Positions 1-64,000 of a stretch of DNA of 64,000 nucleotides are shown piece by piece (position 1 is the first letter of the stretch; every line of letters starts with the position of its first letter). The position numbers were made by a program, and so were the translations under genes. The stretch is taken from the IMG/VR virus record IMGVR_UViG_3300045391_007588, positions 4,079 through 68,078 of that record. One strand, given 5' to 3'. A model generated the notes under the pieces. That model was given only the letters and a program-made list of their open reading frames with translations, was not told where the DNA came from and searched no databases. This DNA comes from a virus.

Positions 1-16
1 GCCCGGCACCGCTGCC

Positions 17-1933
17 ATGCCCGTGCGGGTCGTGATCATCGGCCGCATCTCAACGCCTCACCAAAACGAAGAAAACATTGAGGCTTCGTACCGTTACGTG
101 GAAGATTTCCTTCGCAAACAACACCTTGGACCAATGAAGATCAAGCATCTGGGCGAGCGGGCCAGTGGCATGCTCGCCGAACGCCAAACGATCCGTCAGG
201 TGGAAGATCTAATCGCCGCAGGCCAGGTCGATTTAGTCGTGGCTGAGGATCTCTCCCGCATTTTCCGGAACCCAAGACACCAGTTCAACTTCGTACAAGA
301 TGCCGTTGATGCCGGCGTGAGGATTCTGTGCCTGGCCGACAACTTGGACACGGCGACGGAGAACTGGGAGCTGATGCTCGGGGCGGCGGGCCTGCGGCAC
401 GGACTAGTCGTCAGTGATACCCGCCGGCGAGTACGCCGAACAGCGACGCACTCGTTTCACGGCGGTGGAATGGTGATGAAAGTTCTTTTTGGCTATCGAA
501 AACTCACCAAGGAGGAAGCTCTCAGCGGTGAGTTTGGCCCCCGGGGCCTAAGACTGGCGAAGGATCCTGCTTGCACGCCGATAATCCGCCAAATGCGGGA
601 AATGGTCCTGGCCGGGAAGCCCTTTGTGAGCGTAGCTCAATGGCTTAACGGCCAGGGTATCCGGCCTGGACCGTATGTAAAGCTCGGACGCTGGTCCGCC
701 AGGCTGGTCGCAGGTTTCCTGCGAGCTCCCCTGCTGCACGGAGAGCGGACATTTCGAAATGTCATGCATCAGCCGATTCTTCGCACGGGCAAGCACCGCC
801 GGGAGCCGAACCCCAATCCCGAACGACAGACCCATGCCGAGTTGGCCCATTTTACGAGCGAAGAGCATGATGAGCTGCTTAGAGTAATTGAAGCGCGAGC
901 GGCCACTCGACGTCGCAGGCGCGGTGCCGACCATCCTCGATACCGGCTTCCTCGGTCCAACGCGATCTGGCCAGCGCAGCATCTGCTTTGCCAAATCTGC
1001 GGCGGATTGATGTATTGCTACGACAAGGACCAACTCAAGTGCAGTAACAGTTTCGGGCGTGGAGAAAAGTCGTGCTGGAACCATGTCCAAATTAGCGGTG
1101 AACGTGTCCGGCGTATTGTCCTGCAAGGCTTGTTGGATCTTGCAGAACCGATGCCGCGCGCCCGCGACATGATGTTGGATTCCTGCTGGGATGTGATGTC
1201 AAAGTCTTCGACAACCGCAGGAACGGCGCTCAGCGAAATTGACCGAGAGATCAACGTCCTGGAGCAGCAGGCTGATCGGCTAGCCAAAGCGATTGGGGAG
1301 GGTGGCGAACTGACGGCGCTAATTAAAAGGCTCAAGGATCTACAGACGGCGATCAAAGCTGCGACGGCCTGCCGGCACACGCTTCGCAGCGAATGCGACA
1401 AAGAAGTCAGGTCTCTTGATCGAAAGACCTTTCGAGCTGATCCGCTACCGGCGCTGCTGGAACTGGCGCGCAAGTCTTACGAGTTCGGAGCGCTGCTGAA
1501 CGAGTTCATTCCAGAGGCCAAAGTCGTTCCCGTCCAAGACCTGTTGCATGGCCAAGTGCGTCCTCGGATTAGGGTCAAAGTCGCACTCCTCACCGCAGCC
1601 AAAATGTCCGAAGCGCAGTCACGGATTACCTTGCACTCTGGAGTATTCGACGTGTTCGATCAGCCGGAGCATATTCGCCATCTGCCTCGAATTCGAAACT
1701 TCCGCCAAGAGCAGCCGGGTGCCAGTTACACCCAAATCGCCGTCGCGATCGGTATCGGAAAAATGACCGTCAAACGTGCGATGCACTACTTAAAGCTAAT
1801 GGAACAGCACGGCGTGTGTGATCCGTACGTCGAATTAACATCGAAGCCAGTTCGGGCCTCGCGGTGGAAGCACCGCGATGATGGTTGCCACGAGTCGCGC
1901 TTGTCCGATGCTCGACTTGACGACCGTAGTTAA
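17..1933 (+). CDS. Large serine recombinase (resolvase + recombinase + Zn ribbon + coiled coil + C-terminal HTH)
   Basis: GRISTPHQ catalytic Ser motif, VVAEDLSRIFR, CQICGGLM...KC Zn ribbon, coiled coil, ASYTQIAVAIGIGKMTVKRA HTH. Confidence 0.9.
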   Translation: MPVRVVIIGRISTPHQNEENIEASYRYVEDFLRKQHLGPMKIKHLGERASGMLAERQTIRQVEDLIAAGQVDLVVAEDLSRIFRNPRHQFNFVQDAVDAGVRILCLADNLDTATENWELMLGAAGLRHGLVVSDTRRRVRRTATHSFHGGGMVMKVLFGYRKLTKEEALSGEFGPRGLRLAKDPACTPIIRQMREMVLAGKPFVSVAQWLNGQGIRPGPYVKLGRWSARLVAGFLRAPLLHGERTFRNVMHQPILRTGKHRREPNPNPERQTHAELAHFTSEEHDELLRVIEARAATRRRRRGADHPRYRLPRSNAIWPAQHLLCQICGGLMYCYDKDQLKCSNSFGRGEKSCWNHVQISGERVRRIVLQGLLDLAEPMPRARDMMLDSCWDVMSKSSTTAGTALSEIDREINVLEQQADRLAKAIGEGGELTALIKRLKDLQTAIKAATACRHTLRSECDKEVRSLDRKTFRADPLPALLELARKSYEFGALLNEFIPEAKVVPVQDLLHGQVRPRIRVKVALLTAAKMSEAQSRITLHSGVFDVFDQPEHIRHLPRIRNFRQEQPGASYTQIAVAIGIGKMTVKRAMHYLKLMEQHGVCDPYVELTSKPVRASRWKHRDDGCHESRLSDARLDDRS

Positions 1934-2127
1934 GTCTGAATGCCGATTAGCTACTCAGTTCGCAGGTCTATCAACGTCGCGCCACGCGCTTGGAAGGAGC
2001 TACGGGCGTTGAGCGGCGGTGCGTTGCCAAATCAAGCCGGCGATCTTCCCCTGGAAAGCGACTTTGATCCTTCGCAGAGGCATGTAACAAGTTCTTCCAC
2101 ATTTTCGCGGCCCTCAAGGAACGCCAA

Positions 2128-2322
2128 ATGACTACGACGATTCCCGTTTTGTTTCTGTCACTCGCGCTGGCTATCACCGTGATTGTGCTTGCTCGTGAGC
2201 GGCGGCTCCGACTGGCACTTCAGGTGCTGCTGGCACGATTACTCTCTCGCTGGAGAAACCATGCCGAAAAAGATCGCGATTCTGACCATGTTGGTGACAA
2301 ACTTTCTAACAAGCGGCTGTGA
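2128..2322 (+). CDS. Small single-TM hypothetical protein
   Basis: 64 aa ORF with hydrophobic N-terminus, overlapping the next gene. Confidence 0.45.
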   Translation: MTTTIPVLFLSLALAITVIVLARERRLRLALQVLLARLLSRWRNHAEKDRDSDHVGDKLSNKRL

Positions 2323-2797
2323 GACCGACGACGAGCGGCTTGCCAAACTGGCGACCGACTCAGCAGAGCGGCAAGCCAGGCAGTCCGAGATATTGGCAAA
2401 GGCCCATGCCGACCTGACACAAGGCGCCCGTCAATTAGTTGAGTCGGTCGGCCGTTCCCAAGAATCGCTGGTGACCGTTCAACAGGGCCTCGAACAGCAG
2501 CAGGCCGAAATCGGTCACCAACGTGATCTGCTCGAAAAAGAACGACAGACGATTGCTGCACAGCGTCGCACGGATCCAATCATCGCCAATGCCCTCGTCC
2601 AAATCGGCCTGCTCGTGGCCTGCGTGCTGCCCTTGGTGATCTGCTGGTACCTCCTGACCAATCCAGGTGCAAACGACGCTGACCGGCTCGTCAGCGAAAT
2701 ACTGATCGAGGACCTGACGGCCAAACAACCTCGATTGACTGCCGGTCCGCCGGCGGCATCGGCTGAGCCTAAAGGCCATCTGCCGCCGCCGCAATAG
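2261..2797 (+). CDS. Lipoprotein-like coiled-coil membrane protein
   Basis: GGAGA RBS before ATG at 2261; signal-like MPKKIAIL...LTSGC, Q/E-rich coiled coil, one TM segment (ALVQIGLLVACVLPLVICWYLL). Confidence 0.65.
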   Translation: MPKKIAILTMLVTNFLTSGCETDDERLAKLATDSAERQARQSEILAKAHADLTQGARQLVESVGRSQESLVTVQQGLEQQQAEIGHQRDLLEKERQTIAAQRRTDPIIANALVQIGLLVACVLPLVICWYLLTNPGANDADRLVSEILIEDLTAKQPRLTAGPPAASAEPKGHLPPPQ

Positions 2798-2885
2798 TCC
2801 GGCGGGGCTTTTACTTTCACCCTTTTTAGCCAGCCATCGGCGCACTGGGTGCGCTGACTGGCTGACTGTCATTAGGAGTTTTCCA

Positions 2886-3254
2886 TTGTCTCACATCGTC
2901 ACAATCCAAACCCAAATTCGAAGTCCTGCGGCAATCGCCCTGGCCTGCGAGCGATTGCAATTGCCGCCGCCTCGTCAAGGAACATTTCAGCTGTTCAGCG
3001 GCCAGGCAACTGGCTGGTGCGTCGATCTTCCTAGTTGGCGCTATCCGGTCGTCTGTCAGACCGACTCAGGTGTACTCAGGTACGACAACTTCGAGGGGCG
3101 CTGGGGTGATCCCAACCTGCTCAATAGGTTTCTCCAACGGTATGCCGTCGAGGCCGCCAAATTGGCCGCGCGTCACATGGGCCAGACAGCGATCGAGCAG
3201 CCGCTGCCGGATGGGTCGATCAAGCTGACCATTCAGGTCGGAGGTGCAACATGA
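2886..3254 (+). CDS. DUF1257 (Ycf35-like) family protein
   Basis: MSHIVTIQTQIR start, YDNFEGRWG motif, LQRYAVEAAK, AGGAG RBS before TTG; adjacent to DUF2997 and AAA genes. Confidence 0.75.
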   Translation: MSHIVTIQTQIRSPAAIALACERLQLPPPRQGTFQLFSGQATGWCVDLPSWRYPVVCQTDSGVLRYDNFEGRWGDPNLLNRFLQRYAVEAAKLAARHMGQTAIEQPLPDGSIKLTIQVGGAT

Positions 3255-3442
3255 AACAAATCGTCGTCACCATCAGTCCCAACGGTCAAACCACGGTCGC
3301 TGCCGAAGGCTTCGAAGGCAGTCAATGCCGTGATGCCACGGCACGGCTACGGGAGATTCTGGGCCTGTCGATCAAGGAGCAGTTGACACCCGGGTATTAC
3401 CAGTCTCGGACGACCGCGCAACAGGAGGAGAATCGTGCATGA
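3251..3442 (+). CDS. DUF2997 family protein
   Basis: ISPNGQTTVAAEGFEGSQC...LG...TPGYY pattern, 63 aa, ATGA-coupled to DUF1257. Confidence 0.75.
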   Translation: MKQIVVTISPNGQTTVAAEGFEGSQCRDATARLREILGLSIKEQLTPGYYQSRTTAQQEENRA

Positions 3443-4068
3443 TGCGATCTCTCTTGTTGGTGGTGGAGGGCATCCACGATGCACAGTTCCTTTTGCGGCT
3501 GTCCGATCGCCTGCGACACGACATACCAGATTCTCCAGACTTGCGCGAATGGGTTGCAGCGGGAAAGATTGTGCTGGTGCCCGTGGGCGGTGGCGATCCG
3601 GCTTCCTGGCCTGACCGCTTTGGTTCGCTCGGTCATCGCGAATTTCACTTGTATGATCGCGAACAATCACCGGAAACTCAGGTTCGGCAATTGGCCATTG
3701 AGCACATCAACAACCGGCCCGGATGTCAGGGTTTCCTGACCAGCAAGCGATCGATCGAGAATTATTTGCACACTCAGGCCATTACGGATGCCGGTGGTGG
3801 CCACGTCACTTTCGGTGACCACAATCCAGTGTGTTTGCTACTAGCCCGCCATTGGTATCACCCGTCGCCGGCGTCCCCGCCCTGGGACAACCTCCCGCGG
3901 CGCACGCAGCGCCGGTTGGCCGCACAGGCCAAACGCTGGCTCAATACGGCCGCGGTTGATTGCATGTCGGCCGCACTCCTTGCCGAACGGGATCCTGCGG
4001 GTGAAGTGCTGGGCTGGTTTCGCGCGATTGGGGAACTAGCTGAGGTCACCAGCCTGGTGGGCTCGTGA
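3439..4068 (+). CDS. Stand-alone TOPRIM domain of OLD/ATP-dependent endonuclease type
   Basis: LVVEGIHD, PVGGG, YDRE and SIENYL motifs; no ATPase domain attached. Confidence 0.7.
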   Translation: MMRSLLLVVEGIHDAQFLLRLSDRLRHDIPDSPDLREWVAAGKIVLVPVGGGDPASWPDRFGSLGHREFHLYDREQSPETQVRQLAIEHINNRPGCQGFLTSKRSIENYLHTQAITDAGGGHVTFGDHNPVCLLLARHWYHPSPASPPWDNLPRRTQRRLAAQAKRWLNTAAVDCMSAALLAERDPAGEVLGWFRAIGELAEVTSLVGS

Positions 4069-4180
4069 CCCATTTTGCGTTGCCGTTCATCTCGTCAGGC
4101 ACATTGCTGGGTCGCAAAACGTCTGTGTCGTCCGACGGCTAGTGACATCTCTTTTTATTCTTGATTAAGGAACATCCTTC

Positions 4181-5674
4181 ATGGCTCTTGCTACGCAACT
4201 TGCGGAGTACGTTCGCGCCTGCTTTACCGGGCTTTGGATCCACAGTCACGAGCACTCCGATGCGCTGACCGAGATCGCCCAGCTCTGCCAGGCCGAATCC
4301 TGGCGATTGGCTGTGTGGGACGTGGCGCACGGTCTGGCCATCGACGGCCAGGCGGCGGAATCCGCCACGGACCCGCTGGCGGCCATTCGATCGCTTCCCG
4401 GTCTGGCTCACCCGGAAAGCTCGGCTCTGCTGGTTTTAGTCAACTTCCATCGGTTTCTGCAGTCGGCCGAGGTTATTCAGACTTTGGCTCACCAGTTGGC
4501 TCTCGGCAAACAGCAGCGAACGTTTGTGGTGATCCTTTCGCCCGTCGTGCAGATCCCCACGGAGCTAGACAAGCAATTCGTGATCTTGGAACACGAACTA
4601 CCCAGCCGGGAGCAGTTGCTGGATATCGCTCGCGGTCTCGTCACACAGACGAATGATCTGCCTGAATCAGCAGAGTTGGAGGGCGTTTTGGATGCGGCAG
4701 CAGGCCTGACCCGACACGAAGCGGAAGGGGCTTTCAGCCTGTCCTTGACCCGTCATGACCGGATCACGGCCCCGCCGATCTGGCAGCTCAAAGGCGAGGC
4801 ACTGACCCGCAGTGGATTGGTGCAGCTTTACCGGGGTCAACAGCGCTTCGATGACCTGGGCGGCCTCGATGCGCTGAAGGCCTTTTGTCTCCGCGCTTTA
4901 CGGCGGATACCAAACCGCATGAGCGAGCTGCGGCCGCGGGGCATTATGCTCCTGGGCATTCCTGGCACCGGAAAATCCGCCATCGCAAAAGCACTCGGCA
5001 CTGAAACCGGCAGGCCGACGCTAGCCCTCGATTTTGGGTCGCTATTCGGATCGCTCGTTGGCCAAAGCGAACAGAATATCCGCCAAGCACTGAAAATCAT
5101 CGACGCCATGTCGCCCGCGGTGGTCTTTATTGACGAAGTCGAAAAGGCACTAGGCGGCGCAGCGTTAGGTGGTGCCGGCGACAGCGGCGTCTCCGCTCGC
5201 CTATTCGGTACATTACTGACCTGGCTCAATGACCGAGAGTCGGACACATTCGTTGTTGCCACCTGCAACGACGTTGCCCGCCTGCCGCCCGAATTCAGTC
5301 GGGCCGAGCGTTTTGATGCGATTTTCTTCTTGGATCTCCCCAGCCCAAAGCAGCGCGAGGCGATTTGGGATCTCTATATCCAGCGGTTCCATTTAGACCC
5401 ACAGCAAGACCGCCCAGTCGATGAGGGGTTCACGGGCGCCGAGATTAAGGCCTGCTGCCGACTGGCTGCGTTGTTGGATCTGCCGCTCAAGGCGGCAGCC
5501 CATTACGTTGTACCCATCTCGCGCACCGCCGGTGAATCCGTCGAGCGGCTGCGCCAATGGGCCTCAGGCCGCTGTTTGGATGCCGAGGGTGGCGGAATCT
5601 ATCAGGTTCGCCCAGCTGGGGCCGCCCCCAGGCGGCGCGTTAGCCGGGGCTCGGTCGATCCATCGGCCAACTGA
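4181..5674 (+). CDS. AAA+ ATPase (Ycf46-like: degenerate N-terminal module plus active AAA domain)
   Basis: Walker A GIPGTGKS, Walker B VFIDE, ATCND sensor, RAERFD arginine-finger region. Confidence 0.9.
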   Translation: MALATQLAEYVRACFTGLWIHSHEHSDALTEIAQLCQAESWRLAVWDVAHGLAIDGQAAESATDPLAAIRSLPGLAHPESSALLVLVNFHRFLQSAEVIQTLAHQLALGKQQRTFVVILSPVVQIPTELDKQFVILEHELPSREQLLDIARGLVTQTNDLPESAELEGVLDAAAGLTRHEAEGAFSLSLTRHDRITAPPIWQLKGEALTRSGLVQLYRGQQRFDDLGGLDALKAFCLRALRRIPNRMSELRPRGIMLLGIPGTGKSAIAKALGTETGRPTLALDFGSLFGSLVGQSEQNIRQALKIIDAMSPAVVFIDEVEKALGGAALGGAGDSGVSARLFGTLLTWLNDRESDTFVVATCNDVARLPPEFSRAERFDAIFFLDLPSPKQREAIWDLYIQRFHLDPQQDRPVDEGFTGAEIKACCRLAALLDLPLKAAAHYVVPISRTAGESVERLRQWASGRCLDAEGGGIYQVRPAGAAPRRRVSRGSVDPSAN

Positions 5675-5741
5675 CGGCGATGTCCGCCGCCGCGCGGCAA
5701 CTCGATTGTTTCTTTGTTCCTTCCTAAGGAGATATGCATTC

Positions 5742-6689
5742 ATGCCTAAGTTGATGGATCCTCCCACGCACCCGTCACGGGACATACCAGCCGCCCAGCG
5801 GTTGCGGTCTGAAATGGCGGCCGTGCGGCTGGCGTTTGTGTGGCTCGGGACACGGAAGACCCTGACCCACGAACAGACTTCCCAAGCGGCAGACACGTTC
5901 GGTGCGGAGGAGGACTTTTTCTCCGCCCGTAAAAAACTGCTGGATACGTCGCACCCGGCCTTCAAGGCCGTGACGAGCGTGCGTACACGCACCATTGCCT
6001 ACTGGAAAGGGATGGCACTCCCCTTTCCCGAGCCGGCCGTGCGTCTCATTCGCCAGGATGACATTGGCATTTTCAGCGTTCAGATGACGACGTTCCAGGC
6101 CGAGCTGGCCGAAGCCGTCGCGGAACTCGGCCAGCATTATCAGGAGCTGAAACATGCCGCTCGGCAGCGCCTGGGGCGGCTGTTCAACGCGGCCGACTAT
6201 CCTGAGGAGCTGACGGCATTATTTGCGGTCAGTTTTGATTTTCCGAGTGTCGAGCCGCCCGAGTATTTGCAGCGGCTGAGTCCGCAGCTCTATGCGCAAG
6301 AGTCGGCGCGTGTGGCCGCCCGCTTCGATGAAGCCGTTCGCCTGACGGAAGATGCCTTCATCGATGAGCTGTCCAAGCTGGTCTCGCATCTCACCGAGCG
6401 GCTCAGTGGCCGCGAGGACGGCAAACCCAAAATCTTCCGGGACTCGGCGGTCGAGAACCTGCAAGCGTTCTTCGAGCGTTTCCGGCATCTCAATGTGCGG
6501 TCCCATCAGCAGCTCGATGATCTGGTCAACCAGGTTCGGCAGATGACCCAAGGCGTCCAGCCACAGTCACTGCGGGAAAGCTCAACCCTTCGACAGCAGG
6601 TTGCCACGCAGCTTTCGGGAGTCCAAGCCGTCCTGGATCGCCTGCTGGTCGATCGGCCACGGCGGGTCCTGCAGCGCCGACCGCGCTAG
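5742..6689 (+). CDS. Helical conserved hypothetical protein (DUF3150-like)
   Basis: AAGGAG RBS, 315 aa coiled-coil-rich ORF after the AAA gene; family name by resemblance only. Confidence 0.65.
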   Translation: MPKLMDPPTHPSRDIPAAQRLRSEMAAVRLAFVWLGTRKTLTHEQTSQAADTFGAEEDFFSARKKLLDTSHPAFKAVTSVRTRTIAYWKGMALPFPEPAVRLIRQDDIGIFSVQMTTFQAELAEAVAELGQHYQELKHAARQRLGRLFNAADYPEELTALFAVSFDFPSVEPPEYLQRLSPQLYAQESARVAARFDEAVRLTEDAFIDELSKLVSHLTERLSGREDGKPKIFRDSAVENLQAFFERFRHLNVRSHQQLDDLVNQVRQMTQGVQPQSLRESSTLRQQVATQLSGVQAVLDRLLVDRPRRVLQRRPR

Positions 6690-6701
6690 AAAGGCCCCGC
6701 T

Positions 6702-6953
6702 ATGGAACTGGTGATTCGGCCGAACGGATGGATCTGTTGCATCTACGGCGAAGCTTTTGACTTGGCGGTGCTCGGCAAAGCAGAGATCCGTCGAGCTTCG
6801 CAGGTGGAGCCCGATGAATTGGGACGGTGGCGAGCAGACCTGGCCCCAGTCGGCGGTCCCGTGCTGGGCCCGTTTATCCTGCGAAGCAAGGCGCTGGCCG
6901 CCGAACAAGCTTGGCTGAGCACGCATTGGCTGTGCGCTGGCCAGTCTGAGTGA
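6702..6953 (+). CDS. Hypothetical protein
   Basis: AAAGG RBS, protein-like sequence (CIYGEAFDL...RRASQVEPD...WRADLAPVGGPVLGPF), in operon. Confidence 0.65.
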   Translation: MELVIRPNGWICCIYGEAFDLAVLGKAEIRRASQVEPDELGRWRADLAPVGGPVLGPFILRSKALAAEQAWLSTHWLCAGQSE

Positions 6954-7061
6954 GTGTTGGCGGAAGCCAATTTTCTGTTCGTTGTTTCCTGGCCCGGTAG
7001 TTCGTCGCGTCAACGACTAACCACCGGGCCATTTTCATTTCTTGATCCTGAGGAGAACCGT

Positions 7062-7256
7062 ATGACGCAATCTCAACTTCATCGTGCGCTGTCCAAGGCC
7101 ACCGGTGAATCGGTCCGCATCATCAAACAGCGCGGCTTCTCGCTATTGGAACCCGACATCCATCGGCTCGACGACGAGGGGTTCGATGTGCCGCCCCAGA
7201 CCGTCGATTGGGACCGGTTGGAGGCCGATCGCATGGCCCTGGCCATCCAGGCCTGA
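7062..7256 (+). CDS. Small hypothetical protein
   Basis: GAGGAG RBS before ATG at 7062; MTQSQLHRALSKATGES...VDWD. Confidence 0.6.
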   Translation: MTQSQLHRALSKATGESVRIIKQRGFSLLEPDIHRLDDEGFDVPPQTVDWDRLEADRMALAIQA

Positions 7257-7517
7257 TGCCATGCGCACACACCCTTTCTTCCGGCCGGCAGCACCGGCGC
7301 GGTGCTCGCTGCCTCCCAGCAAGGCCAAAGTTCACCACACGACAATCTGCCGCCGCAATCTACGCGGCGGCCAAGTCCGTGGTCGGCGGCGCCGGCGAAT
7401 CAAGCTGCGGCGATCCGTTCGATCGCGAATCGAACGGCCCGCGCATCGTTGATGGCTCACGGCCGAATCGGCCGTGAGCCATTTCTTATTTCTTCCCGAA
7501 TCTCCAAGAAGGTCTTT

Positions 7518-7739
7518 ATGAAAGTGCTTGTGATCAACAATCAAGGCGGCGGTTTTGCGGATTATGTGGAAGCCCCGGCCGGCATGACCGTGCGGGAATT
7601 GTTTCAACGTGAAGTCCGCTCCGGTAAAGCCGAAGACTACTTGATTCGTTGCAATCGGCAGCCGGTCGCCTCCGACCAGACGCTCCAGGAAGGGGACCGC
7701 GTAAGCTTCACTCCCGTCAGAATTGAAGGAGCCCACTAG
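7518..7739 (+). CDS. Ubiquitin-like beta-grasp protein (MoaD/ThiS-like)
   Basis: 73 aa; [26 protein letters not shown] and a C-terminal EGAH; upstream of E2, JAB and E1. Confidence 0.8.
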
Positions 7740-7822
7740 TTCATTCCAAGGCGACCGTTCCGAACGTCAGGCGCAGCGGAGTGCTTGGCTTTCGGACGGT
7801 CGCGAATTGGAGGAACCATTCT

Positions 7823-8878
7823 ATGAAGCACGACTCGGCTGTTCGGCGGCCCAGGTGGCGCGCCGCTCAAAAGATTCATGATCACCTCTGCTCCATGGGG
7901 CGCTTGGCGGGCCACTTCCACCCGCCCAGCGAGTTGTGGCAGGAGCTAGTGATCACTGCGGCACGCCTGGTGGACGTGCTGGCTCGCGGCTGGCGCGTGG
8001 CGGGTGAGCAAGTCTTGGAAGACCTGACGTATAGCACGCGGCGCTTGGAGCGCGAATTGGAAACCCTTCGCGGACAATTGCCACGGACGCTCCGGTTACC
8101 GAGCGTTTTGTCGGTAAGCGACCTCGTGGCCGATCTGGCCGCTTTGGAAGCGGAGTTCGATGATGTCGAGTTGGATATCCATGAGCGTACTATCAGCGCA
8201 ATCACGGGTCCCATTGAGCTGGAAGGCATGTATTTGGGACGGTTCCGCATCACGCTCCACTGGGAAACAATCGGCGGAGGCCAAGCTTATCAAGTCGAAG
8301 CCACCGAGCCCTATGCCGCTGAAGGCACGGACGACGTCACCCACCCTCACGTTCGCGATGGCCAACTGTGCGAGGGAGAGGGAACAGCTCCCATTAAGAG
8401 CGCACTGAGCCAAGGTCGGCTGCTCGATTTCTTCATGCTCGTCAGGCAGATCCTGGAAACTTACAACCCCGCGAGCGCGCACGTGGCGCTCGACCGCTGG
8501 GACGGTGTGAACTGCCGCGACTGCGGTAGCCGGATGAGTCGGGACGAGCACGGCAGGTGTGAGTGGTGCGAAGATCCGCTCTGTAGCGATTGCTCGCATT
8601 GCTGCGAAAGCTGTGACAGGTATACCTGCAGTGGCTGCTCAGCCGAGTGCGCTGCCTGTGGCTCTTACTTCTGCACGAATTGCCTCACAACCGGTGTTGG
8701 CGCAGGCCGTCTCCTGTGCCGCAATTGCCTCGAATCTGAACAGGAAAACGAAAATGATATCGAACCGAACTCGGAACCAGACGATTCGGCTGCCAGGCCA
8801 ACAGGCCAATCGGACGCCGTGTACGACACCGCTCCGCTTCACGCCTTATGCCTGGGCAAAGCTGCTGTTTCTGCGTGA
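7823..8878 (+). CDS. E2/UBC-like protein with N-terminal coiled coil and C-terminal poly-CxxC Zn-binding region
   Basis: GGAGG RBS; THPHVRDGQLC matches the E2 HP(N/H)-x-catalytic Cys pattern; eight CxxC pairs in the C-terminal third. Confidence 0.7.
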   Translation: MKHDSAVRRPRWRAAQKIHDHLCSMGRLAGHFHPPSELWQELVITAARLVDVLARGWRVAGEQVLEDLTYSTRRLERELETLRGQLPRTLRLPSVLSVSDLVADLAALEAEFDDVELDIHERTISAITGPIELEGMYLGRFRITLHWETIGGGQAYQVEATEPYAAEGTDDVTHPHVRDGQLCEGEGTAPIKSALSQGRLLDFFMLVRQILETYNPASAHVALDRWDGVNCRDCGSRMSRDEHGRCEWCEDPLCSDCSHCCESCDRYTCSGCSAECAACGSYFCTNCLTTGVGAGRLLCRNCLESEQENENDIEPNSEPDDSAARPTGQSDAVYDTAPLHALCLGKAAVSA

Positions 8879-9473
8879 TCTCGGACCGACCGAGGTGGGC
8901 GGCTTTGGCATTAGCGTCTGGAAGGACCCATTGCTCGTCGAAGATGTGCTGCTGATCCGTCAACACTGCACGGCGATTACCGTCAAGTTCGATGACGCAG
9001 CTGTCGCTGATTTCTTCGATGACCAAGTCGATCAAGGAAAAATGCCCGAGGAATTTGCGAGGATTTGGATCCATACGCATCCGGGCACCTCGGCCGTTCC
9101 CAGTGGCGTTGATGAAGAGACGTTTGCACGATCGTTTGGAGAGGCCGATTGGGCTTTGATGTTCATTCTAGCGCGCGGCGGGCGGACCTACGCGCGACTA
9201 CGCTTTAGCGCCGGTCCGACCGGCCAGCTCTGGCTCCCAGTCGAGGTGGATTTTGGGCAGCCGTTTGCTGCATCTACTCCAGCGACTTGGGAAGACGAGT
9301 ATTGTCGTTTAGTGACCCGGGAACCAGTCTCGAGGGAGCGACCGCCGTCGGTGAAAGCCGGAGATTCGCAGCTCGAGATGGCGGCCCTGAGTGATTTGGT
9401 TGAACCAGTACACATCGTCGACGAGCCGTTCCTTCGTTGGCCAAGGGAGGTATTTGATGAACGAGTATTCTGA
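8754..9473 (+). CDS. JAB/MPN+ metallopeptidase (deubiquitinase-like)
   Basis: TEVGGFG Glu followed by WIHTHPG...PSGVD, the JAMM HxH-x7-S-x2-D motif. Confidence 0.8.
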
Positions 9474-10113
9474 CCGTTTCGCGCGACAATTGGCGTTGGT
9501 TCCACTTGAGGCCGTGGCAAAGCTCGATGTTACCGTCGTTGGGGTGGGAGCAATCGGGCGGCAGGTGGCCTTGCAACTAGCGGCACTTGGTGTCCGGCGG
9601 TTACGGCTGATCGATTTTGACACTGTCGAGCTGACCAATGTTACGACCCAAGGCTATCTCAGGGCCGACCTCGGCACATCGAAAGTCGAAGCGACTGCCA
9701 AGGCGATTCGAGAAATTGACGCGACGCTTGCGCTAGAGACGATTAAGGATCGTTATCGACCGTCCATGGCAACCGGCGACGCGGTTTTCTGCTGCGTGGA
9801 TTCCATCGCTGCTCGGACGGCCATCTGGCGTGCCATGGAACATCGCCGCCAGTTTTGGTGTGACGGCCGACTGTTGGGAGAGGTGATGCGCGTGGTCACC
9901 GCCGTGGACCACTTGGCGCGTGAACACTATAGCCAGACGTTGTTTCAACCTGGTGAGGCGCAAGCCGGCTCTTGTACCGCCAGGGGCACAATATATACAG
10001 CGACCATTGCCGCCGGACTCATGATCCACCAGTTCACGCGCTGGTTACGTGGCCTTGCTATCGACGCCGATTTGTCGCTGAATCTGTTGGCTGCCGAGCT
10101 GACTGTCGCCTAG
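9457..10113 (+). CDS. ThiF/E1-like adenylyltransferase
   Basis: GGAGG RBS; VGVGAIG Rossmann loop, [21 protein letters not shown] candidate catalytic Cys. Confidence 0.9.
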
Positions 10114-10139
10114 CCATGACTGTTCCCACAAATGTGATT

Positions 10140-10173
10140 GCCCGGCCGCCTTTAAGGCGGCCGGGCGCTTTTT
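10140..10173 (+). terminator. Rho-independent terminator ending the Ubl operon
   Basis: Perfect 11-bp stem GCCCGGCCGCC-TTTAA-GGCGGCCGGGC followed by GCTTTTT. Confidence 0.8.
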
Positions 10174-10345
10174 CCGTTTAGTTATTGGAGATCGTTGGCT
10201 GCACCACGCTATAATGCGTAAGTCCTTTTGAGGATTGAAATTGACGTCATTTTTACACCCCTGGAGCGGCATAAATCCTGGCCTTTGGATCGTGATCAAA
10301 CCGAGGCGACCTCTCACGTAATCACGCCAGCCGAACTCCAAAATG

Positions 10346-10386
10346 TGTTAACCGCCGGGTCGTAGGTTCGAGTCCTACCGGGGGAG
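10346..10386 (+). tRNA. 3' half only of tRNA-Asn(GTT): att-site duplication, not a functional gene
   Basis: T-GTT-AA anticodon loop, CCGCC stem, GGGTC, GTAGG-TTCGAGT-CCTAC T-arm, CGGGGGA-G acceptor strand; no D-arm or 5' strand upstream. Confidence 0.85.
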
Positions 10387-10413
10387 CTCCTTGTTTCGCC
10401 GCGAAACTGACCG
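10381..10413 (+). repeat. Bipartite motif GGGGAGCT-N10-CCGCGAAACTGACCG, copy 1
   Basis: Identical 8-nt and 15-nt blocks at the same spacing recur at 52873-52905. Confidence 0.7.
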
Positions 10414-10780
10414 ACAATTGGGTTAACGCACCTCGCCGAGAGATTGAATCTCCCGGCGAATCGCGTTTCTTGGCTGTCCTGTAAGGATTTGCGTCGATTC
10501 CGGGAAGGTGTACGGCGCTCTCCGTCTTGAGCCGTTGCGTCCGGGGTGCGGCCGCAACCTCCATGGTTGGCCTCGGCCCCCAGAATCTCGGCCAAAAACT
10601 CTCTGACTCTCTGATTAACAGACCGCGCCGAGTTAACAAGGCGGTTGGTTTCGGACCCCATGCCGGCTTTGCGGAGGACTCCGATGGGCTCGCTACACTG
10701 GAAGTTACAGCGATGATTTCCTAGAACCTATTTGGTGGTTCGATTCGGTTCTCGCACTCTGCCGTCATCACGAGACGACC

Positions 10781-11665
10781 ATGCCGAATTCTGCGCTTCT
10801 CGACAATTCGGCTAACCGTTCCGGTGACTCAAATGCATTGCCAGATATTGATTCACCAAGAACCACCGATTCGATCCAGGCCCGAATTAGTGAAGTTGAG
10901 CAAAAGTACGAAAATCGACTCAAGCAACTTGGTATTTCACCCATTCACGACTTTATCCCTGAAGGCGACCCGCGCGCTGAGGGCTTTCGCAATGCGTGGT
11001 TAGAATACCGCGAAGAATATCAAAATATAATTTCATTGTTGCCCGCCCCACCAGAAGTGCCACCTGGATGGGAAGGTTACCCTCCCGAGAAAGCGATCGA
11101 ATCGGTTGACGACCTAGTCCGCTTCCTAGATCAGGAATTAGGACTACTTCATGCTTTGGGGCGAAGCAGATCGCTCGGTCAAATGTATGTGGAATTATCC
11201 GCACAGGCTGTTCTGAACGCCCATAGATGGTTGCTCCATGCCGGGATTTACCAATTTCCCTTTCCGCCGAGGCCAACCAACTTTGATGACGCAGAGCGCG
11301 AACTGGCAAATCTGCTTGCAAAGCTCAACGAGTACCGAAGATCCGTGAAGGATAAATTGCCGCGAGAATTACTTCAGAAGTCGGTCGAACAGCGGGCACC
11401 ATCCATCATGGTCGATTTAGAACGGCGGACGGCCACGATTGTTGCAACGCGGAAGGAATTCGAGCTCAAAAGCGAGCAGTCCTTACGCTGGCTTAAGGTA
11501 CTTTCTGAAAACGAAGGAAAGTGGATCGCTGGACCGAAACTCAAGGACTATGACCAAGCACTCGATGGTGGCAGGACGGACCGTTTGCGCAAGGGGCTAC
11601 CATCACAACTGAGTCGATTAATCACGACTTCGAAGCGCCTTGGTGCACGGCTAAAAATGGCGTAG
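10781..11665 (+). CDS. Hypothetical protein with possible C-terminal winged-helix DNA-binding domain
   Basis: 294 aa ORF; C-terminal LRWLKVL...GKWIAG...RLRKGLPSQLSRLI...GARL resembles a wHTH; sits at the element's left end. Confidence 0.65.
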   Translation: MPNSALLDNSANRSGDSNALPDIDSPRTTDSIQARISEVEQKYENRLKQLGISPIHDFIPEGDPRAEGFRNAWLEYREEYQNIISLLPAPPEVPPGWEGYPPEKAIESVDDLVRFLDQELGLLHALGRSRSLGQMYVELSAQAVLNAHRWLLHAGIYQFPFPPRPTNFDDAERELANLLAKLNEYRRSVKDKLPRELLQKSVEQRAPSIMVDLERRTATIVATRKEFELKSEQSLRWLKVLSENEGKWIAGPKLKDYDQALDGGRTDRLRKGLPSQLSRLITTSKRLGARLKMA

Positions 11666-11741
11666 TCCTGGCTTACTTAGTCCGTTCTGTTGCCGATCTG
11701 TGGCTGTTCTGTAAGCCAACCCAACTTGGTCTCATGGGGGC

Positions 11742-11936
11742 ATGAATGAAACGCCTCCTTCAGCCGTTGCTCTCGTTCAAAGCCTGACTATTCCCGACCT
11801 CGAAGCCCGACTGTGTGCTTTGAAGGAAGAGGAGAATGCTCTAAGGACATTGCTACGGGCAATTAGGGCAAAGGAGCGCGCAAAGCGTCGGGCGGTAAAT
11901 TCGATGAATCGTAGGGAGGCCCCCTCCCATGCTTAG
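11742..11936 (+). CDS. Small coiled-coil hypothetical protein
   Basis: 64 aa ORF, overlapping and coupled to the next ORF. Confidence 0.5.
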   Translation: MNETPPSAVALVQSLTIPDLEARLCALKEEENALRTLLRAIRAKERAKRRAVNSMNRREAPSHA

Positions 11937-12132
11937 CAGCCAACCTCTCGATTCTGCGTGCAATGCAAATCGACTCTCGGAGATAGCCAGCATACTGGCT
12001 GGCGGCATCCTGCGGCTGGAGGCGCGATCGGCACTTTCCAATTGCGGTGCGCCGGCGTCGCAATTGCCAGATTCTCGCCACGCGGACCTTGATGTTTCTC
12101 CAAAAACCGTGCTCAGTGTCCACACCGGTTAA
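11929..12132 (+). CDS. Small hypothetical protein upstream of DUF2924
   Basis: GGAGG RBS; RLSEIASILAGGILRL helix. Confidence 0.5.
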   Translation: MLSSQPLDSACNANRLSEIASILAGGILRLEARSALSNCGAPASQLPDSRHADLDVSPKTVLSVHTG

Positions 12133-12157
12133 CGGTTTTCAAAACGTGGAGACACAA

Positions 12158-12655
12158 ATGGAACTGAATATCGAAAAAGAAATCGCGGCGCTGCAGCGTA
12201 TGACCATTGATCAGCTGCGGAACAGGTTTTGGGACGTGTTTGGCGAACAGACACATGCCCGCAACAAGGAATGGTTGGTGCGTCGGATCGCCTGGCGCAT
12301 TCAAGCGCAAGTTGAAGGCGATTTGTCTGAACGTGCCCGCCAGCGAGCTAGCGAGCTTGCCAATGATGCCGACCTCCGCGTTTCCGCGCCAAAAGCGGTT
12401 GTCCCCGCGGCGGCGCCGGAACGCACCATGACCGCCAAAGTTGCCCTGACGGCCGACAACCGCCTGCCTTTACCGGGCACGATCATCACTCGGCCGTACA
12501 AGGGCCAGATGCTCCAGGTAAAGGTGCTGCGCGAGGGCTTCGAGTTCGAAGGTGAGGTCTTCAATTCGCTGAGCGCCGCCGCCAAACGAATCACTGGCTC
12601 GCACTGCAACGGATATCTCTTCTTCCGGCTCAGCGCCGAGAGGAGTGCAAAATGA
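12158..12655 (+). CDS. DUF2924 domain protein
   Basis: GGAG RBS; LVRRIAWRIQ, LPGTIITRPYKG, FEGEVFNSLSAAAKRITGSHCNGYLFF. Confidence 0.85.
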   Translation: MELNIEKEIAALQRMTIDQLRNRFWDVFGEQTHARNKEWLVRRIAWRIQAQVEGDLSERARQRASELANDADLRVSAPKAVVPAAAPERTMTAKVALTADNRLPLPGTIITRPYKGQMLQVKVLREGFEFEGEVFNSLSAAAKRITGSHCNGYLFFRLSAERSAK

Positions 12656-14223
12656 AGACCGCATCCCGAAAACAAACGTCGGCCCCACAAAAGCTGCGGT
12701 GCGCGGTCTATACGCGTAAGAGCACCGAGGAAGGGCTCCAGCAGGAATTCAACTCGCTCGACGCACAACGAGAGTCGGGTGAAGCTTATATCAAGAGTCA
12801 GGCACACGAAGGGTGGGAGTTGGTTCCCAGCCGGTATGACGATGGCGGCTACACCGGTGGAAACATGGATCGGCCGGCACTCCAGCGTCTACTTTCCGAC
12901 ATCGAGGCCGGCAAGATCAACGTCGTGGTCGTCTACAAGGTTGACCGCCTCAGCCGATCTCTGCTTGACTTCGCCAAGATGGTGGAGACGTTCGACAAGC
13001 ACCAGGTCTCGTTCGTCAGCGTCACGCAGCTGATCAATACGGCCACTTCGATGGGCCGCTTAATGCTGAATGTGCTGCTTTCGTTCGCACAGTTCGAGCG
13101 CGAGATCATCTCCGAACGGACCCGCGACAAGATTGCAGCGGCCCGTCGCAAGGGCAAATGGTCAGGCGGGATGCCGCTACTCGGATACAACGTTGTCGAC
13201 ACCAAGCTGGTCATCGATCTGGAGGAGGCCGAGCAGGTCCGCCAAATCTTCAGCCTGTACCTGGAACGCGAAGGGCTTATTTCCGTTGTCGAGGAGCTCG
13301 AACGCCGCAAATGGCGAACCAAGCGCTGGCGGACGCGCAAGCAGGTTGAGCGTGGCGGACGACCATTCAACAAGAACAGTGTTTGGCAGTTGCTCACCAA
13401 TCCCGTGTACATCGGCAAGGTCCGGTACAAGGAGGAGATCCATGATGGAGAACATCAAGCGATCGTTAGCAGCGAACTTTGGCAGCAGGTCCAATCCAAG
13501 CTCCAAAGGAATGGCCGTACTGGCGGTGCCGAAGTGCGGAACAAGTTCGGTGCATTTCTTAAGGGTCTACTGCACTGTGTGCCTTGTAAATGTGGAATGA
13601 CTCCCAGCCATTCCACTCGCAATGGCAACAAGCGCTATCGCTACTATGTCTGCACGGCGGCCCAATCACGAGGATGGCAAACATGTCCAACCCCATCAAT
13701 TCCCGCCGGTGAAATTGAGCGTTTCGTCGTCGAGCAAATCAAGTGCATCGGACGCGATCCGGCCCTCATCGCCGAAACCGTCCGACAGACCCATACCCAG
13801 GCGAAACAGAGGATTGAAGAACTCGACACCGAAGAAAATCGCCTGGAACGCGAACTGGCCTGGCATCACGGTGAATTGACGAAGCTTGTTACAAGACAAT
13901 CTGCTGAGAACGACTGCCCGGCGTCCGTCCGCCTCGCCGACGCACAGGAGCGAATCGGGGCAACCGAGCGGCGGCTGAGCGACATTCGAGACGAAATTGA
14001 ACGACTGCGCTCCCACCTGATTGACGAGTCCGAAATTGCCAAGGCACTCGCTGCGTTTGACCCAGTCTGGGAGACGCTAAGTCCAGGAGAGCAAAGCCGG
14101 CTGTTGCGGTTGCTCATCGAGCGCATCGACTACGACGGGCGGGACGGAACGATCTCAATCACGTTCCATGCCAATGGGATAAAGGCGATGGAAATCGACA
14201 AGCTGCAAGGAGACGCCGCATGA
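12652..14223 (+). CDS. Large serine recombinase
   Basis: YTRKSTEEG catalytic Ser, VYKVDRLSRS, SFAQFERE, Zn ribbon CVPCKC...YYVC, coiled coil. Confidence 0.95.
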   Translation: MKTASRKQTSAPQKLRCAVYTRKSTEEGLQQEFNSLDAQRESGEAYIKSQAHEGWELVPSRYDDGGYTGGNMDRPALQRLLSDIEAGKINVVVVYKVDRLSRSLLDFAKMVETFDKHQVSFVSVTQLINTATSMGRLMLNVLLSFAQFEREIISERTRDKIAAARRKGKWSGGMPLLGYNVVDTKLVIDLEEAEQVRQIFSLYLEREGLISVVEELERRKWRTKRWRTRKQVERGGRPFNKNSVWQLLTNPVYIGKVRYKEEIHDGEHQAIVSSELWQQVQSKLQRNGRTGGAEVRNKFGAFLKGLLHCVPCKCGMTPSHSTRNGNKRYRYYVCTAAQSRGWQTCPTPSIPAGEIERFVVEQIKCIGRDPALIAETVRQTHTQAKQRIEELDTEENRLERELAWHHGELTKLVTRQSAENDCPASVRLADAQERIGATERRLSDIRDEIERLRSHLIDESEIAKALAAFDPVWETLSPGEQSRLLRLLIERIDYDGRDGTISITFHANGIKAMEIDKLQGDAA

Positions 14224-14633
14224 CCAAGAGCGTTGTCTTTCAAACCAAAGTCCATTTCCGCTGTGGTCGGAACGGTCGTAGGCACCTTGAAATCAGCGAG
14301 TCATCACGAATGCCGCTGGAGACTGGCCGCGTGCCACGGCTTTCGCGGCTGATGGCACTCGCGATCCGGTTCAATGGGCTCATCCGCAGCGGTGCCATAG
14401 CCGATCAAGCTGAGCTTTCTCGTTTGGGGCACGTCACGCGGGCCCGAATTACGCAAATCATGAACCTGCTCTTGCTGGCCCCAGACATTCAGGAAGCGAT
14501 TCTGTTTTTGCCTCGCATCGAGCGCGGTCGCGATCAAATTCATTTGCGGCAGCTCCAGCCAATTGCTCAAGTGCCGGATTGGCGCAAGCAGCGGCGATTG
14601 TGGCTCGATCTGAATCCCACGAAAAAGTCCTAG
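14220..14633 (+). CDS. Conserved hypothetical HTH-like protein coupled to the recombinase
   Basis: ATGA overlap; RLMALAIRF...ELSRLGHVTRARITQIMNLLLLAPDIQEAIL. Confidence 0.7.
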   Translation: MTKSVVFQTKVHFRCGRNGRRHLEISESSRMPLETGRVPRLSRLMALAIRFNGLIRSGAIADQAELSRLGHVTRARITQIMNLLLLAPDIQEAILFLPRIERGRDQIHLRQLQPIAQVPDWRKQRRLWLDLNPTKKS

Positions 14634-14668
14634 TCATAGCCTTGGCTCCCTGGAATTAAGAGTGGCTA

Positions 14669-17404
14669 ATGTGCCAGCAGCAACTAATCCATGAGCCCGC
14701 AACCCTGGATGGTCCTGGCTGCACTCAATTGGCCGAGACCAGTACTGATGATCTTGTCCAACGCAACGTCGAAACCGCAACTCGGTTTCTCACATCACTC
14801 TTCGCCGAGAATCAGTTGGTCCTCTTCCGGCCTATCGAGACCTGGACGGAAGCCGGTCGCAAACGCAGCCGCGTCGACTACCACAGGACCTGTTATCGGG
14901 CTGCAGTGCCGGACCTGCTGAAACTCACAATCCTGGACCAAATACAGTCGGCCGAAGAGCAGCGGGTCAATCTTTTCTTCGGCGTCTGCCCACGTTTGGG
15001 TGACAAGGGACGATTTGATCTCGCTTGGCAGATTCGAACAGTGCGGGCGATGTGGACCGATATCGATCACGTGACTGTGAACGAGGCATTGGAGCGAGTG
15101 GCCAAGGCAGGTTTGCCTCGCCCGTCCATCGTCGTCAATTCGGGCAACGGTGCGCATCTCTATTGGCTGCTTGACCAAGCCTATCTGATCGACGACGTGG
15201 GTGAGCCACCGCCGGTACTGACAGAGTGGATCGCCTCCCCGGAAGGTCGCAAGAAGCCGCGGAGGTATCTGCTCGAGGGAGAAGAACGGATTTACCTCGA
15301 CCAAAGACGGCATGTTTCGCGGTTGAGCGCCAAGGCGGAGAGCGTCCAGAACATCTTGGCCGGCATCGCCAAGGCGTGTGGGGGCGATCACACGACCGAT
15401 CTGTCCCGTTTGTTGCGACTGCCTGGGACTCTTAACCGTAAGGACCAACGTAACGGCCGAAAGCCCGTCCCAACTGTTCTCGTCGAATGCGAATCCTCGC
15501 GGCGCTACCCGCTGGCCCTGTTCGAGCCGTTTACCTCGACGTCACCGGAGTCCGAACGGGCGAAGCAGATTGCAGCGATGCCACTGCCGCGCTCCCGCCG
15601 AGCGTCCGCCAGCAAATTAGACAAGCTTAATGAACTGGTCGCGGCCAGCTCGATTGCACCTGCCGGCACTCGCTCGGAGGCTGATTTCGGAGTCTGTTGT
15701 TTTGCGATCCGCAGCGGCGTCGCCAAGGAGGAAGTCTGGTCCCAGGTCGAGGGCATTGGCAAGTTCGCTGAGAAGGGCCGGCGCTATTTCGATGTGACCT
15801 GGGAAAATGCCGAGTATGACGTGCGGGTCGGCATTCACGACAAGCTTCAGAAAAAGCAAAAGTTGCAGCCGGCACCATCACCCCATGATGAAGCCTCGTC
15901 GGACGGGCAGTCCGACGGTCCGGCAGAATTGGATGACGACAGCGACGGGATCGAACGACCAACTATCCAGGTCGCCACCCAAACCACTCCAGTCGGCGCC
16001 ACGATGGGCCGGATCACGGATCATTTACTGGCCGCCGGCAACTGCTTTAGCCGCGCCGACCAGTTGGTAGTGGTCAACAATGAGGCCATCTCGCCAATTC
16101 TCTCAACACCCGAACTGGGCGGCCTGTTGAACCACTATGTCGAGTTCTACTTTATTGGCGACGAAACCGGCGAATATAAACCGCTCCCGCTGGCCTATGG
16201 AAACACGTGGCTGAACCATCCGGGCGAACGCGCTCGCCTGCCGGCGATCAAGCTGTTTTCTCGCAACCCCGTCTATACCGACGATTGGCGACTGGTTGCT
16301 CCAGGCTACGACTCCGTTTCCGGCATTTACTATGCCGGGCTGCCGGCGGAGCGACGCGATGGTACCACACATCTCGATCGGCTACTGAAGGATTTCTGTT
16401 TTAAGTCGGTCGCCGATCGCACGAATTATCTCGGGATGTTGCTGACGACACTGCTCGTCCCGCGTTTTATCGGCTCCAAGCCGGCCGTATTGTTCAACGG
16501 CAACCAGCCGGAGCTCGGCAAATCGATCCTTGCTCAGATTATTGCCATCTTGCGCGATGGCCATCCCGTGGAGACAGCGTCATACAACGCGAACGATGAA
16601 GAGTTCGAAAAACGGCTGGGGTCCATCGTCCGCCGCGGAGTGACGACGATCATCATTGACAACGCCAAATCCCGCGGACGTGAAGCGCGCATCGACTCGG
16701 CATGCCTCGAGCGGTCAATAACCGATTCGATCCTATCGTTCCGGCTGCTGGGGTACTCACAGGATATTCGGGCGGAGAACTCGCACATTTTCTGCCTGAC
16801 CGCCAATTCGGCCAATGTTAGCCGCGACCTTGTCACCCGCAGCGCTGTCATCAATCTGTTCTACGAGGGCAATCCCGAACGCCGGTCATTCTCAATTGCC
16901 GATCCAGAAGGCTATGCCCAGGAGCACCGATTGGAGCTGTACGGCGAGTTGATCGGGATGGTGGAGCGGTGGAAGGAGGCCGGCCAACCGCTCGCCAGCG
17001 TGGATTCGCGATTCAACAAGCGGGGCTGGGGCAAGGTCATCGGCGGAATTCTGGACGCCTGTGGAGAGCCGGATTTCCTGTCCAACGCCGAAGAGGCGGC
17101 GACCCAGCTCGACGACACCCGTCGCGAGTTCACCGAACTCGTCGCCATCATGGGCGACCATCCGCAGGGAATCTGGACCGCTGCAGAGCTGAGCGATCTC
17201 TGTGTCAGGCACGAACTGCTGCAGATTGAGCGCGGTGATGGGTCGGCCCGCTCCCAGGCGACTCGGATGGGTGTCATAGCCGGGCGTTACGTTTCCGAAC
17301 ATTTCAGCTTGAGTGATGGTCGCGCCGCGATCTTCCACAGGACCGAGGACCGCAAAGGAAAGCTGTACAAGGTCGAAATCACGGACCAAGTGCCGAACGT
17401 TTGA
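14669..17404 (+). CDS. Primase-helicase replication protein (RepB-like AEP primase + PriCT-like + P-loop NTPase)
   Basis: WTDID, VNSGNGAHLYW and DLSRLLRLPGTLN primase motifs; GNQPELGKS Walker A and IIIDN Walker B. Confidence 0.8.
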   Translation: MCQQQLIHEPATLDGPGCTQLAETSTDDLVQRNVETATRFLTSLFAENQLVLFRPIETWTEAGRKRSRVDYHRTCYRAAVPDLLKLTILDQIQSAEEQRVNLFFGVCPRLGDKGRFDLAWQIRTVRAMWTDIDHVTVNEALERVAKAGLPRPSIVVNSGNGAHLYWLLDQAYLIDDVGEPPPVLTEWIASPEGRKKPRRYLLEGEERIYLDQRRHVSRLSAKAESVQNILAGIAKACGGDHTTDLSRLLRLPGTLNRKDQRNGRKPVPTVLVECESSRRYPLALFEPFTSTSPESERAKQIAAMPLPRSRRASASKLDKLNELVAASSIAPAGTRSEADFGVCCFAIRSGVAKEEVWSQVEGIGKFAEKGRRYFDVTWENAEYDVRVGIHDKLQKKQKLQPAPSPHDEASSDGQSDGPAELDDDSDGIERPTIQVATQTTPVGATMGRITDHLLAAGNCFSRADQLVVVNNEAISPILSTPELGGLLNHYVEFYFIGDETGEYKPLPLAYGNTWLNHPGERARLPAIKLFSRNPVYTDDWRLVAPGYDSVSGIYYAGLPAERRDGTTHLDRLLKDFCFKSVADRTNYLGMLLTTLLVPRFIGSKPAVLFNGNQPELGKSILAQIIAILRDGHPVETASYNANDEEFEKRLGSIVRRGVTTIIIDNAKSRGREARIDSACLERSITDSILSFRLLGYSQDIRAENSHIFCLTANSANVSRDLVTRSAVINLFYEGNPERRSFSIADPEGYAQEHRLELYGELIGMVERWKEAGQPLASVDSRFNKRGWGKVIGGILDACGEPDFLSNAEEAATQLDDTRREFTELVAIMGDHPQGIWTAAELSDLCVRHELLQIERGDGSARSQATRMGVIAGRYVSEHFSLSDGRAAIFHRTEDRKGKLYKVEITDQVPNV

Positions 17405-17603
17405 CCGTTTGCCGAACGTTTGGCGAACGTTTGAAAACCCCAACATTCGGCACTTTAAATCATTACAGGAAAACCAGATGCGACGAGCTGCCGAACGTTG
17501 CCGAACCTTTTTGGTAACCCCACACATGTACGCGCGCGCGTGCGCGCCCGCACGCGGAAATCGAACGCTGGGAAAACGTTCGCAACGTTCGGCAGGTTCG
17601 GCA
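17391..17603. repeat. Iteron-like putative replication origin
   Basis: TGCCGAACGTT-type units at 17391, 17410, 17421, 17489, 17499 (direct) and 17575, 17584, 17594 (inverted), around a 27-bp alternating purine/pyrimidine tract. Confidence 0.6.
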
Positions 17604-17641
17604 TAGGTGCATTCGACGCCATCCATTGGTCAAGGACTTAG

Positions 17642-17893
17642 ATGACCCACCACCCCCAAAATGTGCACCCTCCGATCGCGGGTGCGGCTCACACTAAGGC
17701 GAAAACGTCGGTCTGCATCGACTGGTACGCCGAGGGCGAGACTAAGGTCGTCGAGGTCGATGGCATCCGCATAACCGTCCGTTTCATTGGTCGAAAGGGC
17801 CGGCGCGGGCGAATTGCGATTGAGGCGCCAGCGGGAGCGGTGTTTCGGGCGGCTGATCGAAGAGTGGTTATGGATCGTTCGACATCCTGGTAG
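17642..17893 (+). CDS. CsrA-like small protein
   Basis: GETKVVEVDGIRITVRFIGRKGRRGRIAIEAP resembles the CsrA beta-strand pattern. Confidence 0.5.
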   Translation: MTHHPQNVHPPIAGAAHTKAKTSVCIDWYAEGETKVVEVDGIRITVRFIGRKGRRGRIAIEAPAGAVFRAADRRVVMDRSTSW

Positions 17894-17977
17894 ATGTCGG
17901 ACTCGCCGCCTTGAGAGTAATTCCTGTTGCGACGCCGCCGGCGTTGGGTTCCGGCGGTACAGTACTCTCGTCTGTAC

Positions 17978-19477
17978 TCAATGAGAGTACTCAGACGGAC
18001 TACGGATATTGCCATTTACAACGAACACGAAAACCTTCGAAACGTAAATTGTTTGCCCGTCATGGCCGTGCGTGGCCACGTCAACGAGTCTCACGTCATT
18101 TCGAATGTCGCCTGTCGGTTGTGTTTTTTCTGTGAGGTCAAGCACCAAAACAACGCTGACCTGTCGTGCCTCGACACCTTCGTATTGAACCGGTTGCCGC
18201 GTATATTTCGCGCATATTTTTTCGCGACTGCCGACGTCCTTTTCGACTTTTAACTCCACGATTACTCCACGGTACCGGATATCAGCGCTGCCGCCGGCTT
18301 GGCTCGGATGTTCTTCCACGTCTTGTCCAAGCCGAAGGCGCAAGTCTTTTACGACGTTTCTCTGAAACTCTCGCTCACCGATCTCCGTCGTTTCCTTGAA
18401 GTAAGCGGACTGGGCGTAAGCCCCGAGAAGCGTGTTGAGTGCCTCCAGTAGCGGTATCAGTTCCTGCAGCTCATCTTTTACAGAGGGAGAATCCTTCACC
18501 AATTTTTCCAAGAGATCGGCAATGTGCTGGTCCATCCTCTGATAGCCGCTCATTATTCCTGCACGCTGGAGATCAACAACCTTAAACTCTAGCTGGCTAT
18601 CGCCGATGACCGGGACTTCGGAATACGAGCCGTCCAAATTCTTAAAAGCGCCTCGAACGGCGAACACGACATTTTCGGCCAGCATGCTCTGTGCCACTTT
18701 GAAACTGAGGTGCCCCGCAATCACCCCTTCGTATTCGAGTCTCTCGACCACGCTTGGTTTAGCCAAAGTAAACTCAGACGCCGAAAAATCGGTCATCGGA
18801 CATGTTGTAACAAGGTCAAGACATAGTTTTTCAGCGTCTTTTGGCCAAGCCGTTCCTCGAATGGAGAAATTCAGTGAGTACAACACGCTCGAACGAATGC
18901 GCATCGGCGACACAAGAGGATCGTTGTCAAGCGAGGCGGTTGCTTTGACGAGCGGCGGCGCACTCTCCTCCTCATCGTCGTCCGCGGAATGTCGCCGAGA
19001 ACCATACTTCCGATCCACCTTTTTCCAATACGTAACTGGAATGGCGAGCGTGCGAAGAAAGAAAAGCAGACCAGCAGTGTCAATAGACTTGTCGCTGTTT
19101 TGAAAAAAGCTCGGCTCTGCGGAGGTGCCATTTACTGCCAAATCCCTTATTGCTGCGAGGCATTCTTTCAGTTCGGCAATTAAGACGGATAGCCGCTCAC
19201 GCTCGCTTACGATGTCACCTTGGGCTCCACGAGCAATTTGCCGACAAATCGAGTCGCTCTTCAGGACGCGAAGGCTCGCGATCACAATTTTTATCGTCTC
19301 TAAACTGGAGTCGGCTGCTTTGGAGGCGTGCGACTCTAGTAACTCGATTAGCGCCGACACTTCTGTTACCCAATTGGCTTGGAAAGGGTCTTGTGACATC
19401 AGACCGCGAAATTTTGCAATCAGCAGGGTTGCGGAATAGGCAAGCCCTACGTCTATTCCATCACGCCACATTGTCAT
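17978..19477 (-). CDS. Protein with C-terminal PD-(D/E)xK restriction-endonuclease-like domain
   Basis: EREFQ...EEHPSQAGGSADIRYRGVIVELK...QPVQY motif series; ATGA-coupled to the upstream gene. Confidence 0.7.
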   Translation of the reverse strand: MTMWRDGIDVGLAYSATLLIAKFRGLMSQDPFQANWVTEVSALIELLESHASKAADSSLETIKIVIASLRVLKSDSICRQIARGAQGDIVSERERLSVLIAELKECLAAIRDLAVNGTSAEPSFFQNSDKSIDTAGLLFFLRTLAIPVTYWKKVDRKYGSRRHSADDDEEESAPPLVKATASLDNDPLVSPMRIRSSVLYSLNFSIRGTAWPKDAEKLCLDLVTTCPMTDFSASEFTLAKPSVVERLEYEGVIAGHLSFKVAQSMLAENVVFAVRGAFKNLDGSYSEVPVIGDSQLEFKVVDLQRAGIMSGYQRMDQHIADLLEKLVKDSPSVKDELQELIPLLEALNTLLGAYAQSAYFKETTEIGEREFQRNVVKDLRLRLGQDVEEHPSQAGGSADIRYRGVIVELKVEKDVGSREKICAKYTRQPVQYEGVEARQVSVVLVLDLTEKTQPTGDIRNDVRLVDVATHGHDGQTIYVSKVFVFVVNGNIRSPSEYSH

Positions 19478-22065
19478 TCCTTGTTCAGGCTCGCGAATAG
19501 CTTGTCAGCCGCTACTTCATCTCGCTTTTGAAGCTTAGAGTTGGCTGCCGCGACACTGGCCAATTGATTCAGGGTGTTTGCAAACTGCTCGGAACTTCGC
19601 TCTCCTTCGAGTCCTCGCTGGGCTGCAATCAGTGTGTCATGTTCGGCATCAAAATCGAAATGTTCAGAGAAAATGCTGGCAAAATGTAGAGACTCCCATG
19701 CATCCTTCTGAGCCAGAGCGGTTGCCGCGGAAACCAATTGAGGCCGCAGCGAGGGATACACTGAATTTGGAATCTGGCTGAGCCATTCAAACATGTATGC
19801 GCGATGGCAAGACTCGTAGCTGTTGTAGCGATCACGATCGTATTTCGTCAGGCAATGTAGAAGTAGCTTGGCCACGTGGACCGAACCACGTTCACCAGGG
19901 TCGACGTATCTAATAATCTCTTCTGCCATCTTCTCGTCGATCAAGTATTCGGATGTTGGTAAAACTGCCAGCACATACGAAAGACCATACGGCCATAGCT
20001 CGTCATGTCGTTTCGAAACGCTCAGCGTTGTCTCGCAAATATCCTCGAGATCGTAGGGCTGGTCCTTGTACGCCCCGAGTAGACCGGCCAATGCATTGAG
20101 TGCCTCAATTGCCTGGCCAGTTGTCAACCACCGCGAATTGCGCTGAAGAGCTCGGACTGCAGATTGATGTACGATGACATAGCGGTCACGAAGATGGACA
20201 AGAAGTACGTCAACGACGTTTCTGGGTGGGCACGACGACGAGTGACGATACATCTCCACAACAGCTCGAATACCCGACGCGCGTACAAGCGTCGATTCAT
20301 AGTCCATCAAGGCGTTCATCATTACAGGCAGTACGCGCGGAGCAACAACATAGTCTTTGCCAGCTTCACCCAAGAGAGAAATCAGATCGCTTTTGAATTT
20401 TTCGTTGCCCTTTGTCGGAAGCGCGAGATATGACTTAACTATTGAATCAGCAACGACCGCAGGGCGGTCTTCCGCCAGGGATTTCAGACATTCGAGCTGC
20501 TTGTGCTTGAAGGCATCCCATTCTTGTTTTCGGTTAACCTGTTCAAAGTGCCTCGCCAACTTGTCGTCCTCGACTGACTGTCCCGGCAAGACGAGCTTTT
20601 GCCGGGGCGGCGGCGGTGCGTCAACCTGACAAAGCAGTGCAAACTGTCCCAGAAAGTGTTCAAAGTGCGGAAGTACCAGGTCAGGGAAATCACGGCACGC
20701 GGCTTCGATCGCCTCGCCAGCTTCTCGCCGTGTCGAAGGTTCAAGAGAGCAATCACCTTGAAACTCGATGCACCGCGCGAGCGCGATTTTCCTCGCCTCG
20801 CCGGGCTCGGCCGGCTTGCGTTCGCGTTTGGGGCGCCAAACAGAATCTCGCGGTCCGCGAAGCACGGCCGTATACACCTCAATGATTTCTTCCTGAACCG
20901 CTGGCCGTTTTGCCTTGATTGCTAGAGCGAGGTATTCATCCACCTTTTGCGGCCATCGGGAAAAACAGTCTGCGATGCACTCTTCAGCCTTGCCATCTGC
21001 ACTGCCCATGTACACGTCATCGGGAAGGTCCAGCGCATCGACGAGTGATTTAAGCAGATCAACGCCGACCTGCGGCCTCAATTGCTGAAGCAAGCCAAGA
21101 GCTCCGCACGTGTTTACACGAACGTATTTATCTTCACTTCGTAGCAATTGTTCAAAGATAGAAATCACACTTTGGGGCTCGGCGTCGTAGGATCGAGCAA
21201 GCAACTCGGTGTTCGACTCAAACGTAGAGCGGACATTTTCCCTGCTACCGATCGAAACCGTATGCCGCTGACTTGTAATCAGACGAACTATCTGGTCCTT
21301 ATCGAGTGGGTAGCGAACAGTCTGTTTTGCCTGAACGAGCACACTCGCGGCTTGCTCGGGGTGAACTTTGATTGCGGCACTCGCCGCGGCGACGATACGC
21401 TCCGCGAGATCATTCCGACGCGATACCAGTTCGGCGCAGACTGGCAGGCAGCACGCGCCAAATTCACTCGTTTTCGACTGCTCAATAAGAAGATCGATAC
21501 CGACCGACGGGAACAGCTCGGCACCAATTTTTGCCGACTGAACTAAGAGCTCCTGCACCTTTGCTTTAGATGCTTGATCCTCATCGAACAATCCCTCAAT
21601 AAACTCAAGTATCTGGCGAGCATTCAATTCGGAGGTTTTTTTTGCGCGACGCGGTAGCTCCCGGAGTTCTGCCCGAATAAGCTTACGTTGCTCTTCGCGT
21701 TCCCTTGTCACGCGTTCCTGTTCGCGTTGTCGCCGTTCGTGCTCATTGATGATGGCCATGCCCCATGCCGGATTGCCATTCGGTTCATGATGGGGACAAC
21801 CCGCACAATAATCGCACAAGAACTTAGGTACGATCCACGGCAGATTCATCGATTCGGTTTCACCTTCCGCATACCTACACGAGATTCGGTGGCTGCCGAT
21901 TGGAAGGCCGGACATTTCCGCGAGTAGTCCTGCAGAAACCATTTCAATGCGAATGTGCTTGCACCACTGGCGAGCGCTTTTAATGTGCTCTGCGTTGCGT
22001 TCCCCAAGTTCGTACTTTTTGTCCAAGTCGCGGCGGTGAGACTCATTCAGCTTGCCCATGCCCAT
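19474..22065 (-). CDS. HEAT/ARM-repeat protein with N-terminal Cys/His cluster
   Basis: CKH...HRISC...CDYCAGCPHH, coiled coil, then repeats such as DKYVRVNTCGALG, STLVRASGIRAV, YVIVHQSAVRAL. Confidence 0.75.
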   Translation of the reverse strand: MGMGKLNESHRRDLDKKYELGERNAEHIKSARQWCKHIRIEMVSAGLLAEMSGLPIGSHRISCRYAEGETESMNLPWIVPKFLCDYCAGCPHHEPNGNPAWGMAIINEHERRQREQERVTREREEQRKLIRAELRELPRRAKKTSELNARQILEFIEGLFDEDQASKAKVQELLVQSAKIGAELFPSVGIDLLIEQSKTSEFGACCLPVCAELVSRRNDLAERIVAAASAAIKVHPEQAASVLVQAKQTVRYPLDKDQIVRLITSQRHTVSIGSRENVRSTFESNTELLARSYDAEPQSVISIFEQLLRSEDKYVRVNTCGALGLLQQLRPQVGVDLLKSLVDALDLPDDVYMGSADGKAEECIADCFSRWPQKVDEYLALAIKAKRPAVQEEIIEVYTAVLRGPRDSVWRPKRERKPAEPGEARKIALARCIEFQGDCSLEPSTRREAGEAIEAACRDFPDLVLPHFEHFLGQFALLCQVDAPPPPRQKLVLPGQSVEDDKLARHFEQVNRKQEWDAFKHKQLECLKSLAEDRPAVVADSIVKSYLALPTKGNEKFKSDLISLLGEAGKDYVVAPRVLPVMMNALMDYESTLVRASGIRAVVEMYRHSSSCPPRNVVDVLLVHLRDRYVIVHQSAVRALQRNSRWLTTGQAIEALNALAGLLGAYKDQPYDLEDICETTLSVSKRHDELWPYGLSYVLAVLPTSEYLIDEKMAEEIIRYVDPGERGSVHVAKLLLHCLTKYDRDRYNSYESCHRAYMFEWLSQIPNSVYPSLRPQLVSAATALAQKDAWESLHFASIFSEHFDFDAEHDTLIAAQRGLEGERSSEQFANTLNQLASVAAANSKLQKRDEVAADKLFASLNKE

Positions 22066-22516
22066 AGCAGACCTCCTTGCAATCGGAGCGAGCCGATGGC
22101 TAATCCAATGATGTTCCTTCAGGTTCGGGCTTTCATCTTACTTCATACGACTTTCTAACCCAGTCCAAAGAGCTACAGTCGAACGCGTTCGAGGTTCACC
22201 TTGAGCTCTCTCGCGCGACTTATTTTAGTCCCCGCCCGCTCTCGTGACTCCCGGCCCGAGATCTTCGCGCGTACAAGCGTTGCGCTGGTGCCTGCCATAC
22301 CTGCTCACTGCTAGTTACCGAGAGCTGACAGAGGGCGTCCTTCATGCGGAATACCAGTCTCGCATTTTCCAATTCGCCAATGCGGGTATAATGATGGGAG
22401 TACGTCCCGTCAGTGGCAGGCATTTTCTGGTCCGCCTGCCCGCCGCGCCGGTCTTTCCAGCGCCGCTCTCCGCATCTCGGAGCAACCAGCACGAAACCTC
22501 GTGCCCTTGCTCCATC

Positions 22517-23815
22517 ATGAAAATCGAACTCTGGCCCATTAACCGGGTCACGCCCTACGACCGCAATCCGCGGATTAACGACTCGGCAGTCGATTACGTA
22601 GCCGCCTCAATCCGTGCATTTGGCTTCCGCCAGCCAATCGTCGTCGACACGAACGGCGTCATTGTCGTCGGCCATACCCGGTGGAAAGCGGCCCAGAAAC
22701 TGGGTTTGACTCAAGTTCCAGTCCACGTCGCCCAGGATTTAACGCCTGAACAGATCAAGGCCTATCGCATCGCCGACAATAAGACCAACGAGCTGGGCGA
22801 GTGGGACGCGACGCTGTTACCGCTGGAACTGGCTGATCTCCAGGCGTTGAACTTCGACCTTTCGCTCCTTGGCTTCAGCTCCGACGAACTCAGCGAGTGG
22901 CTCGATCCGGGTGTCCAGACAGGTCAGTGCGATCCCGACGACATTCCCGCGCCGCCGGACGACGCCGTTACGAAGTCCGGCGACCTGTGGCTTTTAGGTG
23001 ATCATCGCCTGCTCTGCGGCGATTCGAGCAAGCCCGAGGACGTGGATCGATTGCTCGACGGGGCCGCGATTCACCTGGTCAATACTGACCCGCCATACAA
23101 CGTGAAAGTCGAGCCCCGGAGCAACAATGCGATCGCCGCAGGACTGAGCTCGTTCGCTAACACCCACCATCAAGGGCTCGACCTAGCTCGCCATCCGGGC
23201 AAGTCCAAACCGACGCAGAAGAAACTGCGGGCCAAAGACCGTCCGCTCGCCAATGATTTTGTTAGCGACACGCAGTTCGACAAACTGCTTACTGCTTGGT
23301 TCGGCAACATGGCGCGCGTGCTGGCGCCTGGCCGGAGCTTCTATATCTGGGGCGGCTATGCCAACTGCGGCAACTATCCGCCCGTGCTCAAAGCGAGCGG
23401 TCTGTTCTTCAGCCAGGCCGTCATCTGGGTGAAAGAGCACCCGGTCCTCACGCGCAAAGACTTCATGGGCAATCATGAATGGGCATTCTACGGCTGGCGC
23501 GAGGGCGCTGGGCACCGATTCTTCGGCCCCAACAATGTGCCCGACGTCTGGTCGGTAAAGAAGTTGCATTCCAGCAAGATGGTCCATTTGACGGAGAAGC
23601 CAGTCGAGCTGGCAGTCCGGGCCATGCAATATTCCTCTCGCGCTGGCGAGAACGTGCTGGACATGTTCGGAGGAAGCGGAAGCACGCTGATCGCGGCCCA
23701 GCAGACGAGCCGCAAAGCGTTCCTCATGGAACTCGATCCGTTGTATTGCGACGTGATCGTCGAGCGTTTTGAGAAGTTCTCGGGAAAGAAGGCAGAACGG
23801 CAGGTGGCCGCGTGA
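22517..23815 (+). CDS. ParB/Srx domain fused to N6A/N4C DNA methyltransferase (beta class)
   Basis: PYDRNPR...GFRQPIVVD...GHTR ParB domain; TDPPYN motif IV precedes LDMFGGSGST motif I. Confidence 0.9.
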   Translation: MKIELWPINRVTPYDRNPRINDSAVDYVAASIRAFGFRQPIVVDTNGVIVVGHTRWKAAQKLGLTQVPVHVAQDLTPEQIKAYRIADNKTNELGEWDATLLPLELADLQALNFDLSLLGFSSDELSEWLDPGVQTGQCDPDDIPAPPDDAVTKSGDLWLLGDHRLLCGDSSKPEDVDRLLDGAAIHLVNTDPPYNVKVEPRSNNAIAAGLSSFANTHHQGLDLARHPGKSKPTQKKLRAKDRPLANDFVSDTQFDKLLTAWFGNMARVLAPGRSFYIWGGYANCGNYPPVLKASGLFFSQAVIWVKEHPVLTRKDFMGNHEWAFYGWREGAGHRFFGPNNVPDVWSVKKLHSSKMVHLTEKPVELAVRAMQYSSRAGENVLDMFGGSGSTLIAAQQTSRKAFLMELDPLYCDVIVERFEKFSGKKAERQVAA

Positions 23816-24138
23816 TCTACCTCGCCAGCCCATATTCTCATCCCGATCCGCTGTTTCGCGAAGCACGATTCCAAGCTGCGTGCCACGCCACGGCTCAACT
23901 TATCCGCGCTGGCCACTCGGTGTTCTCGCCCATCGTGCACGGGCACCCTTTAGCTCGTTTCGGCCTCCCGACCGATTGGGCTTTTTGGCAGCGATTTGAC
24001 GAGGAGCACGTGAAGCGATGCGACGCGTTGCTCGTCCTGCAGATCGAGGGTTGGCGGGAAAGCGAAGGCGTCCAGGCTGAGATAGCGCTGGCGACTTCGC
24101 TGGGAATGCAAGTCGGCCACTTGGAGCCCGCTCAATGA
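23812..24138 (+). CDS. DUF1937 family protein
   Basis: MIYLASPYSHPD...VFSPIVHGH...W..SEGVQAEI. Confidence 0.8.
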   Translation: MIYLASPYSHPDPLFREARFQAACHATAQLIRAGHSVFSPIVHGHPLARFGLPTDWAFWQRFDEEHVKRCDALLVLQIEGWRESEGVQAEIALATSLGMQVGHLEPAQ

Positions 24139-24437
24139 TGCTATCGACGATTGTCGGGATCGAAGCAGAACGGCGACACTTCATCAAAGCTCGCGAAGCG
24201 GGTGCCTTTCTGCGTTGCGCGGTCACTTCTGACCACGTGAATGATCAAGCCAATCGATTAGAGAATCTGAAATGGCTGGACTCGAATTCACAGGAACTCA
24301 CTTGGTTTGTAGTGCTTTCACTTGGACGCCCACGTTCGCCACGTCCCGGGGCGGCCCCACGATTGGTCCGTCGTCCAACCAACGAGAAAGAGGCCCGTTT
24401 CCGGGCCTCCAGGGCGACGACGGGCCGTTCCTGCGCC

Positions 24438-24734
24438 CTATTTCGACGAGAACTTTCCGCGTTCCGCCTTCACGAAACGCGAGTCTTTTCCCTTGACGTT
24501 GATTTCGCGAATGATGGCGCTATAGAGCGTGGCATGCGGCGTCTTGCCGCCAGGACTAGTCCACAGCCCTTGCTGGGCCATCGCCTCGATCATTTCTTTG
24601 GCGGTCATGGGGCCCTTCGCGCCGGCGAGCATCTGCGCGGCTGCGTTGACGGCGCTGAGCTTTTTCTCCTTCGGCGCTTTGCCCCCCTTTGCCTTCGTGG
24701 TCGTCTTGGCTTTGCTGCTCTTTTTCGCGGACAT
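24438..24734 (-). CDS. HARE-HTH-type winged-helix protein with Lys-rich N-tail
   Basis: MSAKKSSKAKTTTKAKGGK then LSAVNAAAQML...GKTPHATLYSAI.REI...RF. Confidence 0.7.
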   Translation of the reverse strand: MSAKKSSKAKTTTKAKGGKAPKEKKLSAVNAAAQMLAGAKGPMTAKEMIEAMAQQGLWTSPGGKTPHATLYSAIIREINVKGKDSRFVKAERGKFSSK

Positions 24735-24880
24735 GATCAGTCTCCGTGCTTGAGGTATGTGGGCGTCGCCACAGCGGCAATGCCTCACATCGACAGTCAG
24801 TTACCTCAGCTTCGCGGCCACATCCAGCCAATTCCGGCTCGAATTCCCAATGTTTTTCGGCCTGGCGCAGGAGGCTAAAC

Positions 24881-25567
24881 ATGAGCGTGACGCCGGCTCG
24901 AAAACTGGCCATCCTGCAGCGCCGGCAGAAGGTAGCCGACCTCTTGCTGCAAAGTTGGACGCAGGACGCGATCGCACAGGAACTGGGGATTAGCCAAGCG
25001 CAGATCGCGGCTGACCTCAAAAAGATTCGGCGGGCCTGGCAAGAATCGTCGATCCGGGATTTTGACGCCGCCAGGGATTTAGAACTGGAACGCCTCGGAC
25101 GGATCGAGCGCGAGGCTTGGGCTGCCTGGCAGCGCTCGCAGCAGCCCAGCCAATCGGCTACGGTCGACGGCCCGACCGGTTCGCAGAAAGCCCGACGAAC
25201 CATGAAACACCAATACGGCGATCCCCGCTTTCTCGATATCGCCCTGCGGTGCAACGAGGCCCGTCGCAAGATTCTGGGGATCGATGCCCCCTCCAAAATC
25301 GCGCCCACGACGCCGGACGGTCAGCCCCTGACTGTCGAGGAGCGTCGGATTCACATCAACGCCATCCTCACCGAGCAGTTTGGCATCGCGGCCATAGTCC
25401 CGAGTAATGACGCGGAGGAACCAGAGGATGAAAGCCGAACGACTGAGAAAGCTGTTGGAGAACATGACGGACGAGGAACTGGCCCGCTTGAGTCCGCTCT
25501 CAGCTCAAGCGACGCGGACCCGCCGTCCTCATCCGCGACAGGCGGAGTTTCTTGGGCTCAATTGTGA
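24881..25567 (+). CDS. HTH protein, putative terminase small subunit
   Basis: GGAGG RBS; WTQDAIAQELGISQAQIAADL HTH; immediately upstream of the large subunit. Confidence 0.6.
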   Translation: MSVTPARKLAILQRRQKVADLLLQSWTQDAIAQELGISQAQIAADLKKIRRAWQESSIRDFDAARDLELERLGRIEREAWAAWQRSQQPSQSATVDGPTGSQKARRTMKHQYGDPRFLDIALRCNEARRKILGIDAPSKIAPTTPDGQPLTVEERRIHINAILTEQFGIAAIVPSNDAEEPEDESRTTEKAVGEHDGRGTGPLESALSSSDADPPSSSATGGVSWAQL

Positions 25568-26942
25568 AGAAGCTCTCTACGGCGGTGCCGCCGGCGGAGG
25601 CAAGACCGAGGCGCTTCTGATGTGGCTGGCGCAAGGGATCACAGTCCCCGGTTATTCGGCCGTTTTCTTTCGCCGCACCTACGCCCAGCTGGCTAAGTCG
25701 AACGATTCACCACTGACCAAGTCGCACGACCTGTTTCGGCCGTTGGGCGGTAAATACAAAGCCAGCGAATACCGCTGGAACTTTCCCAGCGGCGCGTCGA
25801 TCGAGTTTGGCCACCTCCAGCACGAGATGAGCGTGATGGACTACCAAGGCCCCGCGTATCATCGGGTCGCCTTTGACGAGTTGACCCAGTTCTCGGAGCA
25901 ACAGTATCTGTATCTTTTCAGCCGGATGCGGATGCGGAAGGATTTTCCGATCAAGATGGGCGTTCGCGCGGCCAGTAACCCCGGTGGTCCGGGTCATACG
26001 TGGGTCCGGCAGCGGTTCATTACTCTGGACGCCGAGAAGGCCGTCCAAACGCTAGGCGCCTACCAACCGAGCCCGCTTGGGCTAGTTTTCTGGCCGGCTC
26101 CTGACCGGGCGTTTGTTCCGGCGCGGGTTGCCGACAATCCGTCCCTGGACATCGAAGATTACGTGGGACGCCTCCGAACGCAACTGCCGCCCGTACTCAG
26201 GCAGCGACTACTTAACGGCGACTGGTCCATTGTGGAAGACGCGGCCATCCGCCTGGATTGGCTCCGCTATTACGAAATGCGAGGAGAGATGTTGGTACCG
26301 CTTGATGCCACAGGCAAGTCGATTGACACCGTCGACTGCCGCGAATGTCAGCGGTTCGCCACGATCGATACGGCGGGCACAAGCAGGCAGAAGGCGGCCG
26401 AGCGCAAGGGAAAGCCCGCGAGTTGGTCGGTTTGCCAGATCTGGGAATACTGGCCCAAGCCCAAGTTTCTGTTCCTGCGCCACGTTTGGCGGGACCGCGT
26501 GGGCTGGGACGGCCTGAAGTCCGCTGTTCGCCACACCCTGAGCCAGTGGCAACCCAAGCGGGTGCTGATCGAAAATGCCCATCACGGGCCACCCCTCAAG
26601 GCAGAGTTATCAGGCTTTCCCACCGAACTCGTTAGTCCTGTGCCTTCTGGTGTTCGGGGCGAAGAGGGCAAGCCAGGCAAACTGGAGCGAGCCACAACAC
26701 TGCTCACCAAGCTGGAGAAAGGCGAGGTGTTCTTGCCTCGTTATAACAACCAATGGCTCCCGGAATTGGAGGCCGAATGGCTCGCTTGGACCGGCTTGGA
26801 TGACGAAACAAGCGACCAGGTCGATGCAGCAGCCTATGCCGCCCGGCACGCAACGGGGAATTGCGCGGTGATGCTATGGGCCCCCATAAGTGTGCCTCGG
26901 AATACTTACGGCTCCCTCAATTGGAACTGGCCCAATGGCTGA
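25428..26942 (+). CDS. Terminase large subunit (Terminase_6-like)
   Basis: GGAAGGGKT Walker A, VAFDELTQF Walker B, ASNPGG, IDTAG and SDQVDA RNase H-like acidic residues. Confidence 0.9.
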   Translation: MKAERLRKLLENMTDEELARLSPLSAQATRTRRPHPRQAEFLGLNCEEALYGGAAGGGKTEALLMWLAQGITVPGYSAVFFRRTYAQLAKSNDSPLTKSHDLFRPLGGKYKASEYRWNFPSGASIEFGHLQHEMSVMDYQGPAYHRVAFDELTQFSEQQYLYLFSRMRMRKDFPIKMGVRAASNPGGPGHTWVRQRFITLDAEKAVQTLGAYQPSPLGLVFWPAPDRAFVPARVADNPSLDIEDYVGRLRTQLPPVLRQRLLNGDWSIVEDAAIRLDWLRYYEMRGEMLVPLDATGKSIDTVDCRECQRFATIDTAGTSRQKAAERKGKPASWSVCQIWEYWPKPKFLFLRHVWRDRVGWDGLKSAVRHTLSQWQPKRVLIENAHHGPPLKAELSGFPTELVSPVPSGVRGEEGKPGKLERATTLLTKLEKGEVFLPRYNNQWLPELEAEWLAWTGLDDETSDQVDAAAYAARHATGNCAVMLWAPISVPRNTYGSLNWNWPNG

Positions 26943-27131
26943 TTGTGCATGTGCGCAACTCGCGGTCATTATCAGCGCCCATGGTTATCAGTTACCCGGC
27001 TTTGCGGGGGGATGCTGGAAGATGGTAACCATTTCCTTGAAAGTGGTTACCAGTTTGGCGCTTGAGGTGCGGCGCACGTCGAGGTAACTGTGCGAGCGCT
27101 GGATTTTTATTCAACGCTCGGAGATTCCTCG

Positions 27132-27782
27132 ATGCACGCCTACTCCACCTGGAACATCGACGCCTCGCAGATCTTGTCGCGTCGAGAATTGGACACAGTG
27201 CTGCGTGATCTGAAGCGCCGCGCCACTCGATTGCCAAACGTCCAAATGAATCTGGCTATCCTGCGCCTCGCCTGTTGCTGCGGTCTACGGGCCAGTGAGA
27301 TCGGCGGACTTCGACTCGGGGACGTGCGCGTCGATGTCGGGCGACCACATCTCCTGATTCGAGCCGAGCACGCCAAGCTCATGCGTCCGCGCCGCATTCC
27401 ACTGTGGTGGGACGCGGGAACTCTGGCCGACCTAACTGCGTGGCGCAATTATCGGCACGCTCAAGGCGCGAAGCGGGGCGATCCTTTCATCTGCTCGCTA
27501 CGGCATGCAACCATGGGCGATCATCTCAATCGCCACGTCCTGCGCCGTCGTTTCCACACGGCCTGCCGCGTACTGGGTTGGGATCGACTGCGCACCCTGA
27601 CAATTCACCACGGTCGGCATACCTTTATTAGCCATGCACTTGCCGGCGGACGGAGCCTTGCTGAGGTGAAGGCAGCAGCAGGACACGCGAGTCTGCTGAC
27701 CACGAGCGTTTACCTGCACGTGGTGGTGGATGAGCCTGAGGAATTGGGATCGCTTTTTGCCCCAACGTACACCGTGGATTAG
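27132..27782 (+). CDS. Minimal tyrosine recombinase (catalytic domain only, 216 aa)
   Basis: GLRASE (Arg), IHHGRH (HxxR), AGHASLLTTSVY (His/Tyr); no arm-binding or core-binding domain. Confidence 0.9.
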   Translation: MHAYSTWNIDASQILSRRELDTVLRDLKRRATRLPNVQMNLAILRLACCCGLRASEIGGLRLGDVRVDVGRPHLLIRAEHAKLMRPRRIPLWWDAGTLADLTAWRNYRHAQGAKRGDPFICSLRHATMGDHLNRHVLRRRFHTACRVLGWDRLRTLTIHHGRHTFISHALAGGRSLAEVKAAAGHASLLTTSVYLHVVVDEPEELGSLFAPTYTVD

Positions 27783-27805
27783 CGGCTGGATTTGGCGGTC
27801 GATAT
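27442..27805 (+). repeat. 364-bp direct repeat, copy 1 (recombinase 3' half plus 23 bp downstream)
   Basis: Aligns without gaps to 52959-53322. Confidence 0.9.
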
Positions 27806-28075
27806 TTGTTTTTGCTGATCGGATTTCGCGGTTTGCCCGTCGGCGAATCCAGTTACATCAAATTTACGCTCCAGAGCAACAACGACCTCTATGTGAATTT
27901 CGAGCAGGCCATCTACCGCGACGAGGAGGACTCGCTACGCTTTTCGTATCCCGCCGATCATCCGCTCGCTGCTGAGTTTGAAGAACAGATGGTCAGGCTG
28001 CTGCGTGAGTACAAGGGCGACGGCGAATATCTGTCCGTCCATCACCCGGATGAGCCGGATGCTCGGAGCTTGTGA
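27806..28075 (+). pseudogene. Probable 5'-truncated ORF at the repeat junction
   Basis: Protein-like reading frame with no clear RBS, starting exactly where the 364-bp repeat ends. Confidence 0.35.
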
Positions 28076-28190
28076 AGGAACTGGAGAAAATGCGAATGGA
28101 GCAAGCCACGAGCAACGCCGCGAAGCCAAAAACCTGTTGCAGCGTGGCTATTGGAAGCAATGGAGCGACATTCCCAACCAGCGTTGATTC

Positions 28191-29087
28191 ATGGCAGAGA
28201 ACAACACCAACGGAATGACAGAAGCCGAAATCGCCAATGCCAAGGCGTTCATGCGATTCATGAGCCGTCACCTTGTCGTTCTGACAGGCCTCTACGAAAC
28301 CTATGAAAACGGCAAGCCCTTTAGTCGGGGCATGTTTGCGTTCTCCGGTTTCGTGATGAACATCCATAACCGAATCTTCTGGATTACGGCCGGTCATTGC
28401 CTCGATGAGAAATTCGACAAGCCGATCAAGGCGGGCATGATGAAAATCTGGGATGTCGGTCTGGCGGACTACTTCGGCGACAACGTCATCAACGATATTA
28501 AGATTCCCTACACCTATGAAGTCGGTCGAGCTTTGTATATCGACGACGACTCGCAGGGCCTCGATTTTGCGGCTATCCCTCTTGGCCCACTCGAAGTCCA
28601 AGCACTCCACGCCAACGGCGTTAAATCGGTTGGACGCGAGAACTGGATCAGCCAGAAAGACCTCACGTTTCAGCACTACAAGATTCTCGGCGTTCCGCGT
28701 CACCTGACAGAATGTGAGTTCAGAGATGATGGTGCTGTGTTCGGCGGAATACAGCCCGTGATGATTGCCATTGACCGTATTAACCCGAACTCCATTCCCA
28801 ATCCGTTGCCTGACTCTTGGTTCGTCGGACAGATTCCGCCCGATATCACCATCGAATCAATCGAAGGCATGAGTGGCGGGCCGATCTACGGCTTCCGTCA
28901 AAACAGCGAAGGGCAATGGGTCTATCACGTCGTGGCCCTCCAAAGCCGCTGGCGGGAGACATCGAGGGTAATCTTTGGCTGCTCAGCCCCTTTGTTTGCT
29001 GAAATGCTTTATGAGTACGTTGGCGAAATCCTAGGCATCAAGGAAGAAGCCCTTGAGCAAGCAGCCCCAGGCCCTGCAACAGACTAA
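28191..29087 (+). CDS. Trypsin-like serine protease without signal peptide
   Basis: ITAGHC (His), LDFAAI (Asp), GMSGGP (Ser) triad. Confidence 0.8.
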   Translation: MAENNTNGMTEAEIANAKAFMRFMSRHLVVLTGLYETYENGKPFSRGMFAFSGFVMNIHNRIFWITAGHCLDEKFDKPIKAGMMKIWDVGLADYFGDNVINDIKIPYTYEVGRALYIDDDSQGLDFAAIPLGPLEVQALHANGVKSVGRENWISQKDLTFQHYKILGVPRHLTECEFRDDGAVFGGIQPVMIAIDRINPNSIPNPLPDSWFVGQIPPDITIESIEGMSGGPIYGFRQNSEGQWVYHVVALQSRWRETSRVIFGCSAPLFAEMLYEYVGEILGIKEEALEQAAPGPATD

Positions 29088-29099
29088 CGAGGTCAACCC

Positions 29100-30005
29100 G
29101 TGGCCGAATTCACGGTTTTCTACTCCTGGCAAAGTGACCTGCCTCGAAAGCTGACGAGAGACGTTATCCACGCTGCTTGTGCGTCCGCCATTGAACGTCT
29201 CAAAGTAGATGCATCACTGGAAGACGCTCCACGCCTTGATCATGACACACAGGAAATTCCGGGCACACCGGAGATAGCCGGCACTATCTTCGCCAAGATT
29301 CGGGAAGCGGGGCTTGTAATTGCCGACGTCAGTTTGGTCGGTCAAACAACAAACCCGAACAAAAAGCCAAAACTATTGCCCAATCCAAATGTACTTGCGG
29401 AACTCGGCTACGCGGCAGCCAAAGTAGGGTGGGATCGTCTCATTCTCGTGATGAACACAGAGCATGGCCCTCCGGAAGAGTTGCCCTTCGATCTAAAGCA
29501 CCGTCGCTTTCCGGTCACATTCAGGCTAGGACAAGGTAGTCGAGCCTCACTTGAGGGAGTCCAAGCGAAATTGTCAGAACAGATCGAGGATGCCATTCGA
29601 GCCGCTTTACAGCATGAGCACGCAACCGTTGACGAAATTATCGCATCGCTCGACCTTCATACGATTCAGTTCTTGAAGAAATTCGGGGAATCTGAAGCGA
29701 TCGTCACTCAAGAGAGAAAAACGATGGGAGAAATTCTCGGCAATCTTTATACGGATGCCGCCATCACCAAAATGCTCGACCGGAAGGTGCTTCGTTGCAA
29801 CTTCCACCACGCGGACCAACGCTATGTATACGTGTGGACCTACATTGGCAAACGAGTGCTTCACGCACTCGGTGTTCGTAGAACTCCGCCCCAACAATCT
29901 CCCACTGATCTAGAGAAGTTCTTTTTCTCCGTCTCTACCACTGACGTTGCACAGGCAGCGGAGGCGGGCGAGGCTAAATCGCCAGGTGAGCCAACTGGCC
30001 AGTAA
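29100..30005 (+). CDS. TIR-like / nucleoside-deoxyribosyltransferase-fold protein with C-terminal extension
   Basis: VFYSWQSD, IADVS, PNPNVLAELGYA, LPFDL motifs. Confidence 0.7.
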   Translation: MAEFTVFYSWQSDLPRKLTRDVIHAACASAIERLKVDASLEDAPRLDHDTQEIPGTPEIAGTIFAKIREAGLVIADVSLVGQTTNPNKKPKLLPNPNVLAELGYAAAKVGWDRLILVMNTEHGPPEELPFDLKHRRFPVTFRLGQGSRASLEGVQAKLSEQIEDAIRAALQHEHATVDEIIASLDLHTIQFLKKFGESEAIVTQERKTMGEILGNLYTDAAITKMLDRKVLRCNFHHADQRYVYVWTYIGKRVLHALGVRRTPPQQSPTDLEKFFFSVSTTDVAQAAEAGEAKSPGEPTGQ

Positions 30006-30107
30006 CATGTCAACCGGTTGGCTTGGTGTTGTTGGGCTTTGGTTAAGGCTTCGCACCCGCGGTGCTGATGGCTTATTGCGGTAAGCCCCACTGATGGAAG
30101 GGTTGTT

Positions 30108-30935
30108 TCAACATACACCCAGAACTAAATAGAACCTCCGCATGACCGGAGCGCTAGGCGGCAAGGGGAAAGACGTTTCGCATCTCGGAGTAGTAGCGTC
30201 CGGCGTGTTGGAACCAATCGTTGCTTGAACCAACAGCTGTTCCAGGGTCTGACTGACGAGCAGCTTCCCGGTCCGCCAGTGCAACGAACCAGCAACGTGT
30301 CGCTTTTGGTTGTTGCCGGGCGTAACCACTTCTGCTTGCTGCCCTCGCCGCATCCAGCAGGAGCCGATCTTGGGATTGAGATTTACATCCACTTCGTCCT
30401 GAAACAGGGCCGTCTCATTGTCGGGAAGCGAAGCAAGGAGGCTGCGTATTTTCTGGAGTTTAACGTCATATTGAGGGTCGATCGGACCAACGACTGGTCG
30501 CGGTCTACGCCATACCCATCCCAACCGTGCCAGTCCCCGGCGAACGGTTTCACCGCTCAAACGGATCCCCTTTTCCCATGCCAGAGTCTCTGCCAATGCC
30601 GAACATGACCAACGGGAACGAAAGTAGCCGAAGTCTTGGGGAGTTCGGCTCTGGAGCCAGCGTTGAACAGTCAACAGCCAGTTGGGAATAACCGCCGGCT
30701 GGCCGGAACTGTCTTTCAAGACCGCGGCAGGGCCTCCATGTTGGAAGCTCCTGACGCAGTCGCAGATCAGATCAAAGCTGGCAAACGTAATGGCTCGCAC
30801 CTCGCGATAAGACCAGCCCTCCGATACGAGCAACACAATGTGGGCTCGACGGGATACTCGCACGTCATTTCCACAACGATACGCAGACAACAAGACCTTG
30901 CGTTGTTCTGCCGACAACTCGATACTGCCGTCCAT
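30108..30935 (-). pseudogene. IS630 transposase lacking the second Asp and the Glu of the DDE triad
   Basis: HTH region and LFQDEV present; sequence jumps from GKLLVSQ to TLEQLL and the natural C-terminus (..VFPLAA*) lies in another frame. Confidence 0.8.
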
Positions 30936-31040
30936 GGCCTGGGCTCCTGTTCATTTTGGGATACACACCCGAACGGTAGCGCCAGGCCAACTTTTTCTCC
31001 AATATCAAACGCGCTCCGAAAAGCGCAAGGTCCTATTTAG
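30125..31040 (-). mobile_element. IS630-family element, internally deleted
   Basis: Terminal inverted repeats CTAAATAGAACCT (30125) and AGGTCCTATTTAG (31040); about 915 bp. Confidence 0.85.
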
Positions 31041-31276
31041 CCTGGACTGTTCCCACCTACAAACGGAGCAGAGATATGGCAAATCGTCGTGGCGTGAATG
31101 TATCCGCAGCAATTAACTGCTTGCGCAAATTGCGACCAAATGCGTGCTGCAGATGCGCTGCACATTGGAGGCTTGAATTGTCGGTGGTTGACGTCGGTTG
31201 ACTGCGATTTGCAAGCATTGATTTCCCTTGGACCGCTGTTGTCGTTCGAAACCAAAGCTCTCTTAATCGTACTTTG

Positions 31277-33187
31277 TCAGAGAGTGTGCTCTTGAAGTTT
31301 GCGACGCAATGCCATTTCAATTTCGTTGAACACGCCGTCCCAGTCACCGCGGGTTTTTTGGCGAAAGAGTCGCATTGTGGGATACCATGGGCTATCGGAA
31401 CGGTCGAGCAACCATCGCCAGTCGGCGGCGAATGGAAGTGCAAGCCAAACGGGGACGCCCAGTGCGCCGGCCAAGTGGCAAACCGCAGTGTCTGAACTAA
31501 GCACGAGGTCGAGGTTCATGATGATCGCCGCCGTGTCCATGAACGCGCCATGCACTCTGTCGATCTCTCCGCCGAAATCGATCGTTCCGGGCGGAGCCGC
31601 AGATACAGCCGGCTCGCCGACGCCTTCTGACTTCTGTAAGCCTATCAGTCGTACGCCGGGCAAATGGGAAAGCTTCGCAAACGAATCCAGCGGAATATCG
31701 CGCAGACGGAATTCACCTATTCCGCGCCGGCCCTGCCAGTTAATGCCGATACGTAACTCATGATGAAGCTGACTAGCACCGTGAGACAAAATTGACTCGT
31801 CAAGCCTTGCCCGCCACTCTGCTATTAGCAATGGATCGGCGGACAAATACGGAACGTTTGCGGGAATCGTATGGAGTTCCGTTTGAAGAATCCCTGGCAG
31901 ACTCAAGAGTGGCGTGTAAAAGTCAAATCTCGGCAGTTCTTCCCTTTCCCCGATGACCTGATTGACTCCTTTGCATCTGGCGATAAGTGGAACAAGCTGC
32001 TTCGGACACCTGACCATTACTGACGCCCCAAGTCGTTGTATTATCTCCGCATAGCGTATGAATTGCAGCGAGTCGCCAAAACCTTGTTCAGTATCTAAAA
32101 GAATTGTCTTGCCCTTGAGTGCTTCACCATTCCATTGCCGGTATTGAACTTGCCGTGAAGGCATCTGGGGATCCTTCCATCGCCATTCGTACTCCGGCCA
32201 ACCTTCTGCAAAATTGCCTTTGAGCAGCCAGACATGAGAGCGTCCGATGTGTGGCCCAGCCAAATCCGGCTTTAATTCAATGGCACGTTCAAAGCATTTA
32301 GCGGCCTCTTCCAGGTCTTGCCGTGCCGTGTGGACAATCCCGAGATTTCCAATCGCTTCCGCGCAATTCGGATCAAGGGTCAAAAATGAACGAATTCGCG
32401 TGAGCGCATCATCCGGGCATCCGCTCATCCAGAGCAAGCGGCCCAAATGATGGTTTGCTTTGGCGTGCTCTGGCTGGAGTTCAAGGACGCGGCAATAACA
32501 GTTCATGGCGTCTTCGAGATTTCCTTGTTGCTCAAGAATGACGCCGAGCTTGAACCTCATACCAACGTTGTCAGGTTGTGCGTCCAAGCCTAGACGAAAG
32601 TACGCGACTGCATCACTAAGGTTTCCCTGTTCCCGTAAGGCGAAACCTAAACCAAACAGCGCCTCTGGGTATCGCGGCATTAGTCGCAGCGCCTGATGAA
32701 AGTGCCCGATTGCCTCCTCGACCTTGCCCTCATCCGTGAGTAGAAGAGCCAGATTAGCGTGAGCTGGTGCTAGCTTTGGATCGGTGCTTACCGCCGTTCG
32801 AAAGCTGGCAATCGCAGCGGCCCTGTGACGTTGCTGACGCTGACAATTTCCAAGGTTGTAGTGGGCCGCGGCAAACTGCGGCTTCAATTCAATCGCCCGC
32901 TGATAGGCGGCTGCGGCTTCTGACAATGTCCCTTGGGCTTCCAGGACGGTCCCCAGGTCGCAATGCGCCTCGGCATAGTCAGGACTAATGCTGACCGCTT
33001 GACGAAGACATTGGATAGCCGTTTCGCGCTCGCCAAACTGATCTGCAAGTCTGCCGAGTAGATGCCAAGCCGCAACGTTGGCTGGATCGGCCGCGAGAAT
33101 CTGACGATAAATCCGTTCCGCTTCCTGAAAACGGCCTGATTCGTGGCATTGAATCGCATCGGCAATTGAGGCGGGGATGGTCGGCAT
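31277..33187 (-). CDS. TPR-repeat glycosyltransferase (GT9-like GT-B C-terminus), paralogue 1
   Basis: Multiple TPRs; EQGFGDSLQFIRY, DTAAII..LDLVLSSDTAVCHLAGALG, SPWYPTMRLFRQ. Confidence 0.9.
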   Translation of the reverse strand: MPTIPASIADAIQCHESGRFQEAERIYRQILAADPANVAAWHLLGRLADQFGERETAIQCLRQAVSISPDYAEAHCDLGTVLEAQGTLSEAAAAYQRAIELKPQFAAAHYNLGNCQRQQRHRAAAIASFRTAVSTDPKLAPAHANLALLLTDEGKVEEAIGHFHQALRLMPRYPEALFGLGFALREQGNLSDAVAYFRLGLDAQPDNVGMRFKLGVILEQQGNLEDAMNCYCRVLELQPEHAKANHHLGRLLWMSGCPDDALTRIRSFLTLDPNCAEAIGNLGIVHTARQDLEEAAKCFERAIELKPDLAGPHIGRSHVWLLKGNFAEGWPEYEWRWKDPQMPSRQVQYRQWNGEALKGKTILLDTEQGFGDSLQFIRYAEIIQRLGASVMVRCPKQLVPLIARCKGVNQVIGEREELPRFDFYTPLLSLPGILQTELHTIPANVPYLSADPLLIAEWRARLDESILSHGASQLHHELRIGINWQGRRGIGEFRLRDIPLDSFAKLSHLPGVRLIGLQKSEGVGEPAVSAAPPGTIDFGGEIDRVHGAFMDTAAIIMNLDLVLSSDTAVCHLAGALGVPVWLALPFAADWRWLLDRSDSPWYPTMRLFRQKTRGDWDGVFNEIEMALRRKLQEHTL

Positions 33188-33239
33188 CAAAACCATGATG
33201 GAGCAAGAGGAATTGCCCGGCAATGGTACCCTCGTACTC

Positions 33240-33628
33240 TGGCGGCCCTCCCTGCAACAAATGCCGACATTGGCGCACGTGCTGGTCCGCTTTCAGACGC
33301 CGCGCAGGGCTCAGCAGTTTCCCTTCTGCCTCGGCCAACAGTTCTTGAGACGTCAGTTTTCTTCCGGCATCTCCTTCAGCCGCTTCGCAGCCTCTGCCTT
33401 CATCCCACCGTATTGATTCCGCCAGCGGTGGAATGTCTGCTCACTGATCTCCAGGCTCTGAACCACCTGGCCGATCGTCTTGCCCGTCGCCAGCATCGCA
33501 TCTGCTTCACGCAGCTTCTTGATGATCTGCTCCGGACCGTGCTTCTTGCCTTTCATCGAGAATCCTCCTGCCCGCAAAGGGCCGTTGGACTCTCATAACA
33601 CATGGATCAACTTTCGGGGAGCATTCCA
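33240..33628 (-). mobile_element. IS3-family remnant (left IR, orfA, start of orfB); inner boundary approximate
   Basis: TGGAATGCTCCCCGAAAG left end at 33628; MKGKKHGPEQIIKKLREAD...TFHRWRNQYGGM with premature stop; LSPARR orfB start. Confidence 0.8.
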
Positions 33629-33701
33629 TGACCCCAGGCCCTATCGTCACTGATAGACCTGCTCACGAAACCACCGACGCGGTGGCGCTCACAACCCTGG
33701 C

Positions 33702-34274
33702 TTATCTCCGCGCTGTCGTGCTATGAGCGCGGCGCGACAATTCACGCAGATCAATCTGCGGTGGAAGCTGTATCTCTGGCGGGTCAAGAACTCGACTGAC
33801 CTCCTGCAAACGGCCCCCACGGCACTCGTAAAATGCAACCTCTTGTTGAAAGCCTGGACGAATCGAACGACGAATTTCGAGCGAGTCTCGACCGCCGATT
33901 GTGCTCACGTTCGCAGAAACGAACATTGATTCATGGACACTTGGGTGAACCGCTACAACCTGATACGTCGAGTCGGTGACAACAACATCCTGACTCATTT
34001 CACCCGGCCAACCTTGAAAATTGCATTGGAACACAAGGATGTTGTAGGTTCGGCCCGCGTCTAACACAGAACCCTCGCACGCAAGCCAATGGCTCCGACG
34101 ATAATCCTGAATCAGCAATCGACGATTTAGGCGAACGATGACCGGCGACAGAAGCATCCCAACGAGACTTAGTATGCCGACCATAATAGCGGCTTGGCGA
34201 TGAGCAAGGACAAACTTCACACCACAACCTCCTCCCAGCGGTTTCGGCGCGGCTCCCCAAAAGCACGAATCCAT
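33702..34274 (-). CDS. Membrane-anchored protein, putative immunity protein for Rhs1
   Basis: First co-oriented ORF downstream of the Rhs1 tip; one N-terminal TM; true start uncertain. Confidence 0.55.
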   Translation of the reverse strand: MDSCFWGAAPKPLGGGCGVKFVLAHRQAAIMVGILSLVGMLLSPVIVRLNRRLLIQDYRRSHWLACEGSVLDAGRTYNILVFQCNFQGWPGEMSQDVVVTDSTYQVVAVHPSVHESMFVSANVSTIGGRDSLEIRRSIRPGFQQEVAFYECRGGRLQEVSRVLDPPEIQLPPQIDLRELSRRAHSTTARR

Positions 34275-34394
34275 TAGAGGATAATCCGCCTAACGGGGCA
34301 ACGCTGATTTCAAGTGGCCACACTGACACACGGCACGCGACGTTGCCTGCGGATCGCACAGACAACTCACTGCTAGCTGATTGCGTGAAGCGAG

Positions 34395-37300
34395 CTATTT
34401 CGGGTTCAAAGACTTGTCGATAGTAACTCCCAGCAGCTTCGCCCAATCCTTGGGAAACTCGCCATCAGGTATCTTATATGCAGCCTTGGAGTTACGCTTC
34501 GCCCCAGTCCAGTCATCGGTGATGTTAGCAGAGTATGTAAAGCTGGCGAGAAGATCCGACACTTTCTTAGGATCCGTAGCAGAACGACATACAATTCCTA
34601 CGGCATAATATGCCTCAAGGTGAATCGACAAACCTTTTTTCGAAACTGCTCTGCCGGGTGTGTCGATAAACACACCTTTCGTGGCATACTTAAAGCCAGC
34701 ATCTTTCTCCCAAGGCCGATTTTGATTGAAGGGAAACTCGACGGACTTGTCAGCATTTGACGTTTTTACGACGATAATCTTCTTAAATGATATCCACCAT
34801 CGGTTTCCGGTCATGGCTTTGGAATCAGCCGCAATAACCGTAATATTAATGATCGGCGGTATTTGCTTTGAGGGTGGTAAGTTTAGATTTTCAGTCGGTG
34901 AAGCATCAGCGGCAATCTGGACCTTAATATCTCCGAACGCAAACTCCTTGACCTCACTAATGTCATTTTCAGCGCTATCAGAGCCACCGTTCTGATTTCC
35001 AGCCGCTTGAAGACCAGTCGGATCGGTGTGATTTGTTGATGAGTTCCCGACATACCTATACGGATTGACGTCGGGCCGTAGTCCGGTCGGGTCTTCACTT
35101 ATCCACCGCCCGACACTTGAATCATACCAGCGGTTAAGATTGTTCTGCAAACCGGTGATTTCGTCGAACAGCCGGCCCGTGAAGCCGAAGATTTCGTCCA
35201 CAGTGTCATCGGACTCGCTCTTGAGATTGCCGAAGCTGTCGTAGAGGCGATGGTTCGCGACGGTCGTGTCGTGGGTTGAGGAATCGTGGGTCGCGAGGTC
35301 GCGGATCGTTCCGAGGTGATCGGCGAGGGGCCAGAGAACGCTGCCGGCCCAGTCGCCGGAGCTGCGCCCGCCGGTGGGTGGCGGCGACAATTGTTCGTCA
35401 GCCAATAGTTGGTCGACAGCCGGACCCCAAAGATAGCGGTGCGAGAGGTCTTCATAATCGTTGCCGTCGAACTGCAATGCGACCTGGGCGCTATCGTAGG
35501 AAAAAAACGTGTCTGTCGCAGCGTCTTCACCGGGGCCGTCATCGTCGACAGTGCGGCGCACCAGCCGGTTGGCATAATCGTAGGCATAAGTGGTTGTTTG
35601 TAAGATTGAATAACCGCCGTGAGGCAGGATATCCGCCTCCAGCGTGCGTGCGGTTTCTGGGTAGCCTGCTACTCGCACATGGATCTTGAACGAATTCTTC
35701 GGCGAGGGTTGATCGGTTAGGATAGTCGGGAACTCGACGCCCGTAGACACCGCACCATTCGACGGCGCCAGTGTCACCCAATGTTGAGAATCCCCTACTA
35801 CCCCCACATAATCCACGCCATAATGGGCTGAGAAGTCCTCGACATAATACTCGAGACTGGCTGGACCAGACGTCCAAAAGTCGACGTTAGCCGGATTACC
35901 CGCAACCGGTGCTGCTTGCGCTCCAGCGCCCCATTGTATTGTCGATGGATCGGTGCCGTCATCATCCAAAATGTCACCCTCAAGCGTGATGCTCGAGGCC
36001 GAAAATCCGGTGAACCAGGCCGTGAAGTGCAAGTACCTAGCACCGTCCTGAATCTGGTTCGAAATCGTCGGCACGCTAATGATTTCAACTGGACCTTGAA
36101 TCACGTGACCGGCGATCATCACATTGCCGCTATGGTACGAGACCTCGGTATCGTTCGTGTAATCGGTGTCGACTGTCGCGGTTCCGTCGGACAAAGAAAA
36201 TTGAAGCTGCGGAGCCCCTGATGGAATGCTAACAGCGAATAACAGACTTCGCCCTTCGATAGCCGGATAGCCATTTGTGTAGAGGTCATCATCAAGGTAC
36301 CCAGGAAGATCCGCTCCCGCGCCTCCAATAAGGGTATATGATTGTCCCGTAATGCTGATTGTGGCATAGCGCACGCCCCCGCCAATGGGGCCCGGATCGG
36401 CAGGTACTTCCGATACAATGCTGGATCCCCAGTTCCACGTTGTGCCGTCACCGTCGTCGGCCGGCGCATCAATAGGAACCTCGTCCTTAACCTCTGTGAG
36501 GCAATTGCGAAAGTCGTACTGGTATCGCGTGATTTGGCCTGTCGCGAGATCGGTGCTACTGAGTCGATTGCCCTCGTCGTCGTAGAGATATTCATGTGAG
36601 CCGTCGCTGACGAGTTGATTATTGGAATTGGTGGAATAACCGTCCATGGCGCGGTTGCCGTTGACGTCGTAAGAATATGCATCGTCGCCATTGGAATCGC
36701 TATTTGCGTCAGTCAATTGATTCGTATGGTCGTAGCTATAGTCCGTGAGGTCATCCAGGTAGGAATTTATCGACGTTATCCGGCTCCTGTCGTCGTACGT
36801 GTAGGCATACCCGGCCTTAGCGTCGGAGCCAAAATCGGACGTGGGCGCCGACGTAGCCTTCGTATGCGTCAGCTGCTTCAGACGCCCCATGTCGTCGTAG
36901 GAATAGAAGCTGTTGACGACCAACTCGGAATCGATCGCGCCGGCAAATCGGGCAATCTGCCTTATCTCGCTATCATCATAATAAGTAAACTTGGCGGACT
37001 TCGCGGTGACAGCGTTGCCACTAGTCGGACTCTGCTGCACTAACTTCCATAACCGTTGCAGATTGTCGGGCGTGTACGCATTGTGAAAGTCGGCAGTTCC
37101 GTTGATCGTGGCACTAAGATCGGTACGGAAACCATCGGAATTGTATTGGCTGGAGTACTGAATGTCGGGTGTTAAGCCACCGTCGGATCCGAGGCCGCTG
37201 ATGTCTTGGCTTTCGGTGTCGCGTCGTCCTACCGCGTCGTATTCGTAGTGGTACGTCGCAGATGTATCGCTGGCGTCGGTTAGCCGGCCGGCCAGATCGT

Positions 37301-40300
37301 AACCGAAACTGATTGAGTTGACGGGAGTATCGCTACCGGAGTTGTACCACTTCTCGGCCGTATTGCGATTTAGTCTGTCGTACTCATAAACGATCTTGCG
37401 GCCAAGCCGGTCGACGCGTTCGACGAGATTGCCATGCCCGTCGTACTTATACGTCCTGGTCTTACCAAGTTGGTTCGTTTCCAAATACGGGCGATTGACG
37501 GGATCATAGGCCCACGTAGTCGTGTTTCCGTCCGGGTCAGTCAGTGACGTTTGATTGCCGACGGCATCATAGGTATACGTCGTGACGGGCGAGGGAAGAT
37601 CCCCTTCACCATCCGGATCGGGCTGCGTTTCGGAAGTTTTCCGGTTTAGAGTGTCGTAAGAATAGGATGTAACCTGGCCAAGCGGGTCGGTTACCGAACT
37701 CACGTTATTGTTCGAGTCGTAAGTATAGCCAATCGTTGGGCCAACCAGTGATCCATCGCTCGGATCTGGCGCACTCATGCTTGTGCGCCGATTCAGATAA
37801 TCATACGAATATTGAGTGACGTTTCCCAGCGGATCTGTCTGGCTAGCCAAATTGCTGTTCGTGTCGTAGCCGTACAACGTCGTGATCGTGCCGGAGCCGT
37901 CGGCATTTGGCTGTGTCATCGACGTACGACGGTTTAGATTGTCGTAGCCGTAGGTCGTGTGATTTCCTTGTGGGTCGATTACTTCGGTCAGGTTATTATT
38001 GGCGTCGTATTCGTAAGTTGTCGTGATGTAAGACGCTGGCGTTGTTTGCTTATCCTGCTTTGTCTTCGTCATCCTGCCCAGATTATCGTACTCATAATAA
38101 GTGGTACGTCCGGTCGGATCGACTGTTGATGTCAACAATCCGTCCGTATCGTAATTGTAGTAAGTGTAGACGTTAAAACTCCCCGTCGCTGGGTTTTGCG
38201 AAAGCACTCGATGCAAATGTCCCAATACGTCGTACTCATAAATTGTACCCGAGTTAGGATCTTGTACGCTCGTTATTCTTCCCGACGGGTCGTAGGTGTA
38301 TGCAACATATGCTTGAGAGTACCCGACGCTGGCCCCGCCGCTCCAGTACGGCGTTAATTCTGCCTTCTCGCGACCAAGCATATCGTATTGATATACCGAC
38401 TCAAATCCTCTCGCATCAGTTACGCGATACAGGTTCCCAGCGGCGTCGTAACTATTTGTAGTTGTGGGATGAACATACGGAGTCGTACCGTCGGGATCCG
38501 GCAAGAGCGTTGTTACAAGCCGATTGGCTTTGTCGTATTGGTATTCAGTAGTGTTCGACAGAGCATCGGTCATGAATCGGACATTCCCGACACCGTCGTA
38601 GGCGTAATTGATCACCGGCGCCAGAAGCGGGTGGTCGGAACCGTCCGGATCGGCGCCCGTAACGGAAGTCGCCCGCCCAGCGCCGTCATATGTGTAGGAC
38701 GCCGAGTTCCCGTTTTGATCAACGGAAGTTTCGATCAAGCCCCGTGAATTAAGCTGCTCGTACGCTATTGGGGCGTCCAGTGGCCCATCGTCATCTGGAT
38801 CGGGGTAGGTGGTCGTCGTTAGGTGATCTTCAACACCATAGGAAATGGTCGTCACGTTGCCCTTGGCATCCGTCTGCGTCACAACTTGACCGAGGTTGTT
38901 GTAGGTAGTGCTCAGCACTGGTGAATCGAGACTTCCACTCGAACCATCTGGGTCGGGAAGCGTTGTTTGTGTGAGTCGTCCACGAAAGTCGTATTCCATT
39001 TTCGTTTCATTAGCGTCGCCATCGATCGAACTGGTCATGTAGCCATCGCCGACTTCACCTTCGTCGTATTCGTACTCGGCTTTCTTGACTAGTTGGCCAG
39101 GCTCAGAGGTCGACCAAGGATGTCCATTTGAGTTCGTGTCGCTAGAGCCAATCCACTCGCTCACCGTCCGTCCAAGCGTGTCGTAGACAGTGCGAGTAAT
39201 CCTGGCCACCTCCATAGCCGGACCGGCTACTTTGATCGTGCGACCCAGATCGTCGTATAGGTAACGCGTGGCGTCGTAGTTGGGGTGATCGACTCCAGAC
39301 GTATTTTCTGTACCAAGGTATGGAGTGTCTGAGTAAGTGATTCCGGTGAGGGAGAAATAGTTATCGGTCTGAGCTTGGCGGCCGAAACTGTCAACGTAGG
39401 TACGGCTCAACCTTTGGATGTGGCTTGCCGTGATCGATTCAGATCCATCGGGTCGATTGCTTGAATCCAAGTTCGGCATATCCGACGTTGTTAATTGCTC
39501 GGTGTAGCCATGCGCGCGGTCTTCTCGCGTCACGGCCGTCGGATCTGTGGGCTTGTGCGTCGTATCGTTCCACCCGGGGTAAACACGTACTTCATTGTCC
39601 GCATCATTGTAAACCGTATATGTGACGTTGTTGTTCGCGTCAGTCATCTTGACGGTGCGGCCCCTGCTATCCACGTCGTAGGTTGTCGTCAAGTGCGAGC
39701 CACCGTCGGTCGGAGTCTCCAAATCATCAGGAACGTCTGACATTAAGTCGGTGTCGACATCGGTAATCTGCTGAATTACGGCGCCGGTTGCTGAATCGTA
39801 GGCGGTGAAGTTTAAGTAGCCCGCTTCATCCACATGCCAGGTCGGCCGCCCGTACGTGTCATAATACTGGTATGTAACCTCGTGTGCCGGCTCGGTGCGC
39901 TTCTCACGTGATTTTTGCCCGCCCTCGTAATAGACGTACTCGTACTGCGTCGTTTGATCACCTGTCGCCGTGGTCTCGTCCTTTGAATAGACGGTGTGAG
40001 ACGCGGAAAGGACAATCGTGATATCACGCGCGGTATGAGCGACATAGGTATCACGCGATTGAACGATCGGTGTTCCCAACTCACCCTCGCGAATGGCTAC
40101 TTGTGCCAGGTAACCATACACTGAGCCATTTTCCGAATTCGTTGACGCATAGTACGAATAGTCAGTGATCAGCCCGTGACTGTCGTCCAATAAAGTGAAA
40201 TTTCCGTCGTCGTAACCCAAAAGATCCGTATAAAGGTTGGCGTCATAGTTAAGAACCGCCGACGGCTCTGCCTCAAAAAGCAGTCGGCCCCTATTGTCAT

Positions 40301-42578
40301 ATCGATAGAAGGTCATCCATTTCCTTTCCGTCGACGAGCAAAAGCCACCGCTGCCTGGGTCGTCGAATACCTTGAGCATCACCTCCCCCATGAAATTGGT
40401 GTAAACAATGTTGCGTGTACCGTCGGGGCGGCTTTCGATCGTACGTGCTGTCCAGTGGTTATAATCTGACGTTGTCCAGTCCGGGTCGTCGCTGAACGGC
40501 TCGTAGCTGTAGCCAATTGAAACAGGATCAGATGCGCCCGGGACTGCTTCCTCTGAGACGGTCTGGTCAGCTGTGTACTTAAAAAAGTGACCGGCAAACG
40601 GCGCAAGCTGCTCGTCCGAAACAGTAAAGGATGTAAGCGGCGTGCTCAACTCGGTGGCGTAAGTGGTCAGTCGATCAAAGGCGCTGCCCGATACTACGTA
40701 TTTCAATCCGTGCTGGTATCCGACGGTCTGACCATCGACTACCATGTCGTCAGAAGTGTAATAACGATAGTAGGACGTATTGAGAGTATTGCCGTCGCCA
40801 TCCCGCGTAGTCACCTCTTTCAGATCGTGAAGATTGCCGTGTAATTCGTCATGACCGTAGTAGTCATACCTGGCTTGCTCTATGAGCTGAGGTTCTGAAT
40901 CGCCAACTTGACGTACCAGCCAGACGTCACTTACCAGACCCGCATTGTCCAATAGGGGGCCATTGTCGTCACTCTCCCAGTATTCAAACGTAAGCCACTC
41001 AGCAATCCCGCCGGATACGCGCTGTGTGTAGCTTAAGCGCCCAAAGACGTCGTAAACGTAGGAAATACTATTACCGTCCGTGTCTTTGTATGCTTGCAAT
41101 TGTCCTTGCAAATGGTTGGGAAGGCCCGAAGAGAATCCATAGAAGTACGACTGCGAACCAGTCGTGTCGGTGAATAGCCATGTGTCATAAGTTGTGTCAT
41201 GAACGAGCGTCTCTTGCAAGAAATTAGGGACGAAAGTGCCGTCCACAAGCTCGCCAGGTCGGTATTCGCCAGTGTTGTAAACAAAATATGACGCCGAGTG
41301 TCCGTTACTGATCACGGCAAGTGTGCTGTTAGTGGACCCGACACTGACGCTGACGCTCACATTGATCAATGTTGGCTGCTCATCGATTACCATTCCATAG
41401 CCGAAAAACATGCCAGTTGCGTATCCAGGTGCGTTGGTCCAGGAGCGAGATATGCCCCAGGGTAAGCCATCGGCATCAGACGTAATGTCCGCTGCGGTTA
41501 CGAGAGCCGTGCCGTCAGAATATCGAACTGGATTATCTGACCATCCGGCCACGCTGTTCGAATTGCCAACTCCCGGACTGTTGCCGCCTATTTTGCCTCG
41601 ATCTGAACCTTGCGAGCATCCACATCCTTCGAGTATCGGTTTTGGCGCCTGAGGGCTATCGTTGTCGGTTACAAAGCCATTGGTAAGGTATGGATACTCT
41701 GTGGGAACGGAGTACGGTGTCGCGCTTACGACGTCGGTGATGTGTAACTCAATTGTTTCTCCGTCTCCTACACCAGAAGGATCTTCGACGTAATTATCAT
41801 CGATTGCTTTGTACGGCGCTGCTAAGCTTTCCGTTTGGCCGGCCGGAATGTAGAACGTCCCGTAGTGGAGAGGTTTTGTGTAGTCAACGCCCAGCGTGGC
41901 ACTACCGGCCAGGTAATAGCTAATGGTAACGTCGTTACTCAAGTCGCCGTCGCGAAAGCAACCCATGCTGGGATAGTTTTCAGATTGCGTAGCATCGTCG
42001 TGTTCCAAGACCGTTGAAACGCTACACCACAGCGGTGCCGGTGTCGGAGTTGGACTGGGAGTCGGACTAGGCGTTGGACTGGGAGTTGGACTGGGAGTTG
42101 GACTGGGAGTTGGACTAGGCGTTGGACTGGGAGTTGGACTGGGAGTTGGACCAGGCGTTGGACTGGGAGTCGGGCAAGGTGTTGGGGTTGGACAAGGAGT
42201 CGGGCAAGGGGTGGGGGTTGGACAAGGAGTTGGGGATTCTCCTTGAGGGCCGTCACCATCTTCATTTGCACTGAACAGCCACCAAGGCGATGACGGCGCG
42301 GGCGTGGGAGTCACTTCAGAGCGTTCGCTTGAGCGATTCTGCTCGGGCCGGGAACCGATCGCTGCCTGGCCATTGTCGTTACTTTGATCGGGCGCGCCAG
42401 AATTCGACGTATCCGTTACAAAGGAGGTCAACAATATCTGTCCATCTGGCACAGACGCGAGCAGCATGCGCTTTTCAAGCGACTCGAAAAATATTCTCCG
42501 CTTGCGCAAATCCTCGCCCTTTCTCTGCGAACGAAGCCGAGAGCGAATCTCCTTAGCGATCGACGTCCACCAACGCAT
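34395..42578 (-). CDS. Rhs/YD-repeat polymorphic toxin 1 with planctomycete-type leader, Pro/Thr hinge and Calx-beta-like domains
   Basis: [15 protein letters not shown], (PSPT)n, Calx-beta-like [28 protein letters not shown] (DUF6531-like), YD repeats, RWISEDP...DPTGL core end, 204-aa tip. Confidence 0.95.
42037..42237 (-). repeat. Coding tandem repeat, 12-bp unit (GTTGGACTGGGA on +) encoding (PSPT/PCPT)n
   Basis: Direct reading; in frame within Rhs1. Confidence 0.95.
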
Positions 42579-43470
42579 GTTGCACCTTCCAGGGGATATA
42601 AGCGCGCACAGCGAACCCAAACCGCATCGACTGGTTCTTCAGTGCGGGATTTCACGGAATCGACTACGAACGGACTGAAACTCGGCGACCGGCGGGATTG
42701 TTTTCCGCCTAATAGCGAATTTCTCGACACTCTGCGACGAACCGCCCCTCAACCAGGCAGTCGCCCTTTAGCTGTCTTGACCAGAATCATTTCAAGGAAA
42801 TTACCCCTCGAAAGAAGATTGGGGTGCAAGTAGAGCAATGGGCGAAGAAAAGTCAATCGCTCGTGCGTCCTAAATCTCATTTTTTCCGGAGGTAATATTC
42901 TGCACCGCGCGATCTTTGTGCATTCTTGGTTTGGGAGCCCTGGCACGGCTCGTCAGTCGCAGAGGGGGTCAGCCTCCATAAATCGCTGCGTTTAGGATCA
43001 GTTGAAATTGCGTGGGTTGCGGATTCTTCGCCCGCACCTTGTCTTCCCAAGGTTCGTTGACCCGGACGGCATTATGAAATTATGAATTTGTGGGCTGCGC
43101 CAATTCCCCCTGCACCAATCGAGAAACGACCGGAAGTCGAAAACTTCGAACACTGGTCGGCACCGTCGAACGCCTTCATTTTGTTCTTCGCTTGCTGATC
43201 CATAGAATCTCCCCACAGCATTTTCTATCGAAATCATGAACACGCGGTGACGGGCATTGGCTCCGACAGCCGTTGGTCTCAGCGGAAAGAGATGGGGAAG
43301 CGAGTCGTGAGAAGGAGCGGATGGAGATCCCTGGTTGAAATCATTGCCCCATTTGTGCGTGGGAGCATAAATTAATGACATATCAACAGCCATCGTCAAA
43401 AGCCACTACCTGACGGCCGCTCGGGCAATCCAGTCCTATTGCCCTGCATTCCATGCAACCAGAGACAATC

Positions 43471-44424
43471 ATGCTCAGACAGCCTGTGTTCTTCGTTTTG
43501 GCGATTGCTTCGACCATTGGCATCGGCCTGCGATACGTTGACGCACAGTCGCAGCAGAAGAATACGCCGCTAACCGAGTATGAAGTTGCCCCTTCTCATT
43601 CCAACGTCAAATATGGACCGTACGATCGAAACGTCTTCGATCTGTGGGTCGCAAAACGGGAAAACGGTCAGCCCACGCCGCTAGCCATCTTCATGCATCC
43701 CGGCGCCTTTACCGTCGGCGACAAGTCGAAGATACCGCCGGTTGCCTTGCGGCAGCTTCTGGCAGCCCACATCTCGGTAGCCTCGATCAACTACCGCCTG
43801 CTCCAATCGGGACCGTTTCCCGCACCGATGCATGATGGGGCTCGGGCCATCCAGTTTCTTCGCTATCATGCCGACGAGTACAAGATCCGCAAAGATCGCG
43901 TGGGCTGTTTTGGCACTTCGGCTGGCGGATGTATGTCGATGTGGCTAGGGCTTCACGACGATTTGGCCGATCTCCAAAACCCCGACCCAGTATCGCGCGA
44001 ATCGACACGGCTGACCTGCGCTGCACCTGGGGCAGGGCAATCTTCCGTGGACATGACGACGATCGGTCGGTGGTTTCAATGCGAGAAGTTGCAAGAACAT
44101 CCGTCGTTGAGAGCTTTCTACGGAATCAAATCTCTGGACGAATTAGAAAAACCAGAGATTGTCACCCTGGTCAAAGAAGCGTCACCCATCAGCCATTTGA
44201 CGCCCGACGATCCGCCGTTCTTCGCCAGCTATAGTCAAGCCGACACTCCTGTGGATGAGAATACGCCGCCGGCCACTTGGGTGCACCATCCGCGATTCGG
44301 GATCAAATTGAAGGAGCAGATGGATCGATTAAAGGTGGAGTGCCATCTGCGATACCAAGGCGGTCCTGCCGACCTGCAGTACCCCGGCCCGATTGAGTTC
44401 TTAATCGACAAGCTGAACAAGTAA
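43471..44424 (+). CDS. Secreted alpha/beta hydrolase (esterase/lipase-like)
   Basis: Signal peptide; FMHPGAF oxyanion region, SINYRL, GTSAG nucleophile elbow, C-terminal HH. Confidence 0.85.
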   Translation: MLRQPVFFVLAIASTIGIGLRYVDAQSQQKNTPLTEYEVAPSHSNVKYGPYDRNVFDLWVAKRENGQPTPLAIFMHPGAFTVGDKSKIPPVALRQLLAAHISVASINYRLLQSGPFPAPMHDGARAIQFLRYHADEYKIRKDRVGCFGTSAGGCMSMWLGLHDDLADLQNPDPVSRESTRLTCAAPGAGQSSVDMTTIGRWFQCEKLQEHPSLRAFYGIKSLDELEKPEIVTLVKEASPISHLTPDDPPFFASYSQADTPVDENTPPATWVHHPRFGIKLKEQMDRLKVECHLRYQGGPADLQYPGPIEFLIDKLNK

Positions 44425-44690
44425 GAAGTCAGACGGGCATTTTCGTGGGAGCAGTTTATAGTTCACAGAGGTCCAGACTGCCGAGGCCTTAATACGCGCC
44501 CTCTACTTCCGCCCAACCCAACGTCGAGCCACGCATGACGCTTTTCGGCCGATTGGACCTATTGGGGCCGATTTCCCAGATAACCTCCGCCCACGACAAG
44601 AGTCACCGTAGTGGTGGCAGGAGCCGGCGGGATGGTAGCCAATGAGGGTCAGCTAAAGCCCGCAGCTATGTAGAGAATCGTCCCAATCGC

Positions 44691-45038
44691 TCAAGCCAAC
44701 AAGTCTATCAACTGGTGAGCAGTACCGGCACCGACACGACCAACGAGTTCTTTGATCGCTGCCAGAGTCGCTACTTCAACGCTACCATTGGCGTAAGTCC
44801 GAGCGGCAACAGCGACACCGCCTGCCTTACGCCCCGGCTTCCTTCCTTTCCGACCCTTCTTCTTTCTGGCACCACCCATCAGTGCCTTGATGTTGCTGAC
44901 ATAGGTTGGTGCCACCTTTTTACCGATCTGCTTGCTAACGGCTTCTGCTGCCGCTGTGGGCCCAACATTCCTATTGCCCTTCAAGTATTCACGAACTGCT
45001 TCCGATACGTTGACGCCGCCTTTGCTCATTCTGGCCAT
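44691..45038 (-). CDS. Small basic putative DNA-binding protein
   Basis: AAGGGG RBS; VNVSEAVREYL...YVSNIK helices, KKKGRKGRKPGRK tract. Confidence 0.7.
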   Translation of the reverse strand: MARMSKGGVNVSEAVREYLKGNRNVGPTAAAEAVSKQIGKKVAPTYVSNIKALMGGARKKKGRKGRKPGRKAGGVAVAARTYANGSVEVATLAAIKELVGRVGAGTAHQLIDLLA

Positions 45039-45325
45039 TGGTATTTCCCCTTGCGAATGTGAATGTGACGAGTGCAACGTAGTGCGATGTTTGCAGGGGG
45101 TCAAGGAGCGACAATTCTTTACCGTCTCATTGTTATTTGGGTGTATGGTGCTTTCGGGTGATGTATATGATCAGATCAGCGGCTGGGCGCGCTGCACAAA
45201 CTCGCGTCATGAATCCTCCTAGCCAACTAACGTGGGAGTGATTGTCGCTCAACGCAATCAATTGCACCCTCTTCGGCCAAAAGTACGATTGATCACTTCA
45301 CCCGGAACTTCTCAGGGCTGGACGA

Positions 45326-45697
45326 CTATTGATTTGGGCGCGGCGGAAACATGCTTAAAACGTTCTTCCACACCTGTTGGGAAACGTAGGCCGGTTTATC
45401 GCCCCTCATCGACAGCACAATGAGGCTATTAAAAGCGTGTTCTTCCGTTGCATCGTCCAACGGGCCGAACAATTCGCCGTACCGTAAATATGCAGCGGCT
45501 ATCATCTCCCAAATTTGAATTTCGCTACCGGGATTCACGTCACGGCAAAAGTTCAGCTCGAACGTTTCGTATGGGCCGATATGTTTGCCGATTATTGCGT
45601 AAATTGCTCTCGCGCGTGCTGACAGTTCGTCGTTTAGCGATTCATGTCGAACTGGCCCAAGTCTCACTTCGCTAAGCGGGACTTTTTCGAGTGCCAT
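45326..45697 (-). CDS. Hypothetical protein
   Basis: 123 aa protein-like ORF (FELNFCRDVNPGSEIQIWEMIA). Confidence 0.6.
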   Translation of the reverse strand: MALEKVPLSEVRLGPVRHESLNDELSARARAIYAIIGKHIGPYETFELNFCRDVNPGSEIQIWEMIAAAYLRYGELFGPLDDATEEHAFNSLIVLSMRGDKPAYVSQQVWKNVLSMFPPRPNQ

Positions 45698-45882
45698 GCT
45701 ACACCAATGCGGAGCTGCCTATGTCCAACACTGTTAGTGCCGCTTTACTGTAACCATTGCGGAATCCACTCGCAAACTCACACTGGTTGGTGATCGCTTT
45801 TCAAGAGTGCCCCAGCGGTGCTGTCAGCCGTGTTATGCTGGCCGCAGCACAACCGGACGAAGTGTTCGCGAAAGGACGCCGG

Positions 45883-47124
45883 ATGAAAACCCTAACTGGG
45901 CGAGTGGGCAGGTACGAGATCGTTAAGTACTTGGGCCAAGGAGGATTTTCTACCGTATATCTGGCGAAGGACATAGCTCTGGACCGATCAGTTGCCCTGA
46001 AGATCGAGAAGCAAGCATTCCGGTCCGACTTCGGTGTAGAAAACGAATCGCGCATGCTTGCCAGTTTGCAACATCCAGCAATCGTCGCAGTGCATGACGT
46101 TGGACGTCAAAGCGTGGATGTGGGTGACCAATTACAGGAGCTCAGCTATGGTGTTTTTGAATATATGGAGAGCTCGCTAGAACTCGAACTTAAACGCAGC
46201 CCAACGTCGTTGCCCTATGATCGGCTGATTGAGATCATCGCAAAGATTGCAGATGCCGTGGATTATGTTCATCGACGTGGCTATCTCCACCGCAACATTA
46301 AACCACAAGTGGTTTATCTCGACAGTAATGGATTGCCGAGATTGAGTGGATTTGCGGTCGCAATACGACAGAAGGATTTGGAACAACAGATTGCAGGCAC
46401 GCCGCGATACATGGCCCCAGAAGCATTTTCAGAACCTCAGTCGTTAGGACCTCAATCTGACGTTTGGAGTCTGGGAGTCACATTGTATCAATGTTTAACA
46501 GGGCAATTACCATTTGAATTCGCGAGTTTGGGGGACCTGACGTCGAACTTATCTTCGGGAATGTCAGCAATTCCGCCTCGACAACTTGTGGGGTCCATTC
46601 CAGACCAACTTGAATCCATCTGCCTGAAATGCCTTTCCTTTAAACCGGAAGACCGGTATGCAACGGCAGGTTCGATGGCTTCCGCTCTAAACGACTGGCA
46701 ACGCGGCGCGGTTCCATCGAAGCGGACGCGCGTATTTGTTAGTCATTCCACACAAGATCGCGAATTCGTTGAAAAGGAAATCATTTCCCTGCTTGAAAGA
46801 AATGGCATCCAAACGTGGTACTCTAAGGTGCAAATCAATACGTCGGCACAATGGGAACGAGCTATTGTACAAGGCTTGGAATCGTGTGAGTGGTTCTTGG
46901 TAGTAATGTCGCTCAGGGCAGCACAATCAGAGTGGGTAAAGGATGAATTGCACTGGGCCATAGATAATAGGCCAAAACGGATTATTCCGGTTCTCATTGA
47001 GGACTGCGAGGTACGGCAATTCCACATTCGAATGGCGCGGCTACAGTACGTCGATTTCCGTAGCAATCCCACGGGATGTCACAACAAACTGATGGAGGCA
47101 TTCGAGAACACCATTCAGAACTAA
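45883..47124 (+). CDS. Ser/Thr kinase-like (pseudokinase) domain fused to a TIR domain
   Basis: LGQGGFSTVY, VALK, GTPRYMAPE, SDVWSLG; HRNIKPQV and LSGFA in place of HRD and DFG; C-terminal VFVSHS...SEWVKDEL TIR. Confidence 0.9.
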   Translation: MKTLTGRVGRYEIVKYLGQGGFSTVYLAKDIALDRSVALKIEKQAFRSDFGVENESRMLASLQHPAIVAVHDVGRQSVDVGDQLQELSYGVFEYMESSLELELKRSPTSLPYDRLIEIIAKIADAVDYVHRRGYLHRNIKPQVVYLDSNGLPRLSGFAVAIRQKDLEQQIAGTPRYMAPEAFSEPQSLGPQSDVWSLGVTLYQCLTGQLPFEFASLGDLTSNLSSGMSAIPPRQLVGSIPDQLESICLKCLSFKPEDRYATAGSMASALNDWQRGAVPSKRTRVFVSHSTQDREFVEKEIISLLERNGIQTWYSKVQINTSAQWERAIVQGLESCEWFLVVMSLRAAQSEWVKDELHWAIDNRPKRIIPVLIEDCEVRQFHIRMARLQYVDFRSNPTGCHNKLMEAFENTIQN

Positions 47125-47233
47125 TGAACCTTGGCGGGAAACCGGTTGGCCCAAAAGGCGGGCCGGCACGCTAGACATGTTTACTGACCGACAAGCCAAC
47201 GCAATCGACGTTTGGCCTAAGATTGCGATCACC

Positions 47234-47335
47234 ATGGAAACGCGTATGCCAGCTCACAATGCCGTCAGCATATTTCTAAGTTCGACCTGCTACGATCTCT
47301 TCGACCTACGCCTTGAACTTGCCTCGCGAATGTGA
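47234..47335 (+). pseudogene. N-terminal remnant of a DUF4062-like protein
   Basis: IFLSSTCYDLFDLR followed by an early stop. Confidence 0.4.
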
Positions 47336-48058
47336 CACGTCGCTCTCGCTCAGCCGGCTTATTGCCTAGCTGCCATAGATTTTAGACAACTGGTTCATGA
47401 AGACAATGCGGTGTCCGAATTGACGAAACCAGGAACGTGTATGGCAAGCGTTTATGAAAAGACACGAGATCTTCCGCTCTGGCGTCGCTTCTTACCGCTT
47501 CTCGGCTGATCGCACAAAATGGAAAAAGCAGTTGTCCGGAGCGGATTGTTTCAATTTAATGATGAGTCCTCTGATACCTCTGGTGCGCGCTGGATTACAG
47601 GTCGGACGATATTGTCCCATTCCTCCCGCGTGAGCGACTCGGGCTGGCAACCGACGAAGGCGCCGCTTTGCATCTAGGGCGTCCATGCCAGTTGCACATC
47701 ATCGAAGCGAGATGTATCGCCGACGAGTGTACGGCAATTTAGAAGCGAAGCTGATTGCTTTTCGTCCAGCCCAGCACCAAACTGGCGGGCATGAAAACCG
47801 CCACCATCGATAAATCTTCTCCCACAGCCCCAAAGCAGCACGTCGTTCACGCTGCGTAAGAAAAAGCAAATGAGGGCGGAAAAACTCCGCGAAGTGTACG
47901 TTCGCATCAGAACCGGCACCGGTTCCCATTTGAGCCATACAGCCGCATTGATTCAGGCCGCCATGAAAATCGGAGTCAGCAAAAAAACCGCCAGACGTTA
48001 CGACAGCGAGATGGGACTACGAAAATTGGTTTCAATCCCATGATGCTCGCTCCGCGAT

Positions 48059-48697
48059 TTGGCGGGCGGTAGGATTGAGGGGATGGTCAGGCACTCGATC
48101 TTCAGTCGGCATGGCTACTATTCGACTCCCGGCCGCGTCATAGCAGTTGCGGCAACGATCCTACGTTCGCTTGCAATTGCAATTCTATTTGGCATTCTGC
48201 CATTGCTCTACGGCGGATGCGAGCCACCCTCAACACCAAGTGTCACTGCCCCGCCCGCGCCACCTCCACCGCCCGCGTCCACGGAGACAGGTACGGACGA
48301 GACACTAGCGGTGGATCCGGTCAAAAGGTTGGAGCCATTCGCGAACAATCACGGGAATCCCCAGCCCTCCGCGCCCAGCGAGCAGCCGTCGATCCTTCTC
48401 TCTGCGGGTATTGCACTTCCTCAGTTGCTGCCCGATGGCACTCAGCTCGGGGTGAGCGTGGATTACAGAGTCAGTGGTAGCCTCAAGTCATCTCGCTACG
48501 TCCTGGTCCTGGAATCAAACGCAGGCGCAATCTCTGTGCCGGTCCAGCTGTCATCGGCAGGAGGCACGCTGCAGGGGTTCTTCCCGCCCTCGGTCCGCCC
48601 AGAGCACCAGCCTTTTCGAGCTCGGATCGACGAGTTCCCGGCCACAGGTAAAAGCGTCCCGGCGTCCAATACCCTTCCGCTGCGAACAAGTTACTGA
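48059..48697 (+). CDS. Lipoprotein-like hypothetical protein with Pro-rich linker and beta-sandwich C-terminus
   Basis: Hydrophobic stretch ending LLYGGC, PPAPPPPP linker; start uncertain. Confidence 0.6.
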   Translation: MAGGRIEGMVRHSIFSRHGYYSTPGRVIAVAATILRSLAIAILFGILPLLYGGCEPPSTPSVTAPPAPPPPPASTETGTDETLAVDPVKRLEPFANNHGNPQPSAPSEQPSILLSAGIALPQLLPDGTQLGVSVDYRVSGSLKSSRYVLVLESNAGAISVPVQLSSAGGTLQGFFPPSVRPEHQPFRARIDEFPATGKSVPASNTLPLRTSY

Positions 48698-48747
48698 CGG
48701 GAATTGGGGCCCGCAGTGGAATAAGAGGCACTGTAGAAAGCTCACCG

Positions 48748-48981
48748 ATGCGTTTCCGCCTCCGCACGCTACTTGGCCATGCTGTAGGACCGGCAGTCTG
48801 GATTCCGTTTTTCGCGGTGATGGGCTATGGCCTTTGGTTTCGCGAATGGTACGGATATATGATGGCGGCGGTGCTTGCAGGAACGGTAATTGCGCTTTGG
48901 ATTGCCTTGTATCGTACCTATCGCACGTCGGACGCAGAGCTTGAGCGCATCGCTAGGCAATGCGTCGAGAACGACGAATAG
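48748..48981 (+). CDS. Small membrane protein with RFxLRTLL leader
   Basis: MRFRLRTLL start, two TM segments. Confidence 0.55.
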   Translation: MRFRLRTLLGHAVGPAVWIPFFAVMGYGLWFREWYGYMMAAVLAGTVIALWIALYRTYRTSDAELERIARQCVENDE

Positions 48982-48985
48982 GCAA

Positions 48986-49282
48986 ATGCCCCGCTACAAA
49001 CTCCGCACGCTGCTGATCGTACTGGCGATTGGGCCGCCGGTGTTGGCATGGGGCATCCCGGCGGTACTGTCCCTTCCGAACATGCCGGGGATATACATAC
49101 CCGCTTGGGATTTCACGTCGCATGTCATGGACAATCAGTCTTATATGATTACGACCCCAACCAGGGACGGCAAGATTGTCATTGGAAAAAACTCGTATGG
49201 TCCGGTGAAAGCCGGTGATCAAATACGCCTTGGTCCCGGCGACCACGTATTTGTTAACGATCAGCTTCGCTCGCCGGAGTAG
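48986..49282 (+). CDS. Small exported protein with RYxLRTLL leader
   Basis: MPRYKLRTLLIVLAIGPPVLAWG, then a soluble beta-rich domain. Confidence 0.65.
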   Translation: MPRYKLRTLLIVLAIGPPVLAWGIPAVLSLPNMPGIYIPAWDFTSHVMDNQSYMITTPTRDGKIVIGKNSYGPVKAGDQIRLGPGDHVFVNDQLRSPE

Positions 49283-49288
49283 GGAACC

Positions 49289-49438
49289 ATGCTCCGTTTC
49301 ACGATCCGAAACCTGCTGTGGCTGATGGTGGTGGTGGGGCTCGGAATTGCGTTGGCCTTTGAGCATCGAAAGCAGGTGCATTGTGCATTGACGTTGCGAC
49401 CTAATCGCTTGTTGCAACCGGCGACGATCTTGGCATAA
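49289..49438 (+). CDS. Short ORF with RFTIRxLL leader (possibly truncated; absent from the ORF track)
   Basis: AGGGA RBS; MLRFTIRNLLWLMVVVGLGIALAF, 49 aa. Confidence 0.5.
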   Translation: MLRFTIRNLLWLMVVVGLGIALAFEHRKQVHCALTLRPNRLLQPATILA

Positions 49439-49564
49439 TCGGTGAGTGATTGGATTCCTTGGTTTCGCGAACGGCAAGCCAGAAAGCCTCAGAAATAAGT
49501 CGGTGTCTGGCGACTCGCTTTGCTACGCTGACCCGTTCGATACTGAAACGGGAAAGGAACGACA

Positions 49565-50029
49565 ATGGCAGATACGCCTATTGAATTCGACTTTTCCGAC
49601 GACATTCACGAGAGTGTGATCGATGAAGTGAAAGCCGTTGCCACAAGAAAAGTCGGAGCTGATGTAGTTGTAGCGCCCGGGCACGTTGCACTTCATCTTG
49701 TCGGTCCGGCTGACATTTCTGCTTGGGGCGGATTCATCGTGTCGATAATTCTGCTTGTGATCGAAATGCGGCGTGACACTGCAGATCGAAAATGGGACTA
49801 TGATCGAATCAAATCCGTCATTCGCACTCACATGATGTCACTCGATATCCATCGTTTCGAGATCGAATCAATTGAGAACTTCAAGGCTTTACTTGAAGGA
49901 TCAGGTGGATCTTGCAAGGCGGTACTCCGCGACGCGCAGCAGAGTCAGTACACACTTTACATTGCAAAAACCGGTGAGGTGAAATACTCAATCTCCCAGG
50001 GCAAGCAGTCAAGCGCGTTACCGGCCTAG
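49565..50029 (+). CDS. Hypothetical protein
   Basis: AAGGA RBS; 154 aa with one central hydrophobic segment. Confidence 0.7.
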   Translation: MADTPIEFDFSDDIHESVIDEVKAVATRKVGADVVVAPGHVALHLVGPADISAWGGFIVSIILLVIEMRRDTADRKWDYDRIKSVIRTHMMSLDIHRFEIESIENFKALLEGSGGSCKAVLRDAQQSQYTLYIAKTGEVKYSISQGKQSSALPA

Positions 50030-50071
50030 CATTTATCGCAACGACGTGCGACGGCGGAAGTACAACGGTGG

Positions 50072-50902
50072 TCAGCCGTCAACCCATCTCCAGACCTCAG
50101 GATCTGCGCAGTGGACTTCCATTTTGTGGGGTGCCCATCCTCGAAGCAGTTGTTCCTTACACCCTCGCTCGATGTTACCGACGGGGTTAGTAGTCGTCGC
50201 GGCCTGTCGAATGTACGTAGCTTGTGCCGGATTAGTACGCAACAGGTAATCAAATGCGCCCAGGCAGTTGTGGACTTCGGAAACAGTTGTGCAGCCAAAG
50301 GCAATAAAATTATTGGGCGCCGAAATTTGCCCCAAGTTGTAAACGAGCATTCGGTTCTCGGTGTGATCAAAGAAAACGTGCATTGGAAAACAGGTTCCAT
50401 TTGGCATCAATCCCTTGCCACGATTATCCAGGGCCGCACCATCATTTAACAGGATCGACCTCCGGATGCCTTTGGCGCGCAGCTCTTCGTAAACTGCTTT
50501 CGATTTAAGTTCCGCTGTGAGCGCGTTTGGGTAGACATCGTTCACACGTTGAAGGATCTGACTGTCTGGTAGCGCCATTACCATGCTCCATGGCGGTCCT
50601 CCAACGATGCTGCATAGGCCGCAGACGTCGAAGGACGATTCCAGTCCATTCCGATCGACAATTGCGGGGATAATTATGTCATTGACGAATACGTCCAGAA
50701 AAGCGCCGAGGGATTCGTGCGTTAGTTGCTGGATCGGCATCACGTAGACTTGATAGGGCAGTGGTATCCAGTCCGAGAGCTTTGCATGTTGCGCCAATTC
50801 CTTTCGTCGACCGCTTTGACTGCGTTGCCAGGTTGCCTGCCGTTGGACCATTCGTCGAAGGATGGGCTCGAACTCGTTAAACTCCAGCTGCGGGTCGTTC
50901 AT
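50072..50902 (-). CDS. Hypothetical protein
   Basis: 276 aa ORF, divergent from 50947; no motif recognised. Confidence 0.7.
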   Translation of the reverse strand: MNDPQLEFNEFEPILRRMVQRQATWQRSQSGRRKELAQHAKLSDWIPLPYQVYVMPIQQLTHESLGAFLDVFVNDIIIPAIVDRNGLESSFDVCGLCSIVGGPPWSMVMALPDSQILQRVNDVYPNALTAELKSKAVYEELRAKGIRRSILLNDGAALDNRGKGLMPNGTCFPMHVFFDHTENRMLVYNLGQISAPNNFIAFGCTTVSEVHNCLGAFDYLLRTNPAQATYIRQAATTTNPVGNIERGCKEQLLRGWAPHKMEVHCADPEVWRWVDG

Positions 50903-50946
50903 GATCGGCTCCCAAATCCGGACTTTAGCTTAGCGGAACCAGCGTA

Positions 50947-52551
50947 ATGCGCGATGACAACCACTTCTACGCTCAAATCAAAGGAATGCACGATTTCCGG
51001 CGAATGGTCCTCAATTCCGAGTATGCAATGGAACCCATGGTGGCCGTTCATGAATCTATCCACGACGAGATTCTTTTCACGACGCCGGATGGCCTAGCAC
51101 TGACGAGCATCACTCTACTTTTTCGGTCGCAGAGGCAAGATATTGCGCTAGGCCTCTTTCTCGAGAAATTAATCTCAAGTTCCCGCGAGGCTCACGAGTG
51201 CTTTGCCACGTATCTGGGGATTAAAGCGCTTCCTGCGCACCTGGGCTCGGCAGCAATCGACACGCTCGACGAGCAATACGCGAACTGGTACCACCGCCTC
51301 ACATTCCTGGATGGGCATTTTGGCTCAATGCATTATCAATACATAATTGCCAAAAGCATGGCGGAAGTTACATTTTCCTCGCCGTATCTTTGCCGTTTGC
51401 TAGACGCTGGCTTCTCGCCGGTGGAACCGACTTCTTTAGAAACGCCGGATGCTCGTCTGCAACAAATAATCGCCGCAGTTCTTCGCGATCCGGCAGAATT
51501 GAAACATGTCGTTGAAGAAAAGGTGCGCGAGAAATGGAATTCTGAGGGGCATTCGCTCTGGGATTTGGAATTCGACACACAATGGGTGGAAAACGCGAAT
51601 GTTGGATTGGCAACGGAGGCGGCAATCGCAGACGCAGCAATTCCTTGGTTAATTGAGATGACTGGCCTGCCCACTCTTGATAACGCTGCCGTTGACAAAA
51701 GCATGCTCCTTGCCTGGAAAGGTTTGGAAGAACGCAACATCATTAAATTGGCCGATTCGGCGCAGAACCCAATCAGATCGCTTCGCACGTACGAACTTCG
51801 GCGAACGCGCGCGCTGTGCGATACAGTGTTTCGTAACCTTAACGCGCGTGAGATCGAGCTAGGTGACGCCCACGACATTCGACGGTCAGGCCTCGCGTGT
51901 GCTGAATTCGCCTTCATCGCTTCCGCTCCGGATGACCATCTTACGGAAGGCGTTGTTTTTCTTTGGCGTGATCCGCGTCAGGCAACTCTCGAATATGAGG
52001 TCGCTGCGAAACTGTCGACAGATGACGCGTGGTCAGTAATATCCGCATATCGCCAGCAGTTGGCCTCGGGAAAGTCGGTTCCACGTCTCCGGTGCATTGT
52101 TGGAGTAGTTTCGCATCCGGATGCCTTGCTTGAGCCGTTGCTGCCGATTTTATCTCTCGAAAATGGTTCACCAGAGAATTGCCTACTTGCTAACGGTGGC
52201 ATTGGCTTGTGCTGGTATGCGTGCTGCAACTGGATCGATCTCCTCGAATATTGCGACCATATCGGCGGCGGGCGAATAGGGACACTGACATCTGATGTGC
52301 TTGATTTTGCTGTGCCGTATGAGGAACGGCACCCTGCCGATAAACGGCTGCAATTGCTCGTCGTTGACGCCGTTCCGGGCATCATTGTGAAATGCACGAG
52401 CTATCTGGCTTCATCCGCCATTAACAATTATGCGAACGAGCTTACTGCAAGAGGTCGAGTTCGTGAGATGACACGCTCCGACTTCGATCGCCATGCCGAT
52501 GTGGCCCGAAACGCCTACAAACTAATCCGGCACACGTGGCGGCAATACTGA
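50947..52551 (+). CDS. Putative HExxH (gluzincin-like) metallopeptidase
   Basis: VAVHESIHDE motif and downstream AHECFATY candidate third ligand; 534 aa, no signal peptide. Confidence 0.7.
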   Translation: MRDDNHFYAQIKGMHDFRRMVLNSEYAMEPMVAVHESIHDEILFTTPDGLALTSITLLFRSQRQDIALGLFLEKLISSSREAHECFATYLGIKALPAHLGSAAIDTLDEQYANWYHRLTFLDGHFGSMHYQYIIAKSMAEVTFSSPYLCRLLDAGFSPVEPTSLETPDARLQQIIAAVLRDPAELKHVVEEKVREKWNSEGHSLWDLEFDTQWVENANVGLATEAAIADAAIPWLIEMTGLPTLDNAAVDKSMLLAWKGLEERNIIKLADSAQNPIRSLRTYELRRTRALCDTVFRNLNAREIELGDAHDIRRSGLACAEFAFIASAPDDHLTEGVVFLWRDPRQATLEYEVAAKLSTDDAWSVISAYRQQLASGKSVPRLRCIVGVVSHPDALLEPLLPILSLENGSPENCLLANGGIGLCWYACCNWIDLLEYCDHIGGGRIGTLTSDVLDFAVPYEERHPADKRLQLLVVDAVPGIIVKCTSYLASSAINNYANELTARGRVREMTRSDFDRHADVARNAYKLIRHTWRQY

Positions 52552-52872
52552 GCTCGGGTTTATTCAGGGAATATCAGGCATGGTGTGCTCACAATCAGCG
52601 GAAATGACGATGCGGCCGTGTTTCGGGTACCCCAATGACCCACTTTTGCGCGCGACCGTCACTTTGCCAGTCGCGAGTTTTTGCCACAAAAAAACTAACA
52701 CAGTCCAGTTAACAGGCGGCGCGACCGTTCTGTTAACCTGCAATCGCCAGTTCCGAGATAGGTTGCTTGGGTTTGAGGGGGACCGAACAAGACTCGGAAT
52801 CAGTAAGTTATTGCAATCTCTTGGCTTAGAAAAAGCACTCACGCGCGAGTCGTTCCGAAGAGGGTTGGGCAA

Positions 52873-52905
52873 GGGGAGCTGATTTCTGCACCGCGAAACT
52901 GACCG
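52873..52905 (+). repeat. Bipartite motif GGGGAGCT-N10-CCGCGAAACTGACCG, copy 2
   Basis: Matches 10381-10413 in both blocks and in spacing. Confidence 0.7.
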
Positions 52906-53322
52906 GAAGGCAGCGGCAGGACACGCGAGTCTGCTGACCACGAGCGTTTACCTGCACGGGCGCGACTATCGACATTTTCAAGGCGCGAAGCGTGGTGATC
53001 CTTTCATCTGTTCCCTACAGCAGGCGACACTTGGAGATCCACTCAATCGCCATGTCCTGCGCCGTCGTTTCCACACTGCCTGCCGCGTACTGGGTTGGGA
53101 TCGACTGCGCACCCTGACAATTCACCACGGTCGGCACACCTTTATTAGCCATGCACTTGCCGGCGGACGGAGCCTTGCTGAGGTGAAGGCGGCGGCAGGA
53201 CACGCGAGTCTGCTGACCACGAGCGTTTACCTGCACGTGGTGGTGGATGAGCCTGAGGAATTGGGATCGCTTTTTGCCCCAACGTATGCCGTGGATTAGC
53301 GGCTGGATTTGGCGGTGGATAT
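52906..53322 (+). pseudogene. Rearranged tyrosine recombinase remnant: 53-bp piece (=27668-27720) plus 364-bp copy 2 (52959-53322)
   Basis: Direct alignment to 27442-27805; in-frame stop at 53297-53299; no 5' half of the gene. Confidence 0.9.
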
Positions 53323-53429
53323 GGTCGGCGTGTCAGGCATCGATAAATGGGGCAACATTTCTGTAGCAGTGCCGTGGCACACTTCATCGATCATCGCCAT
53401 TTTAGATCGATAAATGCAATAATGGGGGA

Positions 53430-55304
53430 ATGGGAAATATTCGCGATGTTTTGGCAGTTGCCACGCAGTACTTTTTAGCCGGGCGTGCGGAAGAATCCGA
53501 ACAGCTTTGCCGACAAGTGCTTACGGAAGATCCGAGTTGTGCGGATGCTTGGCGGCTTCTTGGCGTGGTTACGAATCAGGCTGGCAACTATGACGTTGCA
53601 GTAGACTGCCTTCGTCGAGCAATTCAGTTGCGACCAGAAGCTGCCCAGTCGCATCGCGCTATGGGCGTAGCTCTGGAAGGCCAACGAAAACTGGCTGAGG
53701 CAGAAGCTTCCTACAGAAAGTCTTTGGAACTAAATCCGGTTTACCCCGAGGCCTACTACTCGCTGGCCAATACTTTGCGCGATCAAGGAAGAGACGATGA
53801 ATCGATAGCCTGCTATCAACGTGCGTTGGAACTTAAACCGGATTATGCCTCGGCACATACAAATCTAGGTTCTGTTCTCGCGCGTCAAGGCAAGCTCCAC
53901 GATGCGGTCGCATGTTGGCGGCGTGCGTGGGTGGTAAGCCCGAATTCTGTTGAGGCCCACATGAATCTAGGCAACGCGCTGCATCAGCAGGGAGATTTCG
54001 AAGGAGCGATCGAGTATTTCCGCCGCGTAGTTGCTTTACAGCCAAACCATGCACTTGCACACAGTGCTATTGGTCTTACCCTTCAGGCTCAAGAAAAGCT
54101 AGATGAAGCCGAGGCAGCGCATCGCCGCGCACTGGAACTAGCAGCCAGCGAAGCCGAGATTCACAGCAATCTCGGACTAACATTGAGAGAACAGGGAAAA
54201 GCTGCTCAAGCCGCAGACAGCTACCGACGGGCCTTAGAATTGAACCCGCTGCTCGCGGAAACATGGAGCAATCTTGGGGTCGCGCTCCACGAACTAGGTG
54301 AGTTGAGTAATGCAGCCGCTTGCTTTCGCCGGTCTCTGGAAATCAAGCCGGAGAATCCGAAATCGCGCTTCAATCAAAGTAGGCTCATGCTACAGACGGG
54401 TGACTTTTATAACGGCTGGAAAGAATATGAATCTCGCTGGGAGGCAAACCATCCTGCGGTGCCCACGTTCGCCAAGCCCGTATGGAAAGGTGAAAGCGTC
54501 TACGGAAAAACTGTGCTACTTCGCGCTGAACAGGGCCTTGGAGACACCCTTCAGTTCGTTCGCTATGCGGCCTTGATTAAGAAGCTTGGCGCGAATGTAG
54601 TCGTGCGATGTCAAAGCTCGCTTACGTGGGTGCTTAGGAGTTGCACCGGGGTGGATCAATTGATCGGCGAGGCCGATGACACGCCACACTGTGATTTCGA
54701 GGCGTTCTTGCTCAGTCTGCCCCATATTTGTCGAACAACACTGGCAACGATTCCTGCCGCCATCCCATACGTTTTTGCCACGCAGTCGTTGATCGATGAG
54801 TGGCGGCAGCGGCTCGTCGGCGTACAAGGCTTTAGGATTGGCATCAACTGGCATGGTCGAGCAGGCAAGCGTGAATCATTACAGCGAGACATTCCGATTG
54901 AGCTTTTTTATTCGCTCGCGCATATCCGCGGTGTGCGGCTCATAAGTCTGCAAAAAGGAGCCGGAGAAGACGACTTGAAGTCGCGTGGCGGCGGAATGCC
55001 AATTATCGACGTTGGTGAATTTGACACCGATCATGGTCCATTTATGGACACCGCCGCCGTCATGAAAAACCTGGATCTCGTGATCACCTCGGATTCCGCT
55101 GTTGCGCACCTAGCTGGAGCACTGGGCGTCCCTGTCTGGATCGCATTACCCTTCGACTCCGAATTTCGTTGGCTCTTGGACCGAGAAGACAGCCCGTGGT
55201 ATCCAACGATGCGCCTGTTCCGTCAGAAAGCAGCAGGTGACTGGGATAGCGTTTTTAGCGCGATTCGAGACGCGTTTGAGGAGCGACGTGCGGAACCGCT
55301 CTGA
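53430..55304 (+). CDS. TPR-repeat glycosyltransferase (GT9-like), paralogue 2
   Basis: TPRs; EQGLGDTLQFVRY, LDLVITSDSAVAHLAGALG, SPWYPTMRLFRQ. Confidence 0.9.
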   Translation: MGNIRDVLAVATQYFLAGRAEESEQLCRQVLTEDPSCADAWRLLGVVTNQAGNYDVAVDCLRRAIQLRPEAAQSHRAMGVALEGQRKLAEAEASYRKSLELNPVYPEAYYSLANTLRDQGRDDESIACYQRALELKPDYASAHTNLGSVLARQGKLHDAVACWRRAWVVSPNSVEAHMNLGNALHQQGDFEGAIEYFRRVVALQPNHALAHSAIGLTLQAQEKLDEAEAAHRRALELAASEAEIHSNLGLTLREQGKAAQAADSYRRALELNPLLAETWSNLGVALHELGELSNAAACFRRSLEIKPENPKSRFNQSRLMLQTGDFYNGWKEYESRWEANHPAVPTFAKPVWKGESVYGKTVLLRAEQGLGDTLQFVRYAALIKKLGANVVVRCQSSLTWVLRSCTGVDQLIGEADDTPHCDFEAFLLSLPHICRTTLATIPAAIPYVFATQSLIDEWRQRLVGVQGFRIGINWHGRAGKRESLQRDIPIELFYSLAHIRGVRLISLQKGAGEDDLKSRGGGMPIIDVGEFDTDHGPFMDTAAVMKNLDLVITSDSAVAHLAGALGVPVWIALPFDSEFRWLLDREDSPWYPTMRLFRQKAAGDWDSVFSAIRDAFEERRAEPL

Positions 55305-55327
55305 TTACGACGGTGCACTCTCGCCAT

Positions 55328-57235
55328 TCACATTCGCTCAGGATTTATTGAGATCCCCGTGGCGACGGCCTGCCGCACGGCGGTTCTTATTTCCGAGACA
55401 ACTCCTTCCCAATCTCCAAGCGACTTTTGTCTGAACAGCCGCATTGTCGGATACCAGGGGCTGTCCGAACGGTCGAGCAGCCAGTGCCAGGAGGGGCTAA
55501 ATGGCAAAGCGACCCAGACTGGCCTACCCAGTGCGCCGGCCAAATGTGGGACAGAAGTGTCCGACGAAATGATAAGATCGAGATTCTGCATTATCGCGGC
55601 TGTGTCCATGAATGGACCGTGCGCGGTGTCGAATTCGCCGAGGTCGATGATTGGCAGGTGCCCGGCGGGGTTGCTTAGATCTTCCTGCCCAGCGCCTTTT
55701 TGAAGACTGATCAGTTGCACGCCGGGAATACCCGCAAAAGAAGCGATTAGTTCGGGTGGAATATCACGCCGCCGCGAGTCAATTCGATCCGTTCGCCCGC
55801 GCCAGTTAATTCCAATGCGAAAGCCTGGGAATTTTCTCAGTACATCGCGCCAATGAGCGACCAGAGCCGGATCGGCCGACAAATAGGGAACTTCATGTGG
55901 AACGGTAGATAAGGTCGTCTTCAATGCAGCCGGAATGCTGAGGAGCGGCGTGTGAAAGTCGAATGGCGGCAGTGCGGCCCCAGCGGGCAGCAATTGGTCG
56001 ATTCCCGGGCAAGAAGCGAGCAATCGAGTGAGGGGTCGCAGACACTCCACGACGACCGTGGCCCCGAGGCGTTTGATAAGCGGGGCGTAGCGGATGAATT
56101 GGATCGTATCACCGAGTCCTTGCTCGGCATGCAGCAGTATTGTCTTGCCCGCGAGTGGCTCGCCTAGCCATTGCGGCTGAGGGAATTTTCGAGCGGTCAG
56201 TTTCCCGGTCTTCCAACGCCACTCATAGGCCGGCCAGCCGTGCTCAAAATCTCCCTGGAGGAGCAGCAACTGCGCCTCGTTCCAACGCGGCTCGGGATAT
56301 TCCGGAGCTAACTCAATTGCGCGGCGATTGGACGCAGCGGCCTCGCATATCTGCCCGCTCTCTTTGAGTACAAAGCCCAGGTTGTTGTGGACCTCAGCGA
56401 GATTGGGGCGAATTTCAATTGCCCGCCGAAACGCGGCAGCGGCCTGCGGCAGATCGTCAAGTTCCAAATAGGCCCTGCCGAGATTGTTCAGGGCTTCAGC
56501 GTAATTCGGATTCAGATCCAGCGCGCGACGATAAGCGTCGATCGCTTCATCGAACCTTTTGAGAGCGTGGAATGAATTGCCACGCTCGTAATGAGCCTGA
56601 AAAAAGTTCGGCCTCAAATCGGCAGCTTTTTGATAGCACTCGATCGCCTGTTCGAACTTTTGCTGTGCATCGTAGGCCAGGCCGAGATTGAAATAGGCTT
56701 CGGCAAAAGCGGGATCGTGTTCGATCGCTTTGGCGAAGTTTGCAATGGCTTCGTCGAACTCGCCGCGATCTTTGTGGACCGTACCGAGGTTGTTATAGGC
56801 TCTGGGGTCATCGGGCTTGAGTTCGATACCCCGACGATAACAGGCGGTTGCTTCGTCGATTCTTCCCAGGTCGTGAAGAGCGTTTCCCAGATTGCCGACT
56901 GCACTGATAGAATCCGGTTGTAACTGCAGGGCACGGCGGTACCAACCGATCGCAGCTTGCAGATTGCCCTGAGCGTGGAGCGCCATGCCTCCATTGAACA
57001 AGGCGTCGAAATAATCAGGCTTGCGCATCAGCGACGTTTCATAGCAAGACACCGCCTCTGTAAGTTTTCCTTGGCTCGCAAAGGCGAGGCCTAAATTGTT
57101 GTACGATTCAGGGCGCGATGGCTCCAATGCAATTGCCTGTCGAAAGCAGCCAATCGCCTGCTCCAAATTGCCATGCGATTGAAAAGCAACACCTAGATTG
57201 TTTAGCGTGTCGGCATCGGCTGGAGTGAACTGCAT
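55328..57235 (-). CDS. TPR-repeat glycosyltransferase (GT9-like), paralogue 3
   Basis: TPRs; EQGLGDTIQFIRY, LDLIISSDTSVPHLAGALG, SPWYPTMRLFRQ. Confidence 0.9.
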   Translation of the reverse strand: MQFTPADADTLNNLGVAFQSHGNLEQAIGCFRQAIALEPSRPESYNNLGLAFASQGKLTEAVSCYETSLMRKPDYFDALFNGGMALHAQGNLQAAIGWYRRALQLQPDSISAVGNLGNALHDLGRIDEATACYRRGIELKPDDPRAYNNLGTVHKDRGEFDEAIANFAKAIEHDPAFAEAYFNLGLAYDAQQKFEQAIECYQKAADLRPNFFQAHYERGNSFHALKRFDEAIDAYRRALDLNPNYAEALNNLGRAYLELDDLPQAAAAFRRAIEIRPNLAEVHNNLGFVLKESGQICEAAASNRRAIELAPEYPEPRWNEAQLLLLQGDFEHGWPAYEWRWKTGKLTARKFPQPQWLGEPLAGKTILLHAEQGLGDTIQFIRYAPLIKRLGATVVVECLRPLTRLLASCPGIDQLLPAGAALPPFDFHTPLLSIPAALKTTLSTVPHEVPYLSADPALVAHWRDVLRKFPGFRIGINWRGRTDRIDSRRRDIPPELIASFAGIPGVQLISLQKGAGQEDLSNPAGHLPIIDLGEFDTAHGPFMDTAAIMQNLDLIISSDTSVPHLAGALGRPVWVALPFSPSWHWLLDRSDSPWYPTMRLFRQKSLGDWEGVVSEIRTAVRQAVATGISINPERM

Positions 57236-57399
57236 AGCTAAAGTGTACTTGATGGCAGCCTGTGGACGTCCGCGACATACGCAATCAAGCCGAGAAGACG
57301 CAAACTGTCCGCTAGAAACGACTAATGCATCCGAAAACGCGAACGATTACGCCTTCTCACGCAGCCGACCGGCCCAGTAAGAGCTCTACCCTTACGAAG

Positions 57400-57744
57400 C
57401 TAATTATTTCGACGACCTCGCACGTAAATATCTATTTCGTCGCGAAGTATGCAAACATCCCCCGCAAGATCAGCCTCAGTCGCTAGATCGTCCAGCAGCG
57501 CTTCAGTGGACTGTCGAACGCGTCTATGAATTCGGACCAAATGACTTAAGCCGACTAAGCCCGCGTATTTAAGTTCGAAGCTCTCGCTTCTAAGAAACTG
57601 AGCGCATTGATCTTCGATCCAATCAGCATCTGGTTGGTACAGGGCCGCACTCAGAAGTGCAATCGTCCTTCGACCGATGTCGTTGAACGAAAGGTCACGC
57701 TCGATTTCTTCTCGCGAAAGGACAGGAATCTCTTCGTATCGCAT
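57400..57744 (-). CDS. Putative helical (HEAT-like) immunity protein for Rhs2
   Basis: 114 aa, 41 bp downstream of the Rhs2 stop; ALLSAALY...W...C..FL...GLSHLVRIH. Confidence 0.7.
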   Translation of the reverse strand: MRYEEIPVLSREEIERDLSFNDIGRRTIALLSAALYQPDADWIEDQCAQFLRSESFELKYAGLVGLSHLVRIHRRVRQSTEALLDDLATEADLAGDVCILRDEIDIYVRGRRNN

Positions 57745-57785
57745 ATGTTGTTTAGTATAGGCTCGATTTTCGACGACCGCCGCAT

Positions 57786-60700
57786 TTAGGCAAAGTAGTC
57801 GCTCGGTTCAGGGAATGGTGGACGCCAGAAATCGTTCCATTTATCTCTAAGTCGATCCCACCATGTCGGCTCGCGACGTTCGTCGGAGGGACTGCCAGGG
57901 ACCGCGCCTTGAAGGGGCTTACCTTTGGAATTTACTTGGCCGGTTCGCTTCAACGCGTTCTGCATTTCTTGCGTAAGCTCATTCCATGGAACTTGATAGC
58001 CGTGGTAGACACAAGTGTTGGTACCAGTCTCACGGAAGACGACGAACTCTTTTGTAATGGGGTCGATCGCAACTCTCACCCGTGACGTGTCCTTGACGGG
58101 AATTGAAACTTCGAGTGATCGCGCGCCATTCGTTGGCGCCGGCGAGGCCTTGCCTCGCTGTTGAGGGCCGTGCTTCGGGCTCGGCTCGTATCGAAGTCTC
58201 CCTTTGCAGGGATCAAACTGCTCACCGCCCTGCGTACTAGGATTGAACGGTGGTGGCGGTTGGTTGCCACCGGGGACTGGCCCTAATGGGTCAATTGCCG
58301 GGCCAGGCTTTGGCGTTGGCGTTGGTGGCAGTGCCCTCGGCCCCATCCGCGGTCCAATTCTCGGGACAACGGGTACCCGCGGTATTATTGGCAGCCGCGG
58401 AAGAACGATGGTTTCTAAACCGTCTGGGTCGATGCCGCCAGTTGGAGTGTTGTCTGCATACCGATAAAGATTTATCGAATCGCCTTGGAATCCGATTGGG
58501 TCCTCACTAATCCAACGCCCTGTTAGTGGGTCATACCATCGGTTGAGGTTGTACTGCAGGCCAGTGGCCGCATCGAATTGACGACCGGTGAATCCGAATA
58601 CTTCATGAAGGGCAGCAGTTGTTTCGCTCACAACATTTCCGAATGCGTCGTATTTCCGATGATTGGCGATCAATGTGCCGTTCGTCGAGTCGTGCGTTGC
58701 CAAGTCGCGAATTGATCCGAGTTGGTCGGCGAGCGTCCAGTACAGCGGGCCGCCGACATTTTCGTCGGCCAAAAGCTGATCGACAGCCGGACCCCACAAG
58801 TAGCGATGCGAAAGATTCGAGACGTCGGGGCCATCGAATTGAATGGCGACCTGGCCGTGCTCGTAGGAATAGAAGGTATCGGTCGCCGCATGCGGACCGG
58901 CGGCATCGTCATCGAAGGATCGGTGGACGAGCTGGTTGAAGGGATCGTAGGTGTAGGCGACGGAGCTAGTGGGCGTCAGGCCGTAAATGTCAGCTTCGAG
59001 TGTGACTTCTTGCGTCTCGTATTCGTATGTCTGGTGGTTGTAAACCGTCAATGTGAAGTGAATCGCGAACGATTTCGAATGCCCATCGAACGTTGGAGCC
59101 GTGTGAATAACGAAGGAGGCGGGATCGAATTCTTTTGCGGATATGCTGCCTGCGCTTACCAATTTATTATGCGGGTCAATCCAATAATCCGTGCCGAGCG
59201 TTGCTGTCTGGTCTTCCAGCGTATAGGACACCGTGTCCGCATCCCCAAAACTAAGACCTAACGTTACAACGATGTCGCTGCCTTCTGAAGCGGCCGTTGC
59301 AGAGAAGGTGCGATTCAAGTGTGTATACGGATAGGTCGCCCAAAAGCTCAACACGCCCGTAGATGATCCCCAGCCATCCGTCGTCGTGTCTTGCTGAGCT
59401 TGGGTTACTGTCGTGAGCCGGTTACGGTAGTCATAGGAGTAGGCGGTCACTTCATTCGTGGCTGGATTCGTTTTTGCGATTCGATTGCCATCCAAATCGT
59501 ACGAGTAGGTGTACGTTCCATCGGAAAGCAGTTGATTTTCGGGGCCGAAGGTGTCGGACGCACTATTCCCGTTGCTCCCCTGATAGGCGTAACTGTTGCC
59601 GTCGCCGGAGGTCAGTTGATTGGCATCGTCGTAGGTATAGTCGGTTTGGCCGTCGAACTTCGTGACCATGTGTGTGATGCGGCTGGCATCGTCGTACAAA
59701 TACTGATAGTAATCTTTTGCCGTGGAAGTCGCCGGTGGCGTACTGGTCGTGTGGAGCAAGCTCGTTAAACGCCCCATGTCGTCATAACCGTAGATACTGC
59801 TGATCGCCAGGTCTGTTTTAGTCGTGTCTGCGTAGCGATCTATCTGAGTGAATTGGTTATCGTTGTTGTAACCAAACGAGACGCTCTTGGGAGCCGCGCC
59901 ATTCGAAGTGTACGATTGCTGCACGAGCGATGTGAGTCGCTGTAGGTTATCCGGCGTATAGGTATTGATGGAATCGGTCGTGTAGGGGTTCGAGGAGTCA
60001 GATGTGTCTTTCAGCGTCGTCGAAAGTTGCGTGCGGAATCCGTTCTTGTCAAACCAGCTGAGGTAACGGAGGGCTGCATTCAGTCCGTCAATGGACTGGT
60101 CGTCGTGAATTGGCTGGCCGAGTGCATCGAGTTGGTAGGAATAACTCGTCGTGGGCACGCTGGAATCAGCCGACTGATCGGAAGCGCCAGTTAGCTGGCT
60201 TGCATTGTCGTAGGTGTAGTTGATGGTGCGAAGCAGCGTCGTGCCGTCCAAGTCGTACCACTTTTCGGCTGTCACATTGTCGTGCAGGTCGTAGGAGTAA
60301 ATCGTGATGCGGCCATCGCGATCGGCTTTTTGCGATACACGATTCAAACCGTCGTACTGGTAGTGCGCGGTGTTGCCGAGTTGGTTTGTTTCGGCAGTGA
60401 CGCGGCCAAGGGCGTCGTATTGATAGCTGGTTGTGCCACCAGTCAACTGGTCGATAACGCCGCTCACACGCCCATTCGAATCATAGGAGTAGGCAACGGA
60501 GGTTGCCGCGTCAGAAGAGCCGATAGGCCGACCCAAATCGTCAAATCCATATGTCGTGACGTGTCCAAGTGGGTCGGTGACCGAAGTCAAATCGCCCAAT
60601 ACATCGTACGTGTATGTAGTAACTGGTCCCGGTCCCGATTGCGTATGGTCAGGTTGTGGTGCCGTCATCGTGATTCCGCGGCCCACACTGTCATACGTAA

Positions 60701-63700
60701 AAGACGTGGTATTGCCCATCGCGTCGGTCTGTGCGGAAACGAGTCCCCGCACGTTGTAAGTAACCACTGTGGTAGGCGCGTCGTTGGGCGTGGAGGATAG
60801 ACCATCGGCATCAGGGCCGATCGTCGTGACTCTGCGCTGGGCTGCTTTGTAATCGTATGTCGTGTAGTGGCCGAGATGAGAAAAGACATCATCCATGTGC
60901 GCGGGATCGGTGCTGCCCGTTCCGTCGCTTTGTTTGAACACCCTGTCTAGATTGTCGTACTGAGTCTGATAGACAGGGACCAGGTTACCGGGACCGGACG
61001 GGGGAAGGGTTGTCGCAATGAGCCGGTCGCGGAAGTCGTAGTTAAACGTCGTCGTGCGTGTGGTCGTAGTGGAGTTATTGACGTACTCGATCATTGCGGT
61101 GAGGTTGCTGTCCCCGACACCGCCACCGTCATAGACATACTGCCTTTGTTCAACCATTGTGCTCGTACTATGACCGATCCATTCGCTGACCGGCCTGTCT
61201 AGCGTGTCGTAGATCGTTCGGTAAATCATTACATTGGACGGAGCCACTGCACGGTCGATCTCATTTTGCCGACCGCGCTGATCGTAGCCGTAGGTCATCC
61301 GATTGAAGTTGGTATAGATCGTGCCATACGCAAACGCCAGAGGCGTATAAGTCAGACCATCGAGATTAAAGTAGTCGTCCGTGATGGTCGCTTGTCCGGC
61401 GTTGTTGAAATATGTGCGACTGTCGGACTGGACATTGCTTATTGCCTCACTGCCGTCTGGATGTATTCCGAAACCCCGAGGGGTACCGTCCGGATTCCGC
61501 AGTACCTCCATATTAGGCGTCGCCGTCATCGTTAGCTGTTCAACGTAGTTGCGGGCTTGATCGTCTCTGAGCACGATTGTCGGCACTGACCCAATGGGAA
61601 GCGCAATCAGGCCAGATGCCCCCCAGCCAACACTAAACCCACCATAAATCCGCGTTTCGTGGGCCGAATCGTTATAGACGATGAATGTGTCCAGGACTGA
61701 CGGACCTTCGATTCTTTTAGGACGACCGAGCGCGTCTACTTCATAAACCGTCGTGATGTTTAGTCCGCCTCCGGAAGGCGTTGTCCAGTCACTCGGCTTG
61801 TCCACAAATGACGCAAGGAGATCGAAGGGATCGTCAAAGGTAGATGCTGCACCCTGCGTCATCGACGTATTTACGTCAGTAATTGTTTTGATGACCGCTC
61901 CTGTGAGCGGATCGTAAGCCATGTAATTCAAAAAGTTGCCTTGATCCTTCGTCCAGATCGGGCGGCCAACTTGGTCATAGACGACGTACGTCGAAGTATC
62001 GTCTGCCGTATTTGTCGTTGTTTGCTTCAGTACTTGGTTCGAATTCCCGTTGTCGTAGTAGGTGTAACTGTATGCTGTCGTCAAAGGATGAGTACCATCG
62101 TCGTGCTCGTAAACGGTGCTGCTCGCAATCAAAACAATTGTGCGGCCAGCGATGTCGGAGTGCGAGGTATAAGTCTGATGCAATTGCTCGAATTGCTGTG
62201 GCGTCGCGGAACCGCCATCACCTTGCTGAATGGTGACATCCTTCAGGTGCCCCTTGGCGGCGCCCGGAATGACGCCCACGTCGTCCGGCCCATAAAAACT
62301 GTAATTGGTAATCAGCCCAGACGAGTCGGCAATAAAATCAGATTTGCGGTTAACACTGTCAAACCCAATGAGATCGGACAATCCGGGATCATATCCGGTG
62401 GTAGCCGAGGGCTCAGCCCGGAAATCTACCTGGCCATTCGCGTTGTAGTGGTAATAAGTGATCCACTGTGGGCCAATGTCGTGCAAATCCTCGTCGAAGA
62501 CGGGGTGATGCTGGATTTGCAGCATCACTTCGCCTAGATAGTTGGTGTAAACGATGTTTTGGTCAGCGTCTGGCAGCGTCTCGATCGTCTTAACCGCCCA
62601 GCTATTGTAGCCATCGTGATAATCCTCATCTTCAACTCTGCGGTCCTCATACGTTAAGCCAAAAGTGCCAAGGCCGTTTGCACATACCGGGCAACCCGCG
62701 CCTTGCGCAATTTCCACACTCACGCGGCGTACAATGTTGTACTCAAAATAGTTATCCGCATAAGTCTTTACGACGTTATCCACTTTGATGTCGATCGCCG
62801 CTTGACTTGAAAAGGCAGCCAGAAGCCGCGCATACGAAGCGGGGTTGAAGACATATTTTAGGCCGTGAGTGTATCCCTTGCTGCTGTCAGAGGTGTAATA
62901 GCGGTAGTAGGTGGTGTCTACCGTGGCGTCTACCATGATCTCTTCCGGACCATCTACCGTGGTGACTACTTCGGTGACAAGTTCTTTGATCGTTGCAAGT
63001 TTGAGATCGCCGACGTTTCCATTCGGATCATTGCTTCCGTAGTATGTGTATTCGACCGATCGTACAGAGTGCCAGTCGCTGGAGCCGGCGTCGTTGTCCA
63101 GATCTTGCCATGTGTAGCCACTAGTATTGGTATTGCGTCTCAGCTCAATGCTTGCAGTCAGGCCCGCATTTACGCCGCTAGGAACGTAACTATATAGAAA
63201 CTGTTCATTGGTCGTCACTCCCGCGACGAGTTGGTTTCGATCAACATGGCTGAGGGCACCGGTCGAGCTATAAGTCAAGGTAATGACTTGACTGCCGCTT
63301 GGATTAGTGTAATCGGAGAGTTGCCCTTGTTTCGCAAGCGGCCACGCATCAGAAAAATCGAAGAAGTGAAGCTGGGCTCCAGTGAGATCGACAAACGAAT
63401 ACTCGTGCGCATCGTTGTCATGCGTCAGCGCGTTACTTTGAAATGCAAGTGCCGTGAACGCATCCCCTGCTGGATCTCCGTCAAAGTGGTAGGACGTATG
63501 ACCGCCCGATACTACATCGATCGCCGGGTTGTCGCCGACCGTCTGAATTAAGTAGGGACGCTCTTCAACGACCATCCCGTTGCCAACAGTGTTGGCGGAG
63601 AAGTAGCCAGATCCATTTGTCCAGTCTCGCGTTACGCCCCATTGAATTCCCCCGAAATCAGACGATAAATCACTGGAGGAAATATAAGCCGTCCCGTCGG

Positions 63701-63998
63701 AGTATCGGACGGGGAACTTGGTTGCATCGCTTGGCCCGCCTGACCAGGTAGGCCCAAGGTCTACCGGGCTTGAGGGTGCCAGGACAATCGGTTTCGGACC
63801 GGGCCCAAAGTCAGACGGAGGGGGACTTGCATTGATGGGTCCTCCGGGCTTCGTTCCGCATGATGTGCAACCGGGAAGGGTGGCAAAAGGCGCATCGCTC
63901 CGAAAATCAAGACCCCAATCGTCATCCTCACCTTGCTCGTCGTTCCATCCCGCGTCCATCGACCAGGGACGCGTGTGCGGGTCGGGCGTATCTCGCAT
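57786..63998 (-). CDS. Rhs/YD-repeat polymorphic toxin 2 (5' part outside the window)
   Basis: PVRYSDG..WG.TRDWTN, YD repeats, RWISEDPIG...DPDGL, Pro-rich linker and nuclease-like tip; frame open to the window edge. Confidence 0.95.
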   Translation of the reverse strand: MRDTPDPHTRPWSMDAGWNDEQGEDDDWGLDFRSDAPFATLPGCTSCGTKPGGPINASPPPSDFGPGPKPIVLAPSSPVDLGPTWSGGPSDATKFPVRYSDGTAYISSSDLSSDFGGIQWGVTRDWTNGSGYFSANTVGNGMVVEERPYLIQTVGDNPAIDVVSGGHTSYHFDGDPAGDAFTALAFQSNALTHDNDAHEYSFVDLTGAQLHFFDFSDAWPLAKQGQLSDYTNPSGSQVITLTYSSTGALSHVDRNQLVAGVTTNEQFLYSYVPSGVNAGLTASIELRRNTNTSGYTWQDLDNDAGSSDWHSVRSVEYTYYGSNDPNGNVGDLKLATIKELVTEVVTTVDGPEEIMVDATVDTTYYRYYTSDSSKGYTHGLKYVFNPASYARLLAAFSSQAAIDIKVDNVVKTYADNYFEYNIVRRVSVEIAQGAGCPVCANGLGTFGLTYEDRRVEDEDYHDGYNSWAVKTIETLPDADQNIVYTNYLGEVMLQIQHHPVFDEDLHDIGPQWITYYHYNANGQVDFRAEPSATTGYDPGLSDLIGFDSVNRKSDFIADSSGLITNYSFYGPDDVGVIPGAAKGHLKDVTIQQGDGGSATPQQFEQLHQTYTSHSDIAGRTIVLIASSTVYEHDDGTHPLTTAYSYTYYDNGNSNQVLKQTTTNTADDTSTYVVYDQVGRPIWTKDQGNFLNYMAYDPLTGAVIKTITDVNTSMTQGAASTFDDPFDLLASFVDKPSDWTTPSGGGLNITTVYEVDALGRPKRIEGPSVLDTFIVYNDSAHETRIYGGFSVGWGASGLIALPIGSVPTIVLRDDQARNYVEQLTMTATPNMEVLRNPDGTPRGFGIHPDGSEAISNVQSDSRTYFNNAGQATITDDYFNLDGLTYTPLAFAYGTIYTNFNRMTYGYDQRGRQNEIDRAVAPSNVMIYRTIYDTLDRPVSEWIGHSTSTMVEQRQYVYDGGGVGDSNLTAMIEYVNNSTTTTRTTTFNYDFRDRLIATTLPPSGPGNLVPVYQTQYDNLDRVFKQSDGTGSTDPAHMDDVFSHLGHYTTYDYKAAQRRVTTIGPDADGLSSTPNDAPTTVVTYNVRGLVSAQTDAMGNTTSFTYDSVGRGITMTAPQPDHTQSGPGPVTTYTYDVLGDLTSVTDPLGHVTTYGFDDLGRPIGSSDAATSVAYSYDSNGRVSGVIDQLTGGTTSYQYDALGRVTAETNQLGNTAHYQYDGLNRVSQKADRDGRITIYSYDLHDNVTAEKWYDLDGTTLLRTINYTYDNASQLTGASDQSADSSVPTTSYSYQLDALGQPIHDDQSIDGLNAALRYLSWFDKNGFRTQLSTTLKDTSDSSNPYTTDSINTYTPDNLQRLTSLVQQSYTSNGAAPKSVSFGYNNDNQFTQIDRYADTTKTDLAISSIYGYDDMGRLTSLLHTTSTPPATSTAKDYYQYLYDDASRITHMVTKFDGQTDYTYDDANQLTSGDGNSYAYQGSNGNSASDTFGPENQLLSDGTYTYSYDLDGNRIAKTNPATNEVTAYSYDYRNRLTTVTQAQQDTTTDGWGSSTGVLSFWATYPYTHLNRTFSATAASEGSDIVVTLGLSFGDADTVSYTLEDQTATLGTDYWIDPHNKLVSAGSISAKEFDPASFVIHTAPTFDGHSKSFAIHFTLTVYNHQTYEYETQEVTLEADIYGLTPTSSVAYTYDPFNQLVHRSFDDDAAGPHAATDTFYSYEHGQVAIQFDGPDVSNLSHRYLWGPAVDQLLADENVGGPLYWTLADQLGSIRDLATHDSTNGTLIANHRKYDAFGNVVSETTAALHEVFGFTGRQFDAATGLQYNLNRWYDPLTGRWISEDPIGFQGDSINLYRYADNTPTGGIDPDGLETIVLPRLPIIPRVPVVPRIGPRMGPRALPPTPTPKPGPAIDPLGPVPGGNQPPPPFNPSTQGGEQFDPCKGRLRYEPSPKHGPQQRGKASPAPTNGARSLEVSIPVKDTSRVRVAIDPITKEFVVFRETGTNTCVYHGYQVPWNELTQEMQNALKRTGQVNSKGKPLQGAVPGSPSDERREPTWWDRLRDKWNDFWRPPFPEPSDYFA

Positions 63999-64000
63999 CG

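What the first reader, a model, noticed from the sequence alone, without database searches (positions are those of the whole stretch)
17978..22065. Two-gene HEAT-solenoid plus PD-(D/E)xK nuclease cassette in a satellite hotspot: candidate new antiphage system
Seen: the only large antisense insert in the element, between origin and ParB-MTase. Gene 1 (863 aa) has a Cys/His Zn-like N-terminus, coiled coil and long HEAT-like repeats. Gene 2 (499 aa, ATGA-coupled) has a helical N-terminus, a beta-rich middle and an intact E...D...ELK nuclease motif. Spot-checked lines look lower in GC than the flanks (not computed). Established: satellites carry variable defence cassettes at fixed hotspots, and repeat-solenoid sensor plus nuclease effector is a common defence logic. 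I do not recognise this pair as a named system; it has no NTPase or methylase. Inference: a sensor-activated nuclease. Alternative: one gene split by a frameshift.
Basis: partly seen in the sequence, partly recalled or inferred. Interest (0 to 1): 0.75.

Follow-up and report, generated by a model that had tools for sequence, protein, structure and literature searches.

The report
Divergent Olokun antiphage gene pair
The two genes are a distant but complete copy of Olokun, a two-gene bacterial anti-phage system (helical-repeat partner plus DNA-cutting enzyme) first reported in 2022, carried here as foreign cargo on a mobile element; they are real and probably defensive, but not a new system.

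Summary
Both ORFs exist exactly as described: 863 aa at 19474-22065(-) and 499 aa at 17978-19477(-), with an ATGA overlap. The cassette has 52.3% GC against 58.2% for the rest of the element. The domain reading also holds: a Cys4 head, a long helix and a HEAT solenoid in gene 1; a helical head, a beta-sandwich and a C-terminal D399/E408-x-K410 nuclease in gene 2.

The claim that this is an unnamed system fails. Gene 2 hits the PADLOC OloB model (2e-9). The gene 1 family aligns end to end with OloA of the Stenotrophomonas-type Olokun (hhalign 100%, E 5e-62, 811 columns), and the gene 2 family aligns with its OloB (99.5%, E 8e-23). The experimentally verified E. coli Olokun (Millman et al. preprint, Table S2) has the same layout: OloA 'Adaptin_N' 857 aa plus OloB 'Nuclease' 490 aa.

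The pair is adjacent in all 23 full-length genome loci examined. Rare natural OloA-OloB fusions exist, and neighbours are often R-M or other defence genes. PADLOC's OloA model misses this gene 1 and 38 of the 56 family members scanned, including this one, so automated tools would not call the system.

Fourteen related elements lack the cassette at this position.

The scan has noted Olokun at least 38 times on other DNA, never this sequence.

Verdict: new, divergent member of a known kind.

The parts
19474..22065 (-). oloA-like gene (863 aa, P0001)
   Evidence: ORF. The family profile aligns end to end with OloA of the Stenotrophomonas-type Olokun: hhalign 100%, E 4.9e-62, 811 columns. 18 of 56 family members hit PADLOC OloA and no other PADLOC family.
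21781..22065 (-). N-terminal Cys4 head of OloA-like protein (aa 1-95; C35, C63, C87-x2-C90), putative zinc site
   Evidence: The four Cys are invariant in 31/31 relatives (A2) and in 22/22 proteins of the verified-type OloA family (A7). The model shows helix + 3 strands + helix, pLDDT about 90. BLASTP against the Stenotrophomonas-type OloA gives 3e-15. Metal binding is inferred.
21640..21768 (-). Long single helix (aa 100-142), Arg/Glu-rich
   Evidence: DSSP on the model, H100-142.
19480..21627 (-). HEAT/adaptin-like alpha-solenoid (aa 147-862)
   Evidence: Pfam HEAT at aa 301-327 reaches its cutoff; Adaptin_N hit is weak. Foldseek matches Kap121p, CAND1, SF3B1, importin-beta and AP2 beta, E 3e-7 to 4e-5.
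19474..19477 (-). ATGA stop/start overlap of the two genes, preceded by AAGGA
   Evidence: Sequence read directly.
17978..19477 (-). oloB-like gene (499 aa, P0002)
   Evidence: PADLOC OloB 2e-9 (aa 209-458) and LmuA 1e-15 (aa 299-498). BLASTP against the Stenotrophomonas-type OloB 6e-21 over aa 183-498. hhalign 99.5%, E 8.4e-23, 347 columns.
19145..19450 (-). N-terminal helical bundle of OloB-like protein (aa 10-111)
   Evidence: Model helices 10-27, 36-53, 59-82 and 89-111. By analogy with PfOlokun this would be the OloA-binding domain; that is inferred.
18575..18952 (-). Beta-sandwich domain (aa 176-301)
   Evidence: Model. VIA-align Z about 8 to Ig/cohesin/Fw-type sandwiches, which indicates a common fold only.
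18014..18319 (-). PD-(D/E)xK nuclease core (aa 387-488): E389, D399, E408-L-K410
   Evidence: D399, E408 and K410 are invariant in 27/27 and E389 is conserved in 25/27. The strand-strand-strand-helix-strand pattern follows helix 368-386. The same motif aligns with the Stenotrophomonas-type OloB.
22072..22078 (-). AAGGAGG ribosome-binding site 6 nt upstream of the oloA-like ATG
   Evidence: Sequence read directly.
17904..17991 (-). Three stem-loops spanning the oloB-like stop codon and the 84-bp convergent spacer to orf83; possible terminator
   Evidence: RNA fold -37.4 kcal/mol, z -2.79 against shuffles. There is no T-run and the consensus terminator scan did not pick it up, so function is not shown.

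Best explanation
The cassette is a divergent but complete Olokun-type anti-phage system (oloA-oloB), acquired horizontally by a mobile element, in the interval between its primase-like replication gene and its ParB-methyltransferase gene; an earlier scan note, unchecked here, assigns the element to a planctomycete.

The 863-aa OloA-like protein has a Cys4 head and a HEAT/adaptin-like solenoid and is the non-catalytic partner, acting as scaffold and probably as sensor. The 499-aa OloB-like protein is the effector, with a C-terminal PD-(D/E)xK nuclease.

By analogy with PfOlokun, the two proteins form a hetero-oligomer (2:2 in PfOlokun). [quoted passage not shown]

Shown here:
- Homology of both genes to Olokun, the same gene order, sizes and coupling, and intact catalytic residues.
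- Strict co-occurrence of the two genes, and natural fusions of them.
- Defence-gene neighbourhoods in other genomes.
- Foreign base composition, and absence of the cassette from 14 sister elements.

Inferred: complex formation, DNA as the target, the trigger, zinc binding, and protection itself.
For: Sequence homology:
- PADLOC OloB hit 2e-9 for gene 2.
- Distant gene 1 homologues hit OloA: P0284 at 1.5e-20, and 18 of 56 scanned family members, with no other PADLOC family matched.
- hhalign of the gene 1 family against the OloA family of the Stenotrophomonas/Lysobacter/Hyphomicrobium type gives 100%, E 4.9e-62 over 811 columns.
- hhalign of the gene 2 family against that type's OloB gives 99.5%, E 8.4e-23. 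Direct BLASTP gives 3e-15 and 6e-21.

Match to the verified system:
- Verified Olokun SG196 from E. coli 3-020-07_S4_C3 has OloA 'Adaptin_N' 857 aa and OloB 'Nuclease' 490 aa. Its OloA N-terminus shows the same WC-H / GLPIGH / C / CxxC pattern.

Association of the two genes:
- They are adjacent on the same strand in 23/23 full-length loci from six phyla.
- Fused proteins of 1323-1394 aa carry both parts in the N-to-C order OloA, OloB.

Catalytic residues and context:
- D399, E408 and K410 are invariant.
- Among 122 flanking ORFs of 16 loci there are type IIG, type I and type II R-M, DarG, mad2 and Dru/Drm methylase hits.

Foreign origin: GC 0.523 against 0.582, GC3 0.545 against about 0.70, and the cassette is absent from 14 related elements.
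Against: - PADLOC's OloA model does not hit gene 1 at all, and the OloB hit is weak and partial. Membership therefore rests on profile-profile and transitive homology at about 18-24% identity to the verified type.
- The first ~135 residues of gene 2 were not aligned to OloB.
- No member of this clade has been tested.
- No Olokun structure was found in the PDB to compare with.
- The nuclease fold itself was not confirmed by structure search, because other domains dominated the hit lists.
- No promoter-like site was found.
- Even for the verified Olokun, the trigger and the in vivo target are unknown.
Confidence: 0.82

Rival explanations
1. It is an Olokun homologue, but on this element it serves inter-element conflict or maintenance rather than host defence. 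For example, a capsid-less satellite could use it against its helper or against competing phages, or it could act as an addiction module.
For: The cassette sits inside a mobile element that has a terminase, recombinases and a primase-like gene but no detectable HK97 capsid or portal. It is the only copy found in the viral collections searched.
Against: Defence cargo on prophages and satellites normally protects the host as well, so this is more a nuance than an alternative. Most relatives are chromosomal and sit next to R-M and other defence genes. Nothing suggests toxin-antitoxin behaviour.
Confidence: 0.1
2. It is a new, unnamed sensor-nuclease system unrelated to any described one.
For: Gene 1 has no hit in PADLOC, NCBIfam or PHROGs and only generic HEAT hits in Pfam. 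The closest database relatives are 46-51% identical and unnamed.
Against: There is full-length profile homology of both genes to Olokun, and the architecture is identical to the verified system.
Confidence: 0.03
3. It is a single gene broken by a frameshift (pseudogene).
For: Fused 1323-1394-aa relatives exist, and the two frames overlap by 4 bases.
Against: The split, coupled form is the rule in 23/23 full-length genome loci and in the verified E. coli system. Gene 2 has its own AAGGA ribosome-binding site and ATG. Both frames are intact with all conserved residues present.
Confidence: 0.02
4. It is a Lamassu-type or restriction-type module, because the nuclease domain resembles the C-terminal domain of an LmuA model and a methyltransferase gene is adjacent.
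For: PADLOC LmuA PDLC03853 hit at 1.1e-15 on aa 299-498. ParB-N6/N4 MTase lies next door.
Against: The match covers the nuclease domain only. No LmuB/SMC-like hit was found among 10 neighbouring ORFs. The MTase is backbone and is kept by the 14 relatives that lack the cassette. Pelosinus proteins carry the same nuclease domain on a different N-terminus, so the domain is modular.
Confidence: 0.02

Closest known systems
Olokun (OloA/OloB), verified system SG196 from E. coli 3-020-07_S4_C3 (Millman et al., bioRxiv 10.1101/2022.05.11.491447, Tables S2 and S15) and PfOlokun (bioRxiv 10.1101/2025.07.10.664194)
   Same: - Two coupled genes in the order oloA then oloB.
- OloA about 860 aa with a Cys4 head and a HEAT/adaptin-like solenoid.
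- OloB about 490 aa with a helical head, a beta-rich middle and a C-terminal E..D..ExK nuclease.
- Full-length profile homology to the Stenotrophomonas-type family that represents this architecture.
   Different: - Only about 18% (OloA) and 24% (OloB) identity at profile level to the verified-type family.
- PADLOC's OloA model does not detect it.
- The clade is found mainly in Cyanobacteria, Planctomycetota, Chloroflexota, Latescibacterota and Acidobacteriota.
- This copy sits on a mobile element classed as a provirus.
- It is untested experimentally.
The 5xx+5xx-aa pairs that score highest on the PADLOC Olokun models (L034-L036)
   Same: A two-gene helical partner plus PD-(D/E)xK-type nuclease with overlapping genes. 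They are hit by the same two PADLOC models.
   Different: The nuclease-like motif is at the N-terminus of OloB, and OloA has no Cys4 head. BLASTP and hhalign find no similarity to this cassette or to the verified-type family.
Lamassu LmuA (PADLOC PDLC03853), C-terminal nuclease domain
   Same: Related nuclease domain, E 1.1e-15 over aa 299-498.
   Different: No SMC-like LmuB partner. The rest of the protein and the partner gene are different.
Eukaryotic HEAT solenoids (karyopherin-beta, CAND1, AP2 adaptin)
   Same: Overall alpha-solenoid fold of the OloA-like protein.
   Different: Fold resemblance only, at 9-14% identity. No functional relation is implied.

Membership tests
Olokun | OloB homologue (nuclease subunit) | tested here: met
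   PADLOC PDLC03926 at 2e-9. BLASTP 6e-21 and hhalign 99.5%, E 8.4e-23 against the OloB of a pair that scores 8e-51 on the model.
Olokun | OloA detected by the PADLOC OloA model PDLC03925 | tested here: not met
   No hit for P0001 at E <= 1 or on the record's DNA. Only 18 of 56 family members are detected. This is a limit of the model, not of the homology: see next row.
Olokun | OloA homologue by profile comparison with the verified-type family | tested here: met
   hhalign A2 against A7: 100%, E 4.9e-62, 811 aligned columns spanning 9-858 against 3-827. The reference pair scores 3e-45 on PDLC03925.
Olokun | Gene order oloA then oloB, same strand, adjacent or overlapping | tested here: met
   ATGA overlap. 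Same arrangement in 23/23 related full-length loci and in Millman Table S15.
Olokun | Architecture and sizes of the experimentally verified system (OloA 'Adaptin_N' 857 aa; OloB 'Nuclease' 490 aa) | tested here: met
   863 and 499 aa. The Cys4 pattern and the AGG..D nuclease motif are visible in the printed E. coli sequences. HEAT/Adaptin_N hits.
Olokun | Intact PD-(D/E)xK catalytic residues in OloB | tested here: met
   D399, E408 and K410 are present and invariant in 27/27 relatives.
Olokun | OloA-OloB complex formation (2:2 in PfOlokun) | not testable with these tools
   No multimer prediction is available. Supported indirectly by natural OloA-OloB fusions.
Olokun | Protection against phage | not testable with these tools
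   Needs cloning and a phage challenge.
Lamassu | LmuA effector together with an SMC-like LmuB partner | tested here: not met
   The LmuA model matches only the nuclease domain. Ten neighbouring ORFs gave no LmuB hit. The conserved partner is the HEAT protein.
Type II restriction-modification (with the adjacent ParB-MTase) | Nuclease and methyltransferase co-inherited as a unit | tested here: not met
   The MTase is present in 14 related elements that lack the cassette. The nuclease family is always paired with the HEAT gene instead.

The most novel reading that the evidence does not exclude
This deep-branching Olokun clade may differ functionally from the tested E. coli and Pseudomonas systems. 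It covers at least 170 OloB-like clusters and is largely invisible to PADLOC. One possibility is a different trigger read through the invariant Cys4 head of OloA. Another is that a capsid-less satellite uses it in conflict with its helper phage. In addition, the name 'Olokun' in current databases appears to cover two architectures with no similarity detected here, of which only this one has been experimentally verified.
Probability: 0.15. Interest if true: 0.5.

Novelty: new member of a known kind. Interest (0 to 1): 0.25.

Why it matters

Three things remain useful:
- It documents a large, divergent Olokun clade that the PADLOC OloA model misses (38 of 56 scanned members, including this one). 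Defence censuses of Planctomycetota, Cyanobacteria, Chloroflexota and Latescibacterota therefore undercount Olokun.
- It points to two conserved features that bear on a mechanism that is still poorly understood: an invariant Cys4 head on OloA, and natural OloA-OloB fusions.
- It gives a clean example of a defence system acquired as compositionally foreign cargo by one member of a family of mobile elements whose 14 relatives found in IMG/VR lack it.

Tried and rejected
- Pfam, NCBIfam and PHROGs gave nothing specific for either protein beyond HEAT.
- A PDB sequence search with the gene 2 profile gave only a chance hit.
- Foldseek and VIA-align on the whole gene 2 model were dominated by the helical bundle and the beta-sandwich, so the nuclease fold was not tested.
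- hhalign of both families against the three top-scoring PADLOC 'Olokun' pairs found nothing. This first looked like evidence against Olokun membership. Millman's Table S2 then showed that the verified system has the other architecture.
- The consensus promoter/terminator scan found nothing above chance.
- tblastn of gene 2 against GenBank phages found no match. A scan of IMG/VR with the gene 2 profile found no other copy.
The OloB comparison therefore used a single reference sequence.
- I could not put the E. coli sequences into tools, because they come from a paper's supplement and not from a sequence tool. The comparison with them is by eye plus the Stenotrophomonas-type proxy.
- A Lamassu reading and an R-M reading were considered and rejected: see Rival explanations.
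Full report
**Observation**

Gene 1 is 19474..22065 (863 aa, P0001) and gene 2 is 17978..19477 (499 aa, P0002). The junction reads AAGGAATGACAATG. The gene 1 stop overlaps the gene 2 ATG (ATGA) and an AAGGA ribosome-binding site precedes it. An AAGGAGG site lies 6 nt before the gene 1 ATG.

- The cassette has 52.3% GC, against 58.0% and 59.9% in the flanks.
- GC3 is 0.545, against 0.67-0.72 in the element's own genes.
- Only 1.7% of equal-sized windows in the 64 kb are as low.

These are the only large minus-strand genes between 10781 and 27805.

**Anatomy**

Gene 1 gave a confident AlphaFold2 model (pLDDT 89, pTM 0.78).
- It has a small alpha/beta head (aa 5-87), one long helix (100-142) and an unbroken helical solenoid to the C-terminus.
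- The solenoid matches karyopherins, CAND1, SF3B1 and AP2 adaptin in the PDB.
- Pfam HEAT just reaches its cutoff, and Adaptin_N is a weak hit.
- Four cysteines of the head (C35, C63, C87, C90) are invariant in 31/31 relatives. A zinc site is a reasonable inference but is not shown.

Gene 2 gave a model with pLDDT 78.5.
- It has a four-helix head (10-111), a beta-sandwich (176-301), a helical linker (313-386) and an alpha/beta core (387-488).
- D399, E408 and K410 are invariant in 27/27 relatives and E389 is conserved in 25/27.
- Whole-model fold searches were dominated by the first two domains, so they did not test the nuclease fold.

**Identity**

PADLOC gave the first lead. Gene 2 hits OloB (PDLC03926, 2e-9, aa 209-458) and the C-terminal domain of an LmuA model (1e-15). 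Gene 1 hits nothing.

Four lines of evidence then tied gene 1 to OloA.
1. An exhaustive phmmer search found 635 representative relatives of gene 1. Distant ones hit the OloA model (P0284, 1.5e-20). Proteins of 1323-1394 aa carry OloA and OloB matches in N-to-C order. One of these fusions, P0141, is 40% identical to gene 1 and 44% identical to gene 2.
2. A gammaproteobacterial pair of 851 + 481 aa (L037, 97% identical to a Stenotrophomonas geniculata protein) scores 3e-45 on OloA and 8e-51 on OloB. It is directly similar to gene 1 (BLASTP 3e-15 on the Cys4 head, 9e-5 on a HEAT segment) and to gene 2 (6e-21 over aa 183-498, including the nuclease motif).
3. Profile-profile comparison of the gene 1 family with that OloA family gives 100% probability, E 4.9e-62, over 811 columns, effectively end to end. 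The gene 2 family against the 481-aa OloB gives 99.5%, E 8.4e-23, over 347 columns.
4. Table S2 of the Millman et al. preprint lists the experimentally verified Olokun (SG196, E. coli 3-020-07_S4_C3). Its OloA is 'Adaptin_N', 857 aa, and its OloB is 'Nuclease', 490 aa. The printed OloA N-terminus shows the same WC-H, GLPIGH, C and CxxC landmarks. The printed OloB shows the AGG-x-x-D motif.

Sizes, order, coupling and domains therefore match the verified system. Table S15 of that preprint already lists Olokun in many phyla, including Planctomycetes, and lists Pseudomonas fluorescens NZ007, which from its 'Pf' prefix may be the source of PfOlokun.

**Conservation and context**

In 26 genome loci that encode relatives of gene 2, every full-length copy (23 loci) has a gene 1 relative immediately upstream on the same strand. 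A few are split or interrupted, in L008, L020 and L022. These genomes span Cyanobacteria, Planctomycetota, Chloroflexota, Latescibacterota, Acidobacteriota and Pseudomonadota.

Among 122 flanking ORFs from 16 of these loci, PADLOC finds type IIG, type I and type II R-M components, DarG, mad2 and Dru/Drm methylases. In L005, L006 and L012 an ORF of about 1030 aa lies directly upstream of the pair on the same strand; it was not scanned on its own, but type IIG models hit 3-4 of the 122 ORFs, so it may be one of these. This is a defence-island context.

The closest relatives of the window's proteins are only 46-51% identical and unnamed.

**The carrier element**

The window lies in an IMG/VR record classed as a provirus (69.5 kb, CheckV 86%). 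Around the cassette are:
- DUF2924 plus a large serine recombinase;
- a 911-aa primase/polymerase-like protein;
- a ParB-N6/N4 methyltransferase;
- a large terminase;
- a tyrosine-integrase-like protein.

No HK97 capsid or portal was detected in the record.

Fourteen related IMG/VR elements were found, with the primase-like protein 60-67% identical. They keep the primase-to-ParB-MTase arrangement. The interval between the two genes is 0.36-2.5 kb, filled with small same-strand ORFs at normal GC, and none has the cassette. The position is therefore variable and the cassette is a one-off acquisition. A recurrent defence hotspot is not shown.

No other viral record carried a relative of gene 2, either among GenBank phages or in IMG/VR. 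The methyltransferase is backbone, not a partner of the nuclease.

**Mechanism**

By homology, the most likely mechanism is that of Olokun. OloA-like and OloB-like proteins would assemble through the OloB helical head into a hetero-oligomer that juxtaposes two PD-(D/E)xK domains. The complex would cut phage DNA. PfOlokun degraded T7, SECphi17 and SPO1 DNA, nicked plasmid DNA and spared E. coli DNA in vitro.

Physical association is supported here by strict co-occurrence, translational coupling and natural fusions. The trigger, the role of the Cys4 head, the basis of self/non-self discrimination and protection itself are all inferred.

**Rivals**

- An unnamed system is excluded.
- A frameshifted single gene is excluded. 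The split form is the rule and has its own ribosome-binding site.
- Lamassu is excluded. Only the nuclease domain matches LmuA and there is no SMC-like partner. The same nuclease domain occurs on a different N-terminus in Pelosinus, so it is modular.
- An R-M reading is excluded.
- A role in inter-element conflict rather than host defence cannot be excluded, but it is a nuance.

**Why tools miss it, and a side observation**

The PADLOC OloA model detects only 18 of 56 full-length members of the gene 1 family.

The pairs that score best on both PADLOC models (578 + 578 aa; E 1e-87 to 1e-207) have a different layout. Their OloB has an N-terminal Mrr-like motif, and their OloA has no Cys4 head. 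BLASTP and hhalign find no similarity between them and either this cassette or the verified-type family.

The database name 'Olokun' therefore seems to cover two architectures. Only three sequences of the other type were compared, so remote homology is not excluded.

The scan's earlier notes hold 38 Olokun findings in at least 30 genomes. At least four of the eight shown describe an N-terminal, Mrr-like nuclease type. None shares sequence with this cassette.

**Verdict**

This is a new, divergent member of a known kind, and interest is low to moderate.

Noticed in passing
L034:3461-6921, L035:2542-5981, L036:2126-5369 compared with L037:3188-7166: The PADLOC Olokun models score two architectures. 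The first is 578+578-aa pairs with an N-terminal Mrr-like motif in OloB (E down to 1e-207). The second is 851+481-aa pairs with a Cys4+HEAT OloA and a C-terminal nuclease in OloB (E about 1e-45 to 1e-50). No BLASTP or hhalign similarity was found between the two. The verified E. coli Olokun is of the second type.
   Followed up: partly
L024:5846-7576 and L025:5855-7576 (Pelosinus): A protein of about 575 aa shares only the C-terminal 190-aa nuclease domain with gene 2 (54-55% identity). Its N-terminal part is different and carries a faint TPR hit. No OloA-like neighbour was detected, so the nuclease domain is modular.
   Followed up: partly
L005:1316-4405, L006:1278-4370, L012:1265-4363: An ORF of about 1030 aa lies directly upstream of the Olokun-like pair on the same strand in three genomes. 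Type IIG restriction-methyltransferase models hit 3-4 of the 122 flanking ORFs scanned (best E 2.8e-248), so these may be such enzymes, but per-ORF assignment was not shown. This may be a recurrent two-system island.
   Followed up: no
L008:2355-3548 and 5378-6610; L020:4314-6688; L022:4379-6938: In three genomes the OloA-like gene is in two pieces. In L008 the pieces are about 1.8 kb apart, which suggests an insertion. In L020 and L022 they overlap or abut, which suggests frameshifts. These are probably inactivated copies or assembly errors.
   Followed up: no
window 10781-27805: The carrier element has DUF2924 plus a serine recombinase, a 137-aa recombinase-associated protein, a primase/polymerase-like 911-aa protein, a ParB-MTase, a large terminase and a tyrosine-integrase-like protein. 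No HK97 capsid or portal was detected in the whole 69.5-kb record. Two of four related records checked showed only sub-threshold portal-like hits.
   Followed up: partly
window 28191-29087: The trypsin-like protease ORF gives a weak hit to another LmuA model (PDLC03855, 4.8e-5). It sits next to the TIR-like ORF that was flagged in a separate note.
   Followed up: no
window 17904-17991: Three consecutive stem-loops lie in the 84-bp convergent spacer between orf83 and the oloB-like stop codon (-37.4 kcal/mol, z -2.8). There is no T-run. This could be a bidirectional terminator.
   Followed up: partly
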